Below are positions 1 through 64,000 of a stretch of DNA of 64,000 nucleotides, one piece after another. Position 1 is the stretch's first letter. Every line of letters begins with the position of its first letter. The notes below the pieces were generated by a model. That model was given only the letters and a program-made list of their open reading frames with translations, did no database searches and was not told the origin of the DNA. The DNA comes from an uncultured Planctomycetales bacterium. GTDB taxonomy: Bacteria; Omnitrophota; Gorgyraeia; Zapsychrales; Fredricksoniimonadaceae. Where the stretch lies: positions 6,398 through 70,397 of the forward strand of contig CAZFNI010000007.1 of the NCBI GenBank assembly GCA_964520655.1, read 5' to 3'. Position numbers and translations under genes: made by a program.

Positions 1-361
1 ATATTCCACCCGCATGATTATAGGTGAAGAAGAAATCCTGACGGTAGGTCAAAAACCATAAGCCTCCCAGAAAAGCAGCCGCAGGCGAGAACAGGCGCGC
101 AAGGCAAAGGAAGATCCCTAAGCCGGCGCCGATATTCAGGATGATCTGTCCCAAAAGAATGCTGGGGATGTGCACCCCGAAGAGTTTGAACATCAGCCCG
201 TAATAGTAGGGCATGAGCGGTCCATAGACCCACCAGAAATCTTTGTAGGGCATTTCTCCGCGTAAGACAGCCGCGGCCGCATACAGGTCCCGGCCATGGT
301 CCCCCTGGGCAATGAAACTTTGGAAATTATGGTATGGCCAGCAGATGATGACGCCGGCCAT
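1..361 (-). CDS. Partial CDS (N-terminal ~120 aa; continues beyond window start) of a Family-A-like polytopic membrane protein, a putative GT-C glycosyltransferase. Start codon is the complement of 359..361.
   Basis: Manual minus-strand translation: MAGVIICWPYHNFQSFIAQGDHGRDLYAAAAVLRGEMPYKDFWWVYGPLMPYYYGLMFKLFGVHIPSILLGQIILNIGAGLG... This shares the D-x-G-R-[ED]-[LV]-Y ... YKD[LF] ... G-x-L-x-P-Y-[WY]-x-x-L-[LM]-F-K-[IL]-F-G signature of the + strand paralogs at 4930, 6761, 8576 and 12740. It is absent from the ORF track because there is no in-window stop. Confidence 0.55.
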   Translation of the reverse strand, partial: MAGVIICWPYHNFQSFIAQGDHGRDLYAAAAVLRGEMPYKDFWWVYGPLMPYYYGLMFKLFGVHIPSILLGQIILNIGAGLGIFLCLARLFSPAAAFLGGLWFLTYRQDFFFTYNHAGGI

Positions 362-532
362 AAAAGTGAGAGCGCAAAAAAAGATAAAACGGATGTTAGG
401 GGAGCTAAACACGGGGACATTTTAGTGGGAAAAGCCGGGGGCGTCAAGAAAGCGCTTGCAGAAATAATATGATCCAGCACTTGTTTTATTGTTGGACAGT
501 AGTAAACTTTAATTAGCATTTATAAAAAGATT

Positions 533-2980
533 ATGAAAACGCGCGCTGCCTACATAATGATGGTTATGCTGCTTCTGGGTGCGGGTTTCTTTTTTTGCCG
601 GCCGGCGATCGCGGATATTTATTACGCTGATCCTTCCGGCCATTTTGATGCCAATGCCATGGGGGTCGGCAATACCGTCATCGAAACGCCATCGGCAACA
701 TCAGGGGATTGTTCATCTGAAACATATAGTTCGTGCCGGGCCTCCGCTACTCCCGTAAAATTGAATGTTCCCGCTTTCAATATTGCTGTTGGAACGCAGT
801 GCAAATATATCACCGTTAATAATGGAAAAACAGTTTTTATCCCGGCGAGGACATCCAATGAATGGAAGTCGTTCATGGATTGGGCGGGAAATCCGCTCAG
901 GAATGGCGGGCAAGTGGACCTCCATGGATGCAGCGACGGGATGTGGACGGTGTGGAGCGGGTGTTCTCCGGCCTGCGGACCGCTTGCCGGGACGCAGAAC
1001 CGCCTGTGCGTGTACACCTCCAATTGGAAAGGCAATAATTGCAGCGCGCTGGATGCCTGGGGCAGCTCCAGGGCCTGCGCGGATTATTCCACCTGTGTTT
1101 GCGCGGCGAAAGACGCCAATTCGACATTTTGCGCCGGATCCGACAGCGGCTTTACGGCCATGCCGCCGCCCGTCACCTATGTTAATTTAGGTGGCTGCGA
1201 CGGGACAAAGTGCCAGGCGGCCTGTGTGGCGAATTATCACACCATCGCAGGCGGCTGCGCGATCAATACCTGCGCGCCCCTGACGGCTAATGCGACGGCA
1301 TGTAATGCCCTGACGCCTCCTGCGCATAATCAAAGCTATACGCTTGTCGCCGCTTGTTCGGCCAGCCCCTGTTTGGCCACCTGCAACAGCGGATATTTTA
1401 GAGACGGTGCGGTTTGTAATATTACCCCAGTTTGCGGCGCCAGCCCGAATACTTGCAGTGCCGGGGCACCTTCAGGTTATGACGGTCCCAAAGCCTGCGG
1501 CGGCAGTGTAGAGAATTGGACGTGCAGCAGCGGTTCGGCTTCGATCGCTTGTACCAGCACAACAGCGGCCTGTCCGTCTTGCGGCGGTTCTGCTAACACT
1601 TGCGCTGTGGGATCACCGACATCCTATAACGCGGATGTTTGCGGCGGGACATCAACATGGACATGCGTCAGTGGTGCATTTTCACTAGGGTGCAGCAAGG
1701 CCAATGCCGCGTGTCCGACCTGCGGCGGCAGCAATAATACTTGCGGCGTGGGATCACCGGCGGGGTATAGTGCCGGGGTGTGCGGCGGGTCCGCCACTTG
1801 GAATTGTAATAATGGAGGTTATACTCAAGCCTGCAGCAATGGGAATGCTGCCTGTCCGATATGCGGGGCCAGCAATAATACCTGCAACTTGGGAAGTCCG
1901 TCGGGATATAGTGCCGGCGTATGTGATGGCTCTTCCTCCTGGACGTGCAGTAACGGGGGGTATAATACTAGTTGCGGTAACCCGAATCCTGCCAATCCGA
2001 CCTGCGGGGGCAGCAATAATACCTGCGGTATAGGAACGCCGTCGGGATATGCTCTTGGTGCCTGCGGCGGGTCAGCGACATGGACATGTTCCAATGCAAC
2101 GTGTACTCCTAAAGCATGTAGCAATCCCAACCCTGCCGTCCCGACTTGCGGAGGCAGCTCGAATACATGTGGGATTGGAACCCCATCGGGGTATAGTGCA
2201 GGCGGATGCGGCGGGTCAGCTACATGGTCTTGTGATAATTCATGGTGTTCATCGCAGTCTTGCAGTAATCCGAACGCGGCTTGTCCCGTTTGCGGCGGCA
2301 GTGCCAATACCTGTTCGACAGGTTCACCATCGGGGTATGATGGTCCAAAAGCATGCGGAGGACTTACGGAGAATTGGACGTGCACAAACGGCGGTAGTTC
2401 AACGGGCTGTACGAAAGTCACAGGGGCCTGCGCGGGATGCACGTTTAGCGGAACCTGGGGAGGTGGATGCTCGGGTTCAACATCCGCGGCGCATGGTGCG
2501 ACGGGGACTGCGACGGATAGCACCGGATCGGAAACTGGTTGGATCTCGGCAACGTGCAACAATGGGACATGGACCGGAGTCTCTTCCTACTGCCAGGGGC
2601 CCTATACATTGGGGGCGTATGGCAGCTGTTCGCCATGCCGGACACGCAGTCTGGGTGGCGGATCGGAAGGGACACGCTCGCGCTCCGTAACATGCTCTTA
2701 TGACGCGTGCACGGGCGATAATACAAGCATCCAATGCTGTATTGCTTCTGATTGTCCGGTTACGTGCGGCGATGGGTCCTGCAATGGGGAAACGATCGCT
2801 GGTTGCCCAGCAGATTGCGGTTATTATTATTGCGGCGATGGCAGTTGCAATGCCCCGGAGAACCCCGGCAATTGCCTTGGCGATTGTCCGACAAGTTGTG
2901 GTGACGGATATTGCGTGGGTAGTGAAGTTTGTGATGGCTGTATCGCTGATTGCGGAGCATGTCCGCCTCCTCCAGATTAA
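533..2980 (+). CDS. Secreted Cys-rich multi-repeat protein (815 aa). It has an N-terminal signal peptide, a thrombospondin-type-1-like module, about 8 tandem ~45-aa Cys-rich repeats and a C-terminal CGDGxC Cys-rich tail.
   Basis: Hydrophobic N-terminus MMVMLLLGAGFFF. TSR-like segment WTVWSGCSPACGPLAGTQNRLCVY (W-x-x-WS-x-CS-x-x-CG ... R-x-C). Repeats of the form CP-x-CGGS-x-NTC-x-x-GSPSGY-x-x-G-x-CGGS-x-TW-x-C. N-terminal region is paralogous to the next gene (CKYITVNNGKT[VL]FIPA). Confidence 0.8.
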   Translation: MKTRAAYIMMVMLLLGAGFFFCRPAIADIYYADPSGHFDANAMGVGNTVIETPSATSGDCSSETYSSCRASATPVKLNVPAFNIAVGTQCKYITVNNGKTVFIPARTSNEWKSFMDWAGNPLRNGGQVDLHGCSDGMWTVWSGCSPACGPLAGTQNRLCVYTSNWKGNNCSALDAWGSSRACADYSTCVCAAKDANSTFCAGSDSGFTAMPPPVTYVNLGGCDGTKCQAACVANYHTIAGGCAINTCAPLTANATACNALTPPAHNQSYTLVAACSASPCLATCNSGYFRDGAVCNITPVCGASPNTCSAGAPSGYDGPKACGGSVENWTCSSGSASIACTSTTAACPSCGGSANTCAVGSPTSYNADVCGGTSTWTCVSGAFSLGCSKANAACPTCGGSNNTCGVGSPAGYSAGVCGGSATWNCNNGGYTQACSNGNAACPICGASNNTCNLGSPSGYSAGVCDGSSSWTCSNGGYNTSCGNPNPANPTCGGSNNTCGIGTPSGYALGACGGSATWTCSNATCTPKACSNPNPAVPTCGGSSNTCGIGTPSGYSAGGCGGSATWSCDNSWCSSQSCSNPNAACPVCGGSANTCSTGSPSGYDGPKACGGLTENWTCTNGGSSTGCTKVTGACAGCTFSGTWGGGCSGSTSAAHGATGTATDSTGSETGWISATCNNGTWTGVSSYCQGPYTLGAYGSCSPCRTRSLGGGSEGTRSRSVTCSYDACTGDNTSIQCCIASDCPVTCGDGSCNGETIAGCPADCGYYYCGDGSCNAPENPGNCLGDCPTSCGDGYCVGSEVCDGCIADCGACPPPPD
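1424..2453 (+). repeat. About 8 tandem, protein-level-conserved ~135-nt (45-aa) Cys-rich repeat units inside CDS 533..2980.
   Basis: The translated motif C-P-x-C-G-G-S-x-N-T-C-x-x-G-S-P-S-G-Y ... C-G-G-S-x-T-W-x-C recurs 8 times. The DNA copies have diverged, so this is not a recent duplication. Confidence 0.6.
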
Positions 2981-3138
2981 GGATTTTCAGTTATTAGATC
3001 CCATCAATTATTTTTGATAACCATGTTGTTCTGGGTAGAACGAATGTATGTCTCTGCTGTTCTGGTTAAAAAGGCGTGATCAATTTTTAAAGTTTATAAA
3101 AGAAAGCGTTTGCCTAAAAAGTGGATTTGAGCCTTGAT

Positions 3139-3159
3139 TTTAGACTAGGAAGGTCTAAA
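3139..3159 (+). promoter_or_regulatory. Inverted repeat TTTAGAC-N7-GTCTAAA immediately upstream of the RBS of the second Cys-rich gene. Possible operator or promoter-proximal element.
   Basis: Perfect 7-bp inverted repeat read directly from the sequence, in an AT-rich 185-nt intergenic region, 12-20 nt upstream of AGGAG. Confidence 0.3.
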
Positions 3160-3180
3160 CTTTAAGTGCTAGGAGAAAAA

Positions 3181-4887
3181 ATGACAATGCGCACAATCAC
3201 AGTTTTATTAGTCATGCTGTTTTTGAGCGCGGCTGTTTTTTTTGTCAAAGACCTTCAGGCAACAATTATCTACGGCGACGATTCTCTGAATGCCCATACA
3301 GTTGAAGGTGACAGTGAAACCACGAGTACAGCTCCCGGCGCCGATCCTGAGCAAAACCCGACAGGGGACTGCTCACAGAATCCCAATAAATCCTGCAAAG
3401 CTTCAGCGACCCCGACAAAATTAGATTCTTGGGGAACGCCGTGCAAGTACATCACGGTCAATAATGGCAAGACTTTATTTATCCCCGCCAAGAGCATGGG
3501 GGAATGGAATAATTTTCTTTCCTGGGCATCAAGCAATAATGGGGGGACGGTTTCCTTAAATGATTGTGTCGACGGAACATGGTCAGGGTGGGGCGCTTGT
3601 GTGCCTAGTACCTGCGGCTTCGGTACAGAAACGCGGACCTGTGTGTATGCAAGTCCCTATAAAGGGAAAGACTGTAGTTTGCTTGATGGGGGCAACAGCA
3701 CCCGGCCATGCACAGATTATACGCTATGCACCTGCGGTTCAAATGATGCGAATTCATCGTTCTGTGCCGGCCAGGACATTAATTTCACGGCCATGCCTCC
3801 GCCAACGACATATGTGGAAGCTGGCGGTTGCGACGCGTCAACCAAATGCCAGGCGCAGTGCGGGGCGGCATATCATGTGATACCGGGCGGCTGCGCGTTG
3901 ACAACATATACCGGGACATATCCGGCGTGTCCATCCGGATGCGGGTATATGGGAGGCCCTGTGGCACCTTTAACGTGCACTCGCGATCATGATGGGGCCT
4001 CTGTGGCGGGCGCTTTTTGTGGCAATCAAAGTTGTCCGACAACAGCGCCGTGCTGTGCTGGCGTCATTGATTGTTTCGGCGTGTGCAACGGTGGCGCGGT
4101 CACTGATTGTGCGGGGACTTGCGGCGGCAGTGCGGTCACCGATTGCAACGGTGTTTGCGGTGGCGGTGCGCAGATTGATGTTTGCGGTGTCTGCGGCGGT
4201 AGCGGGAATACCTGTCCATGCGTGGGGGCAACGCCGTGCGGCAGCCCGGGGGCGTGTTATGCGGCGGATGCATGCGGCGTGTGCGGCGGTCCAGGGCCGG
4301 GTTGTACACCAAGTGCTCCGGTATGCGGGGCGCCTAATGTCACGGTATGCAGTCAATGTACAGATGGCTGCGGGATCACCTATGTGGATTGTAATGGATG
4401 TCTTGCTGAACCAGAGCCATGTTCAGGAGCAACGCCGTGCGGCAGCCCGGGGGCATGCTATGCGGCTGATGCGTGCGGTGTGTGCGGAGGGGATGGTTCA
4501 TCATGCGCGCCACCGCCTTGTGTCTATGATTGCAATGGCGTTTGCAACGGCGGCGCGGTCGTGGATAACTGTGGAGTTTGTGGTGGACCTGGTGGCTGTG
4601 GGGGCTGCGCGGGGACAGTGGATTGCAATGGTGTGTGCAATGGCGGCGCGGTCGTGGATAACTGCGGAGTTTGCGGTGGACCTGGTGGCTGCGGGGGTTG
4701 CGCGGGTACAGTGGATTGCAATGGTGTTTGTAACGGCGGCGCGGTCGTAGATGCCTGCGGTCAGTGCGGTGGAGACGGCAGCAGCTGTTGTGCCGGAGGA
4801 TCATTTGATTGCAATGGTGTCTGCAACGGTGGGGCGGTCTTAGATAATTGCGGCGTCTGCGGCGGCTCAGGCGGATGTGGGTATTGA
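3181..4887 (+). CDS. Secreted Cys-rich repeat protein. It has a signal peptide, a TSR-like module and ADAMTS-like CGVCGG repeats. The ORF track starts it at a GTG (3166); the ATG at 3181 with an AGGAG RBS is preferred.
   Basis: MTMRTITVLLVMLFLSAAVFF signal peptide. WSGWGACVPSTCGFGTETRTCVY fits the TSR1 consensus. Repeated D-C-N-G-V-C-N-G-G-A-V-x-D-x-C-G-V-C-G-G-[PD]-G units. N-terminal domain is paralogous to gene 533..2980. Confidence 0.8.
   Translation: MTMRTITVLLVMLFLSAAVFFVKDLQATIIYGDDSLNAHTVEGDSETTSTAPGADPEQNPTGDCSQNPNKSCKASATPTKLDSWGTPCKYITVNNGKTLFIPAKSMGEWNNFLSWASSNNGGTVSLNDCVDGTWSGWGACVPSTCGFGTETRTCVYASPYKGKDCSLLDGGNSTRPCTDYTLCTCGSNDANSSFCAGQDINFTAMPPPTTYVEAGGCDASTKCQAQCGAAYHVIPGGCALTTYTGTYPACPSGCGYMGGPVAPLTCTRDHDGASVAGAFCGNQSCPTTAPCCAGVIDCFGVCNGGAVTDCAGTCGGSAVTDCNGVCGGGAQIDVCGVCGGSGNTCPCVGATPCGSPGACYAADACGVCGGPGPGCTPSAPVCGAPNVTVCSQCTDGCGITYVDCNGCLAEPEPCSGATPCGSPGACYAADACGVCGGDGSSCAPPPCVYDCNGVCNGGAVVDNCGVCGGPGGCGGCAGTVDCNGVCNGGAVVDNCGVCGGPGGCGGCAGTVDCNGVCNGGAVVDACGQCGGDGSSCCAGGSFDCNGVCNGGAVLDNCGVCGGSGGCGY
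4528..4881 (+). repeat. Tandem 93-nt in-frame repeats (about 3.8 copies; copies 1 and 2 are ~90% identical) encoding the DCNGVCNGGAVVDNCGVCGGPGGCGGCAGTV units.
   Basis: Units start at 4528, 4621, 4714 and about 4804. Copies 1-2 differ at only a few wobble positions. A separate ~65-nt direct repeat occurs at 4231..4295 and 4429..4493 (ATPCGSPGACYAADACGVCGG). Confidence 0.85.
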
Positions 4888-4929
4888 TATCTATTGAATC
4901 CATTTTAGCATTGATATCGCTTTAAATAT

Positions 4930-6756
4930 GTGCAGAATAAAAGCATGTCCGTGCGCAGAAAAGATGTCCTCATTGACGGCTTTTTCCTGTCGATCTTCCT
5001 TCTAATCTTCGTATCCTTCACCTGGGGCAAATGGATCCATCCGATCGTTGATTTCGGCCGAGAGGTTTATATCCCCTGGGCGATCGATCAGGGGGCCGTT
5101 CTCTACAAAGACCTGGCATTTCTTTTCGGTGCCTTGCCTCCTTACTGGAATGCTCTGCTATTTAAGATCTTTGGCGCGTCTTTGCAGACGATCCATGTTG
5201 TGGATGTGTTGGTAGTTTTTCTTTGCGCCGCATTGATCTATCGTTTTTTCTACTGCACCATGAACCGCTTGACAGCCTTCATGGTCACCCTCTCTTTTCT
5301 TATCCTGTTTGTCATGGATTTTTATTATTATGAATCCAATATGGCGTTTTTATCGCCATTCACGCACAGTTATTTTTACGCGTTCCTTTTTGTATTAGCG
5401 GCGGTCAATATCTGGCAATGTTTTCTCATGCGTCCAAGCAGGGCCTGGATATTTTTTTTAGGGATTTGCGTCGGCGGGGTTGTTGTATCACGGCTGGAGA
5501 TCGCGGCAGCATTCTTCGTGGCATTGTTGATCGGGTTTGCCTTTTATCTCCAGCGGTTAAAACCAGGATCACGGCAAACGCTGTATTATATGGGGTGTTT
5601 TATCGGGGGATTATTGACCCCGATCGCTTTGTTCTGGGCGTATTTCTTAATGTATTTACCGCCCTTACCCGCGTTTCTTTCCATCATTGGGTATAATCCT
5701 CAATGGCGTGAGGTAGGGGATCTGTATTTTTATCAATTCTTGGGAGGGTGGAACAACTGGGAGTTAAATGTGCTCTGGATGATCCGCAATTTGCTGGTTT
5801 ATGCGGCGCTGTATGCTTCATTTCATCTGATGCTGATCGCTCGTTTAAGCTTCAGTAAGAAAGAATGGCTGAAAGGTGTTTTCTCCTTCGCGATCTTTTG
5901 TATGGTCTACGGTGGGGTCGCGTTCTATATCAGTGATATATATGCCCGGGGTGTGTTTCGAGGCGCGATCCCGGTAGTGGCGGCGTTGATCGGGATCAGC
6001 CTGTTCAATATTTGCCAGAACAAAGAATGTGCCTGCCGCGACAGGCATTTGTCAATTGTGGTTTTGGCTGTCTTCGCGTTCTTGCTGATGTTCAAGGTCC
6101 CATTACAGTTGACCTTGCAGGACTATGCGCTGATCTACGGGATGTTTGGGGTGTTGATGTTCGTTGCCGGATGTGTGTATTATCTGCCGGAAAGATATCA
6201 ACAGTATCCAGGCGGGAGGAATTGGGTTGCGTTATTAGTTTGCGCGCTGCTGGTGCTGGTCATGGTGCGCGTCGGGATCGTTTCATGGGGAGGGTTATCC
6301 AGCAAGAAAACACTGGTTGGGAGAGGGGAAAATGTGCTATGGACGTTTGATAGTCCCGCGCCTTTTGGTTCCGGCGGCAGCGTGAAAAGTTTTCTGGACT
6401 GGTCCCGGGAACACTTTGCCCCTGAAGATACGTTTGTTGTTTTGCCGGAAGGAATAATGCTCAACTTTTTGACGGGGCATCGGATCACCGGCCGGCATGT
6501 CACATATATGCCGGCGGAAGTAACGACTTTTGGTGAAGCCAGCATGCTTCAAGAACTAAAAATGTCCCCGCCGGATTATGTGGTGGTTGTCGTCAAGCAG
6601 ACAAATGCCTATGGAGGACTGGACCTGGGCGTGAATTATTTAAATGATGTGTATAGATGGGTAAAGGATAACTATACCGTAGTATGGAGGTCGGGGAGCA
6701 AGAAGAAAGATAGTTTCCTGATGTCAGTGTATCAGAAAAAAGAGCGGAAGAGGTAG
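4930..6756 (+). CDS. Family A-1: polytopic membrane protein, putative GT-C-fold glycosyltransferase (ArnT/PMT-like first-loop motif), with a ~150-aa conserved C-terminal non-membrane domain.
   Basis: 608 aa with many hydrophobic helices. GKWIHPIVDFGREVYIPWAIDQGAVLYKDLAFLFGALPPYWNALLFKIFG resembles ArnT DE-x-RYAE ... YFEKP ... YW. C-terminal motif VVLPEGIMLNFLTGHRITGRHVTYMPAE is shared with the three paralogs. Confidence 0.75.
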   Translation: MQNKSMSVRRKDVLIDGFFLSIFLLIFVSFTWGKWIHPIVDFGREVYIPWAIDQGAVLYKDLAFLFGALPPYWNALLFKIFGASLQTIHVVDVLVVFLCAALIYRFFYCTMNRLTAFMVTLSFLILFVMDFYYYESNMAFLSPFTHSYFYAFLFVLAAVNIWQCFLMRPSRAWIFFLGICVGGVVVSRLEIAAAFFVALLIGFAFYLQRLKPGSRQTLYYMGCFIGGLLTPIALFWAYFLMYLPPLPAFLSIIGYNPQWREVGDLYFYQFLGGWNNWELNVLWMIRNLLVYAALYASFHLMLIARLSFSKKEWLKGVFSFAIFCMVYGGVAFYISDIYARGVFRGAIPVVAALIGISLFNICQNKECACRDRHLSIVVLAVFAFLLMFKVPLQLTLQDYALIYGMFGVLMFVAGCVYYLPERYQQYPGGRNWVALLVCALLVLVMVRVGIVSWGGLSSKKTLVGRGENVLWTFDSPAPFGSGGSVKSFLDWSREHFAPEDTFVVLPEGIMLNFLTGHRITGRHVTYMPAEVTTFGEASMLQELKMSPPDYVVVVVKQTNAYGGLDLGVNYLNDVYRWVKDNYTVVWRSGSKKKDSFLMSVYQKKERKR

Positions 6757-6760
6757 GCCC

Positions 6761-8566
6761 ATGTCGCCGCGAAAAACAGGATTGTTGTGGGATGCCGCGG
6801 TCCTTTTGACCGTAGCCGTTGTGTTTATCATATTGACTGGCGGAAAGTGGACCCATCCGGTCAATGATTTTGGCCGGGAAGTCTACATCCCCTGGGCGAT
6901 CGATCAGGGGGCGGTCCTTTATAAAGACCTGGCTTATCTTTTTGGTGCTTTGCCGCCCTGCTTAAATGCGCTGCTGTTTAAATTCTTTGGAGCTTCCTTA
7001 CAGACGATCCAACAATTTGATCTTTTGGTCGTCGCCCTGATGACCGCGTTGATCTACCGATTTTTCTATCTTGTCTGGTGCCGGTTATCCGCATTAGCTG
7101 CTGCGGCATCATTTTTAGTTCTTTTTGCTTTTGATTATCTGCCGTTTGGTTCAAACATGTATTATTTAAGCCCCTATTCTCACAGTTATTTCTATGCTGG
7201 ATTGTTTACCCTCGCGATCTTTAACACACTGGAGAAGTATTTTAAGGATCAGCGTAAGCGCTGGCTTTTATTGACAGGGGTTCTTTTAGGTGCGGCATTG
7301 TTGTCCCGTCTGGAGTTATTTATCATCATATTCATCGCATCGATGTTCGGGCTGGTGATCGATGCCTGTGCCAAGAACATGGCGCTGCGGGAAAGGTTCC
7401 GGAACTGGATGCTGGTGTTGGCGGGGGTTACGATCGCGGTCCTGCCGTTTTTGATATATTTCTCGATGCATATGCCCGTGTCAAAAGCGTTAATGTCGAT
7501 CGTCGGGTTTAATCCACAGTGGCAGCAGGTGTCTGGCATCTATTTGTATAGAAATCTGGCCGGGCTTATCCATGTTCCGATGAACCTGCAGATGTTGGGC
7601 ATCGTTCTGGGAGCATACGCGGCGTTGTATTTAGGATTGAACGCGCTTGGTCAGGCGTTTTTGCTGCGGCGCGCGGGGAGGGATCATTTTCAGGTATTTG
7701 TTCTGGGGGCGTATTTCTTTACGGTTTATGGGGCTGTGCTGTATGCGGTCAATCACGGCTGGGCGCATGAGATCTTTCGTGGAGCGGCCGTTTGTGTGAT
7801 CTTAGCCGGTATTCTGGCGTATAGAAAAATGCGTCAAGCGCAGGATGCGGATAGCCGCACCAGGGCGCTGCTGATGCTGATGTTCTGTCTTTTTGCCGGG
7901 CTGATGCTGTTTAAAGTGCCGCTGTCGATGAAATTATTCAATTACGCGCTTTTTTACGGCATGCCCGCGGGGCTTGTCACAGTTATCGTCTGGGTCAAGG
8001 TGGTCCCGCAGATCATGCAGGAACGCTATAAGTCGGGCGCTGTCAGTCAGCTGTTTGTCTTATTCTTGCTTGTCAGCGTCGGAATCCAGGTGTTTGGCGC
8101 GTCCATCCATGGGCTTGGGGCGAGACAAAAGAAAGTCGGTCTGGGTCCCAATGCGCTGTGGGCGTTGGACAGGACTTCACCGTGGGGCGCGGGTGATGAT
8201 GTGGATCTATTCCTGAAATGGGCCAAAGAAAATCTTAAGGCCGGCGAGCGCTTCGTGGTCCTGCCGGAAGGCATCATGCTGAACTTTTTAACGGGGCATA
8301 AGATCTCCGGCAGGCATTTAACGTTTATGCCGGCGGAGATGGTCACCTTTGGCGAGAAAAGCATGTTGGGGGCATTGACGGAAGATCCGCCGGAATACAT
8401 GGTGCTTGTCCATAAAAGCAATGCTGAATACGGAGGGATCGTCCTGGGGCAGAATTATGCGCTTGAGATAGTCGGTTGGTTGAAAGAACATTATCAGCGG
8501 GTATGGATCTCCCGGGAAAAAAGGCCGGGGAATTTTTCAATTGAGGTCTATCAACGAAGATCATGA
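6761..8566 (+). CDS. Family A-2 paralog (601 aa), putative GT-C membrane glycosyltransferase.
   Basis: Same N-terminal (GKWTHPVNDFGREVYIPWAIDQGAVLYKDLAYLFGALPP) and C-terminal (VVLPEGIMLNFLTGHKISGRHLTFMPAE) motifs as A-1. Confidence 0.75.
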   Translation: MSPRKTGLLWDAAVLLTVAVVFIILTGGKWTHPVNDFGREVYIPWAIDQGAVLYKDLAYLFGALPPCLNALLFKFFGASLQTIQQFDLLVVALMTALIYRFFYLVWCRLSALAAAASFLVLFAFDYLPFGSNMYYLSPYSHSYFYAGLFTLAIFNTLEKYFKDQRKRWLLLTGVLLGAALLSRLELFIIIFIASMFGLVIDACAKNMALRERFRNWMLVLAGVTIAVLPFLIYFSMHMPVSKALMSIVGFNPQWQQVSGIYLYRNLAGLIHVPMNLQMLGIVLGAYAALYLGLNALGQAFLLRRAGRDHFQVFVLGAYFFTVYGAVLYAVNHGWAHEIFRGAAVCVILAGILAYRKMRQAQDADSRTRALLMLMFCLFAGLMLFKVPLSMKLFNYALFYGMPAGLVTVIVWVKVVPQIMQERYKSGAVSQLFVLFLLVSVGIQVFGASIHGLGARQKKVGLGPNALWALDRTSPWGAGDDVDLFLKWAKENLKAGERFVVLPEGIMLNFLTGHKISGRHLTFMPAEMVTFGEKSMLGALTEDPPEYMVLVHKSNAEYGGIVLGQNYALEIVGWLKEHYQRVWISREKRPGNFSIEVYQRRS

Positions 8567-8575
8567 TAAAACGTA

Positions 8576-10387
8576 ATGGATAAGAATAAACGGGACATAG
8601 CCCTGGATGCGGCATTTATTCTGATGGTCTTGGGTGGATTTGTGGCCGTGACCTGGGGCCGGTGGGCTCATCCGATCATTGATTACGGCCGCGAGGTGTA
8701 TGTCCCCTGGCGTATCACCGCGGGGGAGGTCTTATATAAGGACCTGGCTTATCTGTTCGGTGCTTTTCCGCCCTATTGGAATGCGCTGCTTTTTAAAGTG
8801 TTCGGCCCATCGATCGCCACCTTGACGGGATTCAACACCCTCCTGGCCCTGGCGGATGTGTTCTTGGTGTACCGGTTCCTGCTTCTGTCCGCCGATCGCT
8901 TGACCGCGCTTTTGGGCGCGGCTGGTTTTTTATTGCTGGCGGTCTGCAATCTGCACATGGCCTACAATATGTATTATTTGGCCCCCTATTCGCATAATGC
9001 CGCGTATGCGGTCTTTTTTGTTTTGTGCGCGTTAAATGTGCTGCCGTCGTTGTTGCGGATATTGGAGCACAGGGCATTCTTTTTATTGGGGCTTTTTCTC
9101 GCTGGAGCGTTGTTATCGAGGCTGGAAATATTCCTGGCCGCGGCGCTGGCGATCTTTACGGCTTTAGGGTTGTATTTTTGGAAATATTCAGTACAAAAAA
9201 ATAAAGCGTTCGCTTATATCGGCACGGCGGTGGCAGGCATTTTCTTTCCGGTATTTGTGTTCTGGGTGTATTTTGTGGCACACTTGCCGCCCTTAGAAGC
9301 ACTTTTTTCTATTATAGGCTATAACCCTCAGTGGCGAGAGGTGGCCCAAACAACACTGTATGCCAAGCAATATGCGGCGTGGCGGGAGAATGTCACGCTG
9401 ATGGCCATGGCGTTGGGAGGCAGCATGTTATTGATCGTCGGCATTGAGATATGCTGCCGGGGCATGATGTTATGGCAAAAGAGCAAAGAGCGGTTGAAAG
9501 CACTGTTGATGTGCGGTCTTTCTGTGTTGTTATATACAGGGGTTCTATATGTTTGCACGGGTGAGAATGTGTATGATGTGTTTCGGGGGCAGATCATCCT
9601 TCAGATCGTATTGGTCGTTTTTTGTTATAAAAGATTCCAGTCTTCCACTGGATTGGAAGATAATATCAGAACATTGTGCCTTTGGGTGTTGTGTGCCTGG
9701 GGGCTTTTCATGCTGGGGAAGATCCCCTTAAAATGTGTTGTCCGGGGCAGCGGCTTGATCTACGGGATCCCGGCGATGCTGACAGCGGTCGTTCTTTTCG
9801 CGTATCTTCTGCCGCAGCGGGCGCAAAGGCTTTACGGCCAGGGGCGTATTGCGGCAATAGCGGCAGCGCTGCTGCTGACATTTTTGTTCTGTCGGGTGTT
9901 GGCGTCTTCGTTGAATAACTTGTCGCTGCGTTTGAAGGCTGTCGGTCAGGGAGCCAATGCATTGCGGACCATTGATTACCCATTGCCATTCGGGCTTGGG
10001 ACCGACATTGAGAAATTCCTTTCTTGGTCGCGGGATCATTTGGGGAACAATGACACCTATGTTGTCCTGCCCGAGGGGGTCATGCTCAATTTCCTGACCC
10101 GTCACCGGATAACGGGCCAGCACATCACCTTTATGCCGGCGGAACTGGCAACGTTCACGGAAGAACGTATGCTGGCAGGGTTGAAGGATGTTCCGCCTGA
10201 TTATGTGGTCATTGTGAATAAGGATAATACGGCTTACGGGGATATGGTTTTTGGGAAGAATTACGCGCCGCGTCTTTATCAGTGGGTCATGACGCGGTAT
10301 TCGCCGGTCTGGGATTCCAGGGTTATCCCCAACCGGTATGCAGGCATAACGGTCTTCAAACGTCAGGAAATACAGGGGCATGAATAG
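8576..10387 (+). CDS. Family A-3 paralog (603 aa), putative GT-C membrane glycosyltransferase.
   Basis: GRWAHPIIDYGREVYVPW ... YKDLAYLFGAFPPYWNALLFKVFG. C-terminal VVLPEGVMLNFLTRHRITGQHITFMPAE. Confidence 0.75.
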   Translation: MDKNKRDIALDAAFILMVLGGFVAVTWGRWAHPIIDYGREVYVPWRITAGEVLYKDLAYLFGAFPPYWNALLFKVFGPSIATLTGFNTLLALADVFLVYRFLLLSADRLTALLGAAGFLLLAVCNLHMAYNMYYLAPYSHNAAYAVFFVLCALNVLPSLLRILEHRAFFLLGLFLAGALLSRLEIFLAAALAIFTALGLYFWKYSVQKNKAFAYIGTAVAGIFFPVFVFWVYFVAHLPPLEALFSIIGYNPQWREVAQTTLYAKQYAAWRENVTLMAMALGGSMLLIVGIEICCRGMMLWQKSKERLKALLMCGLSVLLYTGVLYVCTGENVYDVFRGQIILQIVLVVFCYKRFQSSTGLEDNIRTLCLWVLCAWGLFMLGKIPLKCVVRGSGLIYGIPAMLTAVVLFAYLLPQRAQRLYGQGRIAAIAAALLLTFLFCRVLASSLNNLSLRLKAVGQGANALRTIDYPLPFGLGTDIEKFLSWSRDHLGNNDTYVVLPEGVMLNFLTRHRITGQHITFMPAELATFTEERMLAGLKDVPPDYVVIVNKDNTAYGDMVFGKNYAPRLYQWVMTRYSPVWDSRVIPNRYAGITVFKRQEIQGHE

Positions 10388-12743
10388 GAATTTAGTCACC
10401 GTCGGTGTCATTTCGTTTTCGGCCATCTTGTTCCAGATATGCGTCACGCGCATTCTGGCGGTGACCCTGTGGTATCATTTTGCTTTTCTGGTGATCTCGC
10501 TTTCGATGCTGGGGATGACGGCAGCCGCGATCGCCTGTTTTGTTTTTTGGCCGCGTGTCATAGAAACACAAAGCCGGCGGTATTTTATTATTTTTGCAGC
10601 CCTGTTCGCCTTGCTTGCGCCATTATCCGTTGCTGTTCATTTAAATATCAATTTTCAGGAAGTGGCGTTCAACACGGCCGGATTTTATGCGATCGCGATG
10701 CTCCAGCTGGTGTTTTTGGCGGCGGCGTTCTTCGCCGCAGGGATGGCGTTAAATATCATTTTGTTCAAAGAACAGGAACGGATCGGATTTGTCTATTTCT
10801 GTGATCTGATCGGCGCCGCGGCGGCAAGCCTTCTGGTCATGGCGCTGTTATATTGGGTCAGCCCTATCGCTGTTGTGTTTCTCATTTCATTTTTGTCCTT
10901 ATGGGCAGCCTATGTGCAGGCATCGCATCAGGGCTTACGCCTGGCGCTGCTTTTATCAGCGGGAGTGATGCTGGTATTATTCATCAACAATGACGCGTGG
11001 CATATCTTTAAGATCAGGGCCGTGAAAAGTTATGGGGAGAAAGCGTTCCAGGTGGAGGACAAACCTCTTTTGTTCGAGAAATGGTCGCCGTTCGCGCGTA
11101 CGACGGTGTACAGCCCGACCCGCCATGACAGCGGGACATTATCCATTGAGAATAATTCCGGCGCACCGGCGGCAATGTTCAAATATGACCCGATGCTTCC
11201 GCCAACCCAGCTGAGGACCAGGCTTTACGGTCTTCAGGAAATGGCTTTTGTCCTCAAGAAGAGCGATGAAGCCTTGATCATCGGCTCAGGCGGAGGGAGG
11301 AATTTGCTGGCAGCGTTGCTCTCGGGTCAGGGCCATATCACGGCGGTTGAGGTCAATCCGGTGACTGCGGAGATCGTTACAAAGGATTTTTCGGATTATA
11401 TCGGCCGCATCTTTGAGGATTCCCGCGTTACTTTTCATGTGCAGGAGGGGAGGAATTTCATTGCCCGTACCCAACAGTTGTACGATGTGATCAATATCTC
11501 CATGGTTGAGAGCTGGGGGAATCAGGCCGCGGCCAGCAATTCGTATATTTTTACCGAGAACACCTTGTACACCAGAGAAGCGGTCTGGGATTATGTGCGT
11601 CATTTAAACCCGCAGGGGATACTGAGCATCACCCGGTATGATGATTTTGATGAAGGCTTGCGTTTAGTGAACACGATGATCGACACGCTGCAGGAGAGAG
11701 GGGAAAAAGACCTTAAGGACCAGTTCGTCGTTGTGTTGGGCTACAAGTATCGGGGATCGGTGGGGCTAGCCAATGTCATGTACAAACGCGGCGGATTCAC
11801 CAGGGAAGATGTGGCCAGGATCAGGGATTTTACATCCCGTAACGGTTTTAAGATCATTTACGCGCCGTTCTTGCCGGAGGCAGCAATGAGCGCGCTTCCC
11901 CGGTCGGAATTTTACCGCAAGCTTATCCTCGGGAAAGACAGGAGGGATGATCTGGTGGCGCGGTATCCCCGGATCATCAGCCCATCCACGGACGACAAAC
12001 CATTTTTTTTCTACATGGACCGATTTAAGGATTCATTTGTGTTCAATGCCAATGAACATGCGGCCCGAAGACGCGCTATCCCGATATTGTATGGATTGTG
12101 TGCGGGGGTAGCGGTGCTTAGCCTGATCATGGTCTTTCTGCCGTTGTTAGTTTACCGCCGTACACGTTTAAGCACGCTGTTGCAATGCCGGGTGAATTTG
12201 CTTTATTTTGCAGCGCTGGGAACGGGGTTTATGTTCATTGAGTTATCCCTGATACAGCGACTGACTGTTTTTCTGGGGCATCCCATTTACGCCTTGATCG
12301 TGGTGTTGACCGCCTTGCTGTTAAGCAGCGCTATGGGGAGCTTCTTCTCAGGAAGGATCAAGCCTCTAATGAAAGAGAAGGTGCTTAAGGTTGTGCTGCT
12401 GGCGATCGCCCTCTGTGGCGTTCTTGTGGGGGGAATTATGTTCGATCACCTGGCGCGCTGGATGTATTTACAGCAGCCGCTGCGTGTCATCGTTGCTGTC
12501 GCGACCATCGTTCCTTTGGGGGCTATGCTGGGGATGTGTTTCCCGCTGGGTGTTCATTTGCTGCAGGAGAAGGACAGGCAGCTGATCGTATGGGCGTGGG
12601 GTATCAACGGGATATTTTCTGTCTTAGGATCGGTGCTGGCCATGGTGCTGGCACTGCATATGGGATTTAAAGCCGTGTTCTTGATCGGAGCGGCATGTTA
12701 TTGCGGGGCATGGTTGGCGGTCAAACGCATGGGGAATCAATGA
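10380..12743 (+). CDS. Spermidine-synthase-like (aminopropyl/methyl-transferase fold) domain flanked by N- and C-terminal multi-TM domains (787 aa).
   Basis: The central segment IIGSGGGRNLLAALLSGQGHITAVEVNPVTAEIV ... DVINISMVESWGNQAAASNSYIFTENTLYTREAV matches the spermine/spermidine synthase fold. Hydrophobic N- and C-terminal regions are consistent with the known fused spermidine-synthase-like membrane proteins. Confidence 0.65.
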   Translation: MNRNLVTVGVISFSAILFQICVTRILAVTLWYHFAFLVISLSMLGMTAAAIACFVFWPRVIETQSRRYFIIFAALFALLAPLSVAVHLNINFQEVAFNTAGFYAIAMLQLVFLAAAFFAAGMALNIILFKEQERIGFVYFCDLIGAAAASLLVMALLYWVSPIAVVFLISFLSLWAAYVQASHQGLRLALLLSAGVMLVLFINNDAWHIFKIRAVKSYGEKAFQVEDKPLLFEKWSPFARTTVYSPTRHDSGTLSIENNSGAPAAMFKYDPMLPPTQLRTRLYGLQEMAFVLKKSDEALIIGSGGGRNLLAALLSGQGHITAVEVNPVTAEIVTKDFSDYIGRIFEDSRVTFHVQEGRNFIARTQQLYDVINISMVESWGNQAAASNSYIFTENTLYTREAVWDYVRHLNPQGILSITRYDDFDEGLRLVNTMIDTLQERGEKDLKDQFVVVLGYKYRGSVGLANVMYKRGGFTREDVARIRDFTSRNGFKIIYAPFLPEAAMSALPRSEFYRKLILGKDRRDDLVARYPRIISPSTDDKPFFFYMDRFKDSFVFNANEHAARRRAIPILYGLCAGVAVLSLIMVFLPLLVYRRTRLSTLLQCRVNLLYFAALGTGFMFIELSLIQRLTVFLGHPIYALIVVLTALLLSSAMGSFFSGRIKPLMKEKVLKVVLLAIALCGVLVGGIMFDHLARWMYLQQPLRVIVAVATIVPLGAMLGMCFPLGVHLLQEKDRQLIVWAWGINGIFSVLGSVLAMVLALHMGFKAVFLIGAACYCGAWLAVKRMGNQ

Positions 12744-14566
12744 GATTAAACATGGCAAAGATCGACAGACGAGTTGTGCAAGATGTCATTGTGCTGATGA
12801 TCGTCATGATGTATTTCATCGCAAGGACATGGGGGAAATGGGCCCACCCGATCACGGATTTCGGACGGGAATTGTATATCCCTTGGCGCTTAAGCGAAGG
12901 GCAAATATTATACAGGGACATTGCCTATTTGTTTGGTGCATTTCCCCCCTATTGGAACGCGCTGATGTTCAAGCTGTTCTCCCCGTCGCTGGCCATGTTG
13001 ATAACGATCGACCTTGTGGCGGCTTGTTTATACACAGCATTGATCTACCGCTTTTTATATGTCACAACCAACCGGTCAACAGCATTCATGGGAAGTTTGG
13101 GTTTCATGATGGTGTTCGTCTGTAATTTTATGGGGTATAACATGTATTATCTAACCCCCTATTCTCACAGCAATTTTTATGCCGTTCTCTTTTCTTTGGC
13201 CGCAATGAACCTGTTCCATCTTCTTTCGCAACACTTTAAAAAAAGGATGGTATTCGCGATCGGCCTGTTATTAGGCGGGGTGCTCTTATCACGTCTAGAG
13301 ATATTCCTGACGATCATTATCCCTGTTATTGTTGGTATAGCGATGTTGGTGGATCGACGCGGCAGCAAGGCAGTGATCGCACGGAGTTATGCTGTATTTC
13401 TTTTAGGGCTTGTGATCCCCGTTATCTGTGCATGGGGTTATTTCTTGCAGTATTTCCCAGCGGCACAGGCGCTGCAGAACATCGTGGGATATAATCCCCA
13501 TTGGCAGAAAATATCGGGTGTCTATTTGTACGCAAAACAATATCTCGGCTGGGAAAGGAATGCCTCTCTAACGGCAAAGGCAATAGCCGCGGGCTTTATA
13601 TTTTATGGAGCCATTGATCTGTTGTGCCGGGGTATTCGCGGGGGTCTTGACAATAAAGGGGCATATCGGTTTGCGGGGATGATCTTGCCGGGTTTTTGTA
13701 TGTATGCCTTGATCGTTTATCTGTGTGTGACGCCTTATGTGTACGATTCTTTTCGGGGAGCGGCCATGGCGGCTGTCGTGCTGGCTGCAGCTCTTTTCCG
13801 TCGACTGAAAGGTGTTCCGTCCTTGCCGCAGAGTATTCCAGGTCTGATACCGCTGCTGGTGTGTTGTTTCTGGGCAGTCTTGATGTTGTTCAAGGTGCCG
13901 CTGATGATCACCTTCCGGGGATACGGGCTGGTCTATGGGCTGCCGGCATTTCTGATGGGGGTGGTCCTTTTTGTGTATTTTGTCCCACAGCAGATGCAGC
14001 GGAAATATGGTCAGGGACAGTTGTCGCGGCGACTGGTATCCGCGTTGCTGCTGTTGATATGCGTGATGATATATTCTTCTTCATTCAAAAATTTGTCATC
14101 GAGGAACAAGGCTGTTGGTTCTGGGAATAATATTGTTGTTTATCTGGACAAGAAGTCCTCTTACGGACTGGCGGAAGATATTGAGCGTTTTCTCCTCTGG
14201 GCCAAGGATCATTTGGGCCCCAGGGACACGTATGTTGTTCTTCCTGAGGGAGTAATGCTCAATTTTTTCACCAGGCATGCGATCACCGGTCCGCATGTCA
14301 GCTTTATGCCCGCGGAAATGGCCACGTATGGGCAAGAAGAACTGTTATTGTCGTTAGAACGTGATCCGCCGGACTATGTGCTCATTGTCCACAAAGATAA
14401 TCGCGTGTATCCCGGGATGATATTGGGTAGAAATTATGCGGTAAGCATTGTAGACTGGGTCAAAAGAAATTACCGTTCTGTCTGGGATTCGCGCGAGAAT
14501 AAAAAACGTTTTGTCGGGATCGAAGTGTTTCAACGCGAGGGGATAAATGATCAAGATCTTTATTAG
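12740..14566 (+). CDS. Family A-4 paralog, putative GT-C membrane glycosyltransferase. The ORF track starts at 12695; the ATG at 12740, overlapping the upstream stop as ATGA, is preferred.
   Basis: GKWAHPITDFGRELYIPWRLSEGQILYRDIAYLFGAFPPYWNALMFKLF. C-terminal VVLPEGVMLNFFTRHAITGPHVSFMPAE. The distance from the start to the GKW motif matches the paralogs. Confidence 0.7.
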   Translation: MRLNMAKIDRRVVQDVIVLMIVMMYFIARTWGKWAHPITDFGRELYIPWRLSEGQILYRDIAYLFGAFPPYWNALMFKLFSPSLAMLITIDLVAACLYTALIYRFLYVTTNRSTAFMGSLGFMMVFVCNFMGYNMYYLTPYSHSNFYAVLFSLAAMNLFHLLSQHFKKRMVFAIGLLLGGVLLSRLEIFLTIIIPVIVGIAMLVDRRGSKAVIARSYAVFLLGLVIPVICAWGYFLQYFPAAQALQNIVGYNPHWQKISGVYLYAKQYLGWERNASLTAKAIAAGFIFYGAIDLLCRGIRGGLDNKGAYRFAGMILPGFCMYALIVYLCVTPYVYDSFRGAAMAAVVLAAALFRRLKGVPSLPQSIPGLIPLLVCCFWAVLMLFKVPLMITFRGYGLVYGLPAFLMGVVLFVYFVPQQMQRKYGQGQLSRRLVSALLLLICVMIYSSSFKNLSSRNKAVGSGNNIVVYLDKKSSYGLAEDIERFLLWAKDHLGPRDTYVVLPEGVMLNFFTRHAITGPHVSFMPAEMATYGQEELLLSLERDPPDYVLIVHKDNRVYPGMILGRNYAVSIVDWVKRNYRSVWDSRENKKRFVGIEVFQREGINDQDLY

Positions 14567-16529
14567 GAGCATGTTTATCGCGTTGATCGCCGCATGTTTG
14601 ATCGGCATGTCCGACCTGATATTCATTTCTGTTTCCCCTAAAGCGTTTATCAGTTTCAGGAATATCACTGTTCTGGCCGGAGTTCCGGTCCTGGCGATGA
14701 ACTGGCTGCTGGTCTTTTTCGCAACGTTCATCCTTGTGTTCGTATGTTCTTGGCTGGGAGGCTATGTTGTCGCCGGGATCTTTTCTTTATGGACGATCTT
14801 TTATTTGATCAGTTGGGGGACATATTTAGTCGTTGGTGAGTTTCTTGGTTTCGAGGGGATCCGGTTTGTTTGGTATAACCTCAATGATATCCTCTGGATG
14901 ATGGGACAGATCTCTGCCTGGTATTGGGTGGCTTTGACCGTCCTGGTACTAACGCCGGTCGCTGGTTTTCTTTTGACCAACAGGTTTAGTCATTATTTCA
15001 AGAAGATCATCACCGCTCTTGAAGTGAGGCAAAGAGTAGTTGCTGGGATCGGTGTTCTGGTTTTATGCACGTTGATGGCGATCGCGTTTATTCTTTTTGC
15101 GTCGTTGACCCCCAAACAGAAAGCTGACTTAAGATTACGTGTTTCTCCCCAGGCGACATTGTTCTGGGACCGTCCGCAAAAAGAGATCCTTTTGGGACGC
15201 GCGCATGATCAAGAGCACTTAAGAACACATTACTCCCAGGTTATTGGATGGGAGGATTATCAGAAGATGCAGGTCAAGACCGTCAAGCCTGTTCCTGTGA
15301 TCGTCATAGTCATTGAGTCCATGTGCTGGGACGTTTTGAACAATGCGCAGGTGATGCCCAACACGTACGCTTTAAAACAGGATGGAGTGTATTTACGCGC
15401 GTATACGACCAGCAATCAATCCGATTATGCGTGGCCCGCGATATTCTCGTCACAATATCCCCTGCGGACCAGATATCATTATTATTATCCCAGAGAAAGC
15501 CGCTTCCCGCGCGTTACCATCTATGACGTATTAAAGCAACAGGGATTCGACACGGCTATCTATTCTGCCCAGAATGAGACCTGGGGGGGAATGTTCAATT
15601 ATTTGAATACCGGGTCTTTAGACATGTTCTATTATTCCGATGCCTCTCATGGGGAGGATTATATGTCCCACGAAGATTCCGGGTTCGCTGCCTATACGAA
15701 AAAGTTCAGATCCCCGGGGAAGATCGATGATGGAGTGGTGGTCGATGAGGCCATATCGTGGATCAAAGGAAGGCATCAGGATAAGTTCTTTCTTGGTCTT
15801 AATTTTCAGCGTTCGCATTTCCCCTATACCTGGCCCGACTCATTCCATCCCCCTGATCCGGGAGTAAAGCCAAGCGGCTGGGGATATTCACGCACTCTGG
15901 TCAAGGGTGTAAAGGCCAGGTATTTCAGTGCGTTGCGTTATACGGATGAACAGATCGGACGTTTTATTAATTTCTTAAAAGAGCAGGGGATCTATGAAAA
16001 GAGCATTATTGTATTGATGGGCGACCACGGAGAGGCCTTTTATGAACATGCTTCTCCGATCCATGGGAATGAACTCTTCAATGAAACTGCTTTGACCGGG
16101 TTGTTGATCAAGGGATCAAACGAGCGCATAACCGTCAAAAATTATAAGAATCCGGAACTTCTGGATGTTGCTCCGACGCTATCTTCAATGTTGGGATTGA
16201 CGATACATCCGGCTTTTCAGGGGGAATCACTAGTGGCCCCGTCTTCTTTTTCAAAACCAGTCTTCATCACGGTGCAGTCGGCTATCGCTAAACAGGATGC
16301 GATCGTCGCGGGCGGGTGGAAATTGATCCGGGATCTGCGTAATAACAGGACATCTCTTTTTGATCTTCGACGTGATCCTGGGGAAAGCAAGAATGTTTAT
16401 CAATCCAATCAGGTTCAAGGGCTGAAACTGTTGCTCCAGTTGCTGTATTGGCGCAAGAAGCAGTTAGAGTATTATTCAACACCGGACATGGCAAAAAAAT
16501 ATTATGCCCCCAAGTACTCGTCCCCATAA
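14547..16529 (+). CDS. Membrane-anchored sulfatase-family enzyme (alkaline-phosphatase superfamily), LtaS / phosphoglycerol- or phosphoethanolamine-transferase-like.
   Basis: About 5 N-terminal TM helices followed by a soluble domain with VIVIVIESMCWD and the signature LMGDHGEAF. The architecture matches LtaS/MdoB/EptA-type transferases. Confidence 0.65.
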   Translation: MIKIFIRSMFIALIAACLIGMSDLIFISVSPKAFISFRNITVLAGVPVLAMNWLLVFFATFILVFVCSWLGGYVVAGIFSLWTIFYLISWGTYLVVGEFLGFEGIRFVWYNLNDILWMMGQISAWYWVALTVLVLTPVAGFLLTNRFSHYFKKIITALEVRQRVVAGIGVLVLCTLMAIAFILFASLTPKQKADLRLRVSPQATLFWDRPQKEILLGRAHDQEHLRTHYSQVIGWEDYQKMQVKTVKPVPVIVIVIESMCWDVLNNAQVMPNTYALKQDGVYLRAYTTSNQSDYAWPAIFSSQYPLRTRYHYYYPRESRFPRVTIYDVLKQQGFDTAIYSAQNETWGGMFNYLNTGSLDMFYYSDASHGEDYMSHEDSGFAAYTKKFRSPGKIDDGVVVDEAISWIKGRHQDKFFLGLNFQRSHFPYTWPDSFHPPDPGVKPSGWGYSRTLVKGVKARYFSALRYTDEQIGRFINFLKEQGIYEKSIIVLMGDHGEAFYEHASPIHGNELFNETALTGLLIKGSNERITVKNYKNPELLDVAPTLSSMLGLTIHPAFQGESLVAPSSFSKPVFITVQSAIAKQDAIVAGGWKLIRDLRNNRTSLFDLRRDPGESKNVYQSNQVQGLKLLLQLLYWRKKQLEYYSTPDMAKKYYAPKYSSP

Positions 16530-17505
16530 AGGTTTTCCTGTGATGGTGCTGGCCTTTGTTGCGGCGGCCCTAGCCACGGTCATTGTATTGTTGGTCTGGA
16601 TGCTTTTGCCCAAGCAGCGGTTCGTGCATACGCGCTATGACAAGGATCTGGGATGGGTTAATATCCCGAATTTAAATATTTCCGATGCGTTCGGAAAAGG
16701 CGTTTCTATCAGGACGAACGCTCAGGCTTTCCGTAATGACAGGGAATTCTCCATCGCTGTTCCGGCGGGGAAAAAACGGGTCATTTGCCTGGGGGATTCT
16801 TATACCTTTGCCTATGGGGTTGATAATGACCATGCCTGGTGCCAGCAGCTGGCGTTGCTGGACCCGCGCATCGAAAGCGTCAACATGGGGCAGGGGGCCT
16901 ACGGCATTGATCAGGCTTACTTGTGGTACAAACGAGACGGCCTGCCGTTGGACCATCATCTGCAGGTGTTCGCCGTCATTTATGATGACTTTAACAGATT
17001 CGGTAAAAGGTTCCTTGGTTACGAGAAGCCGGTTCTGGAGTTGCACGGAGGGAATTTGACGGTAGGGAATATTCCTGTCCCCAAGCAGTCAGTCTTGCAG
17101 CGGCGGATGGGGCAGATCATGGGAACATTGTATCAGTCCTCTAAGGTTAGCAGATCACAGCAGCGTCGGCTGGCGCTGGCTGTTTTTGAAGATTTGGATA
17201 AGATCAATAAGGGTAAAGGCGGCCGTTTGGCGGTCGTGTATCTACCGACCTATTTCGCGGATATGGGGCATAACAGCAACCGGGAGCTGCGCGCCTTTCT
17301 CAATGATGAACTTTTTAAAAGAGGGATCCCTTTTATCGATCTGACGGACGATTTCGCGCGGCTGCCAAAAGCACAGATCAGGGCGATGTATAATATCAAC
17401 GATCAGAAAGGCGGACATTATACGGAAATGGGGAATGCGTTCGTTGCAAAACTGCTTTTACCGCGATTGTCTGTGCTAATGGAGCAGCAGGGGATAGAGA
17501 GGTAG
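16504..17505 (+). CDS. SGNH/GDSL-family hydrolase (esterase or acyl-group hydrolase) with an N-terminal membrane anchor. The start may be downstream, at about 16540-16543.
   Basis: Block I motif VICLGDSYTFAYGV (GDS). A hydrophobic anchor VMVLAFVAAALATVIVLLVWMLL. It overlaps the upstream gene by 26 nt if the 16504 start is used. Confidence 0.6.
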   Translation: MPPSTRPHKGFPVMVLAFVAAALATVIVLLVWMLLPKQRFVHTRYDKDLGWVNIPNLNISDAFGKGVSIRTNAQAFRNDREFSIAVPAGKKRVICLGDSYTFAYGVDNDHAWCQQLALLDPRIESVNMGQGAYGIDQAYLWYKRDGLPLDHHLQVFAVIYDDFNRFGKRFLGYEKPVLELHGGNLTVGNIPVPKQSVLQRRMGQIMGTLYQSSKVSRSQQRRLALAVFEDLDKINKGKGGRLAVVYLPTYFADMGHNSNRELRAFLNDELFKRGIPFIDLTDDFARLPKAQIRAMYNINDQKGGHYTEMGNAFVAKLLLPRLSVLMEQQGIER

Positions 17506-17515
17506 TTTGGCTGAT

Positions 17516-19570
17516 ATGCGCAATGTCATCAAATTCGGTTGGCCGCTTGTTCTGTGGATGATCCTTTGCCGGGATCTCATCTGTGGAGCCATTCCATTTA
17601 ACATGGACACCAATACCATTTACGGGGTGGCCAAATTTTATTTTAATAATGTTTTTAACGGCGTTGTCCCCTTGTGGGACCCGTTCGTCAGTCTGGGCCA
17701 TCCGTTCTATGCCTTGTCGATCTGCAATTTGTTCAATCCCGTAACGCTGTTGATGCCGCTCTTGAAGCTGTGCGGCTTGTCGTACAATATCGCCTTCGCT
17801 TTGTATATGACCGCGTATTTCTGGGTCGGGGGCATGGGATTCTATTTTCTATTAAAGAGGCTCCTCAACGATAAAAGCTTGGCCTATCTCGGCTACGTGG
17901 CGCTGTTATTCTCCAGCTTTGGTCTTAGCATGTTCACCCAGTTCACATTCCTGGAGATCGTCGTCCCGGCCATTTGGTTCTTTTATTTCCTGGCCGCGTA
18001 TTTCGATCGGCAAACCAGGGGGCATTTGCTTGGTCTGACATGCGCATTGATGGCCGCGCTTTCGTCCTATTTGCCGTTTTATTTTCTAACGGTGCTGTTC
18101 GTGTTCATTGCCGCCGTTATTGTATTGTACCCCAAAGAAACATGGAGCTACTGCATCCGCTCATTCGCATTCAAATTCCAGCATTGGCCGTTGACTTTTC
18201 TTTGTGCGGCAGGCATTGTCTGTGCCGCCGGACCACTGTTGGCCTATAAAATGCTCGATGCTTCAGGCGACGCTGTCTCTCCCGGACGGCACTGTCAATA
18301 TTCGTCCATCGAGGAGTGTTATAACCGCACCATCAATCATCAGGGCGGCATGCTCTATGAAGAGATCGCCCGCAGCGGCGGACTTGGGGAACGTTTGGAT
18401 ATTGGGTATTTATTCACCCATTTGGATAAGTTGACCTATGGCAGTGATTCGCTTTTCTTCGTTCCGGTATTGATCTATATTCTGATTGTTTTATCCATTG
18501 GTTTGAAATGCAGCCGTTTTAATGTGCTGTTAGTCGCCATGATGACCGGCATCGGCCTGATCGGGCTTGGCAGCGCTTGCGGTCTGCACCGTTTTTTATA
18601 CGACCACGTTTTCTTCTTTAAATATTTCCGAAATTTATTCTTCCTGGGGGCATTCTTAATTCCGCTTGCGATCATCTTCGCGCTTAGGCAGTTGAAAGAA
18701 CTGTTGTTATATAAACCGGCAGATGCCAGCCGTAAAAAGTTCGCTATTGTCGCCATTGTGGCAACCCACGCCGGCATGGCGGCGTATTTATGGCATTTAG
18801 GCGGCATTATCCCGTCGATATGGATCACGTTGGTGTTGAGCGCGGCGATGTTCTCTCTGTACTATGCGGGCGGATGGGTCTGGCCGCTTCGATACTGGAT
18901 GTGGGGGATGGTTCTGCTCATGCTCATTGAGCCCTTGGCGCTCATGCATGCCTATGCGCAAAACGCCGTGGAATTCCGCTGCGTATTGCCTAATGCCCAT
19001 GTGGTCCCGCGATTTTCCTGGGTGCGTCCGGATAAGCCGGCCACCAGCGCCTGCCGCATCTATCAATTTGTCCCCTATGAAGACTTCTGGTATGCCATGA
19101 GCATGACCGACGCCCCGGCGGTGGTGGGATACCCACAGGCCGCGGCGCGCTATGTGTTCATGCTCTCCAAACAATTAGGGGACGTGCCGTTATCACAATA
19201 TGCGAAATATAAAGTGTACCTGTTCGATGACCTGACCTCGTCGGGTCAGGTCATCGACGGCACACAGCCGTCGGTGCGTATCGTGCATTTTGACGTCAAC
19301 CGCGTTGTGTTCGATGTCGATCTGCCCAAGAGAAAGCAGCTGGTCTATAATGACGCTTATACCCAGCAATGGCGCGTTCTTGTCGACGGTCGGCATCAGG
19401 AACTTGTGCGGGCCAGTGGCGCCTTCAAAGGGGTTTGGGTAGAGCAGGGGCGTCACCGGGTGGAGTTCTCCTATCACCCGCCCGGGGGACAATGGGTCTA
19501 TCTGTTAACGACGGCGGTCCTTTTGGTATTTTTCATTATTACTGGGATAATGCTATGGAAAAAAATATGA
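17516..19570 (+). CDS. Family B-1: YfhO-like polytopic membrane protein (putative GT-C glycosyltransferase using a polyprenyl-phosphate sugar donor).
   Basis: About 685 aa and multi-TM. The C-terminal region NDAYTQQWRVLVDGRHQELVRASGAFKGVWVEQGRHRVEFSYHPP matches the characteristic YfhO C-terminal block ([WF]-x-[AV]-x-VDG ... G-x-H-x-[IV]-x-[FW]-x-Y). The ORF-track start at 17507 is TTG; the ATG at 17516 is preferred. Confidence 0.6.
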   Translation: MRNVIKFGWPLVLWMILCRDLICGAIPFNMDTNTIYGVAKFYFNNVFNGVVPLWDPFVSLGHPFYALSICNLFNPVTLLMPLLKLCGLSYNIAFALYMTAYFWVGGMGFYFLLKRLLNDKSLAYLGYVALLFSSFGLSMFTQFTFLEIVVPAIWFFYFLAAYFDRQTRGHLLGLTCALMAALSSYLPFYFLTVLFVFIAAVIVLYPKETWSYCIRSFAFKFQHWPLTFLCAAGIVCAAGPLLAYKMLDASGDAVSPGRHCQYSSIEECYNRTINHQGGMLYEEIARSGGLGERLDIGYLFTHLDKLTYGSDSLFFVPVLIYILIVLSIGLKCSRFNVLLVAMMTGIGLIGLGSACGLHRFLYDHVFFFKYFRNLFFLGAFLIPLAIIFALRQLKELLLYKPADASRKKFAIVAIVATHAGMAAYLWHLGGIIPSIWITLVLSAAMFSLYYAGGWVWPLRYWMWGMVLLMLIEPLALMHAYAQNAVEFRCVLPNAHVVPRFSWVRPDKPATSACRIYQFVPYEDFWYAMSMTDAPAVVGYPQAAARYVFMLSKQLGDVPLSQYAKYKVYLFDDLTSSGQVIDGTQPSVRIVHFDVNRVVFDVDLPKRKQLVYNDAYTQQWRVLVDGRHQELVRASGAFKGVWVEQGRHRVEFSYHPPGGQWVYLLTTAVLLVFFIITGIMLWKKI

Positions 19571-19788
19571 TCCTAAAGATATTATTGCGCAATGCGCTGC
19601 TGTTCTTGATCGCGGCAGCCCTGCTCTCAAAAAGCGTTGATCGGCAGGAATGTTTTATCAAGCGCGGAAAATATTTATTAGGGATCGTTTATAACGGTTT
19701 TTTCCAGAATGAGCGCGACAAGATCGTGTACGAGGATTATTTAAAGCGGCATGGCAGCTCCCCTGAGATATTCCAAAAGGGGTTATAA
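19555..19788 (+). CDS. Small hypothetical protein (77 aa) with an N-terminal hydrophobic segment.
   Basis: ATG at 19555 overlaps the end of the upstream gene, and the CDS otherwise fills a 300-nt gap. MEKNMILKILLRNALLFLIAAALL. No recognisable domain. Confidence 0.3.
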   Translation: MEKNMILKILLRNALLFLIAAALLSKSVDRQECFIKRGKYLLGIVYNGFFQNERDKIVYEDYLKRHGSSPEIFQKGL

Positions 19789-19867
19789 GCCATCGCGAAA
19801 GAGTGTTGCCATGGCCTTGTGTTGTCTGCTAGTATGGGGGCCTGTAATTACCCACTAAAGATATATC

Positions 19868-20719
19868 ATGAATCTGAAAAGATCGTTTAGAGATTTTCGC
19901 CGGCAGGTCATCCGCTTGTGGCGCATCAATTCCGCGATACCGCGGCTGCTGCGGTACAATCCGTATACTGGCTTTATCGGACGGAGGCTGTTCCAATATA
20001 TCCCGTTCTTGTTGCCGCATGATAAAAGTTACTACGGCTTCGCGCATCTGGTGCATCAGGGGCCTGGTCTTTTTCTGGATGTGGGAGCCAATGACGGGAT
20101 CTCCGCGATCGGGTTCCGCCACATCCACAGCGACTACGATATCATTTCCATCGAACCCAATTTGTGCCATGAGCGGGCGTTGCGCAAATTAAAACGCCGT
20201 CTGACCCGGTTTGAGTTCAAACTGATCGGGGCGGGCCGCGAGCGTTCCCAGATGACCTTGTATATCCCTATTTATAACGGGGTGCCGATCTACACCGCGG
20301 CTTCCCTGCGGCGGGATTATGTCATGACCACGATGGAAGAGCAGCATTTGCCGGGGCAGAAAGATAAGAGCATTGTCATTGTGGAATACAAAGTGGACAT
20401 TGTCCCTCTGGATGAGCTGGGATTAAAGCCAGACATCATCAAGATCGATACAGAGGGTTTTGACCTGGAGGTGCTGCTGGGACTGCAGCAAACGATCGCC
20501 GTTGCCCGGCCGTCAATATTGATCGAGCATAATCCCGATCTGCTTCCCAAGCTGGAGGTGTTCTTTAAGGAACGCGACTACCTTTTGTTAACCTATGACC
20601 ATCCCTCCGACAGTTTCACTCTTTTTGATAGGAAAAAAGAGCTGGATATTTATCAAAATCAGAAAGTGACGACCAATATTTTCTGCGTCCCTAAAGAAAA
20701 ATCATCGGGCTTATGCTGA
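19868..20719 (+). CDS. FkbM-family SAM-dependent methyltransferase.
   Basis: FLDVGANDGISAIGF glycine-rich motif and IDTEGFDLEVLLG are typical of the FkbM family. 283 aa. Confidence 0.65.
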   Translation: MNLKRSFRDFRRQVIRLWRINSAIPRLLRYNPYTGFIGRRLFQYIPFLLPHDKSYYGFAHLVHQGPGLFLDVGANDGISAIGFRHIHSDYDIISIEPNLCHERALRKLKRRLTRFEFKLIGAGRERSQMTLYIPIYNGVPIYTAASLRRDYVMTTMEEQHLPGQKDKSIVIVEYKVDIVPLDELGLKPDIIKIDTEGFDLEVLLGLQQTIAVARPSILIEHNPDLLPKLEVFFKERDYLLLTYDHPSDSFTLFDRKKELDIYQNQKVTTNIFCVPKEKSSGLC

Positions 20720-23196
20720 CGGTATTAATATCAGTTGGCCTGTCTTTGCTGGCCTCTTTGTTCTTATTCTCGGACCTGTTCTGGTTCCATAACCAGAGCT
20801 TCATGTGGCATCATGATACCGAGATCCCTTTTGAGAATACCTTTAACATCATTTCATTCTTTTCTCAGGGCGGGGTGCAGCTTTTCGACCCTTTCGACGG
20901 TTTTAATTACGCGTATTCCCATTTAAGCAGCGGGTTTTACACTGTAGCCAATGCCATCACCGCATTTATTTATCTATTGTTCTCTCCGTTCTATAGTGAA
21001 CCCGGGCAGGCCTACCATCATTGTTTCAGTGTTGTGTTCCATGCGGTCACGATGCTTTTGCGCACGATCGGCGGGTATTGTCTGCTTAACCGCATGAGAC
21101 TCAACCGTCCGGTCATGGTCATTTCCCTTGTGATCCTCAATACATTTTTGTCGTCGACGATGTATTTTGGATTATTGACGGATAATCTGTATTCCTATTT
21201 CCCGCTCCTGGCGTATTTTATCGTGAGTTATTTCGAGCATTTCCGCGCCAGGGATCTGGCGGCAGCATTCTTGGTGTTTGTCATTTGCGTCGCCAATTCC
21301 CCATTCTTTGCGCTGGGCTATTTTTATGAACCGGTGCATTTTTTGATCTTAAGCGCCGCGTTGATCGGATTGATATTCTATCGGCGCAGCATCAAGTGGC
21401 ATAAGCTTGGCGAACCGATGCTGTGGATCAAGACAGCGGGTGTTCTGCTGCTGGCGGCGCTGATCTTGCTGCCGTCGGGGATGCTGTCAAAGTCCCTGTC
21501 GAAAGATTTTTATGTGGCTAATTCAGGCATTAATGGGACAGAGGGGCGTTTAAAAAGCATATTTAATCCCAAGAAATATTTCTCGCCAAAATCAGAAACA
21601 TTGATCCCCCTTAAGGAGCTTCCGTTCAAGGTCGTCGATACGACCAATGACTGGTGGGAGAAATCGTGGATATTCTGGGGAGCGGGCATCATTGGGTTGG
21701 CGTTCTTTGGTCTGGTTGCCAGTCATCGACGGGAGAAATATATGTTCGGCGCCGCGATGGGGTTGATCGTGCTCTCCAATACCGCGCTTGATCCCTCTTC
21801 TCCGTTGTCGCTGGCGCACTGGATCAATGCCTTAACCAATCCTTTTGCGTTCTTGTTGCGCAGCTATCATATGCCGATCCTGTTGATGCCCTATCTGCTC
21901 TTTGTGCCTGTGGCGTTAGGATTGCAGGCGGTATGGGACCTCTCTGTTCGGATCAAAGGCCATGTGCATTGGTTTAAAAGCATGGTGCTGGTCGTTGGTC
22001 TAGTCCTCTTATTAAAGCTGGCGCTGACTTTCCCGGAACCGGTCAGAAGTTATGCTGCTATTGTTGCCGGTTTGTTCATTGGACTTGCTGTTGTGCTCAT
22101 CGCACCGCTTGCGCCTAAAGCGCGCATGGTCACAGCGGCGGTCTTGATGCTTGTCATCGCCGGTATCGACAGTAACGCATTGTGGAAATATTATGTCCAG
22201 AATCAATACCATGGACGCTATTTCTGTAAGGACGACGGGCGGCACATCAAGCCGCGGATATTCGATGATTTTAAGCAAGAGGTGCCGCTGATCTTGGAAT
22301 ACCAGGACCCGGCCATGATCCCCTGGCGCGAATTCGTGCGTGTTTTCCCCACACAGACCGCGCCGGCCATGCACAGCGAGCAAAATCATTATGGATTGTT
22401 CTACCGGTATCATGCCTTAGAGCGTTTCTTGCTGGAACCCAATATTTACGCGCCGCGGCCTTATGTGTATAAAGATCTCTATCAAGATACGGAGACGATC
22501 CGTCTGCTGGCCCAGGATCCCCGGTCGATATTTCTGGCGTCAGATGTCAATGGCGGTGCCGTGCAGGACCTGGGACGGCATCTCGAGCGTTTTGAACTGG
22601 ATATGCGCCGGGGGAAATTTGTCACAAAAGAGGGTTATTTGCAAGGGCAGTGGAAGCTTCCGGATGGATTTAATCCTTTTGCCGCGACCGGGGTGTTCAC
22701 GTTGGATCAGGACCTGATGAAGGCAGCCGTTGATGGGGAGATCTATACGCCGGTCCAGGGGGCACTGACCGCTTTGCGTCAATTTGATGTGAACAATATC
22801 AGAAAAGGATATCTGACAGCAGCGCTGCCGCGGGGTTTTGTGGTCAAAGATAAACCGTTGCTGTTATTCTATCACCGCAGCAATGAACTGCTGCGGGTGA
22901 GAGAAAATACGCTGGACCGCATGACGTTTGATTTTCTGGCGAGCAGGGCAGGGTATTTAAAGACCAGGATCGCCTTCAATGATCAATGGCGCGTTACTGT
23001 TGACGGCAAAGAAGTTACACCTGTGAAGGTGGACAAATATTTCCTAGGCGTGCCGATCTCCCAAGGACAGCATACGATCACATGGCAGTATGGCGCGGGG
23101 AGCATGTTACGCGTATGGATCATTGTGTCCATGCTGTTGACTTTCCTGGTGTTGGCTGCTGTTTTACGTTTTTCGATCAGAAGTTCTGCCTTTTAG
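20713..23196 (+). CDS. Family B-2: YfhO-like polytopic membrane protein (827 aa).
   Basis: Shares with the B-3/B-4/B-5 paralogs the blocks QGGVQLFDPFDGFNYAYS and HWINALTNPFAFLLRSYHM, plus the C-terminal NDQWRVTVDGKEVTPVKVDKYFLGVPISQGQHTITWQY (YfhO-like). Confidence 0.65.
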   Translation: MLTVLISVGLSLLASLFLFSDLFWFHNQSFMWHHDTEIPFENTFNIISFFSQGGVQLFDPFDGFNYAYSHLSSGFYTVANAITAFIYLLFSPFYSEPGQAYHHCFSVVFHAVTMLLRTIGGYCLLNRMRLNRPVMVISLVILNTFLSSTMYFGLLTDNLYSYFPLLAYFIVSYFEHFRARDLAAAFLVFVICVANSPFFALGYFYEPVHFLILSAALIGLIFYRRSIKWHKLGEPMLWIKTAGVLLLAALILLPSGMLSKSLSKDFYVANSGINGTEGRLKSIFNPKKYFSPKSETLIPLKELPFKVVDTTNDWWEKSWIFWGAGIIGLAFFGLVASHRREKYMFGAAMGLIVLSNTALDPSSPLSLAHWINALTNPFAFLLRSYHMPILLMPYLLFVPVALGLQAVWDLSVRIKGHVHWFKSMVLVVGLVLLLKLALTFPEPVRSYAAIVAGLFIGLAVVLIAPLAPKARMVTAAVLMLVIAGIDSNALWKYYVQNQYHGRYFCKDDGRHIKPRIFDDFKQEVPLILEYQDPAMIPWREFVRVFPTQTAPAMHSEQNHYGLFYRYHALERFLLEPNIYAPRPYVYKDLYQDTETIRLLAQDPRSIFLASDVNGGAVQDLGRHLERFELDMRRGKFVTKEGYLQGQWKLPDGFNPFAATGVFTLDQDLMKAAVDGEIYTPVQGALTALRQFDVNNIRKGYLTAALPRGFVVKDKPLLLFYHRSNELLRVRENTLDRMTFDFLASRAGYLKTRIAFNDQWRVTVDGKEVTPVKVDKYFLGVPISQGQHTITWQYGAGSMLRVWIIVSMLLTFLVLAAVLRFSIRSSAF

Positions 23197-23240
23197 AGAA
23201 AAATTCAAGCAAATTTTTTGAGAATAGGTATAATGCCCCT

Positions 23241-24662
23241 ATGCAACAAACGCATTTTGATTATTGTGTGGTGGGCAGCGGCCCAAGCGGTCTGACCGCG
23301 GCCTATAAGCTTCTTAAAGGGGGCAAAAGCGTCCTGCTCATTGAACGCGATGACCGCATCGGCGGTTTGGCCAAAAGCTATGAATATGACGGCCACATCT
23401 TCGATACCGGCCCCAAACGTTTTCATACTGACGATCCCGTGGTGCTGGACTTCATCCAGGAGATCACTAAAGGCCATATCGCCACCATCGGCCGCTCGAC
23501 CAAAGTTTTTTTCTTAGGCAAATATTTTGAATGGCCCCTGCAGACCAAGGACCTGATCAAAATGCCGGCGGGTGTTTCTTTTAAATGTGCCATCGATTTG
23601 CTGAAAAAACGTCCGATCACCGATAAGGCCTCGTTTCACCAATTCATCAATTCCAAATACGGCGAAACACTCTACGGCGTTTTCTTCAAACCATATACAC
23701 AGAAATTCCTGCGCTGGGATACGGAAGACATCCATTCCGATTGGGCTTCGACAGGCATCAACCGCACGGTCATCGATAAACGCATCAATGCCAATTCACT
23801 ATTGGACCTGTTCCGTTCTTTGCTGCTTCCCGCGAAAGTAGAGACTGAATTCTTATACCCGTTAGAAGGCGGCTTCGGTGGTTTTTATGAACAGATGCTG
23901 GGGCTTTGCCGTCAAATGAAAGGTTTTCACCTGCAGCTATCCGACACGATCGTTCAGCTGAAGGATACTGGAAAGATCTTCGAAGCCCAAACCGCTGCAC
24001 GGCAGAATTTCACGTTCACGGACTTGATATGGACGGGGAATTTAAACGCGTTAAGCGCTGTCGTTGCGCCTAAGAATACGAACGTCAGTTATCTGAATAC
24101 GATCTTTTACAATGTGATCTGTAAAGAAGAGGGCGTCGGCCAGCAGAAAGCACAGTGGATCTACGTCAGCCGTGGGGATAGTTTGATCAGCCGCATCACC
24201 TGCATGAAAGAATTTCTGCCTTATACCTGCCGCGAGGGCTATTACAACATGATCTGTGAGTTGACGGATTCTCAGAAGGTTCCTCATTATTTTAACGACC
24301 CGCAGGCGCATAAAGACGGCATTTTAGATGAGTTGGCAGGGATGAGATTCATCCGCAACAAAAAATATGTAGATGCGGTGCATGTGGAGCCGGTCAAGGA
24401 CACGTATCCGATCTATCACCGCCGCTACAGCCATGATTTTGCCAAAGTCAAGGCGGGCATCGCTCAGTTCTCCAAACGCATCCATTTGCTGGGCCGCTGC
24501 GGTGCGTTCTGGTATAACAATTCCGACCATTCCATCCGTTTTGCCATCGAGACAGCGGACAAACTGCTGGGTGCTCAGAAAAAAGAATTCGATTACCGGG
24601 ATTATTTCGGCGGTCTTTACGGAGCCGGTGCTCATCAGGCGGAAGAAAGCGTCACCACATAA
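23241..24662 (+). CDS. FAD/NAD(P)-binding oxidoreductase (amine-oxidase / UDP-galactopyranose-mutase-like superfamily). The ORF-track upstream extension from 23082 is rejected.
   Basis: Rossmann dinucleotide motif DYCVVGSGPSGLTAAYKLLKGGKSVLLIERDDRIGG at the N-terminus. The ATG at 23241 follows the upstream stop at 23196. Confidence 0.6.
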   Translation: MQQTHFDYCVVGSGPSGLTAAYKLLKGGKSVLLIERDDRIGGLAKSYEYDGHIFDTGPKRFHTDDPVVLDFIQEITKGHIATIGRSTKVFFLGKYFEWPLQTKDLIKMPAGVSFKCAIDLLKKRPITDKASFHQFINSKYGETLYGVFFKPYTQKFLRWDTEDIHSDWASTGINRTVIDKRINANSLLDLFRSLLLPAKVETEFLYPLEGGFGGFYEQMLGLCRQMKGFHLQLSDTIVQLKDTGKIFEAQTAARQNFTFTDLIWTGNLNALSAVVAPKNTNVSYLNTIFYNVICKEEGVGQQKAQWIYVSRGDSLISRITCMKEFLPYTCREGYYNMICELTDSQKVPHYFNDPQAHKDGILDELAGMRFIRNKKYVDAVHVEPVKDTYPIYHRRYSHDFAKVKAGIAQFSKRIHLLGRCGAFWYNNSDHSIRFAIETADKLLGAQKKEFDYRDYFGGLYGAGAHQAEESVTT

Positions 24663-24675
24663 GCCGGAGGTTGTG

Positions 24676-25452
24676 ATGAAGAACATTCTTGTCGTCGGCG
24701 GATCCAGCGGGATCGGCGCGGCGACGGTCCAATTGCTTAAACAGCAGGGTTTCCATGTCCAAATAGGGGATATCCGCAAGCCGGGATCGGATACGGATTT
24801 TGTTACGCTGGACATAAGCAGCCCCTCGGGCTATGCCAATGCCCTGGCGCTTTTTAAATCCTCCCAGAAACGTTTCGACGCGCTTGTCATCACCGCGGCC
24901 ATGCACAGCGCATACCCATCTGAATATGTCAGCGACCAGATAATCGACAAAGTCCTGGCGGTCAATTTGACCGGACACATCAAATTCGTGCGGGACATGA
25001 TACCGCTGCTTAATCCCAACAGTCGCATCATTGCTGTTTCCTCGATCGCGGCCGGCATCGGCATCCCCATGGAGTCCCTTTACAGTGCGTCCAAAGCGGG
25101 TCTGGAAATGTTCTATGAGTCTCTTTCCGTCGAGATCGCATACCGCGATATCAGCTGTACGATCATCCAGCCGGGGAACGTGAATACGGGTTTTAATGAG
25201 ACCCATAATGATTTTCCCGGGACAGGCCAGGCACAAGTGGACGGCCCTTACCAGACGATCCTCAAACGCATTGACAGCAGGCTGGGCATGCCGCCTGCGG
25301 ATGTTGCGAACGTGATCGCTTTGGCCGTCAATGCGGCACGCCCCAGATTTTCCTATATCGTCGGACAGAATGCGCTCAAGGCCCACTGGGCTAAACGGAT
25401 CCTGGGCCGCGACCGGGCGCTGGTCGTCATGAAAAAATTTTTCGGTCTATAA
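24676..25452 (+). CDS. Short-chain dehydrogenase/reductase (SDR).
   Basis: MKNILVVGGSSGIGAATV (TGxxxGxG-type) and the catalytic YSASKAG (YxxxK) motif. The ORF-track upstream extension from 24373 is rejected in favour of the ATG at 24676. Confidence 0.75.
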   Translation: MKNILVVGGSSGIGAATVQLLKQQGFHVQIGDIRKPGSDTDFVTLDISSPSGYANALALFKSSQKRFDALVITAAMHSAYPSEYVSDQIIDKVLAVNLTGHIKFVRDMIPLLNPNSRIIAVSSIAAGIGIPMESLYSASKAGLEMFYESLSVEIAYRDISCTIIQPGNVNTGFNETHNDFPGTGQAQVDGPYQTILKRIDSRLGMPPADVANVIALAVNAARPRFSYIVGQNALKAHWAKRILGRDRALVVMKKFFGL

Positions 25453-25459
25453 TCTTCCT

Positions 25460-27340
25460 ATGTGCGGGATCATCACCCATTTAAGTCTGGACAACAGCAG
25501 CCGTATTTCTCCTGATACATGCCGGCAGTTAAATGATCTGCTGATCCATCGCGGTCCCGATGATTCCGGTATCTTCTTAAGCGGCAATGTGGCCATGGGC
25601 ATGCGCCGGCTGGCCATCGTGGACTTAGAAGGCGGTCGTCAGCCGATCTCATCGAACGATGGGCGCTACACCATCGTTTTTAACGGGGAGATCTACGATC
25701 ATATGCTGCTGCGCCGTGAACTCTCGGCGCGGGGCAGGACATTTAAGCAGCACAGCGACACCGAGACGATCCTCAATGCCTACATCACCTGGGGAGCGGA
25801 TTGCCTGCGACACTTAAACGGCATGTTCGCGTTTAGCATCTGGGACGACACGGATAAGACTTTGTTCATTGCCCGCGACCGCGTCGGGATGAAGCCGCTT
25901 TACTACGCCCAGGATGCGAAACGCATCTTCTTCTCGTCCGAATTGACCCCGATCGTCCGCAGCCGTTTTTTCGACCTTCAATATAATCTCAAGGCGATCA
26001 GCGACTATTTGAGTTACTGGTATATCTGCGAGCCGGACACGATCTTTTTAAATGTGCATCAGCTTCCTCCGGGGCATTATGCCACCATCAAGGATGGGCG
26101 CATGACGGTCACCCGGTACTGGAGTATTCCCGCTAAGCCTGAGGCGGATGTGCCCTATGCCCAAAGCGTGGAACAGCTGCATGGTTTATTGACCGACGCG
26201 GTCAGGTCCCATTTGGTCGCGGATGTGCCCTTGGGCACATTCTTAAGCGGCGGTATTGATTCGGGCGTGGTGACAGCTTTGGCTAAAAGGCAAGCTGCCG
26301 GGCGATTATGTTCTTTCGGCATCGGTTTCAAAGATAGAAGTTACGATGAGACATCGCTGGCCAAAATGACGGCGGAGAAGCACGGGGTTGATCTGAACGT
26401 CCATATCATGGAGGACATATCGCCCGAACTTCTCGAGGAGATCATCGGCGCATTTGATGAACCGCTGGGGAATGCCAGTTATGTGCCGACCTATCTTTTA
26501 GCCAGGGCCGCTCGCGCCAAACTGAAAGTCGTACTGACGGGCGACGGAGGGGATGAGCTTTTCGGCGGTTATCCGACTTATCAGGCGCCTTACTACCAGA
26601 ATATGTGGCAGCGGACGCCGCGCTTCTTCAAGCAGATCATTAAGCAGTATGTCGCCGGGATGCGGGTGTCGCATCAACGCATTTCCCTTGATTATCGTCT
26701 CAAGCAGCTGATGCAGGGGATAGACCAGGATTATCAGCGCGCGCATATTTCCTGGCGTCAGGTAGCATCGATGGCCGTGCAGCAGCGTTTATGGAGATCT
26801 CATGTTTACGAGAAACTGCGGGGCCATGATCCTTTCATTGTCGCAGAGCGTTATTTCAGCCAGGCCAAAGAACTTTCGGTCATCAATCAGCTCATGTATG
26901 TGGACATCAATACGTTCTTGTTAAATGACCATTTGCGCAAAGTGGACCGCATGACCATGGCCCATGGATTGGAAGCCCGCATCCCGTTCTTGGATCACCG
27001 GATCGTGGAACTCGCCATGCGCATGCCGGCTCAGCATAAGATCAACCTCAGAAGCACAAAAAGAGTGCTCAAATCAGTCGCTGCTCAGTACTTGCCGAAA
27101 CAAGTCATCATGGGCAAGAAGAAGGGGCTGACATCGCCCATTGCCGGCTGGATCCATGGCCCGTTAAAAGAATATTTCAGCGATGTATTAACAGGGGGTA
27201 TTGCCAGCGAATTGTTTGAGTCCAAGGAGATCCGGGTACTGGTCACGGAACACATGGAAAGAAAAAAAGATCACAGCCGTATCTTATGGGCATTATTGAC
27301 GTTGCAGGTCTGGCATCGCAGGATCAGTGTTGGCCCATAA
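25460..27340 (+). CDS. asnB: Asparagine synthase (glutamine-hydrolysing) family amidotransferase.
   Basis: The N-terminal MCGI nucleophile and the PP-loop SGGIDSG (LSGGIDSGVVTALA). 626 aa, typical of AsnB/WbpS-like enzymes found in glycan loci. Confidence 0.85.
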   Translation: MCGIITHLSLDNSSRISPDTCRQLNDLLIHRGPDDSGIFLSGNVAMGMRRLAIVDLEGGRQPISSNDGRYTIVFNGEIYDHMLLRRELSARGRTFKQHSDTETILNAYITWGADCLRHLNGMFAFSIWDDTDKTLFIARDRVGMKPLYYAQDAKRIFFSSELTPIVRSRFFDLQYNLKAISDYLSYWYICEPDTIFLNVHQLPPGHYATIKDGRMTVTRYWSIPAKPEADVPYAQSVEQLHGLLTDAVRSHLVADVPLGTFLSGGIDSGVVTALAKRQAAGRLCSFGIGFKDRSYDETSLAKMTAEKHGVDLNVHIMEDISPELLEEIIGAFDEPLGNASYVPTYLLARAARAKLKVVLTGDGGDELFGGYPTYQAPYYQNMWQRTPRFFKQIIKQYVAGMRVSHQRISLDYRLKQLMQGIDQDYQRAHISWRQVASMAVQQRLWRSHVYEKLRGHDPFIVAERYFSQAKELSVINQLMYVDINTFLLNDHLRKVDRMTMAHGLEARIPFLDHRIVELAMRMPAQHKINLRSTKRVLKSVAAQYLPKQVIMGKKKGLTSPIAGWIHGPLKEYFSDVLTGGIASELFESKEIRVLVTEHMERKKDHSRILWALLTLQVWHRRISVGP

Positions 27341-27410
27341 CCATAACGGAATAGGTGAATTTTCTGTTAAATCATGATATTCTGACGTCATTGCATTGAA
27401 AGAACGCGCG

Positions 27411-27752
27411 ATGGAAAAGATCATTCTGGGAATAGTCCAAACGATATTGTGCCCGCAATTCGCGGCTGATGCTAACCATCATCACGTGACGCATACGGCG
27501 GAAGTGCTTTACCGCAAGATCATGGCCATGCCGTTGTTGCTGCGTCTGGCCATGTCCGTGCTGTTATATGTTTTTAACGGATACGGGGTTTTGCTGGGCG
27601 GACATTTGTTTGAGAACCATGTCCCCCAAAACAAAGCTAAACAGTTAAGCCAATGGCAGAACAGCCCGATCGCCCCTTGCCGTGAAGCAATGTCTTTTTT
27701 TTATAAAATGACTTTTTTTATTTATTTCTCCTTATGCCCAAAGATCGATTAA
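27411..27752 (+). CDS. Hypothetical small membrane protein (~113 aa). The ORF-track start at 27396 is TTG.
   Basis: One hydrophobic helix MAMPLLLRLAMSVLLYVFNGYGVLLGG. Its end overlaps the GMC oxidoreductase start by 19 nt. No recognisable domain. Confidence 0.3.
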   Translation: MEKIILGIVQTILCPQFAADANHHHVTHTAEVLYRKIMAMPLLLRLAMSVLLYVFNGYGVLLGGHLFENHVPQNKAKQLSQWQNSPIAPCREAMSFFYKMTFFIYFSLCPKID

Positions 27753-29065
27753 GTTGTGACGTTCTAGTCATTGGTTCCGGCCCCGGCGGCGCTATGACAG
27801 CCATGCTGTTGGCCCAGGCGGGACGGGATGTGATCCTTTTGGAAGAGGGGCAGCATATCCCCATCGACCAGGTTCCTGCGTATTCCCTGGATGAGATGGA
27901 CCTTAAATACCGCCACGGCGGGTTAACGGTCAGCGCGGGAGATCCCAAGGTCACTTACATAGAAGGCCGCTGCGTCGGAGGGGCAAGCGAGATCAATGCC
28001 GGGCTTTATCATCGCCCGCTGCCAAAAACATTGGATGCCTGGGGGGCGGAGCACCGTTTAAAGGGATTTTCTTCCCAGCTGATGGAGCCGTTCTTTTTAG
28101 CCAATGAAGACATGATCAAGGTGGTGCCGTTTCAGGGTGAATTGTCGATCGCTTCGCGTTTGATCCGCGACGGGGCTCAAAAGCTGGGCTGGCAGTCGGG
28201 GGAGGTGCCCAGGTTATGGGATTACGCGAAGGGATGTAAGTGCTCGATGAGCGAAGCGGTGATCCCGCAATTTATCAAAGCCAAAGGACGGCTGATCACG
28301 CAGGCCAGGGCGGGACGTTTGCATGTGTCCAATAGAAAAGCCTTTCAGGTCAATACCCGTTTATTGAATATCCGTTTTAACCATGTGTTTATCTGCGGCG
28401 GCGCGATACAAACGCCGCTCTTGCTGCGGCGAAGCGGCATCAAGAAGAATATCGGCAATAATTTACGTATGCATCCGGCGGTGCGGGCGGTCGTTGAATT
28501 TGACCGCGATATCAATGATCCAAGTGAGGGCGTGCCGGTCTATCAGGTCAGTGAATTCAAACCGGAGATCTCATTAGGGGGTTCTTACAGCGGGCTGCCG
28601 CATTTAGGGCTGTGGCTCTCCGGGCGAAGCGACCTAAAAGCGCATTTAAAGGCCTGGAAGCGACACGCGATCTTTTACGCCCTGATCATGGCTTCTACGC
28701 CTGGGAAGGTGCGTGCTATTCCTTTTGTCGACGAGCCGATTGTCAGCCTGCCCATGGTCAAGGCTGATTGGGAGCTGATGGAGCAGGGGCTTTCGCGTCT
28801 GGAGGAATTATTCAAGGCGGCAGGGGCGGTGCATATCCACCGCAGCATCAAGCCCGAACTATCAACGATACATTTGTTCTGTTCCTGTCCCATGGGGGAG
28901 GACTCACCGACCGCTGCGGTCGATTCTTACGGCCGGCTGCACGGGTATGACAATATTTATTTGAACGACGCCAGCATTCTACCGGCAACGCCCGGGGTCA
29001 ATCCCCAGGCAACCATCATGGCGCTGGCCCGCCGCAACGTGGAGCATTTTATAAAATACTCATGA
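27734..29065 (+). CDS. GMC-family FAD-dependent oxidoreductase.
   Basis: N-terminal CDVLVIGSGPGGAMTAMLLAQAGRDVILLEEG (FAD-binding GxGxxG). C-terminal YLNDASILPATPGVNPQATIMALA is the characteristic GMC C-terminal motif. Confidence 0.75.
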   Translation: MPKDRLSCDVLVIGSGPGGAMTAMLLAQAGRDVILLEEGQHIPIDQVPAYSLDEMDLKYRHGGLTVSAGDPKVTYIEGRCVGGASEINAGLYHRPLPKTLDAWGAEHRLKGFSSQLMEPFFLANEDMIKVVPFQGELSIASRLIRDGAQKLGWQSGEVPRLWDYAKGCKCSMSEAVIPQFIKAKGRLITQARAGRLHVSNRKAFQVNTRLLNIRFNHVFICGGAIQTPLLLRRSGIKKNIGNNLRMHPAVRAVVEFDRDINDPSEGVPVYQVSEFKPEISLGGSYSGLPHLGLWLSGRSDLKAHLKAWKRHAIFYALIMASTPGKVRAIPFVDEPIVSLPMVKADWELMEQGLSRLEELFKAAGAVHIHRSIKPELSTIHLFCSCPMGEDSPTAAVDSYGRLHGYDNIYLNDASILPATPGVNPQATIMALARRNVEHFIKYS

Positions 29066-31116
29066 GCCGATTATCTTTGAGCCCCGCGTACCGCAATGTC
29101 CTGATGCTGGCCGTTCTAAGCTTCCTGCAGGCGCTGCAGCTGCTGATCTGGGCGGCTGCTGCAAGTTCCCTGATCCCCTATGCCAGGACCGATTTTGTCA
29201 CAAAGATCTTTCCGGTCTATTTGCCCGAGGTAAGGCCTGAGCGGGAGATGCTCTTGTTCCGTTTGTTTGTGGTGATGGCCGTCGCTATCATGGCGGCGTG
29301 GATCGTCCGGCACAAGGATGAGGTCGACTCCCGAGAACTTCGACGGGAATATGGCGCTTATACGGTCTTTACGGCAACGGTCATTGTCATACAGCTGATC
29401 TTTATTTTTAAACTTATTGTTTTTGGGGGCCCCCTGTGGGCCAGAGTGATGATGTGGCTTTGCATGGTCGGAGCTTTGTTGGCGCATGTGTTCTGGCCGG
29501 AACTGCGGAAAATATTATCTTCCTGGCAGGGGAAGATCATATCCAGCGATGATGTTGGATCCCCGCATTTGTGGGATGCTTCATTTATCCTTTTGCTGTT
29601 TGTTCTGCTATATCCAAATAATCTAGATAATGTACTGGGCCGCATATTTGTTCATGATCAGTTCTATCATTTAGACAGCATGCTCATGATGCCGGGCTTC
29701 GCGCATCTCAAAGGTCTGCTGTTAAACCGGGATATCACCAGCGAATACAGCGCCGGGTTGCCTGTAATGCTGTCCAATGTGCTGAATTTCTTCCATGGGT
29801 TTGATTATCCGGGGGCGGTAAGGCTGTTGATCATGTTGAACCTGGTTTATTACGCGGCGTTGTACCTGTTCATTGCCCGCTGGCTTAATTCCAGGCCTTT
29901 GGGGGTGTTGGGCACATTGCTTGCGGTCAAATGGCAAATGTTCCATTGGGGGGTGGCGCCATTGGTCTGGCAATTCCCCAGTGCCACCGCTTTAAGGCAT
30001 TTGCCGGACATTGTGTTTTATTTTACTTTCTGGCAGTATTTAAGAACACTTAAGACGCGCTGGTTGATCATTGCGGTGATCTCTGTCGGTGTCACGTTGT
30101 TCTGGATGATGGATGTCGGGGTCTATTTGCTGGCAGCGCTTTGCGCGGGCATGCTTTTATTCAATTGGCGGCAGGCTTTCGCAGCGGCGGCTCTGGCGCT
30201 TGGCACGGCTTTTGTGTTGCTGTGGGCTGGGCAGCCCCAGGCGGTTGTGTCGGCGGATTATTGGAAGAACCAGTTTGAATTCGCCTCATTGTTCCTCAAC
30301 GGGTGGGGGGCATTACCGATGACGGAAGGGTTAAAGGATAAGCAGTTCTTTGCTTTTATCATTGGATTTGTTATTCCCGTCGGTTATGCCGCCAGTTTAG
30401 TCTACAGCGCCCAACGTTTCTGGGCAGATAAAAACCGAAAAGACCATTTGTTCGTCGTTGTGTTGTGCCTGTACGGCCTTGGCCTGTACCATTATTTTAT
30501 CCATCGTTCTGGTGTCACCAGTTATTACGCGGTGTGTGTTCCGCTTGTTTTGCTTGTGTGTTTTTGGGGGCAGCAGCTGTTGTCCCGGCTGCCTGCCGAT
30601 AAGCGGCGGCTGGCGGCGGTCGTGGCCGCAAGCCTGATGCTGCCGATCTTGGCTACGAGCTATCTGTTCACGTATTATCCCAATATCCTTAATCTTGCCG
30701 GCAATGACTGGAAGATCGAGGCCAAATATTATCGCGAACACTTTGACCTGAAAAAAGATGCGCAAATGATCGCGTCATTGTCCGCTCCTGGCGAGAGGGT
30801 GGCCATCATCAGTAGTTTTGAGACCAGGATCCTGATGCAGGCCGACCGTCCGCCGCTGTTTTACTATTCACCCATGGTCGAATCTTCCTTGATGGATGAT
30901 CCGCGATCACGGTTGACCTATCTACACACTCACAAACGGCTGCGGGAGACGATCGCGCAGATCGAGGAACGCAGGCCGTCGTATGTTTTTATCGAGGCAA
31001 AGATGCTCAATGTGCAGGGCCAGGAAGCATTGTCAGGTCTGTTAAGCGCGGTGATGAACAATTACACACCGTTTAAACAAGGGGTTTACTTGATCGCCTT
31101 TAAGAGGACGAAATGA
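29062..31116 (+). CDS. Family C-1: uncharacterised polytopic membrane protein (684 aa) with a conserved C-terminal soluble domain.
   Basis: Shares with five paralogs the blocks FVHDQFYHLD, YGLGLYHYF, YYPNILN and a C-terminal SSFETRILMQADRPPLFYY ... YVFIE. No match to any family I recognise. Confidence 0.7.
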   Translation: MSRLSLSPAYRNVLMLAVLSFLQALQLLIWAAAASSLIPYARTDFVTKIFPVYLPEVRPEREMLLFRLFVVMAVAIMAAWIVRHKDEVDSRELRREYGAYTVFTATVIVIQLIFIFKLIVFGGPLWARVMMWLCMVGALLAHVFWPELRKILSSWQGKIISSDDVGSPHLWDASFILLLFVLLYPNNLDNVLGRIFVHDQFYHLDSMLMMPGFAHLKGLLLNRDITSEYSAGLPVMLSNVLNFFHGFDYPGAVRLLIMLNLVYYAALYLFIARWLNSRPLGVLGTLLAVKWQMFHWGVAPLVWQFPSATALRHLPDIVFYFTFWQYLRTLKTRWLIIAVISVGVTLFWMMDVGVYLLAALCAGMLLFNWRQAFAAAALALGTAFVLLWAGQPQAVVSADYWKNQFEFASLFLNGWGALPMTEGLKDKQFFAFIIGFVIPVGYAASLVYSAQRFWADKNRKDHLFVVVLCLYGLGLYHYFIHRSGVTSYYAVCVPLVLLVCFWGQQLLSRLPADKRRLAAVVAASLMLPILATSYLFTYYPNILNLAGNDWKIEAKYYREHFDLKKDAQMIASLSAPGERVAIISSFETRILMQADRPPLFYYSPMVESSLMDDPRSRLTYLHTHKRLRETIAQIEERRPSYVFIEAKMLNVQGQEALSGLLSAVMNNYTPFKQGVYLIAFKRTK

Positions 31117-33701
31117 AGAACCAGTGCGCAAGACGTGATATTGGCATCGCCTTTATCCTGACCATGGCGGCTTATGCGCTGCTTTATCCTGATCAGTTCG
31201 TGTTCGGCAGCCGCCGTTTTTTGCAAGGGCAGGATACGGAGATACATTTAGAGAGCCTATTTACGCTGGTATCCCATGTTTTCCAGGGCGGGGTGCAGCT
31301 GTACGACCGTTTCGACGGGTTCAATAATGTATACACCCTCATGACCGCTGGCTTATATTCAGTTCTGGATATGATCTTAGCCGGCATATATGTATTGTTA
31401 AGCCCTTTAAGCGATCATTCCGGAAGTTTCCTGCACCAGGTCTATTCCGTCGGGTATTACGCCGGAGCTGCGGTGATACGCATCATGGGGGGCTATTTAT
31501 TGCTGGGCAAGTTCACGCGAAACAGGGCGGCCCGCGTCATCGCGCTGGTGCTGGCGAATCTGTTCCTCTCGTCGTTTTTGATCAACCGCGGCATGCAGGT
31601 CAATAACTTGTATAGTTATTTGCCGCTGCTTTTATATTTTGTCCTTAATTTTTTTGAGAACTTTGATCTAAAAGATGCGTGTCTCGCCGCGCTGGTCATG
31701 GCATTGGCGGTGAGCAATTCGCCATTCTTGGGCTTAAGTTATTTTTATTTGATCGTCCATTTTTTTATGATCAGCTGTGCAGCCGTCTATGCGTATTTTG
31801 CGTTAAAAGATGGCATCAAAGAAAGAACGCTAAGCTGGGAACCAGCTCAATGGGGATATGCCGCCGCTGTTGCAGCGGTCATTGTTATCCTGATCCTGCC
31901 GTACGCGCTGATGCAGTCGGATTTCAAAAATGATTTCTTCATCGCTAATTCAGGTGTTAACGGCACCGTTGGCCGTCTAAAGGCGGCGGGGGTGGACGCG
32001 TATTTTTCTTTCCCCGGTCGTTCCTATGTGAACCCTGGTGAGTTCTTGACCAAAAGTGTTGATTTCACGCTGACCCGATGGGGATCGACATGGATGTTCT
32101 TAGGTGTCGGTATGCTCTTTCTGATCTTAAGCGGACTGGTGCTGTCCCGTCAGAGGTTAAAGGGAGTGATCGTTTGCCTGACGGTCTTTGTGCTGAGCTT
32201 AAATATTCCAGCCAGCAAGGACAGTGTGCCCGGCTTTGCCCACTGGATCAATGTGTTGACAAATCCTTTCCATTTTTTGATCCGCAGCGTCCATATGTCG
32301 ACGCTGTTATGGTATCTCACCTTGACGCCGTTAGTTGCGCTGGGGATAGAGGCGTTGACCGCTTTGGCTGCTGGCCGCCGCGAGGCGGTCCATGCCGGTC
32401 GTCTTTATACATTCCTGGGATTCTTTGCCGGATCGTGTGTGCTGACAGCGTGTTTATCGCCGGGGCGGGTGCAGGGATATGTGCTGCTGCAGGGGGCGCT
32501 TATTGTCGCGACCATGCTTTTACTCTCCACACAGAAGAAGAAAATGAAATGGGCGGCCGCGCTGCTGGGGATCATTTTGATCGCCGGAGAGCTGGCAGCT
32601 CTTAAGAATTACGTGGACGAAGACCTGGATGTGCAGGTGCATTTAAAGCCGCAGGTTTACAGCGGCGTGCGTTCTGCTGAACCAATTTTATTAGATCATC
32701 AAAACCCCAAGGTCTTTCCCAACCGGGCGTATTATAAGAATAGCGCGCAACCCGTCTTTCCGCCGGCCTATACCTATCAGAACACTTACGGCGCCTATTA
32801 CAGTCATTATCCATTGATGGAGCGTTTTTTGCGTCCTCCTTCGCTGTATGAACCAAGGCCGCTGGTATTTAAAGGTTTCGCCCAAGATGTCGCGAACGCG
32901 GCGTATTTGCAGAAAGTCGGCCTGATGATGTTCTTTGTGCCGTATGCCATGGATGATTCGCGGGTGCGCATGGAAGACTTGTTGTCCGCGGGGCTTAATG
33001 GGCAGGTGGTGCTATTGCCCGCGGGTTCGCCTGGGATGGTTCCGCCCGATCAGGCGATCGTACCCCAGCCGATGCCAGTGGTCAGGACCCAGGAATTCGC
33101 ATTAGATCCCAAAAAAGCCAAACGTATACAGAAGGGGACTAATATCGAGTGGCATTTGACGCTTCCAGGCGGCTTCCCTTCTTATGTGACATCGACGGTG
33201 TTCACTCAAGATCAAGATGATCTTCAGCTATTGATGGGAGAGAGGGCATTAACACAGGTTCAAGGCGGGTTGGTTGTTCCCTACAGCTTTGATGTACAGA
33301 ATATCAAGGAGGGCAAGGCGGTGGTCCTGCTGCCGCAAGGCATTGATCCAGCATCGTCAGGGCTTAAGCTGGTGTACAAAAGATCAGACGGTATTAAGGA
33401 GATCTGGAAGAATACCCATGATGCCTGGGGTTTGACGATCGAAGCTCCCGTGGATGGATGGGTGGTGTTCCACTATCCGTATGATCCAAAATGGAAGATC
33501 ATTGTCGACGGAAGAACAGAAGCGCTTTACAAGGCGGATCATTATTATTGCGCTGTGCGTGTATCCAAAGGCGAACATCGGCTTTTACTCCAGTATTGGC
33601 CGGGGACGATCATACGGCCGTTGTTATTGTTATCAGCACTGCTTAGCATCGGTGTATTTTTTTATGTATTTAAAGAAGGGTATCGGCGTGAGTGTCCATA
33701 G
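31113..33701 (+). CDS. Family B-3: YfhO-like polytopic membrane protein (862 aa).
   Basis: FQGGVQLYDRFDGFNNVY and HWINVLTNPFHFLIRSVHM. C-terminal DPKWKIIVDGRTEALYKADHYYCAVRVSKGEHRLLLQYWP. Confidence 0.65.
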   Translation: MKNQCARRDIGIAFILTMAAYALLYPDQFVFGSRRFLQGQDTEIHLESLFTLVSHVFQGGVQLYDRFDGFNNVYTLMTAGLYSVLDMILAGIYVLLSPLSDHSGSFLHQVYSVGYYAGAAVIRIMGGYLLLGKFTRNRAARVIALVLANLFLSSFLINRGMQVNNLYSYLPLLLYFVLNFFENFDLKDACLAALVMALAVSNSPFLGLSYFYLIVHFFMISCAAVYAYFALKDGIKERTLSWEPAQWGYAAAVAAVIVILILPYALMQSDFKNDFFIANSGVNGTVGRLKAAGVDAYFSFPGRSYVNPGEFLTKSVDFTLTRWGSTWMFLGVGMLFLILSGLVLSRQRLKGVIVCLTVFVLSLNIPASKDSVPGFAHWINVLTNPFHFLIRSVHMSTLLWYLTLTPLVALGIEALTALAAGRREAVHAGRLYTFLGFFAGSCVLTACLSPGRVQGYVLLQGALIVATMLLLSTQKKKMKWAAALLGIILIAGELAALKNYVDEDLDVQVHLKPQVYSGVRSAEPILLDHQNPKVFPNRAYYKNSAQPVFPPAYTYQNTYGAYYSHYPLMERFLRPPSLYEPRPLVFKGFAQDVANAAYLQKVGLMMFFVPYAMDDSRVRMEDLLSAGLNGQVVLLPAGSPGMVPPDQAIVPQPMPVVRTQEFALDPKKAKRIQKGTNIEWHLTLPGGFPSYVTSTVFTQDQDDLQLLMGERALTQVQGGLVVPYSFDVQNIKEGKAVVLLPQGIDPASSGLKLVYKRSDGIKEIWKNTHDAWGLTIEAPVDGWVVFHYPYDPKWKIIVDGRTEALYKADHYYCAVRVSKGEHRLLLQYWPGTIIRPLLLLSALLSIGVFFYVFKEGYRRECP

Positions 33702-35904
33702 AAAGATCTTTTATTCGTCCCTGTTAGGTATCCTGACAGCCCTTCAGGCGACAGTCCTGTTAGCCAGGCTCTTGTCCTTGAGAGTTCCGTCCTCGGCATT
33801 GACTGCCGATGTGGTCGGCGAGTGGCAATCCCTGCTGCGCCCGGAGTGGGAGACGGTCATTTACCGCGGATTTGTTTTTTTTGCTATTACTGGAGCATTT
33901 CTTTGGGTGAATATCCTTCGATTTATCCCGCGTTTACCCCGCTTTGCGGCCGCGGAGCTGGTCGTGACCGTCGCGATCCTGGGGACATGTTTCAAAGCGG
34001 CGGTCTATGCCGGCCATCCGCAGCTGGCAGGCAATTGGCAGATCATTCTTCTGGCCTCAGCGGTGCTTCTTAAAGTTTTCTGGCCGTGGGTGGATCGTCA
34101 GACAGAGGCGTTGGCGGAATTTGCTCTCAATAAGAGCAACAGGAAATACATCGATCTGCTGCTGACGGTCCTGATGCCCCTGGTGATCGTTTTGATCATC
34201 GATGTCCCCAATGTCCAGGGCGCTGTGGCGCGATTTTTTGTCGGCGAGCAATTCCATCATAACGACAGTTTTATTTATGGGCCGGTCCTCGCTTATGCCA
34301 GCGGCGCGAAGCTTGATGTGGATGTCATCAGCCAGTACGGGGTGGGTGTCGGCGCTATTTTTGGGACTTTGTCCTCGATGATCGGGGGCGTCAGTTATGA
34401 AAATGGGCTGACGCTGATGGTCTGGGGCGCGATCATCTATTATGTGCTGCTCTTCTTCCTGCTAAGGTCCTGGATCAACAATACAGTGCTGGCCTGTGCA
34501 GGGGTTTTTCTGGCGCTTAAATTCCAAATGTTCAATGCGGGCGTTTATCCGTTCGCTTTCACCTATGGCAGCGCGACAGTGCTGCGCGCCTGGTTTGATA
34601 TTGTTGTGCTTTGGTCCTTATGGGCGCACAGCCGCTGTCCCAGGATGCGCTGGCTAATATTGGCCGCCGCCGCATGCGGAGCGCAGTTATTCTATATCCC
34701 CTCCGACGGGGCTTATGTGTCGGCGATGCTGGCGTTCTATATCTTTGTCTGGGCCTGGCTTAACGGGGGGGTCAGAAAACTCTGGATCCTGGTCGTGCTG
34801 CTGGCTGCGCCGGCAATAATGCTGCTGTTGATGGGGATATTCCTGGGACCATCGGTCGGGCAAAAGATCTTTTGGGAGAACCTCAAAGAATTCGTCAGCT
34901 ATTTCCTTAACGGTTTTGGGCTGACGCCGATCGACAGCGGTTTGATCGAGCGCAAGTTCCTGGCATCCCTGATGGGCTTTGTGCTGCCGGTCCTTTATGT
35001 ACTGACGTTGTTGTTCACCGGCGCGCTTTTGCTGCTGCGCAAGATCCATCTGCGCAACCTTTTTGCCTGTACGCTCAGCGTTTACGGGTTATGTCTCTAC
35101 CATTACTACGTGGCCCGATCAGGCCCGTCGAGCTATTATGTGGTTTCTGTTCCTTTTGTGATGCTCTTGATATTTTGGATCAGCAAAGCCGGCGCGCTGT
35201 TCCCGGAAAATCTCCGCCGTATGACAAGTCCGGCGGTTCTTCTGGTCAGCGTGTTGATGCTGCTGCTTAATCAGAATTTTATTGCCTATCCTAATCGCTT
35301 TAACGTCTCGCGAAATCCTTTGACCGATCCCGCTGTTGCCCAGCCGCTGGATTCCGGCCTGCCGTATTTCTATCATTTATATAGAGGCTACAATGATCAA
35401 CTGAAAGTCCCGCTCAATGCTTTAGGTCAGCAGGATGAGGGACTCTATGCCGAATCGGATTTCCGCTCAGATGACCAGCTTTTGTCCTATTATCGCGCGG
35501 AATCGGATTTTTCTGTTGATGCGGCATTGATCGCCCGTTTGACAAAACCTGATGAGCCGGCGGCATTGATCAGCAGTTTTGAGATCAAAATACTCATCGA
35601 TGCCAAACGCCGCCCTTACTTTTATTATTTCCCTCTGGCAATTTCTCATCCGCTGCGTTCCCGGACGCTTGTGCGCAGCAGCATTTACACGAAGGACCAG
35701 CTGACAAAGGTGCTTGAGAAATTAGACCGGGACAAGCCGCCGTATATTTTCGTCGAACGCGTTTTGCTGCAGCGTCCGCTGCCGGAAGTATTTTATTTTT
35801 ATTATTCCAGCATGCTGTATTTAGTCGACCATGTGATGGCCAACTATGAGGTCGCCCAACAGGGGAAATATATTGTTGCCATGCGTTATAAAGGAGCCCG
35901 ATAG
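33688..35904 (+). CDS. Family C-2 paralog. The GTG at 33688 (or the ATG at 33664) is the preferred start; the ORF-track extension to 33454 overlaps the upstream gene by 250 nt and is rejected.
   Basis: FVGEQFHHNDSF, YGLCLYHYY, AYPNRFNVSRNP, ISSFEIKILIDAKRRPYFYYFP ... YIFVERVLL ... GKYIVAMRYK. Confidence 0.65.
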   Translation: MSVHRKIFYSSLLGILTALQATVLLARLLSLRVPSSALTADVVGEWQSLLRPEWETVIYRGFVFFAITGAFLWVNILRFIPRLPRFAAAELVVTVAILGTCFKAAVYAGHPQLAGNWQIILLASAVLLKVFWPWVDRQTEALAEFALNKSNRKYIDLLLTVLMPLVIVLIIDVPNVQGAVARFFVGEQFHHNDSFIYGPVLAYASGAKLDVDVISQYGVGVGAIFGTLSSMIGGVSYENGLTLMVWGAIIYYVLLFFLLRSWINNTVLACAGVFLALKFQMFNAGVYPFAFTYGSATVLRAWFDIVVLWSLWAHSRCPRMRWLILAAAACGAQLFYIPSDGAYVSAMLAFYIFVWAWLNGGVRKLWILVVLLAAPAIMLLLMGIFLGPSVGQKIFWENLKEFVSYFLNGFGLTPIDSGLIERKFLASLMGFVLPVLYVLTLLFTGALLLLRKIHLRNLFACTLSVYGLCLYHYYVARSGPSSYYVVSVPFVMLLIFWISKAGALFPENLRRMTSPAVLLVSVLMLLLNQNFIAYPNRFNVSRNPLTDPAVAQPLDSGLPYFYHLYRGYNDQLKVPLNALGQQDEGLYAESDFRSDDQLLSYYRAESDFSVDAALIARLTKPDEPAALISSFEIKILIDAKRRPYFYYFPLAISHPLRSRTLVRSSIYTKDQLTKVLEKLDRDKPPYIFVERVLLQRPLPEVFYFYYSSMLYLVDHVMANYEVAQQGKYIVAMRYKGAR

Positions 35905-38502
35905 ATGCTGTTCTTAGTCATGGTCCTGAATTTTATCGTGGCAGCGTTGCTGTATCCCGAGATCTTCATCCGCATGGACTATCGCCTGGTGCAGGGGCAT
36001 GAGACTTGCGGGCCGATGCAGTATGTGTTCTTTTTGATCGGCCAGTTCTACCAGGGCGGGGTGCAGCTTTTTGACCGCTATGACCTTTTTAATGGGTCTT
36101 ATACCCAGCTCTCCGTCGGGCTCTATACGCCCATTAATTTCCTGATCGCAGCGGGCTACGCATTATTGTCGCCGTTCGTTAAAGATCCCGCCCAGTTCTT
36201 CCATCACTGGTATCTGATCGCCTATCACGGCCTGGGGCTGATGCTGCGCACCTATGGGGTTTATTTGCTGGCGTCTTATATGACCAAATCCCGGATGACA
36301 GCGCTTGTGTCCACCCTATGGGTCAACTGCTTTTGCGCGATCACCATGATCCATTTGGGCGGGTTGTGTATTTCTCCTGTGTATAATTACCTGCCGCTGC
36401 TGTTATTTTGTCTGGTCTATTACTGGGACACCCGTTCGATCAAAGCTGCGGTTGCCTCGATCTTAGTCTTTCTGCTGGCGGCTAATAATGCGATGTATGT
36501 CGGGTTTGGGTTCTTTTACCAGACAGTGCATTTGTTCTTGTTCGACATGCTGATGATCTGGCTGATCTTTCAGCGCCGCAAAAAACCATTATTTGCCGGT
36601 CGTTTCGAGTTAAAGAGGACGCTTGGCCTAGTACTTATCATCATTTTATTGTTCCTGCCGGTGTTATGGTGGGCGACCAACATCATCAGTGATTTTGATA
36701 TGGCTGGTTCTGGTCTGGGGGGGACACAGGGGCGTTTTAACCGCATCTATAATCCGCACGCCATGATGACAGATCCGTTGCGTTATTTTGTGTCCTTAAA
36801 AGATGTGTTCCACCACGCTTATGATTTCACGACCAGCGGCTGGTATCTAAGCGGCGCGTTCCTCGGGATCACAACGATGTTGCTGGCCTTGATCGGTCTG
36901 GTGCTGGGCAAGCATTCGTATAAAGTGGTCTTTATCACGGCGGCGGTGATGATGGGATTCTTGAACGTACCCTCGACACAAGGCGGATGGATGATGTGGG
37001 CCCATTGGGTCGATGCGATCACCAACCCATTCTGTTTTCTGGTGCGCAGTTTCCATTACGCGGTCTTGCTGTGGTATTTGAGCATCATGGTGCCGGTGAC
37101 GCTTGGCATACAATCCCTGTGGGCCATGGCCTGTGACCAGAAGGATAAGATCTATGCCGGCAGGATCCCGTTTATCACGGGGATTTTGGCGTCGGGATTG
37201 ATCGGGTGTTTCTTCATTCAGGCCCCTGTTATCAAAGCTTATGCCATAAAGATCGTCGCGGCGTTTTTGGTGTTCTTTGCCGTGATGAGCCTTGAGCGTC
37301 TCTCAACAGCGCTGCGCCGCTGGCTGGCCGCCGCCGCGATCGCGGTGATCGTGGTGACGGAATTTATCGTGCTCGTCAGTTATATCAACACCCCCAGCGT
37401 GGACATGAACGGCGCGTATTGGGACGGGTTAAGGGTCAAACCAAGGGTCTATTCCCCCATGCATACGCCGCCGATCCCGATGGTGTTGGATTATCAGAAT
37501 CCCCGCACGCTTCCAGTACGTTTCTTTTACCGAACCGATAAACAGGTGGTGTTCCCGCTGCTCGTTGAATTCCAGGGGATGTTTGGACAGTTCTACCAAT
37601 ATATGCCCCTGGCCTTGAGACTTGAACGGCCGGCGTGTATCTATATCCCAAGGATGAAGATCTTCAACAATATTGATCAGGATAAACAGATCCAGGAATA
37701 TATCGCCCGCGATGGGAGGATCATGTATATCGCTGACGCGGCGATCGCGCCGGACCAGAAAGAGTATGCCCGCATCCTGGATGCCGGCCTTGACCGTCGG
37801 GTGGTGCAGGTTGAAGCGGCGCATGAGGATAAGGTCCAGAAATTAGCGGACATGGCGTTGCCTTTGGCCGCAACGGAGCTTTTTAAGAACAATGAGTATG
37901 TGTTCCCCTCGATCGATGCCAGGGTCGTCGACAAGAAGGATACGATACAGTATCAGTGGCGCCTGCCCGCGGATTTTCCGCGCTATCTTTCCACAGGGGT
38001 CTTCACAGCGGACGCGCAGTTGTGGCGTCTTCTTGTCGGCAATGATCCGCTGACCATCGCACAAGGAGCCTTGGTCTATCCGGGGACGTTCGATGTGAAC
38101 AATGTCCGCGACGGATATTTGACCGTCCTGATGTCAAAGTCCAGGCCTGTGGGTAGAGGCAATGTCACGTTGACGGTAGCAACGCCGGCCGCATTAATGG
38201 ATGTTTGGCGCAACACCCAAGACCAGTTCGGTTTCACCTACAATAATCCCCGAAGCGGCTGGTGGGTCATGCACATGCCTTATGATCCAAAGTGGCAGCT
38301 TTTTATCGACGGGAAGAAGACACCGATCGCGCGCGTTAACCGCTATTTTATCGGCGCCCCGTTATCTGCGGGCGAACATCAGATCTTATTGACCTATTGG
38401 CCCGACAGTCCGCTTCGACCGCTGATCATTGTGTCGCTGATCACGGCGCTCTTGATCATGATCTGGGTCTTTCGAACGACCTATCGATGGAGCAAGACAT
38501 GA
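35905..38502 (+). CDS. Family B-4: YfhO-like polytopic membrane protein (865 aa).
   Basis: YQGGVQLFDRYDLFNGSY and HWVDAITNPFCFLVRSFHY. C-terminal DPKWQLFIDGKKTPIARVNRYFIGAPLSAGEHQILLTYWP. Confidence 0.65.
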   Translation: MLFLVMVLNFIVAALLYPEIFIRMDYRLVQGHETCGPMQYVFFLIGQFYQGGVQLFDRYDLFNGSYTQLSVGLYTPINFLIAAGYALLSPFVKDPAQFFHHWYLIAYHGLGLMLRTYGVYLLASYMTKSRMTALVSTLWVNCFCAITMIHLGGLCISPVYNYLPLLLFCLVYYWDTRSIKAAVASILVFLLAANNAMYVGFGFFYQTVHLFLFDMLMIWLIFQRRKKPLFAGRFELKRTLGLVLIIILLFLPVLWWATNIISDFDMAGSGLGGTQGRFNRIYNPHAMMTDPLRYFVSLKDVFHHAYDFTTSGWYLSGAFLGITTMLLALIGLVLGKHSYKVVFITAAVMMGFLNVPSTQGGWMMWAHWVDAITNPFCFLVRSFHYAVLLWYLSIMVPVTLGIQSLWAMACDQKDKIYAGRIPFITGILASGLIGCFFIQAPVIKAYAIKIVAAFLVFFAVMSLERLSTALRRWLAAAAIAVIVVTEFIVLVSYINTPSVDMNGAYWDGLRVKPRVYSPMHTPPIPMVLDYQNPRTLPVRFFYRTDKQVVFPLLVEFQGMFGQFYQYMPLALRLERPACIYIPRMKIFNNIDQDKQIQEYIARDGRIMYIADAAIAPDQKEYARILDAGLDRRVVQVEAAHEDKVQKLADMALPLAATELFKNNEYVFPSIDARVVDKKDTIQYQWRLPADFPRYLSTGVFTADAQLWRLLVGNDPLTIAQGALVYPGTFDVNNVRDGYLTVLMSKSRPVGRGNVTLTVATPAALMDVWRNTQDQFGFTYNNPRSGWWVMHMPYDPKWQLFIDGKKTPIARVNRYFIGAPLSAGEHQILLTYWPDSPLRPLIIVSLITALLIMIWVFRTTYRWSKT

Positions 38503-39902
38503 GGAACGTATCCGTAGTTGCTGCGGCACTGTTCCAGGATCCCGACGAGATATTGGCAGTAGATCTGGTTGCTGCGGCGCGTGATGGCGTGATGGATGAG
38601 CTGGTGCTGGTGCTCTGTGCGCAGGCCCTTGAACCGTCGTGGGTCAAGTCGCTGCCCGATGCTGTGCGCGTGATCATTGTCCGCAGCCCGGCCCAGGCGG
38701 GGAAAGAGGGAGCGGTTAAACGCGGGCTTTTTGCCGCAACGGGGGACTGGGTTATTACCTGGGAAGATATGCGCGTTTCATTCAAGGAAGTCTTGTCTTA
38801 TGCGTTTAAACACAAGGATTCAGGGATCGTTTTAGGGATGTTCTATGCGCATGGGGAGAGACGGGTGCATCAGCATTTGACCCGTTGGTTGCTTGGAGAA
38901 GGCATTGTCGAGGGAGATTGCGCGTTTCGCTGTGTCCCTGGAAAATATTTAACGCCTGTGCTGGGCCGCATTTATCTGGAGCGCGACGGGTTTAATACGG
39001 AGTGGTGTTATGTGGCGCATCAGCTGGGATTTCCGCTGACAGTTGTGCCTGTGATCGTGCCGTGGCGCTTTGACCGGATGGACATCATGGCCTATGTGAA
39101 TCTCTGGCGCATCCGTCTCTGGCATCACACGCCTGTTAATACCAGCGATGAACATATGTCCGACCATGATGTGGCTCAGATGTATGCCCAGGAAAGTCGT
39201 CATTGGTGGTTTACGGCCAAGGCCGCTTTTATGGAGAAGATCTTAACACAATGGGTGCCTATCCAAGATCCATTTGTTCTCGATGCGGGCTGCGGCACGG
39301 GGCATAATATGCTGTATTTGGCTAAACAGGGCAGCTATGTTGGCGTGGATGTTTCCGGCAAAGCCTTGAGTTTCTGTCAGACGAACGGGCACACGCGTCT
39401 GGTACAAGCCGATCTTTTAGGCTTGCCGTTTAAGCCTGAAAGTGTGGATGTGATCCTTTCTTTGGATGTGGTCGAACATGTCGGCAATCCCTGGGGCTTG
39501 ATCCGTCAATACAAGCGTGTGCTGAAAAAGGATGGCTATTGCGTCATTGCTGTCCCGGCATACGGCTTCTTATTCGGCCCTCACGACGAAGCCTTGTCCC
39601 ATTATAAACGTTACAGTTCTGGGATGATACGTTCATTGATCGAAGAAGCAGGTTTTGAGGTGCTGCATGAGAACTATTTGTATTGCATCCCATTTTTCCC
39701 GGCAGCCACCGTCAGGCTTTTTCGTAAAATATGCTGCCGTGATCAAAAGCCCAGCACGGACATGTATTTAATGCCCCTGCCGTTCGTTAATGAGCTGATG
39801 CAAAAACTCATGGCATTGGAAGTCTGGCTGTTAGGCAAAGTGCCGATGCCTTTTGGTACATCGATCGTCGTAGTGGCGAAAAAAAGCGGGGCACATGGGT
39901 AA
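38499..39902 (+). CDS. Two-domain enzyme: an N-terminal GT2-like (polyprenyl-phosphate glycosyltransferase-like) domain fused to a C-terminal class I SAM-dependent methyltransferase.
   Basis: The C-terminal half carries the canonical MT motif I LDAGCGTGHNMLYLA and VLKKDGYCVIAVP. The N-terminal half (AGKEGAVKRGLFAATGDWVITWED) resembles GT2 DPM-synthase-like folds. The start ATG at 38499 overlaps the upstream stop as ATGA. Confidence 0.6.
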   Translation: MRNVSVVAAALFQDPDEILAVDLVAAARDGVMDELVLVLCAQALEPSWVKSLPDAVRVIIVRSPAQAGKEGAVKRGLFAATGDWVITWEDMRVSFKEVLSYAFKHKDSGIVLGMFYAHGERRVHQHLTRWLLGEGIVEGDCAFRCVPGKYLTPVLGRIYLERDGFNTEWCYVAHQLGFPLTVVPVIVPWRFDRMDIMAYVNLWRIRLWHHTPVNTSDEHMSDHDVAQMYAQESRHWWFTAKAAFMEKILTQWVPIQDPFVLDAGCGTGHNMLYLAKQGSYVGVDVSGKALSFCQTNGHTRLVQADLLGLPFKPESVDVILSLDVVEHVGNPWGLIRQYKRVLKKDGYCVIAVPAYGFLFGPHDEALSHYKRYSSGMIRSLIEEAGFEVLHENYLYCIPFFPAATVRLFRKICCRDQKPSTDMYLMPLPFVNELMQKLMALEVWLLGKVPMPFGTSIVVVAKKSGAHG

Positions 39903-42372
39903 TCCCGGGCAAAAGAACTCACAGACATTATTGTTGATCGCCGCGATCGTGCTGGCCGGCATGGAGCTGGCATTGATCACGGGCGCGCTGTTGTCTTTTG
40001 TCCCGATCGACCAGCGGGCATTATTGGCGGATGTTTTTGCCAAAGATGTGCACATCATCAAAAAAGACTGGAAGATGCTTGTCTATCATGGCGTGATCGC
40101 GGCCATCGCGTTTTTGGGGTGGCTGGCCCTGACCCGGTTTAAGCAATATTGTTTTGAGCAGGACAAGCGGCGGGAATTGGCTCTGTTGTGCAAAAGCAGC
40201 GCGGCCTGGATCACGCTGATGGTCTACGCATTATTTTTTGTGATCAATGATCCTCGTCCCACATGGGCCTGGCAGACCTTCGGCCTGGCCGCGATCGGCG
40301 CCGTGTTAACGAAATTATTCTTTCCTGAATTAAATAATTTATTCCAGGGTCCAGCTGTTTTTAAAAAAGCGGCGATATTTGGCGGCTTTCTTTTTACCGG
40401 AGTTTTTGTTCTGTATAACGGAGGCGCTCGGGCGGCTGGGACATTGGCCTTGTGGTCCGTATTCCTAGGCGGGGCCATTGGCGCGGGATGGTTATTAGGC
40501 CGAACGGATCTAAGTCCAATTGCCAGGAAGTTGACGCGGCTTTCCCCGTTGGCGGATGTGTTGATATGGCTTTGCAGCAAAAGTGTTCTGGCCAACACTG
40601 CTTTTGCCGCAGGCGGTATTTTCCTTGTGTCGCTTTTGGCTATCGTCGACCCTGTCGCAGTCCTGGCACAGACGGCCTTTGGCGAGCACTATTACCATTT
40701 TGACCTGATGCTCATGGCCGGTGCCTATGCGTTTGGCAGCGGCAACACGCTGGGCGTCGATCAGATCGCGTATTACGGCATTGGTCTGCCTGCTTTAGTC
40801 GGGGGTTTGTCCAAAGCATTCTTTGGGCAGGTCACTTATGAGGGTGTCTTTGCCATCTATTGGGGATTGACGATCGTTTATTACGCGGCTTTCTATGCCG
40901 TCATGCGCTACTGGCTTGGCAGCGTTCTGTTAGCATTTGCCGCCGTGATGCTCGCGGTCAAATGGCAGGTTTTTTATTCCTTGTCTTATCCGGTCTCTGC
41001 CATTTATCCCAATAGCTCTCCACTGCGCTGTTTTTTAGACATTCCGACATTTATATTGCTGTGGATGTTCATCAAAAGCGGGAAGACAAGATACCTGTGG
41101 TCTGCCGCTGCCCTGACAGGAGTGGCAATGGTTTTCATGCCAACGACTGGCGTCGATCTGTATCTGGCCCTGGTGGCATTCGCGGGGATGTTTTTTATTC
41201 TTCGAAAGATCCAAAAGATAACGATCGATCGCCTTCGCGTTGCCACGGCGCTGCTGATCCCGTTGGCCTGTGCATTGATCGGATTCTTCTTTCTGTGCGG
41301 CAAGGCCGTGTTCGCTGGCCAATTCTGGAAAGACCTGATGTTCTATCCGCATTTGTTCACCAACGGGTTTTATGACATCTGGTTCTGGGATAATTTAATG
41401 CACGGCCATTATGTCGATTTTGCCGTCGGCGTGCTTTTTCCGGTCCTGTATCTATTCACGATGCTGTGGATAGGGTTTCGTTTGTACCGCCGGGAGGGAT
41501 CGCTTGAGGAAATGATCACCTTTGCCGTTTGCGCATATGGCTTAAGTCTGTATCATCACTACCTGGTGTTGTCGCTGCAGAATAATTATTTCATGCGCGC
41601 GGTCGTTTTTATCTGGGTGATCTTCTATTGGGTCAAAGGCGCGATGAATGCGTGTTCATCATCAAAGGCCAGGGCGCTGTGGGCGTGGGGTTTAGCTGCT
41701 GGATGCTTGTTCTTCCTGTTAACCGATAAGCTTTATCAGGCGTTCCCGAATTATTGGAATTCATTGAACGTGCGTAATCCCATCGTCGATAAACGCACTG
41801 CCCGGGGTTTACCTGAGGACGGGCGGCCTTACTTTTTCCATCAAGAGGCGTGGACCGCAGAAAAAGATAAGCTCGCGGCAAATTCTGTGGGAACAACACA
41901 GGAGCGTATCTTTTTTGAATGGCAGGTGCCTGACCATGAAACGTTAAAAGCGCTTTATGCCCAGGAGTTTGATTTTAAGGAGGATGTGGCCCTGATCAGG
42001 GCCTTGACCACGCCGTCAGAAAAGACCGCGCTGCTCTCAAGCTTCGAGATCGAGATATTGCGTCAGGCCGGGCGCCGTCCGTACTTTTTTTATTTCCCTG
42101 TCATTTCTTCGCGCGGCATGGATGTGCGCACCTTCCCGCACACCAACATTTACACCAAGGGCATGCAGGCGCGGATGATCCAGGAGATCGAGAGCTCAAT
42201 GCCGGAATATATTTTTATGGAACGGATATTTTTAAGCGATGCGCTTCCGGCTTCCTACGCGGTCGACCACGAGGAGCTCTTGGGTGTCATCGCGCATATC
42301 CGCAAACATTATCAACCCTTCGCCCAGGGCAAGTACTTGACGGCCATGAAGAGGGTCCATGTCCAGGATTAA
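39895..42372 (+). CDS. Family C-3 paralog (825 aa).
   Basis: FGEHYYHFDLMLMAG, YGLSLYHHY, AFPNYWNSLNVRNP, LSSFEIEILRQAGRRPYFFYFP ... YIFMERIFL ... GKYLTAMKRV. Confidence 0.7.
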   Translation: MGNPGQKNSQTLLLIAAIVLAGMELALITGALLSFVPIDQRALLADVFAKDVHIIKKDWKMLVYHGVIAAIAFLGWLALTRFKQYCFEQDKRRELALLCKSSAAWITLMVYALFFVINDPRPTWAWQTFGLAAIGAVLTKLFFPELNNLFQGPAVFKKAAIFGGFLFTGVFVLYNGGARAAGTLALWSVFLGGAIGAGWLLGRTDLSPIARKLTRLSPLADVLIWLCSKSVLANTAFAAGGIFLVSLLAIVDPVAVLAQTAFGEHYYHFDLMLMAGAYAFGSGNTLGVDQIAYYGIGLPALVGGLSKAFFGQVTYEGVFAIYWGLTIVYYAAFYAVMRYWLGSVLLAFAAVMLAVKWQVFYSLSYPVSAIYPNSSPLRCFLDIPTFILLWMFIKSGKTRYLWSAAALTGVAMVFMPTTGVDLYLALVAFAGMFFILRKIQKITIDRLRVATALLIPLACALIGFFFLCGKAVFAGQFWKDLMFYPHLFTNGFYDIWFWDNLMHGHYVDFAVGVLFPVLYLFTMLWIGFRLYRREGSLEEMITFAVCAYGLSLYHHYLVLSLQNNYFMRAVVFIWVIFYWVKGAMNACSSSKARALWAWGLAAGCLFFLLTDKLYQAFPNYWNSLNVRNPIVDKRTARGLPEDGRPYFFHQEAWTAEKDKLAANSVGTTQERIFFEWQVPDHETLKALYAQEFDFKEDVALIRALTTPSEKTALLSSFEIEILRQAGRRPYFFYFPVISSRGMDVRTFPHTNIYTKGMQARMIQEIESSMPEYIFMERIFLSDALPASYAVDHEELLGVIAHIRKHYQPFAQGKYLTAMKRVHVQD

Positions 42373-44860
42373 AACCATCACATGGGGACCGGCGCAATGG
42401 ATGTTCGCCTGTATTATGGGGGCTTTTGTTCTTTTGGCGCTATTCTTCCCGACGCTGTTGATCACGCGGAAAGTCAGTTTCATCTACATGCAGGACTATC
42501 TCAATGATTACAAAGCTGTCCATCTGCTTATTCAATTCTTTTATCAGAAAGGCATACAGCTGTGGGATTTTTTCAGCCAGATGCCGCACACCTATTTCTT
42601 TGCGACATTCGGGACATTCAAGGTCGCCAATTTATTGACCGCTTTGGCCTATGTAGGCACATCAGGCTTCTTTTATGATCAAGCCAAATTGCTGCACGAT
42701 GTCTTCGCCTGGGTCTATGTTCCGGCGCTGCTGACCTTAAGGGCGTGCGGCATGGTGATCGTTTTGAGGCTGCTTGGATTTGGCAAAGTTTTCGCGGCGG
42801 CCTTTGGGCTGGCTGGTGCATTATTGTGGGCAAAGCCGGCGATCGTGATCGGCACGTTCTATCAAAGCTATACACCATTGATCATGCTGCTTATTTTGGC
42901 GTGGGTGACATTTCAACAGGGCCGTTATCTGCTGCTCTTGGCATTGATGCTGGCGCACGCCTTCACGCAAGGCATGGTGCATGCGTGCTATTTGTATTTA
43001 GGGATACACGGGTTGCTATTGTCGGCAGTCATCTATCAGTGTTTCCTTGGGAAGAAGGAGGCGTGGCGATTTTCATTCAAAGAAGCGGCGATCGCGATCG
43101 TTCTGATCGGTTTGATGCTCTGGCCGTACGCGGCCATGATCAAATTATCTTTTGCTGACATCATGTTCGCGCCGGGGGAGAGCCGGCTTAATGGATTTTT
43201 CGATCTGAAGTATTATTTCAATGCCATGAAGATCGACCAGGTGCGCGTGGGGACATTTGTCGCAGACAGCCTGAGGTTCGATGATATCAGCGGGATCAAA
43301 TATTTCTTTGGTCTTGGTTTCTTCTGGTGCGCGCTCACCGGATGGGTCATGGCGGCGGACAGGCGTAAATGGATCTTTGCCGGCGGTCTGATATTGTTAT
43401 GGGCTGTCAACACGCCGCGTTTCGGGTTTAACCCGGGGATGATCGGCCATTGGATCAATGTGCTGACCAATCCCATGAGCACCATGGTCCGTTCCTATGA
43501 AATGGCTGCCTGCGCGGCCGTGGGCTATATGCTCCTGCCGTTGTGCGCCTGGGGGATGATCTGGTTGTGGGAACACGACGGAGTGAAGGTCAGTGCGTAT
43601 AAAATGAAAATATGGTGGCTGTTGACGGCATGTCTGCTGGCGTTAGCGTTTGGGATCAATGTGCCGGTTCAGGTGCGTTTATATACGATCATTCTGAGCG
43701 TATTGATCGCGGGAGCGCTTTGGATCAAGACATACACGATGTTTAAAGTCGGCCGTAAAAAATATTCTGGCTGGTCATTCAGGGGATTGCTGATCATCAT
43801 GATCGCGTTAGACGCGTTCTTGAGCATCGTGCAGATCAACCGGTTCTTTGCCGCGGGAGAGGTCGCAACACCGCCGCTGGCGGGATCGGCAAGACATTAT
43901 GGTCTTAACCTTGATCATCAAAACCCGAGAGTGATGGGCTTTCCCTATAATGCGGATATGATCGATACAGGCGCGACGTCGCATGTGTGGAGTTTGCGGG
44001 ATATCTCGCCGGGCTACAGCCGTGTGATCAACCGCTTTATCGCTTTTGAAAAGCCAGGTGACCATTTCCCCCGTCATCAGGCTTATGCGGGATGGTATCA
44101 GAATGAACGCGTGATGGAATATGTTAAGCGTTATCCGGCATTGGCTTATTTTGTCCCGTCAGATGGAAAAAATGAGGCGTTGATCATCTCAGGGGAGCGG
44201 CCGGGAGATCTTGGCGGGCAATTTGTACAAGAGAGCCTGTTGCAAAGTCCGATCGTGGTAAATTCACAGGCCCATGGTTATTGGAGCATGTCATTTGCGC
44301 TTAGCGATCCATTTGCCCATATTGTAAGCAATCAAGTGTCCGCGTTCCCGGCGGCCAGAGTTTTTGTTGAGACAGATGGCCAACAGCATGAATTGGAAGC
44401 CTCCCAGGGACGATTATTGGGGTCTGGGATGTTTGATATCAATAATATCTATCAGGGCAAGATGCTGGTATCATTGCCCAGAGGAGTTTTGCCACAGGCG
44501 GTTAAGGTGCATGTATGGCGCTACCAGCAGGAGACTGGGATCGTCGGAGTTGATTCCTTCACACATGACCGTTTGAGCGCGGCATTCGCCGCGCCGCACA
44601 ATGGATGGGCGGTATGGCACATCCCGTATGATACGAAATTTGTGATCATGGAAGATGGACGCAAGGTCGATTACAGACGCACGACTGCCGGCTTTATCCG
44701 CTGGCCGATCAAAGCCGGACGGCACAAGGTGGTGATCGATTATTGGCCACAGGGCTGGTGGCTGAGATGGGGGCTTGTGTGCTCGACGGTGGTGTCCATG
44801 GGGTGTTTGGTGTACATCCTTAACCTGTTATGGGTAAGATCGTTCCGATATGAAAAATAA
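42359..44860 (+). CDS. Family B-5: YfhO-like polytopic membrane protein (833 aa), the most divergent copy.
   Basis: YQKGIQLWDFF and HWINVLTNPMSTMVRSYEM. C-terminal DTKFVIMEDGRKVDYRRTTAGFIRWPIKAGRHKVVIDYWP. Confidence 0.6.
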   Translation: MSRIKTITWGPAQWMFACIMGAFVLLALFFPTLLITRKVSFIYMQDYLNDYKAVHLLIQFFYQKGIQLWDFFSQMPHTYFFATFGTFKVANLLTALAYVGTSGFFYDQAKLLHDVFAWVYVPALLTLRACGMVIVLRLLGFGKVFAAAFGLAGALLWAKPAIVIGTFYQSYTPLIMLLILAWVTFQQGRYLLLLALMLAHAFTQGMVHACYLYLGIHGLLLSAVIYQCFLGKKEAWRFSFKEAAIAIVLIGLMLWPYAAMIKLSFADIMFAPGESRLNGFFDLKYYFNAMKIDQVRVGTFVADSLRFDDISGIKYFFGLGFFWCALTGWVMAADRRKWIFAGGLILLWAVNTPRFGFNPGMIGHWINVLTNPMSTMVRSYEMAACAAVGYMLLPLCAWGMIWLWEHDGVKVSAYKMKIWWLLTACLLALAFGINVPVQVRLYTIILSVLIAGALWIKTYTMFKVGRKKYSGWSFRGLLIIMIALDAFLSIVQINRFFAAGEVATPPLAGSARHYGLNLDHQNPRVMGFPYNADMIDTGATSHVWSLRDISPGYSRVINRFIAFEKPGDHFPRHQAYAGWYQNERVMEYVKRYPALAYFVPSDGKNEALIISGERPGDLGGQFVQESLLQSPIVVNSQAHGYWSMSFALSDPFAHIVSNQVSAFPAARVFVETDGQQHELEASQGRLLGSGMFDINNIYQGKMLVSLPRGVLPQAVKVHVWRYQQETGIVGVDSFTHDRLSAAFAAPHNGWAVWHIPYDTKFVIMEDGRKVDYRRTTAGFIRWPIKAGRHKVVIDYWPQGWWLRWGLVCSTVVSMGCLVYILNLLWVRSFRYEK

Positions 44861-45323
44861 ATCTTTTGATGTCTTTGATCCGGTCTTTACCGGTTTATTA
44901 GCTGCCGCGGCGATCCTGTGCGCGATGGAAATGCTCATTATCGCCGGTGTTGTTTTGTTCTATATCCCCTTTACGCCTGACCCATCCCTGCAGGATATAT
45001 TCTTCCATTACCGCAAAGGATATGTTCCCGAGCAGGAATTATTATTGTACGGCGTTGGGATCGCGATGGCGGTGGTCTTCTTTGTCGGCGCTGCGATCGT
45101 TTTTGCGCGGCGCGTTTCGGATGTTTTGTTTCAAAGGTCATTGATACGTTATGCGGTGGTGCATACGGCCGTTGTGATTTCGATGACGGCATGTGTTTTT
45201 AAATTGATCGTCACACCGTCGGATGGCATCGCGTGGGCATGTCTTTATACAATGTTGGGCGTTTCTTTGGGACTTAACATATTTTGGAGCGAGATCGATC
45301 AATGGTTTGGGCGGACCTTTTAG
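44850..45323 (+). CDS. Family C-4, N-terminal fragment (157 aa, 4 TM), ending just after the family's FW-x-EI motif.
   Basis: ...NIFWSEIDQWFGRTF* aligns with FWPELRK, FFPELNN and IFWAEIVRFW of the paralogs. Either a split gene or an independent short ORF. Confidence 0.5.
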   Translation: MKNKSFDVFDPVFTGLLAAAAILCAMEMLIIAGVVLFYIPFTPDPSLQDIFFHYRKGYVPEQELLLYGVGIAMAVVFFVGAAIVFARRVSDVLFQRSLIRYAVVHTAVVISMTACVFKLIVTPSDGIAWACLYTMLGVSLGLNIFWSEIDQWFGRTF

Positions 45324-47068
45324 CGGTTCTCGGGATCTTTCTGGTGCTGTTCATCCCTGACCCGTCGTCGACGGTGGCGCAGCTGTTCTTGGGCGACTAT
45401 TTCCATGACTGGGATGTGGTCTTCATGGGGCCGGTCTACGGATTGTTCTGCGATCTTGTTCCCAACATCGATGTCAATACGACCTATGGGTTTGGATTAA
45501 GTCTGCTCATCAAGTGGGGGATGCAGCTTTTGGGCGGATTTGATTATACGCATGCGCTTGTCGTATTAGTCTGGCTGGGAATTATTTATTTTGTCGCCTG
45601 GTATTTTTTGCTGCGCCGGCTGTTTGAGCATCGGCTGCTGGCCTTTATCGCCATTTTGCTTGGCATGCGTTTTCAGATGTTTGTTTCGATCCTGATCCCC
45701 ATCGTCTGGAACGATATCCAATGCTCAGTGCTGCGTTTTTATTTTGACGCGGCCTTTTTCTGGAGTTTATACCTGCATCAGAACAAAGGTGGTCAGCGTT
45801 ATCTTTGGCTCATGGGGTTATCTGCGGCGCTGGGGATCTTCCATATGCCGACCATGGGGATATTTTTAGCGATGACCATGGTCGTTTATCTGGCCTTCTT
45901 GACCCTTGATGGATATTTTAAGGAAGGGATGAAATCCTTGGGCTCAGCGGCCTCCAATGCCCGGCCTTTGATCTTTATCCCGGTCGTCGTCTTCATCTTG
46001 TATTATGCCATTGTTAGGGACCATATTTTCACCGGAACATTCTGGGCCAACACCGCCGGATTCGCGTCCTATTTTGCTAAAGGATTTTTCTATAGCCCGA
46101 TGCTTGACCCGCTTAAACGGGGCAATTATCTGATGGTCATCGGCGGGATCTTGATCCCGCTGTGGTATCTGTTCTGCCTGTTCTTTTTCGGCTGGCGCTA
46201 TCTTACCCCTGCCAGAAGATCCAGGGATATATGGATCGTTCTGCTGTCCGTGTATGGTCTGGGGATATTCACGTATTTTGTCGGGATGTCCCATAAATAT
46301 TCGACGGTGTCTCTGCCGGCGACATTTGTTTCCTTTCTTGTCCTTGATGAGATCTTGGCCCGCGCCTCGCGGCACTGGAAATTCCGGATCACGTGGACTT
46401 TGCTTGCGGTGAGTATTTATGCTCTTGCGGTCGAGCCTATGTTCAAGGCCTACCCCAACTGGCTTAATATTTCCCGCGATCCGGTCGTTGACGAGCGCGT
46501 GACCATGAAAACTCCCAATGGAAAACCGTATTTTCAGCAGCTGGCCATCGATTTCCCAGAGTGGATCAAGGTCCCCTTCAATTCGCTGGGGGAGACGGAT
46601 GAGAAGTTCAAATATGAGAAAGATTTCGTCAACAGCGACGCGTTAAAGTCCTATTACCGTCTGGAGACCGCGTTTGTCGAGGACGCGGGCTTGATCCGTC
46701 GTTTGACCAGCCCCGGCGACAGGGTGGCCTTATTATCCAGTTTTGAGGTGATGATCCTTTCTAAAGCACAGCGTAAACCACTGTTCTATTATTTCCCATT
46801 GCTTAATTCCCATCCCATGCGCATGCGAAATTTCGTGGTCACGACCATATTTAGCTACCCGCAATTGCGCCAGAGCATTGACCAGTTAAACGCGGCCATG
46901 CCGCCCTATATTTTTATGGAGAAGGTGTTCTTGACGGAGCAGGTCCACCCCTGGTATTTTGAACAATTCGAGGATTTGATCGCGCTGATCCGCTGGATCA
47001 AATATTATTATACGCCGGTCGAACAGGGCAAATACTTGGTGGCCATGAAAAGGAAGACCGATGGTTGA
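45302..47068 (+). CDS. Family C-4, C-terminal fragment (ATG at 45302, -1 frame relative to the upstream fragment; the ORF track shows a TTG start at 45284).
   Basis: FLGDYFHDWD, YGLGIFTYF, AYPNWLNISRDP, LSSFEVMILSKAQRKPLFYYFP ... YIFMEKVFL ... GKYLVAMKRK. Confidence 0.6.
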   Translation: MVWADLLAVLGIFLVLFIPDPSSTVAQLFLGDYFHDWDVVFMGPVYGLFCDLVPNIDVNTTYGFGLSLLIKWGMQLLGGFDYTHALVVLVWLGIIYFVAWYFLLRRLFEHRLLAFIAILLGMRFQMFVSILIPIVWNDIQCSVLRFYFDAAFFWSLYLHQNKGGQRYLWLMGLSAALGIFHMPTMGIFLAMTMVVYLAFLTLDGYFKEGMKSLGSAASNARPLIFIPVVVFILYYAIVRDHIFTGTFWANTAGFASYFAKGFFYSPMLDPLKRGNYLMVIGGILIPLWYLFCLFFFGWRYLTPARRSRDIWIVLLSVYGLGIFTYFVGMSHKYSTVSLPATFVSFLVLDEILARASRHWKFRITWTLLAVSIYALAVEPMFKAYPNWLNISRDPVVDERVTMKTPNGKPYFQQLAIDFPEWIKVPFNSLGETDEKFKYEKDFVNSDALKSYYRLETAFVEDAGLIRRLTSPGDRVALLSSFEVMILSKAQRKPLFYYFPLLNSHPMRMRNFVVTTIFSYPQLRQSIDQLNAAMPPYIFMEKVFLTEQVHPWYFEQFEDLIALIRWIKYYYTPVEQGKYLVAMKRKTDG

Positions 47069-48308
47069 ACGAAAGATCATCAGCATCATTACAGCCTTGG
47101 TACTCGTCGAGTCCTTGCAGGCGCTTGCGTTGATCGCGCATATTTATAGTTTTATCCCCATCTCCCTCAAAGGCCCGATCCTGCCAGGGCTTGAGCCGGA
47201 AAGGGAGAGTTTTCTCTACATCATTTTCCTGGCCATGGTTTTTGTGCTGACGATCGTGCTGACGGCGCTGTTATATAAGCCGCTTAAGTCCGCTGCTTTT
47301 CAACAGAGAGCATTGAAGTTCGTATATTTGGAAACGCTCTGGATGGGACTGATGCTGTTTGCCTTCTTTAAATGGGTAAGCTACCAGCATCCTTTCTATA
47401 ATATTCTGCCGCTGGAGAACGGACGATGGGTATATCCGTTCTTTTACGCAGTTGCCTTTTTAAGCTTTTTGACAAAGATATTCTGGGCGGAGATCGTCAG
47501 GTTTTGGGAGAGCTGGGAACAGGGGCGGGGCCGCAGACTGGTGACAAAAGAAAAACCATTGGCTGTTTATGCCGCCGGGATAATGTTTGCGGCCGCATTG
47601 TTGTACCCCAATGTGCCGCTTGCCTCGCAGGTCATTGCCTCCTGGAGCCGTTTTGCGCCATGGCAGAATTTCTGGCTGACGCGTTTTTTTCTTGAACGGG
47701 GATTCTCTCCTGAGGCGATCATTGCGTGTTTATACGGTCTTAATATGATCGTCCTGGGCGTGATCTTTGTCGGAGCGCATCGCTACTTGAAGAATTCCTG
47801 GCTGGCCTTTGGTGTCCTCATGCTGACGATCCAAATGACGTTTTTCCATTACGGCACATCACCGGTGTGCTGGAATGCTCCGCAGAATACGCTCATCAAT
47901 TTCGGCTGGGACTTTGGCTTTATGAAAGACGCCGCGCATTTGCCCATGTTCGCTGCCTTGCGTGTGCGCCAGTTTCTTTCATTCTTTATGGGATATGCCA
48001 TCGCGGTGTTGTATGTCTTCTCTATATTATATTGCTGGGGCAAAGATAGAATGGCGGTGATCTTAAGTGGCCTTGGCTTACTCTTATATACCCGCTATAT
48101 CGCCCATGCCGATGTATTTGCTTTTGGGGCGGCATCCTTCCCGGCAATGATCTTGTCTGCGCACTGGTTGAGAATTGTAATAAGGCGATTTTTTCCCAAA
48201 CAGGAAAATGCTGTTTATATCGCGCTTGCCGCAACGTCAGTTTTCATGCTGTTAACCAACCGGGTATTTGTGACCTACCCGCATTTTTGGATGAACAATG
48301 TTCCATAA
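47061..48308 (+). CDS. Family C-5: truncated paralog (415 aa). Membrane domain only, ending at the YP-x-[FW]-x-N boundary motif and lacking the C-terminal soluble domain.
   Basis: IFWAEIVRFW and LMLTIQMTFFHYGTSPVCWNAP (compare LVCFRLQMFHYGVSPLCWIYP in C-6). Ends ...TYPHFWMNNVP*. Confidence 0.55.
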   Translation: MVERKIISIITALVLVESLQALALIAHIYSFIPISLKGPILPGLEPERESFLYIIFLAMVFVLTIVLTALLYKPLKSAAFQQRALKFVYLETLWMGLMLFAFFKWVSYQHPFYNILPLENGRWVYPFFYAVAFLSFLTKIFWAEIVRFWESWEQGRGRRLVTKEKPLAVYAAGIMFAAALLYPNVPLASQVIASWSRFAPWQNFWLTRFFLERGFSPEAIIACLYGLNMIVLGVIFVGAHRYLKNSWLAFGVLMLTIQMTFFHYGTSPVCWNAPQNTLINFGWDFGFMKDAAHLPMFAALRVRQFLSFFMGYAIAVLYVFSILYCWGKDRMAVILSGLGLLLYTRYIAHADVFAFGAASFPAMILSAHWLRIVIRRFFPKQENAVYIALAATSVFMLLTNRVFVTYPHFWMNNVP

Positions 48309-50445
48309 AGAAGATCTTAAGATCAGCGTATTGAGTATCTGCAGCGCGATGCAAGTGGCCGTGCTCGTGGCCCAGGCACTGTCAGCGTTGAATGCGGCCT
48401 CTGGGGTTTATGACGGCATTGTCTATGTCGCTTTTTTGGTCAGTAGTGTCTTTGTGTTCGCTCTGTTAAAAAAGCAGCGGGACTTAGCTTGGAATGTGTG
48501 GATGGAAATGCTGGTGACGTTTCTGTTGCTAAGCGCTGTCTTTAAAAGCACCATCTATGACAATAGTCCGTTTCTGGCCAATGCCGCTGTGCTTTCGCTG
48601 CTTACGATCGCGGCTGCGATAAAAGTATTCTCGCTTGAGATATCGTCGGGATTGTTAAGGCTATCCGCGAAAGCGCGTGTAATGTCGTCATTTGGGCCGA
48701 TCGCTTCCTGTGCCGCCATCGCCGCATTGGTCTATGTGCCCAATCTAAATGCGGTGCTGGCGGAGGTCTTTATCGGCGAGCAGGCGCATCATTTGGACTT
48801 TTTTGTGATGTCTCCGGGATGGTCATGTTTTAACGGCGGTAAGCCCTACGTGGATGTGATCTCTCAATACGGGGTGGGCATACCGGTTATTTTTGCTAAC
48901 TTAAGCCGCATTCTTGGCGGGTTTGATTATTTGACCTTCCTTCAGGTGAACATGGCTTTCGGTATCTTGTATTTTATATTGTTCTTTTGGGTGACGCGCG
49001 CATGGCTTGGCAGCACGATGCTTGGGTTTGCCGCATTCCTGGTGTGTTTTCGTCTGCAAATGTTCCATTACGGGGTCAGCCCCCTGTGCTGGATCTATCC
49101 ATCCTCAACACCTATCCGTTTTGGGCTGGACATCCTCTGGTTGTGGCTGTTGTGGCGCCATCTGCAGACCGGCAGGGGGATCTTTCTGATCTTAGCCGCT
49201 TTGTACAGCGGGTTTGCTGTTTATTTCATGACATCGACGGGTATTTTTATCATGGTCACGTTCTACGCATATTTAGCAGGGCTGCTGGTACTGCAAGGAC
49301 TCCGCAAAGAAAAAATATTATCGCCCAGGCTTATGGCAGCGGCTGCTATCATCCCCGTGGTATCGGCCTTTGTATTCTTTTGGATCACCCTGGGTGGACA
49401 TGTTGTCAGTCAAACGTTCTGGCGGAATGTCGTCGAGTATATGTCATATTTCTCCAACGGACGCGGCGCTTTGCCTATCTTTGAAAGTTTGAAATACCGC
49501 AACTATTGGGTCGCGCTGATGGCTCTGGCTGTTCCTTTATTGTATGTGGCGACCGCCGTCAGCGTCGGGATCGCGTTATGGAAAGAAAAAGTCGATCGCA
49601 AATATTTGTTTGTTGTCACGATCGCGGTCTATGGGTTGGTCAATTATCAATATTTCGTTGTGCGTTCGGCGATGACCAGTTATTACAGCAATGCGGTGCC
49701 TTTCGTGCTACTGTGCGCGTTCTGGGCTGACATTGCCGTCAAACATTACATGCCGGCGAAAAAGGGGAAGATCTACGGACTGTGCGCCATTCTGGCCTTC
49801 TATGCACTGGCCACCAATCACAATTACATCAGCTATCCCAATCTGTTCAATTTCAGCCGTAACCCTTTGGTTGACATCACCGTGGCCCAGCGTTTCCCTG
49901 ACCGGCAGGGCTATTTCCATCATTTGGTCAAACATATCAAGGAAGAGGATAAGGTCGCCTTTAATGCGGCGGGCGACGGGGACGAGCATTTGATGACGGA
50001 GGATAGCTTTAAGACGGATAAGGAGTTGATCGATTTTGTTAAAAGCGAGAATGATTTCAGCCTCGATGCCGCGCTGATCGATTCTCTTGTGTCTTCCAAA
50101 GAACCCACGGCGGTCTTAAGCAGTTTTGAAACGAAGATCCTGATCCAGGCCAAGCGGGCGCCGTTCTTTTACCATACACCGCTTATCACCTCCCAGCCGA
50201 TGCGGGTGCGCTACTTTCCGGCGGATGCCGCGCACAGTCCAAGTTTTTTGGCAGACACACTGCGCCAGCTGGAGGATAAGAAACCGGCTTATGTATTTAT
50301 CGAGAATGTCTTTTTGCAGGAGATCATTCCGGCAAGCTACAGGGAGTCAAACGCAAATATATTGACAATCATCGCCTATATCAGGCAGAATTATACCCCT
50401 TTTAAGAGGGGACAGTATTTGACAGCAATGAAGAGACATGAATAA
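48298..50445 (+). CDS. Family C-6 paralog (715 aa), last gene of the long array.
   Basis: FIGEQAHHLDFF, YGLVNYQYF, SYPNLFNFSRNP, LSSFETKILIQAKRAPFFYHTP ... YVFIENVFL ... GQYLTAMKRH. Confidence 0.7.
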   Translation: MFHKEDLKISVLSICSAMQVAVLVAQALSALNAASGVYDGIVYVAFLVSSVFVFALLKKQRDLAWNVWMEMLVTFLLLSAVFKSTIYDNSPFLANAAVLSLLTIAAAIKVFSLEISSGLLRLSAKARVMSSFGPIASCAAIAALVYVPNLNAVLAEVFIGEQAHHLDFFVMSPGWSCFNGGKPYVDVISQYGVGIPVIFANLSRILGGFDYLTFLQVNMAFGILYFILFFWVTRAWLGSTMLGFAAFLVCFRLQMFHYGVSPLCWIYPSSTPIRFGLDILWLWLLWRHLQTGRGIFLILAALYSGFAVYFMTSTGIFIMVTFYAYLAGLLVLQGLRKEKILSPRLMAAAAIIPVVSAFVFFWITLGGHVVSQTFWRNVVEYMSYFSNGRGALPIFESLKYRNYWVALMALAVPLLYVATAVSVGIALWKEKVDRKYLFVVTIAVYGLVNYQYFVVRSAMTSYYSNAVPFVLLCAFWADIAVKHYMPAKKGKIYGLCAILAFYALATNHNYISYPNLFNFSRNPLVDITVAQRFPDRQGYFHHLVKHIKEEDKVAFNAAGDGDEHLMTEDSFKTDKELIDFVKSENDFSLDAALIDSLVSSKEPTAVLSSFETKILIQAKRAPFFYHTPLITSQPMRVRYFPADAAHSPSFLADTLRQLEDKKPAYVFIENVFLQEIIPASYRESNANILTIIAYIRQNYTPFKRGQYLTAMKRHE

Positions 50446-50451
50446 CAGCGA

Positions 50452-50493
50452 CTAAAGATAAGTGATAAGATCGATCTTATCGCTTATCTTTAG
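50452..50493 (+). terminator. Long near-perfect palindrome / hairpin (~19-bp stem, GATC-centred) 7 nt after the last gene of the array. Possible operon-end terminator or protein-binding palindrome, with no U-tract.
   Basis: CTAAAGATAAGTGATAAGATCGATCTTATCGCTTATCTTTAG: the arms are reverse complements with one T/C mismatch. It is followed by TCCACGC rather than a T-run. Confidence 0.4.
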
Positions 50494-50529
50494 TCCACGC
50501 ATTTATGCATAACGCATGAAAGGAAACGT

Positions 50530-50847
50530 ATGACCATTGATGAATTCAAGAAATTCGAATTGATCGTTGCTCAGATCAAGGAAGTCAAGGAACACCCCAA
50601 CGCGGACAGGCTCTACGTGCTGCAGGTCGACACGGGCAAAGATGTGCGCCAGATCGTCGCCGGGATACGCCGCGCCTATACGCCTGAGCAATTGATCGGC
50701 CGACGCATCGTGCTGATCGCTAACCTCGAGCCGGCGGTCATCCGCGGAGAGGCCTCCAACGGCATGCTTTTGGCTGCGTCCGATGAAACACAAATGGGAC
50801 TGCTGATGCCTGACAAAGATATCGCGCTGGGCAGTCCGGTAAAGTAA
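50530..50847 (+). CDS. csaA: tRNA-binding (OB-fold) domain protein, CsaA/Trbp111-like.
   Basis: 105 aa. FELIVAQIKEVKEHPNADRLYVLQVDTGKD ... SNGMLL is the classic MetG-C/CsaA tRNA-binding domain signature. RBS GAAAGGAAACGT precedes the ATG. Confidence 0.7.
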   Translation: MTIDEFKKFELIVAQIKEVKEHPNADRLYVLQVDTGKDVRQIVAGIRRAYTPEQLIGRRIVLIANLEPAVIRGEASNGMLLAASDETQMGLLMPDKDIALGSPVK

Positions 50848-50875
50848 CGTATAAGGGGGCGGTCACCTTTATCTA

Positions 50876-51598
50876 TTAGCTGCGGTATTGACCCTTAATG
50901 AGATTCCATTTGATGCGGACAAGGTCGCGCAGGGATGTCAGGGCGTCGCGCAGGGCTCGGACCTGGGAGCTGTTGTGATGGTTCCAGACAACCGGCAGCT
51001 CTCCAATCCTAAAATTTTTGGCTATGGCAATGCCGATAATTTCCGTGTCATAGGCCCACTGGTCGATCTCCTGACGGGAGAAGATGTCTTTTGAAGCGGC
51101 AGCGGTGAACATTTTAAATCCGCAGGTGAAATCCTGGATGTTACGCCCGACGCAGATCTTGGAAAGCAGCAGGAAGAATTTACCCAAAATTTCCCGGTGC
51201 AGCGGCTGTCGGATCTTTTGCGCATGAAAGTGTGATTTGCGTTCCCCAAGCAGAACGTCGTATTGTCCGGTGCGCATCGCCGCAAGAAAATCATCCACAG
51301 CATCCAGAGAGGTGGAGAGGTCGACGTCCATGAACAGATGGAAACGTCCTCGGGCTTGAAGCATCCCCAAACGTACGGCATGGCCTTTGCCGGCATTGCG
51401 TTCATAGCTTAAGATCTTAAACGTATCCGCCGGCAATTGGCGCATGCATTCTAAAGTATTGTCCCTCGAGCCGTCATTGACCAAAATGATCTCGTGGGTG
51501 ACCTTAAGCGATCTAAGCTTTTGTTGGATCAACAGCGCGTTGCGCTGGATGTCGGCGGCTTCATTGAATGCCGGCAGGATGACAGATAGTTCGATCAT
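50876..51598 (-). CDS. GT2 polyprenyl-phosphate sugar synthase (DPM1/GtrB/CsbB-like).
   Basis: SVILPAFNEA, VNDGSRD, RNAGKGHA, MDVDLS (DxD). 240 aa with no TM tail. This is the enzyme type that makes C55-P-sugar or Dol-P-sugar donors for GT-C transferases. Confidence 0.8.
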   Translation of the reverse strand: MIELSVILPAFNEAADIQRNALLIQQKLRSLKVTHEIILVNDGSRDNTLECMRQLPADTFKILSYERNAGKGHAVRLGMLQARGRFHLFMDVDLSTSLDAVDDFLAAMRTGQYDVLLGERKSHFHAQKIRQPLHREILGKFFLLLSKICVGRNIQDFTCGFKMFTAAASKDIFSRQEIDQWAYDTEIIGIAIAKNFRIGELPVVWNHHNSSQVRALRDALTSLRDLVRIKWNLIKGQYRS

Positions 51599-51617
51599 GG
51601 ATTATTTGGGTTTGTGC

Positions 51618-51646
51618 TGTATAATCAAATATTGACCGATTATACA
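51618..51646. promoter_or_regulatory. Face-to-face divergent extended -10 elements formed by an inverted repeat TGTATAAT-N13-ATTATACA, between the divergent genes 50876..51598 (-) and 51668..52156 (+).
   Basis: TGTATAAT (51618..51625) reads as an extended -10 on the + strand. Its inverted copy (51639..51646) reads TGTATAAT on the minus strand. Spacing to the two start codons is 34-43 nt. Confidence 0.45.
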
Positions 51647-51667
51647 TGAACCATTTCTGGAATACTA

Positions 51668-52156
51668 ATGAAAAGCAACGCAAGTCTTGAATTAAAGCAA
51701 TTTGTCCCATCTTCCGTCTGTTTACAATGCGAGGGTTGCTGCCGCTATGAATCAGCGGATTCCTTGTGGCGGCCTAAATGGGACAAGCGTGAATTCCTTG
51801 ACGACAATGATTACATCACCACCATTCAGGAGTGCGGCAAGCATTTGTGCCGTTTCCTAAATACAAAAGACAATACCTGCCGGGTCTATGCCGAACGCCC
51901 ATTTGAGTGCGCGTTATACCCGTTCGTGCTTTCTTTAAACAAAGGCAAGGTCGAAGTGCATTTGCACTTGGCTTGTCCCTATGTGCAGGACAATCAGGAC
52001 ACAGGGGCTATTGAGGGATATATCGATCATTTGAAACAGTTCTTCCAGAGCCCGGAATGCATCGCTTTTTTAAAACGTCAGCGCCATTTGATCCACGATT
52101 ACGCGCCGGTCGCGCTCGAGCTAAAGTATGTGTTTACAATACAAGCCGCTATTTGA
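51668..52156 (+). CDS. YkgJ-family (UPF0153) putative Fe-S / zinc-binding protein.
   Basis: The C-x-Q-C-x-G-CC-R cluster (CLQCEGCCRY) and a downstream C-x-x-Y ... C motif are typical of PF03692. Confidence 0.6.
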   Translation: MKSNASLELKQFVPSSVCLQCEGCCRYESADSLWRPKWDKREFLDDNDYITTIQECGKHLCRFLNTKDNTCRVYAERPFECALYPFVLSLNKGKVEVHLHLACPYVQDNQDTGAIEGYIDHLKQFFQSPECIAFLKRQRHLIHDYAPVALELKYVFTIQAAI

Positions 52157-53006
52157 CAGCTACGCCGCAAAGACAGCGTGCCCGCTATCGGTATATCATT
52201 TTTCCAGCCTTTATGCCTGGAGTGATCATTTCGATTTTCGTTTTGAGGAGATCCGCGGCCAGCTGTGTGTTTTTGCCTGTCAGGGCAAGGATAGCTTTTT
52301 ATATTTACCGCCGTTGGGAGAAAGCATAGACCCTGAAGTTTACCGAGAGTGTTTTAAGCGCATGGGCCGAAGACCAATCGCCCGTATTGAAAATATTGTC
52401 GATTATCAAATTGCGGCGCTTGAGGGCTCTGGTTATAATGCCTATCAGAAGTCCTATGAATATGTGTACCGCACAAAAGACATAGCGGACCTTTGCGGCA
52501 CGGCTTATAAATCCAAACGGCATGATGTGAATCTTGTTGGAAAGAGTCATCCCCAGGCGCGTTTTCGTGAATTTACGCGCGAGGATATCGCTGGCTGCAG
52601 GGGCCTGTATCAACGCTGGTCGGATAGCCGGAAGGCTAAGAACAGCGACGTCATTTACGTGCAGATGCTGGAAGAGAATGCGCTTGTGCACGCGAAATTG
52701 ATGGATAAAGCCGCCGAGCTGGGATTAGTCGGCCGGGTAGTGGATATTGACGGGAAGATCGCCGGGTACACTTTCGGCTATGTGCTGAATGACGATACGT
52801 TCTGTGTTGTCCTGGAGATCGCGGATAACGAAGTCGCAGGATTAGCCGCGTTCACATTTAACCATTTTTGCCGGGATAAAGCGGTCCGGGATCTTCCCTG
52901 GATCAATGCCATGGATGATTTCGGTATGCCCAATGTCGCCAAAGCCAAAGCATCTTATCATCCCGCGCGCACCATCGCGGTCTATAATATTAAGGAAAAC
53001 ACATGA
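52128..53006 (+). CDS. Hypothetical protein, possibly DUF2156-like (MprF C-terminal domain-like, GNAT-fold). Start uncertain; it overlaps the upstream gene by 29 nt.
   Basis: 292 aa soluble protein. Weak resemblance (FTFGYVLNDDTFCVVLEIAD) to aminoacyl-phosphatidylglycerol synthase C-domain-like proteins. The product call is low confidence. Confidence 0.35.
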   Translation: MCLQYKPLFDSYAAKTACPLSVYHFSSLYAWSDHFDFRFEEIRGQLCVFACQGKDSFLYLPPLGESIDPEVYRECFKRMGRRPIARIENIVDYQIAALEGSGYNAYQKSYEYVYRTKDIADLCGTAYKSKRHDVNLVGKSHPQARFREFTREDIAGCRGLYQRWSDSRKAKNSDVIYVQMLEENALVHAKLMDKAAELGLVGRVVDIDGKIAGYTFGYVLNDDTFCVVLEIADNEVAGLAAFTFNHFCRDKAVRDLPWINAMDDFGMPNVAKAKASYHPARTIAVYNIKENT

Positions 53007-53623
53007 ACATTAATGGATTAGAGATTGTGGTCTTTGACGTGGAAACAACCGGGCTGTCGCCGACAGACGGGGATCGTATCATCGAGATCGCGGCCATGAA
53101 GGTCAAGGATTTCAAGGTCACTGACCAGTTCTACTCCCTGATCAACCCAAAGCGTTTTCTGCCCGCTCAGGCCATGGCGGTCAACGGCATTACCGAGGAA
53201 ATGGTGGCGGACGCGCCGTTCTCCGAGGAGGTTATGCCCAAATTCATTGATTTTATCGGCGGCGCCTGTGTGGCCGGTCATAATGTGAAATTCGACCTGA
53301 ATTTTGTCTGTTTTGAACTCTCGCTGTTAAACCGTAAGTTGAAAGACCAGACCCCGGCGATCGATACGCTTAAAATGGCCCGGGAATTATTCCCCTATTT
53401 AAGTACATACAAACTGACCTATCTGGCGCGCGCGTTAGGGATTAGCGTCGACGGGGCTCACCGCGCCATGACGGACGTGGAAACAACGGTCAAGGTCATG
53501 CTGCGCATGATCGAGAAGGCGCAGACGCAGGACTTGGGGCAGATCCAGAAATTCCTGGCTCAGTTCGGCGTGGAAAAACCGGTGTTCAAAGCTGTCCGCA
53601 CCACGGAATCGTCGCTGTTCTAA
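53003..53623 (+). CDS. DnaQ-like 3'-5' exonuclease (DEDDh family, DNA polymerase III epsilon-like).
   Basis: Exo I motif VVFDVETTGL, plus downstream H-x-A-x-x-D (GAHRAMTDVETT). Confidence 0.75.
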   Translation: MNINGLEIVVFDVETTGLSPTDGDRIIEIAAMKVKDFKVTDQFYSLINPKRFLPAQAMAVNGITEEMVADAPFSEEVMPKFIDFIGGACVAGHNVKFDLNFVCFELSLLNRKLKDQTPAIDTLKMARELFPYLSTYKLTYLARALGISVDGAHRAMTDVETTVKVMLRMIEKAQTQDLGQIQKFLAQFGVEKPVFKAVRTTESSLF

Positions 53624-53627
53624 CGCT

Positions 53628-54848
53628 ATGCAGAAAAAATTATCATTTAACGGGGACGCATTTGCGGTTTTTAGCGCCATGGCCGACCGTCCCGGGGCGT
53701 TTTTTCTGGACTCCAGTTTGTTGTCAAAAGACGGGGCTGTTTCGATCATGGGGTTTGCGCCCAGCCGGATCATCAAAGGCGAAGATCTTGATCGCATGCG
53801 CAGAGTATTTTCCCTCAATCACCGCTTAAAGACCTTGGCCGTTGGATTTATTACTTATGAGGGGGGATTCCATTTCGGAATTTACCGCCAATGGATCACC
53901 ATCGACCATGCCAAGCACAGCATGACCATTCACGCGTCCACGCCAAGAATGCTAGCGGCACTGTGCGCCATGGTACGAATTTCTATGCGTTGTGATAAGG
54001 CTGCCGTTCATCAAGTCTTTATTCCCAAAAGTAATTTTTCAAGAACAGCCTATATGCGCGCGGTGAAAAAAGCGCTGGAGGCGATCAAACGCGGCGACAT
54101 TTACCAGATCAATTTATCCCGCGTGATCTTTGCTAAAATGCGCGTCGATCCTTTGCGGTTGTATGGGGCTTTGCGTAAACATTCTCCGTCGCCGTTTGCG
54201 GCCTATTATGATGCCGGCCGCGAAAAGATATTGAGCTCTTCCCCAGAGAGGTTTTTGAGGTTAACCGGCAGGCAGGTCCAGGTCAGGCCCATGAAAGGGA
54301 CAAGGCCCCGGGGACGTACATTATCAGAGGATAAACGGATGCGCCGCGATCTGGAACAAAGCCCTAAAGAGATCGCTGAGCTGTTGATGGTGACGGATTT
54401 GGAGCGTAATGATTTGGGTCGCGTGTGCAAAACAGGATCGGTCAAGGTTGCCGCGATGCGCACGATCGAAGCTTATGCTTCCGTTTATCAGGCCACAGCG
54501 GCGATCGAAGGGGTTTTGGCTTCTGGTAAAGGAGCGTTTGATCTGATCAAGGCTGCCTTCCCCAGCGGTTCAGTGACCGGCTGCCCCAAGATCGAAGCCA
54601 TGAAGATCATCAAGAAGATCGAAGGGATTCCCCGGGGCTTTTATACCGGCGCATTGGGGTACATTGATCCAAAAGGCAATATGGACTTAAGTGTCTTGAT
54701 CCGTTCGGTGAGTGTCTCACCCGGCGGACTGCGCTATCATGTCGGAGGCGGCATCGTCGCGGATTCTGATCCAAAGCGTGAATATGAGGAAACTGTGTTG
54801 AAAGCCAAAGCCATTGAATCAGCCATACGCGAGGTCAGCCATGCGTAA
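53628..54848 (+). CDS. pabB: Aminodeoxychorismate synthase component I (chorismate-binding enzyme, short form).
   Basis: GDIYQINLS, SSSPERFL, RPMKGTRPRG, LMVTDLERNDLGRVC, GGIVADSDP are canonical chorismate-utilising-enzyme motifs. It is adjacent to a class IV aminotransferase. Confidence 0.75.
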   Translation: MQKKLSFNGDAFAVFSAMADRPGAFFLDSSLLSKDGAVSIMGFAPSRIIKGEDLDRMRRVFSLNHRLKTLAVGFITYEGGFHFGIYRQWITIDHAKHSMTIHASTPRMLAALCAMVRISMRCDKAAVHQVFIPKSNFSRTAYMRAVKKALEAIKRGDIYQINLSRVIFAKMRVDPLRLYGALRKHSPSPFAAYYDAGREKILSSSPERFLRLTGRQVQVRPMKGTRPRGRTLSEDKRMRRDLEQSPKEIAELLMVTDLERNDLGRVCKTGSVKVAAMRTIEAYASVYQATAAIEGVLASGKGAFDLIKAAFPSGSVTGCPKIEAMKIIKKIEGIPRGFYTGALGYIDPKGNMDLSVLIRSVSVSPGGLRYHVGGGIVADSDPKREYEETVLKAKAIESAIREVSHA

Positions 54849-55578
54849 TTTGACGTTCTATTTAGACGGGGTTTATTTAAACAGCAATGAAAAGCTCCTG
54901 TCAGTTTTTACCCCGGGTCAGCAAAGCTATCGGGGGGTGTTTGAGACCATGCGCGTTGTCAACGGCCGTGTGGAATATCTGGATGAGCATCTCTTTAGAC
55001 TGTTAAAGGGATTGAAAACCTTGAAGATCAGCTGCCCGTCATCTTTAGCAGCCATTAAACGCATTGTCAGTACTGTGGTTAGCAAAAATCCATCTATTGC
55101 TTTGGGGCGTTTGCGGCTGATGGTTTTTGGTGAACAAGGACAAACACATACGGCCTGCATGGTCTTGCCGTATAAGCCTTTTAATGGCCGTCAGTATCGA
55201 GAGGGCTTAAATGCGTGTGTGATCAAAACAGCGCGGCCGGCGACCAGCCGTTATGCGTCGGTCAAATCTCTGGATTACGCGGTCTTTTCCAACGCCCTAA
55301 AGCGGGCCGTCTCGCAAGGGTATGACGAGGCAGTGCTGCTTAACGCGAAAGGATATGTTTGTGAAGCCAGCCGGGGGAATATTTTTATTCTCTATCAAGA
55401 TCAATGGCTGACCCCGCCGCTGTCGAGCGGTTGTTTGAACGGGATCATGCGGACGCTGGTGATGGGCCAGATGGATGTCCGGGAAAAGAACATCACACCG
55501 AAGATGCTGCGTTTGGCGGATGTTGTCGTGATGACTAATTCTTTAGCCGGTTTGATCAAGCTGGTTGTGGCCCCTTAA
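54841..55578 (+). CDS. pabC: Aminodeoxychorismate lyase / class IV aminotransferase.
   Basis: Class IV fold motifs (GVFETMRVVNG, EASRGNIFI). The start ATG at 54841 overlaps the pabB stop. The pabB-pabC pairing supports the call. Confidence 0.65.
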   Translation: MRNLTFYLDGVYLNSNEKLLSVFTPGQQSYRGVFETMRVVNGRVEYLDEHLFRLLKGLKTLKISCPSSLAAIKRIVSTVVSKNPSIALGRLRLMVFGEQGQTHTACMVLPYKPFNGRQYREGLNACVIKTARPATSRYASVKSLDYAVFSNALKRAVSQGYDEAVLLNAKGYVCEASRGNIFILYQDQWLTPPLSSGCLNGIMRTLVMGQMDVREKNITPKMLRLADVVVMTNSLAGLIKLVVAP

Positions 55579-55596
55579 AGGCTCTTGAAGGGATGG

Positions 55597-55625
55597 TTGC
55601 TTTATTAACTCGTGAGTGATATAAT
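55597..55625 (+). promoter_or_regulatory. Sigma70-type promoter TTGCTT-N17-TATAAT for the small Cys-rich peptide gene.
   Basis: -35 TTGCTT at 55597..55602, a 17-nt spacer, and a perfect -10 TATAAT at 55620..55625. RBS AAGGAG at 55644..55649, 6 nt before the ATG at 55656. Confidence 0.6.
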
Positions 55626-55655
55626 GCTTATAATTCGACATATAAGGAGAGTGTT

Positions 55656-55919
55656 ATGAAAACAATTTTGATCAGAACGGCCGTGGGTGCGTTGATCTTA
55701 GTGCAAGTCGTATCCATCATGCTGCTCATCGACCAGAAAAAAACAGCAAAGGCACAGTGTATTCCTATCAGTTCAACCATTGCCTGTAATGCGTCTTTTA
55801 ATTTCAATGCGAGCGACGGTTCCTCATGCGGGCCAGTTGCTGTGGCCTGTTCCGGCGGTTTGATGACCGGGATAACCTATACCGGCGGTTCATGCGGCAG
55901 CCCAAGCGGCGGTACATAG
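55656..55919 (+). CDS. Small secreted Cys/Gly/Ser-rich peptide (87 aa precursor with a signal peptide).
   Basis: MKTILIRTAVGALILVQVVSIMLL signal-like N-terminus. The mature region carries 6 Cys in a Gly/Ser/Thr-rich context (CIPISSTIACNASFNFNASDGSSCGPVAVACSGG ... CGSPSGGT). It has its own promoter and terminator. Confidence 0.6.
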   Translation: MKTILIRTAVGALILVQVVSIMLLIDQKKTAKAQCIPISSTIACNASFNFNASDGSSCGPVAVACSGGLMTGITYTGGSCGSPSGGT

Positions 55920-55946
55920 ACATTTGTTCTAAGGAAGTGTTGTTTA

Positions 55947-55992
55947 AAGCCGGTCGTTTTAGTAAGATCAAAATGACCGGCTTTTTCTTTTT
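55947..55992 (+). terminator. Rho-independent terminator (GC-rich stem AGCCGGTC / GACCGGCT followed by a TTTTTCTTTTT tract).
   Basis: The inverted repeat is read directly from the sequence, 28 nt after the stop of the small peptide gene. The T-run ends 12 nt before the next ATG. Confidence 0.75.
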
Positions 55993-56004
55993 GATCCTAT
56001 CGAG

Positions 56005-57462
56005 ATGAAAGTTATGGGTTTTCGCAAGAAATTAGATGATCTATTCGGGATAGACATACGGGCTTTGGCCATTATGCGCATCGCCTTCGCTTTATTATTG
56101 ATCGTGGATCGATTCCGTGATCTACCGTTCGTTAAAGAGTATTATTCGGATGCCGGTCTTTTGCCTCTAGCCTATGGAAAGATGCTGGTGCCACGCGAGT
56201 CGTTTAGTTTATTCTTCTTTAACGGTTCTTTGGAATTCCAGTATTTCTTACTATTCGTGTTGCTTGTGCTAACGGTGGGACTGTTGGTGGGTTATTATAC
56301 GCGCTTTTGCACGGTGATGATGTGGGTCTTGCTGGTCTCGATGCATAACCGCAATTGGCTTATCCTGGGCGCGGAGGATAAACTGTTGGATGTGCTGTTT
56401 CTCTGGTTCATATTCCTGCCGTGGGGGGCATGTTATTCGATCGACAGGCTGCGCCATCCGGAAAGAAGGCCTCCGGCAAGGGTCTTGTCAATGGGGTCCG
56501 CGGCGTTCTTGCTCCAGGTCAGTTTTTTTTACATTTTTGCCGGTTTTCTTAAATCATTCCCGGAATGGACCAGGGATCATAATGCCGGGTATTTGCTCTT
56601 AAGCCTTCATGAATTTGTGAAGCCTTTAGGCACAAGCCTGCTTTCTTATCCCAAATTCTTGGAATGGATGACGGTATTGAGCTTGAACATGGAGCGTTTC
56701 GGCCCGTTCTTCTTTTTTATCCCTTTTCAAACGGTCCCTTTTCGATTTGTCATGGTCATTATCTTTGTGATCTTTCATTTGGTCCTGATGGCCACGTTAG
56801 AGACAGGGATCTTTCAATGGGTGTGTTTGATCATGTTCATCGGGTTCTTACCCACAGCATTTTTTGACAGGATCCTGGGTAAATATGAACCGCACCTCCC
56901 GCATGAGAAGGGAAATGCCCGAGAGAAAAGATCAGATGGAGGGGCGGGATTGCCGTGGTATCTGAACCTGATCGTTGGATTTCTGATCCTTTATGGGTTT
57001 TGTTGGAATTTGCATGATCTCTTAAAGCCTGGCAGCCAGATGCCCAAAAGCGTGAAGTGGATCGGATGCGCGCTTAATCTGCGGCAGCACTGGGGGATGT
57101 TCGCTCCCGGCCCTATGCGTGATGATGGCTGGTTCGTGATCCCAGGGAGATTACGTAATGGGACAGAGGTTGATCTGATGAAGTCAGACGGGGCTCCCGT
57201 CGTTTGGGAAGAGCCTCCTTCTATCATGGATCTAAATCGATCGGATCATTTAACGCTTTATTATATGAATATCCACCGTCCACATTATTCGCATTTTGTC
57301 CACCCCTGGGGGAAATATTTGTGCCGGGAATGGAATGCGACACATTCAGAAGAAGAACAAGTTCTTACATTCAAGATCATATTCATGGAGCGGATGATAC
57401 AAAAAGATCTTCAGCCGCCTAAAATGAGAAAAATCGTTCTGTTCAATCAAAGATGTTTTTGA
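56005..57462 (+). CDS. HTTM-domain (vitamin-K-dependent gamma-carboxylase-like) integral membrane protein.
   Basis: N-terminal FGIDIRALAIMRIAFALLLIVDRFRDLP matches the HTTM-domain opening motif (D-x-R-x-LA-x-[FM]-RI-x-[FL]). Multiple TM helices, 485 aa. Confidence 0.65.
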   Translation: MKVMGFRKKLDDLFGIDIRALAIMRIAFALLLIVDRFRDLPFVKEYYSDAGLLPLAYGKMLVPRESFSLFFFNGSLEFQYFLLFVLLVLTVGLLVGYYTRFCTVMMWVLLVSMHNRNWLILGAEDKLLDVLFLWFIFLPWGACYSIDRLRHPERRPPARVLSMGSAAFLLQVSFFYIFAGFLKSFPEWTRDHNAGYLLLSLHEFVKPLGTSLLSYPKFLEWMTVLSLNMERFGPFFFFIPFQTVPFRFVMVIIFVIFHLVLMATLETGIFQWVCLIMFIGFLPTAFFDRILGKYEPHLPHEKGNAREKRSDGGAGLPWYLNLIVGFLILYGFCWNLHDLLKPGSQMPKSVKWIGCALNLRQHWGMFAPGPMRDDGWFVIPGRLRNGTEVDLMKSDGAPVVWEEPPSIMDLNRSDHLTLYYMNIHRPHYSHFVHPWGKYLCREWNATHSEEEQVLTFKIIFMERMIQKDLQPPKMRKIVLFNQRCF

Positions 57463-57473
57463 CCAATCCGTCA

Positions 57474-57501
57474 TTGCTCTTCGAGAATAAACAGGTATAA
57501 T
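57474..57501 (+). promoter_or_regulatory. Sigma70-type promoter TTGCTC-N16-TATAAT, 7 nt upstream of the ATG. This gives a leaderless or near-leaderless transcript for the coiled-coil gene.
   Basis: -35 at 57474..57479 and -10 TATAAT at 57496..57501. ATG at 57509 with no SD. Confidence 0.5.
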
Positions 57502-57508
57502 ATTATCC

Positions 57509-58477
57509 ATGATTCGGTTATTGGCCGCATTCTTCATATTTTTTCCCGTCGTGGGAGTTCATGCCCAGGAATTGACATCGGCCATGCGTGCTAATGGCCC
57601 GTCGGCAGCAGCTTTGGAGCAATGGAAGAGCGGGGTCGATGCTATCCGGGGGCAAATGGATGTGTTGATACGCCAGAATGACCAGTTGACGCAAGTGTAC
57701 GATCAGGAAAGATCGCAGGAACAGCAATTGCTGCGGGAGATCGAAGAACAGCGTCAGAAAGTGGAGGCGTTAAAGGAATATTTACGGAAACGCGAGGGAA
57801 AAACAGACCAGGACCTGCGCGTGGACGCGTTAAACGGAGAATTACGGATCAAGCGCATGCAGATGGATAAGATTTTGCTCGAGTATAAGACCAGCCATGC
57901 CAAAGCACAGGATGTTCTAGACAGGGTTGAATCCAAACGGATGAAGATCTCCGCGTATGATCTTAAGCCAACAGAGCCAGCCGTTGAAAAAAAGGCCGTA
58001 GAGCCGCGCAAAGACCCGGCCCTGGAGGCTTTGCGCGCGGAATACCAGCGCCAGAAAGCGTCGGAGGCAAGATTAGAAGCCGGTATGGATCCGGCGCGGG
58101 AGAGCAGCGACGCGCTGGAGATCAAGCAGTTAGAGGTCAGGGTTGCGGCGCTGACGGAACAAAAGGCGCAGCTGATGAAAAAACCTTTGGCGGAAGATCA
58201 CAGCGCAGACAAATTGAATTTGATGCAGACTAAGAAGGATGAGTTGGAAAAGAAGATCCGCGCATTTGAGAGCAGGATCGAATCATTGAAGTCAACATCG
58301 GTGGTTTCTGGTTCCTGGGCGGCTGCGCGTAAAGAAATGGTGCGGGCCGTTGTGCAGGGGGATGCGCGTAATAAGAAATTAGCGAATGAGATCAAAGAAC
58401 TAAAAGAGAATATCGCGCTGCTGCGCAGCCAGATAGGCGTTTTGGAAAAACGCGTGCTTTTCAGTAAGAAACGATAA
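57509..58477 (+). CDS. Secreted or periplasmic coiled-coil protein (322 aa).
   Basis: A signal peptide MIRLLAAFFIFFPVVGVHAQ, then ~300 aa of E/K/Q/L/R-rich heptad-like sequence. Confidence 0.65.
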   Translation: MIRLLAAFFIFFPVVGVHAQELTSAMRANGPSAAALEQWKSGVDAIRGQMDVLIRQNDQLTQVYDQERSQEQQLLREIEEQRQKVEALKEYLRKREGKTDQDLRVDALNGELRIKRMQMDKILLEYKTSHAKAQDVLDRVESKRMKISAYDLKPTEPAVEKKAVEPRKDPALEALRAEYQRQKASEARLEAGMDPARESSDALEIKQLEVRVAALTEQKAQLMKKPLAEDHSADKLNLMQTKKDELEKKIRAFESRIESLKSTSVVSGSWAAARKEMVRAVVQGDARNKKLANEIKELKENIALLRSQIGVLEKRVLFSKKR

Positions 58478-58488
58478 GGAGCGATGAA

Positions 58489-58818
58489 ATGGCAAAAGCT
58501 GTCAGCCCGTCCACTGTCAGGGCATTGATCGAGGTGAGCATTACTCCTCAAAAAGACGTGGGTTTTGATCAGATCGCGGAACGCATTTACAGTTATCCGG
58601 AAGTTAAGACGTGTTATCTGTTGTCCGGTGGTTATGATCTATTGGTCGTCGTTGAAGGGGATAATATCCAGACCGTCGCGGATTTTGTGGCGGCAAAACT
58701 ATCGTCCATGGCCAATGTCCGCCAGACCGCAACACATTTCTTGCTGCGGAAATATAAAGAAGAAGGTCAAGTCCTGCATCACAGTAAGAAGGAACGCCGG
58801 CCTAATATTTCGTACTAG
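58489..58818 (+). CDS. Stand-alone Lrp/AsnC C-terminal (RAM) ligand-binding domain protein.
   Basis: 109 aa. IEVSITPQKDVGFDQIAERIYSYPEVKTCYLLSGGYDLLVVVEGDNIQTVADFV matches the AsnC-type regulatory domain pattern. Confidence 0.6.
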   Translation: MAKAVSPSTVRALIEVSITPQKDVGFDQIAERIYSYPEVKTCYLLSGGYDLLVVVEGDNIQTVADFVAAKLSSMANVRQTATHFLLRKYKEEGQVLHHSKKERRPNISY

Positions 58819-58827
58819 GGAACATCT

Positions 58828-59979
58828 ATGCGCATTGCTAAAAAAGTTGAACAATTAGCGCCCTCGGGGATCAGGGCTTTCTTTGATCTTGTGCTGGGCA
58901 TGAAAGACGTTATATCGCTTGGGGTCGGCGAGCCGGATTTTGTCACGCCTTGGCATGTGCGTCAGGCGGCGATCCATTCCCTCGAACAGGGTTTCACGTC
59001 CTATACTTCCAATAAAGGCATGGGTGAGCTGCGCAAGGCCATCACGGTCTTTTTAAAGAGCCGTCATGGGCTTGATTATGATTTTGAAGAAGAGGTTTTG
59101 ATCACCGTCGGTGTTTCTCAAGGCTTTGACCTGGCCATGCGTGCGATCCTTAATCCCGGCGAGAAAGTGCTGATCCCGGATCCCAGTTATGTCGCTTACG
59201 GCCCGGTCGTGGAATTAGCCTACGGCGTACCGGTATTTTTGCCCACGTCGCTTAAAGGCGGGTTTAAGATAACCCCTGAACAGGTCGACCGCGCCTGTAC
59301 CAAGGGGGTCAAGGCCATTTTATTTAATTATCCATGTAACCCGACGGGGGCTTCTTATACGCATAAAGAGCTTTCCGCGTTGGCCAAGGTCTTTAAGAAG
59401 CATGACCTGATCGTTATCAGCGACGAGCTCTACGATGAGCTGACCTATGATTTCGACCATACGGCTTTCCCGACGTTGGCCGGCATGAGGGAACGCACAT
59501 TGTATCTCAATGGTTTTTCTAAGAGCCACGCCATGACGGGGTTTCGCGTTGGCTATGCCTGTGGCCCTAAGGATATCATCGGCGGTATGACCAAGATCCA
59601 TCAATACACCATGCTATGCGCGCCGATCACCTCGCAGATGGCCGCGATCGAAGCATTGAAAGATGGGCTTAAGGATGTGGCCTCCATGAAAAAGGAATAT
59701 CAACGCCGCCGCGATTTTATCGTCGGGGCTTTAAATGAGCTTGGGTTGACGTGCCATACGCCGCAGGGAGCTTTTTACGTATTCCCGTCAGTTAAGTCCA
59801 CCAAACAGACCTCCATGGATTTTGCCAAGCAGCTGCTGCAAGAGCAGAAAGTGGCCTTGGTCCCGGGGGTTGCGTTCGGGACATCGTGTCCGGACTGCGT
59901 GCGTATTTCTTATGCATCGAGTTATGACAATCTCAAAGAGGTTGCCGTGCGTCTGAAGGCATATTTGAAACAGCATTGA
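58828..59979 (+). CDS. PLP-dependent aminotransferase, class I/II (aspartate/aromatic aminotransferase-like).
   Basis: LNGFSKSHAMTGFRVGY (PLP lysine in SKS). 383 aa with typical fold I motifs. Confidence 0.8.
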   Translation: MRIAKKVEQLAPSGIRAFFDLVLGMKDVISLGVGEPDFVTPWHVRQAAIHSLEQGFTSYTSNKGMGELRKAITVFLKSRHGLDYDFEEEVLITVGVSQGFDLAMRAILNPGEKVLIPDPSYVAYGPVVELAYGVPVFLPTSLKGGFKITPEQVDRACTKGVKAILFNYPCNPTGASYTHKELSALAKVFKKHDLIVISDELYDELTYDFDHTAFPTLAGMRERTLYLNGFSKSHAMTGFRVGYACGPKDIIGGMTKIHQYTMLCAPITSQMAAIEALKDGLKDVASMKKEYQRRRDFIVGALNELGLTCHTPQGAFYVFPSVKSTKQTSMDFAKQLLQEQKVALVPGVAFGTSCPDCVRISYASSYDNLKEVAVRLKAYLKQH

Positions 59980-59997
59980 TCCGGAAAGGTTTTAGAC

Positions 59998-60408
59998 GTG
60001 CGCAAGGAACACGCGAAGAAGCTGCCGAAATCCAAAGATGATATCGAATTTGAGATCGCTTTTTATGAGAATGTCCTCAAGGAAGCCCCGAATTTTATTG
60101 AAGCCTTGGTGGTGATGGGGGATCTGTACACCCGCGCCGGTTACTGGCAAAAGGGGCTGGATGTGGATGTGAAGCTCTCCAAGCTTCGCCCCCACGACCC
60201 CAATGTTCTCTATAATCTAGCGTGTTCTTACGCATTATTGAATCAGACCCGCGCGGCGCTTGCGGCGCTCGCCCAGGCCATTGAATACGGCTATGATGAT
60301 TTTGCCTATCTGCGCCAGGACGCGGACTTAAGCAATTTGCTCAAAGATTCCCATGTGCAGGCTTTCCTTAAAGACATGGAAAAGAAAAAGAAGAAGGCGG
60401 CCTCGTGA
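59998..60408 (+). CDS. TPR-like repeat protein (136 aa), GTG start.
   Basis: Helical repeat pattern (W-x-x-G ... [10 protein letters not shown] ... [10 protein letters not shown]). A stretch of five lysines (KKKKK) sits in the C-terminal tail. Confidence 0.5.
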
Positions 60409-60824
60409 AGCATTTCCGCCGTGAATTGTTCTTTCATACGCAGACCCGCCGGGCATATATCAATATCACGCATCAGGTCCAGGAGGCGATCGACCAGAGC
60501 GGAATTCAAGAGGGGCTCTGTCTGGTCAATGCCATGCATATTTCCGCCAGCGTCTATATCAATGATGATGAGTCGGGTTTACTGCATGATTATGACAAAT
60601 GGCTGGAAAAATTGGCCCCGCATGAACCGGTTGGTCAGTATCAGCATAATAATACCGGTGAGGATAATGCCGACGCGCATTTAAAACGCCAGGTCATGGG
60701 GCGAGAGGTTGTGGTGGCTGTGACGAATGGTAAATTGGATTTCGGGCCGTGGGAACAGATCTTTTATGGCGAGTTCGACGGCCGGCGTAAAAAACGTGTG
60801 TTAATTAAAATCATAGGAGAATAA
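60405..60824 (+). CDS. yjbQ: YjbQ-family (UPF0047) protein, a 'secondary thiamine-phosphate synthase'-like enzyme. GTG start overlapping the upstream stop (GTGA).
   Basis: [20 protein letters not shown] ... [10 protein letters not shown] and [15 protein letters not shown] match the YjbQ signature. Confidence 0.7.
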
Positions 60825-60828
60825 CAAG

Positions 60829-61731
60829 ATGAGCCTGGTTGTGTTAGGGACAGTGGCATTAGATCATGTGAAGACCCCTTCCGGCAGCAAAAAGGATATG
60901 TTAGGCGGGTCCGCCGCGCATTTTTCCATGAGCGCGCGCCTGTTCACGCCCGTGCATTTGGTGGCGGTCGTCGGGAAAGATTTCCCGGTCAGGCATCTGG
61001 ACTTCTTAAAGCGCAAAGGGGTTGACCTGACGTCCTTGATGATCGGCAGCGGGAAGACCTTCCGCTGGTCGGGGGAATATAAGAAGGGTGATCTCAACAC
61101 CGCACTTACGCTTGGGACGGAGCTTGGCGTTCTGGAGAATTATGTCCCAACCATCGCCGACCACCAGAAACACATGCCGAACTTATTTTTGGCGAATTTC
61201 GACCCGGATCTGCAGATGAAGCTCATTGGCCAGCTGAGATCTCCGAAGTTGATCGGTTTAGACAGCATGAATCTGTGGATCAATATCAAATTAAAATCGC
61301 TTAAAAAGCTGATCAGGCAGGTGCATTTGTTCGTTGCCAATGACAGCGAGGCCAGAGCCTTGACGGGTGAGCATAATCTGATCATGGCCGCCAAAGCCAT
61401 TGCCGCCATGGGGCCTAAGATGGTCGTGATCAAAAAAGGCGAGCACGGGGTATTGTTTTACAGCAAAAGCTTTATGTTCGCTTTTCCCGCTTATCCGGTC
61501 ACTAAGGTCGTTGATCCGACGGGCGCGGGGGATACCTTTGCCGGCGGGCTGATGGGGTATTTAAGCCGGGTCAATAAGGTCGACGAGAGGTCGTTGCGCA
61601 AAGCGCTCTTATATGCCACCACCGTTGCTTCATTTAACGTGGAAGGTTTTGGTATGGCCAAAACGGCGCCGCTGACGATGAAAGATGTCGAGGAACGCAT
61701 GAAACATTTAGTGAAATTCTTCAGTGTGTGA
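60829..61731 (+). CDS. PfkB-family carbohydrate/nucleoside kinase (ribokinase-like).
   Basis: DPTGAGDTFAGG anion-hole/catalytic motif and an N-terminal GG dipeptide region. RBS ATAGGAGAAT precedes the ATG. Confidence 0.8.
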   Translation: MSLVVLGTVALDHVKTPSGSKKDMLGGSAAHFSMSARLFTPVHLVAVVGKDFPVRHLDFLKRKGVDLTSLMIGSGKTFRWSGEYKKGDLNTALTLGTELGVLENYVPTIADHQKHMPNLFLANFDPDLQMKLIGQLRSPKLIGLDSMNLWINIKLKSLKKLIRQVHLFVANDSEARALTGEHNLIMAAKAIAAMGPKMVVIKKGEHGVLFYSKSFMFAFPAYPVTKVVDPTGAGDTFAGGLMGYLSRVNKVDERSLRKALLYATTVASFNVEGFGMAKTAPLTMKDVEERMKHLVKFFSV

Positions 61732-61741
61732 TATGGAACAT

Positions 61742-62005
61742 ATGACTTTAATCGAAAAGATCGGTATCGCGGGCTCCATCGGCCTGCCGTTATGGAATAT
61801 CCCGCTGATCATCAATATTTGCCGCCGGCGCTCCTCAGCGGACCTCTCCGCCAGCTGGCTGATCGGGGTGTGGGTCTGCTCGCTGTTGATGCTGCCCAAC
61901 GGGCTTTTGTCCAAGGATGTGGTCTTAAAAGTGTTTAGCATCGTTAACATAACTTTATTTTCAGGGGTGGTGATCGTTGCCTTCAAATACCGTCAAAAAA
62001 AGTAA
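61742..62005 (+). CDS. Small hypothetical membrane protein (2 TM). The start could instead be 61724 or 61733.
   Basis: Hydrophobic helices IGIAGSIGLPLWNIPLIINI and WLIGVWVCSLLML. No recognisable domain. Confidence 0.35.
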   Translation: MTLIEKIGIAGSIGLPLWNIPLIINICRRRSSADLSASWLIGVWVCSLLMLPNGLLSKDVVLKVFSIVNITLFSGVVIVAFKYRQKK

Positions 62006-62927
62006 ACTCTTAAAAAGCGGCATTGTCAGTATCGTCGGCCGTCCCAATGTGGGCAAGTCGACGTTGGTCAACGCCATCATTGGCGAGAAGATCTCGATCG
62101 TCTCTGATATACCCCAGACCACCCGCCAGCAGATCAGGGGTATCTATACGGATGAGCGCGGGCAGATCGTGTTCATTGACACGCCGGGTCTCCATTTGGG
62201 GGGCGATAGCCTGGATAAGTTCATGAGCCGTTCCTCCATGGGGGCGCTGCAGGGCGTCGATGTTGTCATCCATTTGGTCGACAGCAGCGAAGGGGTCGGC
62301 AAGGAAGAGAATTTTGTCGTCAATCAATTAAAGAAATTGAAGGTTCCCATTATCGTGGGGATGAATAAAGTTGATTACAAGCAGGGTAAATGCATCCAGG
62401 AATATATCGAATTGTGGGAACAAGCGACGGGCAAATCGATCCATGAATTAAAGAATTTGACGCTCTTGCCGCTTTCCGCGCTTAAAGGCACCAACGTTGA
62501 GAAATTGATCGAGCTTGTGTTCGAGTTATTGCCCGAAGGGCCGATGTTATATCCGGAGGATGTGATCACTGACCTGCCCCAGCGCCTGGCCATGGCGGAC
62601 TTGGTCAGGGAAAAGTTATTTCAGACCATGCGTGAAGAAGTGCCGCATTCGATCGCGGTCAAGATCGAGCATGTCAGCCCCCGCAAAGGCAAGGTTCTGC
62701 TGATCAAAGCGCTGATCATCGTTGAGCGTGAGACGCAGAAAGAGATCGTGATCGGCAAGAAGGGGGAAGTTCTCAAGAACATCGGTACGGCCGCCCGCGC
62801 GGACTTGGAAGAACTGGTTGGACAGAAAGTGTTCCTGGAGCTCTACGTGAAGACCACGAAGAATTGGCGCGATAATCCATCCGTGCTTGAGGACATGGGC
62901 TATATCTTTGAAGGGGCGGCATGCTAG
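61977..62927 (+). CDS. era: GTPase Era (TTG start).
   Basis: G1 IVGRPNVGKST, G2 TTR, G3 DTPG, G4 NKVD, and a C-terminal KH domain (VIGKKGEVLKNIG). Confidence 0.9.
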   Translation: MPSNTVKKSKLLKSGIVSIVGRPNVGKSTLVNAIIGEKISIVSDIPQTTRQQIRGIYTDERGQIVFIDTPGLHLGGDSLDKFMSRSSMGALQGVDVVIHLVDSSEGVGKEENFVVNQLKKLKVPIIVGMNKVDYKQGKCIQEYIELWEQATGKSIHELKNLTLLPLSALKGTNVEKLIELVFELLPEGPMLYPEDVITDLPQRLAMADLVREKLFQTMREEVPHSIAVKIEHVSPRKGKVLLIKALIIVERETQKEIVIGKKGEVLKNIGTAARADLEELVGQKVFLELYVKTTKNWRDNPSVLEDMGYIFEGAAC

Positions 62928-63580
62928 ACAATGCCCGCATGGGCACCGCGATCGGACGTTTAAAGCGGGCCATGCGCGATCTGCCTGATCCTTCTGTCAC
63001 ACTCGTTGGTAAAAAGTTCAAAAGTCCATTCCTTGTCCTGATATCCTGTCTGCTTTCCTTAAGAACAAAAGATACAACGACCCTTCCGGTATGCGAACGT
63101 TTATTCCCACAGGCGGATACGATCGACGCGTTCTTGAAATTGACGCCGGGGCAATTGGAGAAGCTGATCTATCCGGTCGGTTTTTATAAGACAAAAGCCC
63201 GCACCATTTTGGATATTTGCCGTGACCTTAAGGCGCGTTTTGGATCCCAAGTCCCTTCAACCCTCGAGGAGTTATTGACGCTCAAAGGGGTGGGGCGCAA
63301 GACCGCGAATCTGGTGCTGACCGAAGGTTTCGGCAAGCCGGGCATGTGCGTGGACACGCATGTGCACCGCATTTCTAATCGTTTGGGATATGTAGATACG
63401 AGAAGTCCTGAAGAAACAGAATTTGCTTTAAGAAAAAAATTGCCCCGTCAATATTGGATTGAGTATAATGCTTTGTTGGTCACCTGGGGACAGAATGTCT
63501 GCGCCCCGGTCTCGCCAAAGTGCAGTGTGTGTCCGGTATCGGATATCTGTTTACGCAGAGGAGTGACAAAGAGCCGATGA
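62921..63580 (+). CDS. nth: Endonuclease III (HhH-GPD DNA glycosylase with a 4Fe-4S cluster).
   Basis: LVLISCLLSLRTKD, LKGVGRKTANLVL (HhH-GPD), the catalytic Asp region, and the C-terminal C-x6-C-x2-C-x5-C (CAPVSPKCSVCPVSDIC). Confidence 0.9.
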   Translation: MLDNARMGTAIGRLKRAMRDLPDPSVTLVGKKFKSPFLVLISCLLSLRTKDTTTLPVCERLFPQADTIDAFLKLTPGQLEKLIYPVGFYKTKARTILDICRDLKARFGSQVPSTLEELLTLKGVGRKTANLVLTEGFGKPGMCVDTHVHRISNRLGYVDTRSPEETEFALRKKLPRQYWIEYNALLVTWGQNVCAPVSPKCSVCPVSDICLRRGVTKSR

Positions 63581-64000
63581 AGCTTTTTCTATATTTCTCA
63601 CATTTGATCGGGATGGATGTGTTGGACTCCAAAGGCGAGTACTTAGGGGCCCTGCATGACCTGATCATGAACCCTCATGGGGACATTTATCCTCGCGCCA
63701 CCGACCTGATCGTCACCACCCGCCAAATGCGCAAGCAGTACGCGTTGATCAGATGGGAGGATGTTGTTTATATTGAAGATGAGATCCGATTAAAGATCGA
63801 GGGGGATAAGGTTGAATTCCATCCCGAGCCGGTCAAGACGGACTTTACCTTGCGCCGGGACATACTGGACCAGCAGGTCGTGGACACTGATGACCAGCGT
63901 GTTGTGCGTGTCAATGACATTCATTTGCTCAGAGTTGAGAATCAGCTCTATGCCGCCCATGTGGATGTCGGTTTGCGCGCGCTGGTGCGACGTCTGGGAT
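63577..64000 (+). CDS. Partial CDS (N-terminal 141 aa, runs off the window end). A PRC-barrel-like domain protein.
   Basis: MKLFLYFSHLIGMDVLDSKGEYLGALHDLIMNP ... RRDILDQQVVDTDDQRVVRVNDIHLL. The start overlaps the nth stop as ATGA. Not in the ORF track because there is no stop in the window. Confidence 0.4.
   Translation, partial: MKLFLYFSHLIGMDVLDSKGEYLGALHDLIMNPHGDIYPRATDLIVTTRQMRKQYALIRWEDVVYIEDEIRLKIEGDKVEFHPEPVKTDFTLRRDILDQQVVDTDDQRVVRVNDIHLLRVENQLYAAHVDVGLRALVRRLG

Follow-up and report, generated by a model that had tools for sequence, protein, structure and literature searches.

Genes and features at the locus

The window, by which we mean the whole stretch of 64,000 nucleotides that was analysed, contains four full-length genes of one family, here called family A, together with the beginning of a divergent paralogue at its left edge. 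The genes, and the parts of copy 1 that bear on function, are as follows.

1..418, minus strand: first 139 residues of a divergent paralogue, which continues beyond the window edge
4930..6756, plus strand: family A copy 1, 608 aa from a GTG, identified from the ORF, an orthologue, a structural model and GT-C matches in Foldseek; a GT-C core of 13 TM helices followed by a periplasmic C-terminal domain (AF2 model)
5020..5181, plus strand: first periplasmic loop (EL1; copy 1 residues 31-84), where the protein is most conserved
5491..5499, plus strand: R188-L-E190 in EL3, the periplasmic TM5/TM6 turn; family consensus T-K-x-E
5959..5961, plus strand: R344 in EL5, a short periplasmic loop before TM10
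6301..6756, plus strand: periplasmic alpha/beta C-terminal domain (residues 458-608); its motifs are VVLPEG-x-MLN-x-L, MP-x-E, PPDY and ...W....Y
6761..8566, plus strand: family A copy 2, 601 aa, with 42.5% identity to copy 1
8576..10387, plus strand: family A copy 3, 603 aa
12695..14566, plus strand: family A copy 4, 623 aa as listed

Two of the starts probably lie further downstream. The ATG at 4945 is probably the true start of copy 1, giving a protein of 603 aa, because the 96%-identical orthologue P0001 is of that length; for copy 4 the start is probably the ATG at 12740, because the orthologue P0003 has 608 aa. Overall identity among copies 1-4 is 37-44% (about 40%) and rises to 72.5% in residues 31-84 and to 64% in the C-terminal core (residues 500-552). 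Judged from the sequences, the conservation of loop and C-terminal core in these copies reflects selection, not chance. Two more divergent family A paralogues lie upstream of the tandem copies.

When all six frames of the window were searched by regular expression, W-x-H-P-[IVL]-x-D-[FY]-G-R-E-[VL]-Y was found exactly four times, once in each of the plus-strand copies 1-4, and LY[KR]D, VLPEG[IV], MPAE and PP[DE]Y[VM] occurred once each in the same copies. The interval 4930-5160 corresponds to residues 1-77 of copy 1 and includes the loop motif minus its last two residues, F78 and K79. An earlier, sequence-only reading had described a loop motif common to five copies. This is correct for the four full-length plus-strand copies, but its fifth copy, the truncated minus-strand paralogue at 1-418, lacks G-[KR]-W-x-H-P. 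That paralogue reads ...QGDHGRDLY...PYKDF...GPLMPYYYGLMFK in translation (including MFKLFG) and keeps of the loop motif only D-H-G-R-D-L-Y; its C-terminus lies beyond the window edge. Its full-length orthologue in locus L001 has 518 aa, matches the family HMM in both its N- and C-terminal parts (E 2.6e-29) and matches Pfam PMT_2 at E 3.7e-5. PPYWNAL, also attributed to every copy, is replaced by PPCLNA in copy 2, and the C-terminal pattern is found in the copies generally except that copy 2 has H-L where the pattern requires H-[IV]. Copy 2 matches the family HMM with an E-value of 8.5e-166 and PMT_2 weakly and below threshold (E 0.04, residues 68-233).

Distribution of the family

Family A is a large, uncharacterised family within an enzyme class that is already well known. 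It comprises at least 3136 clusters at 50% identity (E <= 1e-30), and a single peptide pattern located members in 282 species genomes. The family is found almost entirely in uncultivated Planctomycetota, Desulfobacterota, Omnitrophota, Myxococcota and Acidobacteriota, and most genomes have just one family A gene, in surroundings that are quite different. Neither Pfam nor NCBIfam has a model dedicated to the family, and the usual annotation of its members is 'hypothetical', a few relatives having been named GT39 or 'ArnT-like' by NCBI.

Fold, topology and class

The AF2 model of copy 1 (pLDDT 92.2, pTM 0.93) consists of 13 TM helices and an alpha/beta C-terminal domain. The 20 best PDB matches to this model in Foldseek were all GT-C proteins, namely STT3, ArnT, AglB, PglB, AftA and ALG9, with a probability of 1.00, E-values from 1.7e-6 to 9.5e-4 and query-normalised TM-scores of 0.39-0.53. 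Positive-inside analysis gave 0.23 Lys plus Arg per residue in cytoplasmic loops and 0.08 in periplasmic loops. With 13 TM helices and this distribution of charge, the protein is therefore predicted to be N-in/C-out, with loop 1 and the C-terminal domain on the periplasmic side; a cytoplasmic placement of the loop, which would have spoken against the sequence-only reading, was not obtained.

Pfam and NCBIfam yielded nothing above threshold in copies 1-4, whose best score against PMT_2 (PF13231) was 14.6 bits, with a gathering score of 26.1. Across the family PMT_2 was matched by 26 of 39 members at E <= 0.01, with a best E-value of 5.9e-9 and a span from TM2 to TM6. Sequence searches of the PDB returned nothing even at E 10, using profiles of 4, 39 and 28 sequences and, singly, the 518-aa paralogue and P0030. 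Local alignment with hhalign of family A to an ArnT profile gave an E-value of 6.8e-4 and a probability of 27%, a weak but positive result against a profile of very low diversity; the profile was built from homologues of E. coli ArnT that are all at least 76% identical, and this lack of diversity is probably why the hhalign probabilities are modest. A TMTC-like TPR-GT-C cluster aligned to family A with an E-value of 2.1e-4 and a probability of 46%.

The PMT_2 matches, the uniformly GT-C folds and the weak ArnT alignment all favor the earlier proposal that family A is a GT-C transferase. The other outcome that would have counted against it, an absence of GT-C homology in profile-profile searches, was likewise not obtained. 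With 13 modelled TM helices, a predicted cytoplasmic N-terminus and fold likeness to solved GT-C enzymes, the proteins show the features that define the GT-C(A) core, which has about 11-13 TM helices. In our view family A quite probably consists of glycosyltransferases integral to the inner membrane, in the GT-C(A) fold class to which ArnT, PMT, STT3/PglB and AftA belong, working by the mechanism proposed below.

First periplasmic loop and candidate active-site residues

In the model EL1 covers about residues 32-84 and contains two loop helices (44-53 and 69-81). It includes H37, D41-F-G43-R44-E45-x-Y47, W50, G55, L58-Y59-x-D61 and G67...N74...F78...G82. Among 177 family members from outside the window, D41 (codon 5050-5052 in copy 1) and G43 are invariant (177/177), and W32, W35, Y47, W50, G55, L58, D61, G67, P506, G508, N512, P548, W577 and Y582 are at least 95% conserved. 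Near-invariant residues family-wide are R44, E45, Y47, D61, K/R188, E190, K389 and the PEG, N and PPD residues of the C-terminal domain. At position 37 the window copies have His and 89% of the family has Asp; members scattered across the family also carry H, N, G or E there, whereas D41 never varies.

Three motifs of the GT-C/PMT clan have been defined at positions that matter here: M1, a conserved Asp soon after TM1 (D55/E56 in ArnT, D77/E78 in Pmt1); M4, a Lys/Glu motif in EL3 between TM5 and TM6 that contacts the donor phosphate or a metal; and M7, a conserved Arg in the loop before TM10 that binds the donor phosphate (PMC7801869). Conserved family A residues coincide with the M1 and M4 positions as defined there and, judged by topology, probably with M7 (PMC7801869). 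For M1, family A has a long EL1 with helical segments, and the equivalent residue is either the invariant D41 or position 37. Profile alignments set position 37 opposite the ArnT Asp and DFGRE opposite E-I-S-R-E of ArnT, at low local confidence. For M4, position 188 is K/R in 99% and position 190 is E in 98% of the family alignment; in the model [KR]188-x-E190 sits at a helix break (187/189), and hhalign pairs the 188-190 stretch with ...MTKG... of ArnT. R188-L-E190 is placed by the model at the clan's K-E motif, as a candidate phosphate or metal ligand. R344, in a modelled loop (336-345) that is followed by a helix (346-363), is a candidate for the phosphate-binding Arg of M7, matched by its position in the topology. 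It is present in 4/4 copies, in 78% of the D37 subset of the family and in 18 of 19 others.

The parallel that had been drawn between the first loops of family A and ArnT stands in part. Posterior confidence is high over the second half of EL1, where ...YF-x-G-P...Y-x-N-A...FG aligns with ...YFEKP...YW...FG of ArnT, but the proposed register of D-x-G-R-E on D-E-x-R-Y is not recovered and the E-K of ArnT is missing.

The C-terminal domain

The C-terminal domain is family-specific. Modelled alone it reached a pLDDT of 91.6, and it gave no Pfam match, no PDB sequence match and no significant fold match; its nearest fold neighbors, which are non-significant, are class I methyltransferases. Its hhalign probability against the ArnT C-terminus was 1.4%. 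The earlier statement that this domain has no counterpart in ArnT or PMT is upheld for sequence and fold, yet at the equivalent place ArnT too carries a periplasmic C-terminal domain. The conserved domain is likely a specificity determinant.

Neighboring genes

Further genes in the window bear on the setting of family A.

533..2980 and 3166..4887, plus strand: two secreted Cys-rich repeat proteins, immediately upstream of copy 1
14547..16529, plus strand: membrane-anchored sulfatase/LtaS/EptA-like protein, directly downstream of copy 4 (Pfam Sulfatase, 1.1e-32; NCBIfam)
29062..50445, plus strand: region with 'family C' genes interleaved with YfhO-like genes
29062..31116, 33454..35904, 39895..42372, 45284..47068 and 48298..50445, plus strand: the family C genes (all-vs-all BLAST)
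50876..51598, minus strand: GT2 of 240 aa (Pfam Glycos_transf_2, 1.4e-21), in the same GT2 cluster as family A neighbors elsewhere (BLAST)

The best NCBIfam matches of the window GT2 are PgfS, PpgS, AglJ and ArnC, all under the curated cut-offs; it is a candidate for the polyprenyl-phosphate-sugar synthase that would supply the donor. A GT2 of about 230-250 aa lies within 10 kb of family A in 19 of 77 related loci, and in 6 of those 19 it is the immediate neighbor on the same strand; these neighbors best match AglJ, Dol-P-hexose transferase, PpgS, ArnC and PgfS, again below curated cut-offs. The frequent presence of a DPM1/ArnC/PgfS-like GT2 beside family A suggests a polyprenyl-phosphate-sugar donor.

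Family C proteins aligned to family A with hhalign over 472 columns that include the C-terminal domain (probability 91.8%, E 7.5e-7) and, by this profile comparison, are remote relatives of family A. The sulfatase/LtaS/EptA-like gene adjoins family A in 8-9 other loci as well. Another recurrent neighbor in related loci, 'cluster 2', is a membrane protein of about 500-750 aa with a C-terminal TPR region, for which hhalign found no GT-C link.

The Cys-rich proteins gave no Pfam match even at E 1. The protein at 3166-4887 carries a TSR-like motif (W-x-x-W...CG-x-G...R-x-C) and seven CGVCGG repeats. As a conserved partner of family A these proteins were rejected, since the proteins and their motifs occur in 0 of 80 related loci and the association is limited to the window and its close relative.

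Comparison with characterised glycosyltransferases

By overall fold, the best match of family A is to the oligosaccharyltransferases STT3, AglB and PglB (GT66), with an E-value of 1.7e-6 and a query-normalised TM-score of 0.53. The eight best Foldseek matches are STT3 subunits, AglB and PglB fall within the top 17, and both groups combine a 13-TM core with a periplasmic alpha/beta domain at the C-terminus and, by position in the topology, an Arg ahead of TM10. Together with the secreted Cys-rich proteins encoded directly upstream, these similarities would fit an enzyme like STT3, PglB, AglB or PglL/TfpW that transfers an oligosaccharide en bloc from a polyprenyl diphosphate to proteins, possibly the Cys-rich ones. 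We regard this as improbable. A WWDYG-type motif, which STT3, PglB and AglB carry in the C-terminal domain, is not among the conserved residues; the STT3 Pfam model matched none of 39 members, and the C-terminal domain, with P-E-G...N...P-P-D instead, showed no fold match to OST periplasmic domains when taken alone. The recurrent small DPM1/ArnC-like GT2 neighbor is typical of monophosphate-monosaccharide donors, and the Cys-rich proteins do not recur with family A in any of the 80 related loci.

A protein O- or C-mannosyltransferase of the PMT, TMTC or DPY19 type, acting on TSR-like or ADAMTS-like Cys-rich proteins at 533-2980 and 3166-4887, is about equally improbable. The Pfam link of the family is to PMT_2, some relatives bear GT39 names, and both Cys-rich genes lie just upstream of copy 1 on the same strand, one of them with its TSR-like motif and repeats. 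PMT_2 leaves EL1 and the C-terminal domain uncovered. Against the mannosyltransferase reading, family A lacks TPR, the D-E pair that PMTs have in loop 1 and, in Pfam searches of 39 members, PF02366 and the MIR domain that true PMTs carry in a lumenal loop (0/39). The lack of any Pfam match to the Cys-rich proteins even at E 1, their restricted occurrence and the prevalence of solitary family A genes in differing contexts also argue against such substrates.

Less probable still is that family A proteins are transporters or non-catalytic proteins with a GT-C fold, of which PIG-U in the GPI transamidase is an example. PIG-U chains were matched in Foldseek at E-values of about 0.02-0.05 and MFS proteins at 0.01-0.1, and at position 37 the usual Asp is replaced by His in the window copies. 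The MFS matches proved to be noise (TM-score 0.09-0.14, probability 0.14-0.38). Invariant or near-invariant charged residues in periplasmic loops occupy GT-C catalytic positions, and it is position 37 that varies across the family, never D41.

Like ArnT, family A has 13 TM helices arranged N-in/C-out and a long first periplasmic loop that contains two helices, and an aromatic-F-x-x-P...Y-W...FG stretch of the two aligns at high posterior confidence. In both, a basic residue sits at the TM5/TM6 turn, the periplasmic C-terminal domains are similar in size and, by inference for family A, a GT2 partner makes the polyprenyl-monophosphate-sugar donor. ArnT is defined by RYA and YFEKP motifs in its first periplasmic loop (PMC5377068). 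Family A has no RYA and carries G-R-E-[LV]-Y and [AY]-F-x-G-[AP] instead, without the E-K of YFEKP; in place of a D-E pair it has P-D37...D41-F-G-R-E, with H37 in the window copies. E. coli ArnT carries both PF02366 and PF13231, and family A shows PF13231 only. True orthology to ArnT, with transfer of 4-amino-4-deoxy-L-arabinose to lipid A, would suit the presence of 5F15/5EZM among the top 10 folds, the alignment of the two EL1 loops and the mainly diderm phyla, but is effectively ruled out by the motif and context tests, as the defining motifs are missing, the C-terminal domains are unrelated, the NCBIfam ArnT models did not match the family A copies and the window genes scanned include no arnA/B/C/D-like genes.

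Proposed mechanism

Systems that glycosylate extracytoplasmic targets include CsbB/GtcA/YfhO, PgfS/PgfM1/PgfM2, ArnC/ArnEF/ArnT and GtrA/B/C. Such multi-component glycosylation, which combines a GT2 polyprenyl-phosphate-sugar synthase, a flippase and a GT-C enzyme, has been reviewed (PMC8035078, PMC11127046). The locus resembles these systems in the GT2 of the PgfS/PpgS/AglJ/ArnC kind that recurs beside family A, one of them in the window, and in the YfhO-like GT-C genes of the island. It differs in two respects: no flippase gene was identified, and family A, its GT-C component, is a distinct and uncharacterised family.

Returning to the GT-C(A) glycosyltransferase reading, we infer the type of donor, the roles of individual residues and that of the C-terminal domain. 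The donor would be a lipid-linked sugar, most likely a polyprenyl-monophosphate monosaccharide, and the genomic GT2 partner, in which family A differs from GT66, points the same way. A DPM1/ArnC/PgfS-like GT2 would make it at the cytoplasmic side of the membrane; it would then be flipped and bound by the membrane domain, where its phosphate may be held by conserved basic residues facing the periplasm, namely [KR]188 in EL3, R344 in EL5 and K389 in EL6. EL1 (31-84) would cover the active site at the periplasmic face and supply the essential carboxylate, for which D41, being unchanged in 177/177 members, is the leading candidate. R44, E45, Y47, D61 and E190 may serve as sugar or metal ligands. 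The acceptor would be held between EL1, EL2 and EL4 and the C-terminal domain (P506-E-G...N512...P548-D), and the sugar moved onto it. Probable acceptors are glycans, glycolipids or proteins of the diderm cell envelope. Within what would be a single large envelope-glycosylation island, the four tandem copies, the two divergent upstream paralogues and the five family C proteins probably have different specificities for acceptor or donor.

Implications

The extracytoplasmic steps by which envelope components and proteins are glycosylated fall to GT-C enzymes; examples are the modification of lipid A, the decoration of teichoic acids, the synthesis of arabinan, and N-, O- and C-glycosylation. By describing a fold, a topology and candidate active-site residues, this analysis provides a usable annotation for a family that is mostly 'hypothetical', so that the gain is the annotation of an uncharacterised family and not a new kind of system. 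A bolder suggestion, which we put forward tentatively and hold to be rather unlikely, is that family A, family C and the 518/543-aa paralogues constitute a new CAZy-level GT-C family, which would owe its specificity to a cofactor-less, Rossmann-like periplasmic C-terminal domain serving as a new acceptor-recognition module. If this were true, a local subclade would use His37 where Asp37 is usual in the active-site loop, and an island of about 15 GT-C-like genes would build an undescribed complex envelope glycoconjugate in an uncultivated lineage.

Family A copies and their conservation

Positions 4930-5160 cover the 5' end of an open reading frame (ORF) of 608 aa on the + strand, whose start is probably the ATG at 4945. 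When the large ORFs of the window were compared all against all by BLAST, three further full-length paralogues emerged, and these four membrane proteins (family A) are 37-44% identical end to end by BLAST and alignment.

4930-6756, + strand, family A copy 1, 608-aa ORF
6761-8566, + strand, family A copy 2, full-length paralogue
8576-10387, + strand, family A copy 3, full-length paralogue
12695-14566, + strand, family A copy 4, full-length paralogue
1-418, - strand, divergent paralogue fragment ("fifth copy"), ORF leaving the window, reading ...QGDHGRDLY...PYKDF...GPLMPYYYGLMFKLFG

The sequence-only reading had described five copies sharing one set of motifs, an observation that was largely correct, with four copies rather than five and minor pattern errors. 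In a six-frame regular-expression scan of the window, W-x-H-P-x-x-D-[FY]-G-R-E-[VL]-Y was matched four times, once in each family A ORF, as were LY[KR]D, VLPEG[IV], MPAE and PP[DE]Y. The fifth copy is the fragment at 1-418, which lacks G-K-W-x-H-P and whose C-terminus, with the motifs attributed to it, falls outside the window. Two patterns given for all copies differ in copy 2, which reads PPCLNA for PPYWNA and H-L for the C-terminal H-[IV]. A near-identical contig (GCA_041910255.1, locus L001) has the same gene order, and there the counterpart of the fragment is a 518-aa protein, with a 543-aa paralogue after it. A family HMM matches the two proteins (E 2.6e-29 and 6e-22), in their N-terminal regions as well as in their C-terminal domains, so the window holds four canonical copies and a divergent fragment.

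Conservation of the motifs is meaningful. Mean pairwise identity among the four copies is 40% overall, 72.5% over residues 31-84 (copy 1 numbering) and 64% over residues 500-552, and only 28% in TM5-7 and TM8-13. When 1.84 billion cluster representatives were searched with a profile, 9990 matched at E <= 1e-3 and 3136 at E <= 1e-30; among the best 150, 147 were single, near-whole-profile matches to proteins of 571-699 aa. Across 177 aligned members D41, G43 and G178 never change, and at least 95% conservation is seen at W32, W35, Y47, W50, G55, L58, D61, G67, G82, N92, P143, Y144, E190, G273, Y399, P420, P506, G508, N512, P548, G562, G567, W577 and Y582.

Fold and membrane topology

The proposal that family A belongs to the GT-C membrane glycosyltransferases is supported by relatives, fold and profile comparison. 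Scanned directly against Pfam and NCBIfam, the four copies gave nothing significant, the sole hint being PMT_2 in copy 2 (E 0.04). Of 39 family members, 26 match PF13231 (PMT_2, GT-C clan), at best with E 5.9e-9, and a few relatives are already labelled "glycosyltransferase family 39 protein" or "ArnT-like" in source databases. Copy 1 was modelled with confidence by AlphaFold2 from a 39-sequence alignment (pLDDT 92.2, pTM 0.93). The model has 13 long helices, two short helices (44-53 and 69-81) in EL1, the loop after TM1, a loop at 241-276 that contains a helix and, from residue 459 on, an alpha/beta domain. The top 20 Foldseek matches in the PDB were exclusively GT-C enzymes, led by STT3 of several OST complexes (E 1.7e-6, query-normalised TM-score 0.53) and including ArnT 5F15/5EZM (1.3e-5), AglB, PglB, AftA and ALG9; Pmt1/2/4 were partial matches lower in the list. 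Foldseek matches to MFS transporters (TM-score ~0.1) were dismissed as noise. Local profile-profile alignments are weaker than the fold evidence and point in the same direction, with E 6.8e-4 (prob 27%, 467 columns) against a low-diversity ArnT profile and E 2.1e-4 (prob 46%) against a TMTC-like TPR-GT-C cluster from related loci.

Helix boundaries from the model were applied to the 177-member alignment. The N-terminal tail and six even-numbered loops carry 15.4 K+R in 68 positions, and the odd-numbered loops 11.4 in 135. Net charge is positive in all putative cytoplasmic loops, and just two periplasmic loops are basic, those with the conserved R344 and K389. With 13 helices, this charge pattern predicts an N-in/C-out arrangement, the canonical GT-C(A) topology, which places both EL1, as earlier proposed, and the C-terminal domain in the periplasm. 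The two outcomes that would have spoken against the sequence-only reading, a lack of GT-C homology in profile-profile searches and a predicted cytoplasmic site for the motif, were not seen. ArnT of B. cenocepacia is also a 13-TM protein whose large C-terminus is periplasmic (PMC5377068).

The C-terminal domain

Residues 458-608, modelled separately (pLDDT 91.6), form an alpha/beta domain in which the motifs V-L-P-E-G-x-M-L-N-x-L, M-P-x-E, P-P-D and ...W....Y are shared throughout the family. Neither Pfam nor a PDB sequence search gave a match, and no fold match was significant, the nearest being class I methyltransferase-type Rossmann folds (E 3e-3 to 3e-2, query-normalised TM-score 0.26-0.46). 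The ArnT C-terminus showed no similarity (profile-profile prob 1.4%). The remark that the domain has no counterpart in ArnT or PMT is thus fair, although ArnT and the OSTs also have a periplasmic C-terminal domain at this place. A word-indexed homologue search with the domain profile found no more than 18 short proteins (86-277 aa); nearly all lie on contigs <6 kb and they are probably truncated family A gene calls, so this search gave no sign of the domain in other protein contexts. By analogy, we infer that the domain may bind the acceptor.

Candidate active site

Motifs of the GT-C/PMT clan comprise a pair of acidic residues near the start of EL1 (ArnT D55/E56, Pmt1 D77/E78), a basic EL1 residue (ArnT K85), a K-E within EL3 and an Arg ahead of TM10 that binds the donor phosphate (PMC7801869). 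The family A EL1 consensus is W-x-x-W-P-D37-x-x-x-D41-F-G-R-E-L-Y...W...G...L-Y-x-D61...G-P...N-A...F-G; [KR]188-x-E190 lies in the TM5/TM6 turn, R344 ahead of TM10 and K389 one periplasmic loop later. These features may correspond to the clan's EL1, EL3 and TM10-Arg motifs. In both profile alignments (ArnT and TMTC-like) position 37 faces the canonical Asp, and D41-F-G-R-E faces ArnT E-I-S-R-E; posterior confidence is low for this position 37/D41 register and high over the equivalent of YF-x-x-P...YW...FG.

5038-5040, + strand, codon for family position 37 in copy 1, His (equivalent codons in copies 2-4 also His)

Asp stands at position 37 in 89% of the 177 members; the other 19 have H, N, G or E. 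D41 is favoured as the candidate essential carboxylate because it never varies, whereas position 37 does. The window clade also departs from consensus at other conserved sites (P68A, S70P, N139Y, H150Y, G151A, K188R and D468N); with His37, these changes suggest that its active-site or specificity pocket is altered. Confidence in the roles of individual residues is low.

Genomic context and probable donor

One genome per GTDB species was scanned with the peptide pattern [FY]GRE[LVA]Y[VIT][PA]W, which confirmed 282 loci. The 80 retrieved, all from MAGs, belong mostly to Planctomycetota and Desulfobacterota/"Deltaproteobacteria" (Smithella, Syntrophaceae), with a minority from Omnitrophota, Myxococcota, Acidobacteriota and Gemmatimonadota. 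In most loci family A is represented by one gene (85 ORFs in 77 loci). The commonest neighbour is a GT2 of ~230-250 aa (19 of 77 loci), directly adjoining on the same strand in six (L006, L009, L013, L024, L042 and L078), and the window carries a member of this cluster.

50876-51598, - strand, GT2, by membership in the cluster of family A neighbours

In NCBIfam the neighbouring GT2s come closest to polyprenyl-phosphate sugar synthases (AglJ, Dol-P-hexose transferase, PpgS, ArnC and PgfS), with every match below the equivalog cut-off. Other neighbours are TPR-GT-C proteins (11 loci), radical SAM enzymes (9 loci) and LtaS/EptA-like sulfatase-fold membrane proteins (8 loci, or 9 by tblastn with the window gene, which lies directly downstream of copy 4). 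Two reports describe multi-component extracytoplasmic glycosylation in which a GT2 lipid-sugar synthase is followed by a flippase and a GT-C enzyme (PMC8035078, PMC11127046). Family A neighbourhoods fit this scheme; no flippase gene was identified in the contexts examined, and no result singles out an acceptor. With moderate confidence, the donor would be a polyprenyl-phosphate sugar.

A further polytopic membrane protein (cluster 2, ~500-750 aa) adjoins family A in at least seven genomes (L038, L054, L075, L018, L040, L042 and L013), its longer versions having a C-terminal TPR region; its membrane part has no Pfam match and no hhalign link to GT-C profiles.

The surrounding island

About 50 kb, from family A (4930-14566) on to 50445, is dense with genes for large polytopic membrane proteins that fall into three paralogue sets, the other two being:

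starts 17507, 20713, 31113, 35905 and 42359, + strand, YfhO-like set with C-terminal Pfam YfhO matches
starts 29062, 33454, 39895, 45284 and 48298, + strand, family C, no Pfam match

By hhalign, family C is distantly related to family A (prob 91.8%, E 7.5e-7, over 472 columns that take in the C-terminal domain). The three sets together place ~15 GT-C-like genes in a single island. Interleaved accessory enzymes (16504-17505, 19868-20719, 23082-24662, 25460-27340, 27734-29065 and 38397-39902) are an SGNH/GDSL-like esterase, an FkbM methyltransferase, a FAD amine-oxidase-like protein, an asparagine synthase (XrtA/PEP-CTERM amidotransferase-like, E 7e-163, under cut-off), a GMC oxidoreductase and a methyltransferase that has a weak GT2 region. 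This set would fit an island for glycan modification.

Between copies 3 and 4, a 787-aa protein (10380-12743, + strand) has a spermidine-synthase-like domain of class I methyltransferase fold (residues 293-415, Pfam E 4.3e-5); gene and position are kept in L001. Directly upstream of family A lie two paralogous secreted Cys-rich proteins (533-2980 and 3166-4887, + strand), the second with a thrombospondin-type-1-like motif, WSGWGAC...CGFGTETRTC, and seven CGVCGG repeats of the form DCNGVCNGGAVVDxCGVCGG, which resemble the ADAMTS Cys-rich region. Neither has a Pfam match even at E 1, and their motifs were found in none of the 80 related loci.

Relation to known families

Family A would work like ArnT, PMT or YfhO-type GT-C enzymes while standing outside each named family, a mechanism by homology held with good confidence at the level of fold and class. 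It lacks the RYA and YFEKP motifs of ArnT (PMC5377068); it differs from PMT in having no D-E pair and no MIR domain, and unlike STT3 it has neither a WWDYG motif nor a match to the STT3 Pfam model. The enzyme class is already known, and no new kind of system is involved; automated pipelines give a few relatives the label GT39. The most fitting description of family A is a large, distinct branch of the PMT_2-like GT-C clan that has an EL1 signature and a C-terminal domain of its own.

Follow-up and report, generated by a model that had tools for sequence, protein, structure and literature searches.

To our knowledge, the ltaS, csbB-yfhO and dltABCD genes of Firmicutes are not clustered together, and the occurrence of these three enzyme classes side by side is thus not a teichoic-acid signature. 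LtaS uses Thr300 as its nucleophile and E255, D475 and H476 as metal ligands. PptA and EptC modify proteins, or the glycans of proteins, with phosphoethanolamine or phosphocholine. The LtaS-like enzyme GacH, whose gene belongs to a glycan cluster, transfers glycerol phosphate (10.1101/337519), and the sugar it decorates is one attached outside the membrane (10.1101/337519; PMC8035078). Systems composed of a GT-A enzyme, a flippase and a GT-C enzyme also decorate LPS and O-antigen (PMC8035078).

The locus described here lies within a 64,000-nucleotide stretch of DNA (the window) and is composed of three plus-strand genes at 14547-19570 that overlap or abut in the ORF listing. The first gene, ORF1 (14547..16529, +), encodes a 660 aa protein with five transmembrane (TM) helices and a periplasmic alkaline-phosphatase (AP)-superfamily ("Sulfatase") domain; the gene call of a sister genome implies an alternative start at Met9 (14571). 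ORF1 overlaps by 26 nt with ORF2 (16504..17505, +), which encodes a 333 aa type-II membrane-anchored esterase or acyltransferase of the SGNH/GDSL fold. Following a gap of 1 nt, ORF3 (17507..19570, +) encodes a 687 aa YfhO-family GT-C glycosyltransferase with a TTG start, though the sister-genome gene call makes the ATG at 17516 the likely start. Each ORF has many database homologues, and all three are therefore real genes. An earlier note on this DNA placed the same three enzyme classes consecutively at this position, and that description is borne out by the ORF calls, Pfam, Foldseek and hhalign comparison of paralogues. Their adjacency is unremarkable, since they are located within a run of approximately 50 kb of envelope-glycan genes. 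The window also encodes five or six large membrane proteins (family C) that have no recognisable fold assignment.

ORF3, its downstream block and the GT2 gene

The ORF3 gene product matches Pfam YfhO (PF09586) with 40.2 bits against a gathering cut-off of 28.5, over C-terminal residues 584-666 only, and most ORF3 orthologues carry this domain. The TM domain is homologous to the other YfhO-type paralogues of the window (hhalign probability 98.2%, 467 columns). The first outward loop contains Asp34, present in 90% or more of the sequences, and the C-terminus is composed of an outward domain followed by the last TM helix. A gene encoding a 77-aa single-TM protein (19555..19788, +) overlaps the ORF3 stop by 16 nt and directly follows every ORF3 orthologue with readable DNA; we know of no description of such a conserved partner for YfhO. 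The ORF3 orthologues head a conserved block encoding this small protein, an FkbM-family methyltransferase (19868-20719, +) and a second YfhO-type GT-C (20713-23196, +), the latter two genes together opening the portion that travels with ORF3. The region upstream differs, and orthologues at 54-75% identity have no ORF1 or ORF2 upstream.

A GT2 (GT-A) gene of the polyprenyl-phosphate sugar synthase type (50876..51598, −; Pfam Glycos_transf_2, 1.4e-21) is located 31 kb from ORF3. Among NCBIfam models it comes closest to PgfS, PpgS, AglJ, ArnC and Dol-P hexose transferase, without reaching the cut-off of any, and it is a candidate supplier of lipid-linked sugar donors to the GT-C enzymes. No GtrA/GtcA-type flippase was recognised among the ORFs of the window. 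Among curated models, ORF3 and the 20713-23196 product match PgfM2/PgfM1 best, and the GT2 matches PgfS best. These are protein-O-glycosylation enzymes, and protein glycosylation keeps some probability beside the surface-polymer or lipid-headgroup target argued for earlier. The same matches would suit a Pgf-type protein O-glycosylation pathway, in which ORF3 and its paralogues glycosylate secreted proteins and ORF1 adds phosphoethanolamine or phosphocholine to the proteins or their glycans. The start of the array, which encodes two paralogous secreted/anchored proteins (533-2980 and 3166-4887), and the presence of protein mannosyltransferases in the PMT_2 family are also consistent with this pathway. 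However, the Pgf matches fall far short of the curated cut-offs (24 bits against 1500, and 71 against 500), neither an acceptor motif nor an adhesin was identified, and YfhO and PMT_2 enzymes modify teichoic acids, rhamnan and LPS as well (PMC8035078). We give protein O-glycosylation a modest chance of being the function of the locus.

The active site, family and partners of ORF1

Residues 251-550 of ORF1 match Pfam Sulfatase (PF00884, 1.1e-32). Hydropathy analysis and an AF2 model (mean pLDDT 83) place five TM helices at the N-terminus, followed by the AP fold, and a sulfatase-type C-terminal subdomain (LFDLRRDPGE) is present with a weak SGSH_C match. Foldseek identified S1 sulfatases, full-length PbgA/YejM, LtaS and LtaP at 1e-15 to 1e-17, with the LtaS structure 2w5r matched by the model at 6e-15. 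The family profile matches the arylsulfatase 3ed4 at 1.3e-38, and the domain scores are 136 bits for S1 sulfatases, 87 bits for LtaS and 35 bits for EptA. Judged by these sequence scores, the domain is overall closest to the S1 sulfatases.

Helix 292-301 begins at Ser292, the candidate nucleophile, and E257, H424, D493, H494 and H506 are candidate metal/phosphate residues of the EptA type. Among 120 ORF1 relatives, position 292 is occupied by Ser in 108, Thr in 10 and Cys in none. E257 is conserved in 111 of these relatives, H424 in 119, D493 in 117 and H506 in 119; the H494 position varies (H/N/T), and a periplasmic loop carries the invariant motif S89-W90...F99. The residues E257-S258 form an 'ES' pair as in LtaS-type and EptA proteins, whereas sulfatases feature 'DD'. 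The 'SHGP' and 'DHGESLGENGIYLH' segments of E. coli EptA align with H424 and with D493/H494/H506 respectively, in an alignment whose loop register near the nucleophile is ambiguous by two residues. The spacing of D493/H494/H506 is that of D250/H251/H263 in MCR-1 (PMC7576196). The Ser292 column aligns with the formylglycine position of the sulfatases, though without xPxR: ORF1 reads S-D-Y-A-W, and a Pro at +2 with an Arg at +4 is found in none of the 120 relatives. The earlier note held that a Cys/Ser-x-P-x-R motif without a Thr nucleophile would mark a true sulfatase; this motif is absent throughout, and Ser or Thr is present in 118 of the 120. Because the nucleophile column is Ser/Thr and no relative has xPxR, the alignment supports a transferase-type enzyme and not a formylglycine sulfatase. 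The candidate nucleophile is a hydroxyl residue, Ser where the note named Thr. ORF1 fits none of the curated families LtaS, EptA, OpgB or arylsulfatase among which it was to be placed, with 36.3 bits to the NCBIfam LtaS model NF053595 (cut-off 970) and 15-22 bits to the curated NCBIfam EptA models (cut-offs 493-561).

The ORF1 family is composed of about 440 clusters at 50% identity from Omnitrophota, Planctomycetota, Gemmatimonadota, Acidobacteriota, Myxococcota and other phyla, all of those found being diderm. Directly upstream of ORF1 is a recurring partner, the gene for a family-A multi-pass membrane protein (PMT_2/ArnT-like GT-C; 12695..14566, +) with three paralogues at 4930, 6761 and 8576. 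Pfam PMT_2 is matched by 8 of 11 family-A members (best 1.2e-10), and the 12695..14566 product itself has no PMT_2 match. Family-A orthologues directly precede ORF1 orthologues at two further loci (L001 and L002), a PMT_2 gene directly precedes an ORF1 relative at a third (L011), and a GT87 gene adjoins a Verrucomicrobial homologue. In other phyla, the genes of the ORF1 family are mostly solitary, and their neighbours are heterogeneous.

S1 sulfatases and phosphonate monoester hydrolases are the best sequence/profile matches of ORF1, and these, the sulfatase C-terminal subdomain and the phosphatase activity of the five-TM relative YejM (PMC7576196) would also suit a hydrolase, be it a phosphodiesterase, a phosphatase or an atypical sulfatase, whose task would be to trim or remodel a lipid or glycan and not to transfer a group. 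Such a role is unlikely given the lack of a formylglycine motif in all 120 relatives, the EptA-like His set, the conserved five-TM domain with its S89-W90...F99 loop motif, which is typical of lipid-donor enzymes, and the repeated pairing of the ORF1 gene with GT-C genes. We think it quite unlikely, though conceivable, that ORF1 represents an uncharacterised clade in which the formylglycine motif of a sulfatase-type scaffold disappeared, and a nucleophilic Ser/Thr, a His set like that of EptA and a lipid-binding domain of five TM helices were acquired. It would then be a new lipid-dependent phospho-substituent transferase with GT-C partners, and would here help the island of more than 45 kb, with at least nine GT-C genes, to build an anionic teichoic-acid-like surface polymer in a diderm.

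ORF2 and the status of the three genes

ORF2 alone has no Pfam match above threshold; Lipase_GDSL_2 is matched by all 35 aligned relatives, and the AF2 model (pLDDT 89) gives a Foldseek probability of 1.0 to GDSL/SGNH structures. The residues G97-D98-S99 (GDS motif, Ser99) and H305 are invariant, and E21-G22 within the TM helix is conserved. A DxxH Asp, three residues before the catalytic His, is not conserved in the ORF2 family, where the alignment of this region is variable and contains gaps. Structurally, the best match is CgnD, an enzyme of a peptide pathway, and weak ALGX matches are found for 4 of the 35 relatives. No MBOAT, AT3, carrier-protein or ligase gene was recognised in the window as a partner; an ORF2 homologue is located in another glycan cluster with GT4, GT2, AsnB and PMT_2 genes. 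The DltD-type role suggested earlier for this protein has to be set aside, as DltD gave no Pfam match in the 35 relatives, is absent among the top 50 structural matches, and no MBOAT (DltB) neighbour is present.

The arrangement ORF1-ORF2-ORF3 recurs only in the sister genome, which is 97-98% identical, and none of 79 other ORF1-family loci has, within 8 kb, a relative of ORF2 or of the YfhO type. ORF1 and ORF3 keep other partners. The three genes do not make up a unit in function or evolution, nor a conserved teichoic-acid-like one, and the idea of a three-gene system is not supported. They adjoin where, in this lineage, two modules meet: family A with ORF1, and ORF3 with its downstream block, ORF2 being inserted between the two.

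Were the genes a teichoic-acid-like system, synthesis or extension of a polymer, either polyglycerol-phosphate or phospholipid-anchored, would fall to ORF1, its glycosylation to ORF3 and its acylation or alanylation to ORF2. The LtaS-like architecture and hydroxyl nucleophile of ORF1, the placement of ORF3 in the YfhO family and the overlapping or abutting genes, which are therefore probably co-transcribed, agree with such a system. Against it are the confinement of the trio to the sister genome, the LtaS model score of 36 bits where 970 is the cut-off, the exclusively diderm phyla of the ORF1 family, and an ORF2 with neither DltD signal nor DltB/MBOAT neighbour. No TagO/TagF/TagD-type, other Tag/Tar, polyol-phosphate or glycolipid-anchor genes are found in the window, and BamD and LptE are encoded on the contig of a syntenic relative. 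From these two genes the lineage appears to be diderm, and the closest relatives of the host are probably Omnitrophota, an assignment taken from the names of homologues. We consider a teichoic-acid-like system very doubtful; the LtaS score, the missing Tag genes and the diderm-type relatives all speak against the phospho-polyol decoration put forward earlier. That ORF1 serves as a sensor or regulator without catalysis, in the manner of PbgA/LapC, is scarcely probable, even though LapC scored best among three E. coli relatives (6.5e-23, with the TM region aligned) and full-length PbgA structures are among the top Foldseek matches, given that the nucleophile and all metal/phosphate ligands are nearly invariant across the family and that the gene is part of an accessory, variable island and not of a core LPS-control locus.

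Proposed role and comparison with known systems

The finding is an ordinary one and not a teichoic-acid trio. We favour, with moderate confidence, the reading that the three genes lie side by side within one large and mosaic island of envelope-glycan genes (about 0.5-51.6 kb), and that an extracytoplasmic glycoconjugate (LPS-like, capsule-like glycan, or glycoprotein) is acted on by all three products at the inner membrane's outer face. The folds, topology, catalytic residues and gene partnerships are established here, and the genes most likely belong to a periplasmic glycoconjugate assembly and decoration island and would work like GacL/GacH or ArnT/EptA. Polyprenyl phosphate would be loaded with sugars by the GT2 (50876-51598), and the sugars would be transferred in the periplasm by the GT-C enzymes, namely four PMT_2-like family-A and five YfhO-type proteins including ORF3. 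Ser292 of ORF1 would attack the headgroup of a membrane phospholipid to form a covalent phospho-enzyme, and the phospho-substituent, phosphoethanolamine or glycerol phosphate, would be passed to the glycan, where the likeliest recipient is the sugar that had been added by the product of the PMT_2-type gene immediately upstream. ORF2 would add or remove an O-acyl group at the same surface. Donor, acceptor and the direction taken by the ORF2 reaction are what we infer in this scheme.

ORF2 resembles PatB, AlgX/AlgJ, DltD and acetylxylan esterases in its SGNH fold, GDS serine, invariant His and outward-facing anchor, but differs from the SGNH glycan O-acyl enzymes in having no conserved DxxH Asp and no MBOAT/AT3 partner in the window. 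ORF3 shares with YfhO and the CsbB-GtcA-YfhO and PgfS-PgfM1/M2 systems a Pfam YfhO match above the cut-off, the Asp of the first outward loop and a GT2 in the same island; unlike in these systems, only the C-terminal ~80 residues match Pfam directly, no flippase is recognised, and a conserved 77-aa partner is present. The highest overall similarity of ORF1 is to S1 sulfatases and phosphonate monoester hydrolases, with which it shares an SGSH_C-type subdomain and a 'DLxxDPxE' motif, yet it has no C/S-x-P-x-R, carries 'ES' in place of 'DD' and an invariant His at the sulfate-binding Lys position, and features an N-terminal five-TM domain.

ORF1 is like LtaS/LtaP in topology and fold, in the 'ES' of its first metal motif and in having the D-H pair. 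The LtaS active-site positions are occupied in ORF1 by Ser292, E257, D493 and H494, with Ser and not Thr as nucleophile; in contrast to LtaS/LtaP, the glycerol-phosphate-binding residues are not identified and the hosts are not Firmicutes. EptA/MCR also feature five TM helices and a periplasmic AP-fold domain, with the same series of E, hydroxyl nucleophile, H, D-H and a second H twelve residues on (PMC7576196), though their nucleophile is Thr where ORF1 has Ser, and ORF1 contains the extra sulfatase-type C-terminal subdomain. EptA/MCR with ArnT resemble the ORF1 locus in combining such an enzyme with a PMT_2/ArnT-like GT-C acting on the same envelope molecule. GacH differs from ORF1 in its 11 TM helices, Thr nucleophile, LtaS-clade domain and Gram-positive host, where ORF1 has five such helices, Ser at the nucleophile position, diderm relatives and a sulfatase-like scaffold that includes a C-terminal subdomain. 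Both enzymes feature a hydroxyl nucleophile and an E/D/H metal site, and the GacH/GacL pair of the Streptococcus pyogenes group A carbohydrate, like the ORF1 locus, sets a membrane-anchored AP-superfamily enzyme beside a PMT_2-type GT-C (10.1101/337519; PMC8035078).

The membrane-protein island and its gene complement

The window has a GC content of approximately 50%, and its bacterial origin is shown by an Era-type GTPase at 61977. From 0.5 to 50.4 kb, large genes on the forward strand run almost unbroken, and an all-against-all BLAST of the window proteins resolved three paralogue families of multi-pass membrane proteins. Family A (genes at 4930, 6761, 8576 and 12695) encodes proteins of about 600 aa with 9–13 transmembrane (TM) helices and is PMT_2-like, with eight of its 11 members matching Pfam PMT_2 (best 1.2e-10). 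Family B (20713, 31113, 35905 and 42359) is YfhO-type, all four members matching Pfam YfhO at the C-terminus. Family C is composed of five paralogues (29062–31116, 33454–35904, 39895–42372, 45284–47068 and 48298–50445) with fragments at 44850 and 47061; four of the five have 10–13 predicted TM helices, and 45284–47068 is a shorter part with eight. No Pfam match was found for family C and hhalign gave no relation to the YfhO paralogues, so this family is not classed as GT-C. The 157-aa ORF at 44850–45323 resembles the family C N-terminus and 45284–47068 resembles the remainder; from this resemblance, the two look like a split or frameshifted family C gene.

Soluble tailoring enzymes are scattered through the island, namely an FkbM methyltransferase, an amine-oxidase-like flavoprotein, an SDR, an AsnB-type amidotransferase, a GMC oxidoreductase and a GT2-methyltransferase fusion, and a separate GT2 is encoded on the reverse strand (50876–51598). 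The array opens with two forward-strand paralogues (533–2980 and 3166–4887; 43% identity over ~350 aa), whose products could be secreted acceptors or glycan-binding proteins. Each product has one hydrophobic segment, at its N-terminus, and neither matched Pfam or NCBIfam. Between family A genes, 10380–12743 (+) encodes a 787-aa protein in which a spermidine-synthase-like domain (Pfam 4e-5) is flanked on both sides by TM helices, ~16 being predicted in all. In another Omnitrophota MAG (locus L010), a gene for a homologue with 39% identity precedes an ORF1 homologue by 5.6 kb.

The trio within this array consists of ORF1 (14547–16529), ORF2 (16504–17505) and ORF3 (17507–19570), arranged exactly as described in the earlier note with a 26-nt overlap followed by a 1-nt gap. 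The enzyme classes assigned there also proved correct: the products are of known kinds, a membrane alkaline phosphatase (AP)-superfamily transferase-like enzyme, an SGNH hydrolase and a YfhO GT-C. Translation probably starts at 14571 in ORF1 and at 17516 in ORF3. We infer co-transcription solely from the overlapping or abutting ORFs; between 12 and 21 kb, promoter counts were not above those of shuffled sequence and every terminator-like match fell inside an ORF. The nearest named homologues of ORF1 and ORF3 belong to Candidatus Omnitrophota/Omnitrophica MAGs, and the Omnitrophota overview paper makes no mention of LPS or glycosylation.

Active site of the ORF1 protein

ORF1 matches Pfam Sulfatase (1.1e-32) over residues 251–550, with weaker Phosphodiest and SGSH_C matches, and five N-terminal TM helices lie ahead of the catalytic domain. 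Conservation was read from alignments of 34 and then 120 relatives. Ser292 occupies the sulfatase formylglycine position, where 108 of the 120 relatives have Ser, 10 have Thr and none has Cys. Its flank reads S-D/N-Y-A-x, and Pro at +2 together with Arg at +4 occurs in 0/120, so that the family carries a hydroxyl residue here and not the formylglycine motif that the earlier note had named as evidence of a true sulfatase. The family profile aligns strongly to solved sulfatases (3ed4 at 1.3e-38, 7stt at 1.4e-35), and in the AF2 model strand 281–286 leads directly into helix 292–301, which begins at Ser292. A helix start directly after a strand is the canonical nucleophile position in the AP superfamily. 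The Thr of LtaS-like 3lxq and of E. coli EptA profile-aligns two residues before Ser292, a register that was not adopted; Ser292 was kept as the candidate nucleophile because it is the sole strictly Ser/Thr column, aligns with the formylglycine residue and starts the model helix.

Judged from sequence, the active-site features besides the nucleophile point away from the sulfatases. The first metal-ligand motif is E257-S258, comparable to 'QESLG' of 3lxq and 'GET' of EptA, whereas S1 sulfatases have 'DD'. When the family HMM was compared with E. coli EptA, 'SHfPY' of ORF1 (H424) paired with EptA 'SHGP', and 'GDHGEAFYEHxxxxH' (D493, H494, H506) paired with 'SDHGESLGENGIYLH'. The same D-H followed by a +12 His is found in MCR-1 as D250/H251/H263 (PMC7576196). 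Residues E257, H424, D493, E500 and H506 are each kept in 111–119 of the 120 relatives, and the H494 position is variable (H 51, N 43, T 18). The candidate nucleophile is of the transferase type, and ORF1 belongs to no curated family: it scored 81 bits against the arylsulfatase model (cut-off 481), 36 against LtaS (cut-off 970), 15–22 against the EptA models (cut-off ~500) and 13 against OpgB (cut-off 572). If this reading is right, the island "sulfatase" would be a Ser-nucleophile, EptA/LtaS-style membrane enzyme, neither a sulfatase nor an LTA synthase.

Gene neighbourhoods of the trio

Clustered at 50% identity, the ORF1 family numbers some 439 clusters at E <= 1e-30. It is found in species-representative genomes of the Omnitrophota, Planctomycetota, Gemmatimonadota, Acidobacteriota, Myxococcota, Verrucomicrobiota and Gammaproteobacteria, and the 79 loci listed include no Firmicutes. 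Within 8 kb, a family A relative is present at 5/79 of these loci and an ORF2 or family B relative at 0/79. The closest orthologues beyond the sister genome (43–44% identity) each have a family A gene directly upstream and no SGNH or YfhO gene downstream. In a further Omnitrophota locus, Pfam analysis of neighbours identified a PMT_2 gene directly upstream of the homologue, and a Verrucomicrobial homologue proved to have a GT87 gene beside it; in other phyla the immediate neighbours are mostly unrelated (transporters, transposases, peptidases). The GC content dips to 0.469 at 14001–16000, over ORF1, from ~0.50–0.53 in most of the window, and in the nearest non-sister homologues ORF1 is only 43–44% identical and ORF3 75%, both of which would fit an accessory gene that was acquired more recently or evolves faster.

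ORF2 alone gave no Pfam match above threshold; all 35 aligned relatives match Lipase_GDSL_2. The protein carries a CLGDSYT motif behind one N-terminal TM helix, and its AF2 model (pLDDT 89) matched GDSL/SGNH structures (TesA, acetylxylan esterases, PatB) with a probability of 1.0. The family is large (> 850 matches). One relative lies in another glycan cluster with GT4, GT2, AsnB, radical SAM/SPASM and PMT_2 genes. In another Omnitrophota genome an ORF1 homologue is preceded, at a distance of a few kb, by weaker relatives, and the surroundings in Nitrospira and one other genome were uninformative. In the family's TM helix a Glu-Gly pair (residues 21–22) is nearly invariant and is followed by a conserved juxtamembrane AERxHTxYDxxLGWxNxPN motif, which hints at an interaction within the membrane.

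ORF3 exceeds the Pfam YfhO gathering score (40.2 bits against 28.5) by a match confined to residues 584–666. It is a distant relative of family B, its TM domain being homologous to that family (hhalign probability 98.2%, 467 columns), and hhalign gave no relation between the ORF3 family and family A. D34, in the first outward loop, is nearly invariant. ORF3 is much better conserved than ORF1, with orthologues at 50–75% identity. In two other loci (L088 and L097) and a JGI contig, the last read from gene calls only, it heads a block encoding a 73–77-aa membrane protein, an FkbM methyltransferase and a second YfhO protein; in L088, amine oxidase, SDR and AsnB genes come next, matching the window at 17507–27340. 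The small protein of the window (19555–19788, +) has 77 aa, a single TM helix and a 16-nt overlap with the ORF3 stop. Four other contigs have a conserved counterpart directly after their ORF3 orthologue, sharing the motif RGKYLLGIxYNGxFQN...VYxDYLKxHG; orthologous gene calls have no Pfam match, and the protein may be a small subunit of the YfhO-type enzyme. On the JGI contig (sample 3300071358; 93,853 bp), MBOAT, GNAT acetyltransferase and GDSL/TPR genes (~12042–15550 in the coordinates of its gene listing) follow the ORF3 orthologue, so the classical MBOAT-SGNH O-acylation pair is present there but absent from the window.

The slot upstream of ORF3 is variable. In L088 (4162–7420), L097 (2921–6185), L090 (4243–7675) and the JGI contig it holds two divergently transcribed genes for ~540-aa multi-TM proteins, which, where the DNA was readable, are distant family A relatives whose similarity is limited to the N-terminal loop and the C-terminus; the slot is filled in the window lineage by four co-oriented family A genes, ORF1 and ORF2. 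In L090 (10001–14574), from a related Omnitrophota genome, the ORF3 orthologue and small protein adjoin the genes found in the right flank of the window at 51.7 kb (CxxCxxCC, LPG_synthase_C, RNase_T and chorismate-binding), indicating that the ~30-kb membrane-protein array (19868–50445) is a variable island that entered at a conserved site. The same trio arrangement was found in the sister genome GCA_041910255.1 (97–98% protein identity), reached via the ORF2 relative P0121, and in no other case; an exact-sequence look-up of ORF1 returned no contig. From these surroundings, the trio adjacency is a lineage-specific junction of modules.

Proposed role and comparison with known systems

The explanation we lean towards is phospho-, acyl- and sugar-decoration of an extracytoplasmic glycan by ORF1, ORF2 and ORF3, for which the observed folds, catalytic residues, topology logic and gene partnerships speak. 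A protein-targeted, Pgf-like glycosylation system is an unlikely but arguable alternative: YfhO-type enzymes include the protein-glycosylating PgfM1/M2, which are the best curated matches of ORF3 and 20713–23196, and the best matches of the island GT2 are PgfS, PpgS, AglJ and ArnC; however, the PgfM1/M2 matches fall far below cut-off. That ORF1 acts as a hydrolase is improbable, although S1 sulfatases are the nearest match to its domain as a whole, the C-terminal 'LFDLRRDPGE' subdomain included. The earlier note had read the trio as a system for teichoic-acid decoration, an interpretation not supported at the system level and now very improbable. No TagO/TagB/TagF/TagD-type functions, glycolipid-anchor pathway or DltA/B/C are encoded in the window, and ORF2 lacks both a DltD signal and the conserved DxxH aspartate. 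The contig of a syntenic relative carries BamD and LptE, which points to an LPS-bearing outer membrane in this lineage. To our knowledge, Firmicutes do not cluster ltaS, csbB-yfhO and dltABCD together, so the side-by-side occurrence of these classes is not a teichoic-acid signature. Systems of a GT-A, a flippase and a GT-C are general, and Gram-negative LPS and O-antigen are also modified by them (PMC8035078). A PbgA-like non-catalytic role for ORF1 is hardly credible. As nearest fold, S1 sulfatases, full-length PbgA/YejM, LtaS and LtaP were left unseparated by Foldseek (all 1e-15 to 1e-17).

The trio is of modest interest and opens no long-standing question. The sole mildly unusual element is the ORF1 family, with its predicted combination of a sulfatase-like scaffold, Ser/Thr nucleophile, EptA-like histidines and five-TM domain. 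Members of this family, none of them characterised, are spread widely across little-studied diderm phyla. If true, decoration of a glycan would mainly mean better annotation of an island "sulfatase" paired with a PMT_2-type glycosyltransferase, and the GT-C pairing yields a concrete, testable hypothesis, namely that a sugar added in the periplasm receives a phospho-decoration. The island also illustrates module swapping as a source of surface-glycan variation in uncultured Omnitrophota.

As we read the sequence, the basic N-terminus and strongly basic loop 141–163 of ORF1 place its catalytic domain and the conserved loop motif S89-W90...F99 in the periplasm, and the basic N-terminus of ORF2 places its SGNH domain outside as well. 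LtaS, GacH, EptA and MCR form a covalent phospho-intermediate on a hydroxyl nucleophile (10.1101/337519; PMC7576196). By analogy, Ser292 would attack a phospholipid headgroup phosphate with release of diacylglycerol, and a hydroxyl on the extracytoplasmic glycan would next receive the phospho-substituent. ORF2 would add or remove an O-acyl group, and ORF3, probably with the conserved 77-aa protein, would draw on a polyprenyl-phosphate donor, supplied by a GT2 such as 50876–51598, and transfer its sugar. The donor lipid and the acceptor are proposals of this scheme, in which all three enzymes may touch the same molecule. The repeated pairing of ORF1 with a PMT_2-type GT-C suggests that the acceptor sugar is one installed by that GT-C. 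Such a pairing would resemble GacL/GacH on the streptococcal rhamnose polysaccharide and, likewise, ArnT and EptA on lipid A.

Follow-up and report, generated by a model that had tools for sequence, protein, structure and literature searches.

An unannotated family of predicted GT-C-fold membrane proteins encoded in tandem arrays in Omnitrophota

Results

The window analyzed here is a 64,000-nucleotide stretch of contig CAZFNI010000007.1 (assembly GCA_964520655.1) from an uncultured bacterium of the phylum Omnitrophota. Between positions 27734 and 50445, successive genes overlap or abut by 0–40 nt, and this run contains a set of paralogues, termed family C, whose first copy (29062..31116, + strand; 684 aa, ATG start) served as our query and is predicted to consist of an N-terminal module of four transmembrane (TM) helices, an 11-TM GT-C core, and a periplasmic C-terminal domain. 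On the same strand follow copy 2 (33664..35904; 746 aa counted from M71), copy 3 (39895..42372; 825 aa, with an additional insert behind the N-terminal module), copy 4 (45284..47068; 594 aa, core and C-terminal domain only, beginning at the equivalent of TM1), a truncated paralogue (47061..48308; 415 aa, N-terminal module and part of the core), and copy 5 (48298..50445; 715 aa), which is the final gene of the array. All-versus-all BLASTP aligned the query with 33454..35904, 39895..42372, 45284..47068, and 48298..50445 at 26–35% identity over 500–740 residues (E 1e-56 to 1e-128), a similarity that, on these alignments, is far beyond chance. The link to the truncated paralogue was weaker (E 4e-8), and this protein matched the family profile with an hhalign probability of 99.9%, with large deletions. 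The start at 33454, which belongs to the longest open reading frame of copy 2, is probably wrong; we preferred M71 (33664) because it matches the paralogues as well as the gene call in a close relative that is 94–96% identical. Differing gene calls between the window and this relative had also raised cassette replacement as an explanation, which was rejected given that the two loci align collinearly across 17.9 kb with 96% DNA identity, the differences being start-site or frameshift calls.

A previous reading of the window made from the sequence alone (hereafter the sequence-only reading) had counted six copies that share all ordered motif blocks and an N-terminal 4-TM module. The blocks hold for the five full-length copies and fail for 47061..48308, where neither the [DE]xxxHxD block nor the middle helices nor any of the C-terminal domain is present; since the acidic motif of the first periplasmic loop and the C-terminal domain are missing, this paralogue is probably non-catalytic. 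It has a counterpart at 53% identity in the related locus L027 and is present in L033 too. The module is likewise missing from copy 4, where it lies on a separate, overlapping open reading frame (44850..45323, + strand; 157 aa, ending in FWSEI) that represents the split-off N-terminal portion of that copy. An assembly frameshift was rejected as the cause of the split, as the same arrangement of 154/157 aa plus 588 aa recurs in L027 and L044 and the length of stand-alone homologues is constant (100%, 90%, and 51% identity to 44850..45323, each 157 aa long). The module is an optional part of the family that also occurs as a free-standing gene.

Upstream, the stop codon of a GMC-family FAD oxidoreductase gene (27734..29065, + strand) overlaps the query start by 4 nt, and the block to which it belongs (FAD oxidase, SDR, AsnB, small ORF, GMC) is kept in L002, L003, L011, and L042. 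Downstream, the query stop codon shares 4 nt (ATGA) with the start of a YfhO-like gene of family B (31113..33701, + strand), in which the Pfam YfhO match covers the C-terminal part only; further family B copies lie at 20713..23196, 35905..38502, and 42359..44860. Of 41 related loci, 17 have family B and family C genes interleaved, and in many arrays family C occurs with no family B at all (e.g., L004, L012, L014, L030, L035). A class I SAM methyltransferase gene (38397..39902, + strand) lies inside the array, and its position is occupied in L016 by a GT2-methyltransferase fusion. Convergent with the array end is a small GT2 glycosyltransferase gene (50876..51598, − strand; 240 aa; Pfam Glycos_transf_2, 1.4e-21), whose nearest NCBIfam models are PgfS (8.7e-20), PpgS (1e-13), AglJ, ArnC, and Dol-P-hexose transferase, all below cut-offs. 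This gene is a candidate polyprenyl-phosphate sugar synthase and donor supplier, a name that states closest relatives only, since the matches fall far below the NCBIfam equivalog cut-offs. Similar small GT2 genes, with polyprenyl- or dolichyl-phosphate sugar synthases as their nearest named relatives, lie within or beside the arrays of about 18 loci, the window included, and the split family C gene of L044 is overlapped by a fusion of an NDP-sugar dehydratase with a GT2 (AglJ, 5.9e-30). No flippase of the GtrA, MATE, or SMR type was found among the remaining open reading frames of the window. The neighbors also include FkbM, a membrane protein with a sulfatase fold (LtaS/EptA-like), and an LPG_synthase_C protein.

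Beyond the window, family C comprises about 1,564 cluster representatives (50%-identity clusters). Every member that could be located came from an Omnitrophota metagenome-assembled genome and stood in a tandem array of 2–7 copies, and the family appears to be restricted to this phylum.

The AlphaFold2 (AF2) model of the query (pLDDT 88.5, pTM 0.87) contains 15 TM helices, four accessory and 11 in the core, with a 65-residue loop behind core TM1. The accessory module (29062..29490, + strand; residues 1–143) has helices at 8–36, 59–87, 91–120, and 125–143 and conserved polar residues at Q26, E60-R61, and K117, and is directly followed by a cytoplasmic FWPEL motif (residues 144–148). The membrane core, TM1–TM11, spans 29563..30654 (+ strand; residues 168–531), and the C-terminal alpha/beta domain, predicted to be periplasmic, spans 30655..31113 (+ strand; residues 532–684) and contains the YPN, ISSFE..IL..A.R.P.FYY, and YVFIE blocks. 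An N-in topology that places the first external loop (EL1) in the periplasm is predicted, and is backed by the positive-inside rule, the density of K+R across 207 members being 0.212 in predicted cytoplasmic loops versus 0.059 in periplasmic loops.

EL1, the proposed catalytic loop (29614..29811, + strand; residues 185–250), forms two short helices in the model (188–199 and 202–216) and contains D199-x3-H203-x-D205, D224, S227, and Y229. Among the 207 members, position 199 is D or E in 94%, and H203, D205, and D224 are conserved in 90%, 91%, and 90%, respectively; the predicted periplasmic side also carries R312 (98%), D316 (97%), Y471/G472 (96%), P540 (99%), and R596 (97%). Near-invariant core residues comprise R312/D316 at the periplasmic end of TM4; Y471-G472-L473, H477, and R482-S483 at the end of TM9 and in EL5; and W401/E406/G414/G416/P419 in EL4. 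Orthologues are most alike in EL2, EL4, and EL5 (0.85, 0.73, and 0.86), the regions in which paralogues differ most, a pattern that fits specialization of the paralogues.

These data bear out the sequence-only reading in that the proteins cohere as one family, polytopic in the membrane and ending in a conserved soluble domain of ~150 aa. The HxxD and YGLxLYHY blocks, whose orientation it had left to be mapped, are predicted to be periplasmic, like all conserved blocks except FWxE. Its motif strings were approximate: the motifs that are robust across the family are [DE]199-x3-H203-x-D205, Y471-G-L, Y539-P-N, and [IL]SSFE..IL..A.R.P.F[YF], but the query reads FVHDQFYHLD rather than F-x-G-[ED]-x-x-H, YPNILNLAGND with no SR[ND]P, and GVYLIAFKR rather than AMKR.

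Searches for known families were uniformly empty. All six copies returned 0 matches in Pfam and 0 in NCBIfam at E ≤ 1, ten long relatives gave no usable match in either, and the N-terminal module or C-terminal domain alone yielded nothing beyond noise at E ≤ 10 (best E 0.022, well short of the gathering cut-off), the N-terminal modules on their own matching neither GtrA (PF04138) nor SMR at this threshold. Two family C profiles found no match among PDB sequences. There was no Pfam or NCBIfam profile match to ArnT/PMT (GT83/GT39; PF02366, PF13231), no match to STT3 (GT66, PF02516) in Pfam at E ≤ 1 or among PDB sequences searched with the family profiles, and no Pfam match to YfhO (PF09586); the hhalign probability of a relation to the YfhO-like family B was 0.1%, i.e., no relation. 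Neither family D (533..2980) nor a spermine-synthase-like protein (10380..12743) bore a meaningful relation to family C. The WWDYG motif, with which the C-terminal domain of STT3/AglB/PglB begins, was searched as WWD[YWFN]G and was present in 0 of 207 members, and membership in the oligosaccharyltransferases was rejected on this absence and that of an STT3 Pfam match. Database relatives were without exception annotated as hypothetical proteins with no Pfam domains (74 of 74), and a word-indexed search with broad profiles for annotated remote members recovered only four more unnamed proteins, divergent membrane cores of family C. In sum, Pfam, NCBIfam, PDB-sequence, hhalign, and broad-profile searches gave no significant sequence link to any characterized GT-C family, and nothing specific describing family C was found in the literature on Omnitrophota or in GT-C surveys. 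As no copy or sub-domain matched Pfam, NCBIfam, or PDB sequences, the proposal that no curated sequence family covers these proteins was right, and at the level of sequence family C is undescribed. The result that the sequence-only reading had named as its refutation, a confident Pfam match along most of the protein, did not appear.

Structure comparison led elsewhere. All 17 Foldseek matches in the PDB at E ≤ 1e-3 were GT-C enzymes (STT3A/B, DPY19, ArnT, AglB, PglB). The TM-scores were modest (0.31–0.43; 19 matches, E below 0.002) because the 4-TM module and the C-terminal domain lack counterparts in most of these matches; the C-terminal domain alone came structurally closest, though weakly, to those of AglB and STT3. 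The predicted fold is unambiguously GT-C, the superfamily of ArnT, PMT, STT3/PglB, ALG, and Aft/Emb. The sequence-only reading had implied that family C is unrelated to ArnT, PMT, and YfhO-type enzymes, an implication that the predicted structure does not support, as it places family C in a superfamily shared with ArnT and PMT. Family C is therefore new as a sequence family within a known enzyme class, and is neither a new kind of membrane protein nor a new biochemical principle. GT-CA enzymes have two helices in the first luminal loop, with the catalytic base in the first (PMC13503287), and a two-helix first external loop with a conserved acidic residue is present in family C, in EL1. Judged by loop position only, D/E199 or D205 may be the counterpart of the known catalytic Asp/Glu, and R312/R482/H477 may be counterparts of the phosphate ligands.

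Discussion

Among the glycans that GT-C enzymes build are some of the most important extracytoplasmic ones (N-glycans, the mycobacterial cell wall, and modifications of lipid A and O-antigen), and new GT-C families are difficult to detect by sequence. The Omnitrophota are a mostly uncultured phylum whose members are often ultra-small and host-dependent. We consider it about 75% probable that family C, unannotated as a sequence family, consists of integral-membrane glycosyltransferases with a GT-C fold (GT-CA class) that use polyprenyl-phosphate sugars to build a surface glycan. The results above show the family, its predicted fold and topology, its conservation pattern, and its gene context; that the proteins are catalysts, that their donor is lipid-linked, what single residues do, and what the acceptor is we infer as follows. 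On the cytoplasmic face, a small DPM1/ArnC/PgfS-like GT2 enzyme would make a polyprenyl-phosphate-linked sugar that is then flipped to the periplasm, where a groove of the 11-TM core at the periplasmic membrane interface would bind it and the near-invariant basic or polar residues R312, K290, H295, H477, and R482 would hold the donor phosphate. The EL1 acidic residue (D/E199, with H203 and D205) would activate an acceptor hydroxyl, and EL2, EL4, EL5, and the C-terminal alpha/beta domain would bind the acceptor and set specificity. The tandem paralogues would differ in the sugar or linkage that each attaches. Acting with the YfhO-like enzymes encoded between them, and probably with family A, they would build up or decorate a glycan or glycoprotein on the Omnitrophota cell surface.

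Large arrays of specialized paralogues, next to YfhO-like enzymes and putative synthases of lipid-linked sugars, suggest that the surface carries an elaborate glycan or glycoprotein, which may matter in cell-cell attachment. Under this assignment, some 15 proteins per genome now listed as “hypothetical membrane proteins” become testable glycosyltransferase candidates, and the motif set [DE]xxxHxD, RxxxD, YGL, YPN, and SSFE is available for a new Pfam/CAZy family.

A more far-reaching version, which we regard as unlikely, is that family C founds a new CAZy-level, Omnitrophota-specific GT-C family whose N-terminal module is a subunit dedicated to handling the lipid donor and whose arrays are a phylum-specific extracytoplasmic glycan assembly line. 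The separable module, which at least three genomes encode independently as a 157-aa gene, might then serve as a flippase or carrier-lipid dock built into the enzyme, in place of the missing GtrA/MATE component, and the arrays, in which family C, family A, and YfhO-like genes add up to about 15 GT-C-type genes in 50 kb, could rival mycobacterial arabinogalactan/LAM synthesis in complexity.

An oligosaccharyltransferase-like activity of the STT3/AglB/PglB (GT66) type, in which a glycan assembled beforehand would pass en bloc from its polyprenyl-diphosphate carrier to proteins, e.g., the large Omnitrophota surface proteins, seems to us unlikely: family C differs from these enzymes in the absence of the WWDYG motif and of an STT3 match and in having 15 TM helices versus 13, and its many tandem paralogues suggest stepwise sugar addition rather than en bloc transfer. 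We give distinctly low odds to a GT-C-like core with another chemistry or role, such as a glycan polymerase or ligase (Wzy/WaaL/SEDS-like, GT-CB class), a non-sugar transferase, or a lipid-carrier transporter, to which the extra 4-TM module, with its conserved polar residues and no known counterpart, and the neighboring LtaS/EptA-like and LPG_synthase_C proteins would lend themselves. Lower still do we place a GT-C-fold protein that has lost catalysis and acts as a lipid-binding or scaffolding subunit for its YfhO-like neighbors, in the manner of PIG-U/GAB1 in the GPI transamidase; full-length copies retain near-invariant acidic and basic residues at GT-C active-site positions, orthologue-specific conservation of the periplasmic loops suits substrate recognition, and the many arrays with family C alone would leave such a scaffold with no family B enzyme to serve. 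A categorically new family with a new fold, which is the sequence-only reading in its strongest form and toward which the empty sequence searches might point, is effectively refuted by the GT-C structural matches of the predicted model and is barely credible.

Considered as GT-C glycosyltransferases, family C proteins have among their closest known systems the ER-lumenal Dol-P-Man mannosyltransferases ALG3/ALG9/ALG12 (GT58/GT22) and PimE (GT87), at 9–11% identity and with no sequence-profile link; unlike these, they carry a 4-TM module before TM1 and their own alpha/beta C-terminal domain, and are bacterial and apparently confined to one phylum. They differ from ArnT (GT83) and PMT (GT39) in having no PF02366/PF13231 match, PMT DE motif context, or MIR domains, and in their own C-terminal domain. 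The mycobacterial Emb/Aft/Mpt set for arabinogalactan and LAM assembly shows no sequence relationship to family C and belongs to another phylum, whereas the family C host has a diderm envelope of the PVC group; Emb/AftD enzymes have carbohydrate-binding modules where family C has a small alpha/beta domain. A precedent is offered by GT136 (Citrobacter ORF12), a GT-C enzyme without similarity to existing GT families that was recognized through its AlphaFold fold and the context of a polyprenyl-phosphate sugar synthase (PMC11127046), and by other recently founded GT-C families and the three-component Gtr-type systems, with the difference that GT136 is biochemically validated, whereas family C is known from sequence and predicted fold, with no flippase partner found in the window. 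Family B (YfhO/PgfM1-PgfM2, PF09586) stands apart from family C in the profile comparisons given above, but both are polytopic, of the broad GT-C type, and interleaved in a shared operon-like unit.

Paralogues and annotation status

An ORF survey of the 64-kb window revealed a near-continuous series of large ORFs on the same strand, among them the query (29062..31116, product 684 aa; residue numbers refer to it). In an all-vs-all BLASTP of the window ORFs, 33454..35904, 39895..42372, 45284..47068 and 48298..50445 matched the query as paralogues (E 1e-56 to 1e-128; 26-35% identity across most of the length), and 47061..48308 was more weakly linked to this group, hereafter family C. The sequence-only reading had described six copies with ordered motif blocks; a MAFFT alignment and a copy-by-copy regex search upheld the order, but the complete block set was found in five copies only, and the motif strings proved approximate, with the query deviating in three. 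The truncated paralogue 47061..48308 (+, 415 aa; hhalign probability 99.9%, with large deletions) comprises the N-terminal four-transmembrane (4-TM) module (N-module) and some helices of the core, and lacks the acidic first-loop motif, several middle helices and the entire C-terminal domain (C-domain). Because a counterpart is conserved at 53% identity in the genome carrying locus L027 and is also present in L033, the truncated copy has probably been kept as a non-catalytic partner rather than being a recently formed pseudogene. Longest-ORF starts probably lie too far upstream for several window genes: 33664 is a likelier start than 33454, giving 746 aa and leaving 33454..33663 doubtful, and the ORFs at 23082 and 24373 encode 526 and 359 aa here vs 473 and 258 aa in the orthologue calls of L042 (GCA_041910255.1).

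The proposal that the family is undescribed was borne out, as none of the six copies matched Pfam or NCBIfam at E<=1. When the N-module and the C-domain were scanned separately at E<=10, these databases returned noise only (best E 0.022, well under the gathering cut-off), and the family profiles matched none of the PDB sequences. All 70 close database relatives, as well as four remote relatives from a broad-profile search, are unnamed or "hypothetical protein" and without Pfam domains, and scans of ten long relatives gave no result. When 1.84 billion cluster representatives were searched exhaustively with a profile, 1,564 scored as members at E<=1e-3; 796 of these passed E<=1e-10 and 428 passed E<=1e-30. 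Given the empty Pfam, NCBIfam and PDB-sequence searches and the 1,564 members, family C is a real, sizeable, uncurated family.

Predicted fold, topology and conserved residues

The AlphaFold2 model of the query was confident (pLDDT 88.5, pTM 0.87, 56-sequence alignment), and all 17 of its Foldseek matches in the PDB at E<=1e-3 were GT-C glycosyltransferases (STT3A/B, DPY19, ArnT, AglB, PglB), followed by ALG12, ALG3, Pmt4, ALG6 and Emb. Because every match was GT-C and no single GT-C family was prominent, the predicted model places the query in the GT-C (GT-CA) fold superfamily, outside all its described sequence families. The sequence-only reading, which had set the family apart from known GT-C types including ArnT, thus holds for sequence families but not for the predicted fold. 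What is new is the unannotated sequence family; the enzyme superfamily containing it is known. The recent GT-C families GT136, TMEM260 and TMTC were, like family C, recognised from fold alone. Family C stands out by its separable 4-TM N-module, its own C-domain, the large tandem arrays and a distribution apparently confined to one phylum, and we regard it as useful and moderately interesting to specialists, not as startling.

The model contains 15 TM helices, arranged as an accessory 4-TM N-module (residues 8-143), a cytoplasmic linker with FWPEL at its start, an 11-TM core (168-531) and a C-terminal alpha/beta domain (532-684). An N-in orientation is strongly supported by the K+R density across 207 family members, 0.212 in predicted cytoplasmic loops vs 0.059 in periplasmic loops. 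Mapped onto this topology, the residues near-invariant across the family are all predicted to be periplasmic, save structural glycines and aromatics within TM helices. They comprise D/E199 (94%), H203 (90%), D205 (91%), D224 and Y229 in the first external loop; K290, Q292, F294, H295 and P300 in external loop 2 (EL2); R312 (98%) and D316 (97%) at the periplasmic end of TM4; W401, E406 and G414 in EL4; Y471-G472-L473, H477, R482 and S483 in TM9/EL5; Y539-P540-N541 directly after the last TM; and S584-S585-F586-E587, R596, P598 and F600-Y601 in the C-domain. Two short helices (188-199 and 202-216) are modelled in the first loop, with D/E199 ending the first and D205 beginning the second. GT-CA enzymes are described as carrying an N-terminal seven-TM conserved module and, in the first luminal loop, two helices, the first bearing the catalytic base, and as binding the donor phosphate through Arg/His of later loops (PMC13503287); judged by position in the predicted model, family C appears to match this description residue for residue. 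Conservation among query orthologues is highest in EL2, EL4 and EL5 (0.85, 0.73 and 0.86), which are also the most divergent regions between paralogues, a pattern expected if each paralogue had its own substrate specificity on a common catalytic scaffold.

A separable N-terminal module

The paralogue 45284..47068 (+, 594 aa; core and C-domain) lacks the N-module, which is supplied by an ORF overlapping it in a different frame (44850..45323, +, 157 aa, ending FWSEI). The same arrangement occurs in L027 (6914..7378, 154 aa, and 7366..9132, 588 aa, the core 74% identical) and L044 (6001..6474, 157 aa, and 6453..8219, 588 aa); an assembly error is ruled out, since the split recurs in three genomes. 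Stand-alone N-module homologues at 100%, 90% and 51% identity are all 157 aa long, and about one-tenth of the family representatives listed in the profile search begin at the core. The conserved polar residues of the module (Q26, P59-E60-R61, K117) are predicted to lie at the periplasmic interface.

Proposed function and donor supply

From the family, fold, topology, conservation pattern and gene context we infer, with a probability of roughly three in four, that family C proteins are GT-C enzymes moving a sugar from a polyprenyl-phosphate donor onto a surface glycan or glycoprotein. A DPM1/ArnC/PgfS-like GT2 would make the polyprenyl-phosphate sugar, which, once flipped to the periplasm, would dock at the core's periplasmic membrane interface. 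There its phosphate would be held by R312, K290, H295, H477 and R482, the acceptor hydroxyl would be activated by D/E199 with H203 and D205, and the acceptor would be chosen by EL2, EL4, EL5 and the C-domain. The tandem paralogues may work sequentially or in parallel, alongside the YfhO-like enzymes, on the surface glycan or glycoprotein. En bloc protein glycosylation of the OST type is improbable, as the WWDYG motif is missing. Some other chemistry or transport is a slimmer prospect still, closely followed by a non-catalytic PIG-U-like scaffold, a role plausible for the truncated copy only. A truly new fold is very hard to credit, contradicted by the GT-C structural matches of the predicted model.

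For the sugar-transfer reading, a candidate donor source lies within or beside the arrays at about 18 loci, in the form of small GT2 genes (~235-248 aa; in the window 50876..51598, -). Their nearest named relatives are the polyprenyl/dolichyl-phosphate sugar synthases PgfS, PpgS, ArnC, AglJ and Dol-P-hexose transferase, all with scores far under the equivalog cut-offs, and the split family C gene of L044 overlaps a gene that fuses an NDP-sugar dehydratase to a GT2 (AglJ 5.9e-30). By analogy, these genes would be the partner that is expected to make the donor of a GT-C enzyme (compare PMC11127046). The 64-kb window yielded no flippase candidate. The array methyltransferase of L016 (5906..7471) is a GT2-methyltransferase fusion with an ArnC-like N-terminus (2.3e-23), and its window counterpart 38397..39902, at the same array position, retains a vestigial GT2 signal only (E 0.003).

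Further neighbours in the window encode FkbM and class I methyltransferases, an AsnB-type amidotransferase, an FAD oxidase and SDR pair, an SGNH-like esterase and a sulfatase-fold (LtaS/EptA-like) membrane protein, a set typical for glycan modification. A conserved upstream block (23082..29065, +) runs from an FAD amine-oxidase-like gene through SDR, AsnB-type amidotransferase and a small ORF (113-118 aa) to a GMC oxidoreductase, and directly precedes query orthologues in four related genomes (L002, L003, L011, L042). The pairing of an FAD oxidase with an SDR brings to mind DprE1/DprE2, by which a lipid-linked sugar is epimerised.

Distribution and array layout

A scan of 185,579 species-representative genomes for the family motifs found 40 loci, all in Candidatus Omnitrophota MAGs or in third-party "uncultured Planctomycetales" MAGs with the same arrays (L003, L006, L007, L012, L015, L018, L019, L021, L023-L027, L030-L032, L035, L036, L038 and L040), and named database relatives were from Omnitrophota only. 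Since the scan relied on family motifs, distant members may exist outside Omnitrophota. Either the "uncultured Planctomycetales" label is imprecise, or family C reaches beyond Omnitrophota within the PVC group.

Tandem same-strand copies (2-7 per locus) occur at 33 of 41 loci, and YfhO-like (family B) genes are interleaved with them at 17 of 41; the arrays share a conserved downstream boundary of LPG_synthase_C, a chorismate-binding enzyme and then aminotransferase IV. Window genes across 27734-50445 abut or overlap by 0-40 nt, the sole larger figure being 106 nt at 38397, where the longest-ORF TTG start is probably too early (the L042 counterpart has 467 aa). The query overlaps by ATGA both the GMC oxidoreductase upstream and the YfhO-like gene downstream. 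L042 is the closest relative, collinear with the window over 17.9 kb at 96% DNA identity, and carries a 2.3-kb insertion (1789..4136; AAA_14/DUF4143 ATPase and HNH endonuclease) absent from the window at ~23182..23199.

Other families in the window

Four tandem paralogues of ~600 aa (family A; 4930..6756, 6761..8566, 8576..10387 and 12695..14566, +), 37-44% identical, had no Pfam or NCBIfam match. By hhalign they aligned with the family C core at a probability of 64% (E 6.6e-5) and with the C-domain at 60% (E 8.8e-5), and hmmsearch gave E 1.4e-5 over ~340 residues against a target set of only 38 sequences. This moderate remote signal suggests, short of proof, that families A and C are distant relatives with the same architecture, and family A is probably another unannotated GT-C family. 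No relation to family C was detected for the YfhO-like family B. Five YfhO-like proteins, at 20713..23196, 31113..33701, 35905..38502, 42359..44860 and 17507..19570 (+), match Pfam YfhO in the last 50-90 residues only. Genes of families C and B alternate (C-B, C-B, C-B) with overlapping stop and start codons. Among the five, 17507..19570 also weakly resembles PgfM1/PgfM2, which are enzymes of protein glycosylation in Streptococcus.

The ORFs 533..2980 (815 aa) and 3166..4887 (573 aa), both +, share 43% identity across their first ~350 residues and had neither a Pfam or NCBIfam match nor a detectable relation to family C. Downstream of the array, 56005..57462 (+, 485 aa) carries an HTTM (vitamin-K-dependent gamma-carboxylase-like) membrane domain. 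The 787-aa product of 10380..12743 (+) has a central spermine/spermidine-synthase-like domain, and its stretch DDKPFFFY weakly matches the C-domain motif R-x-P-F-F-Y-Y of family C (hhalign probability 18%).
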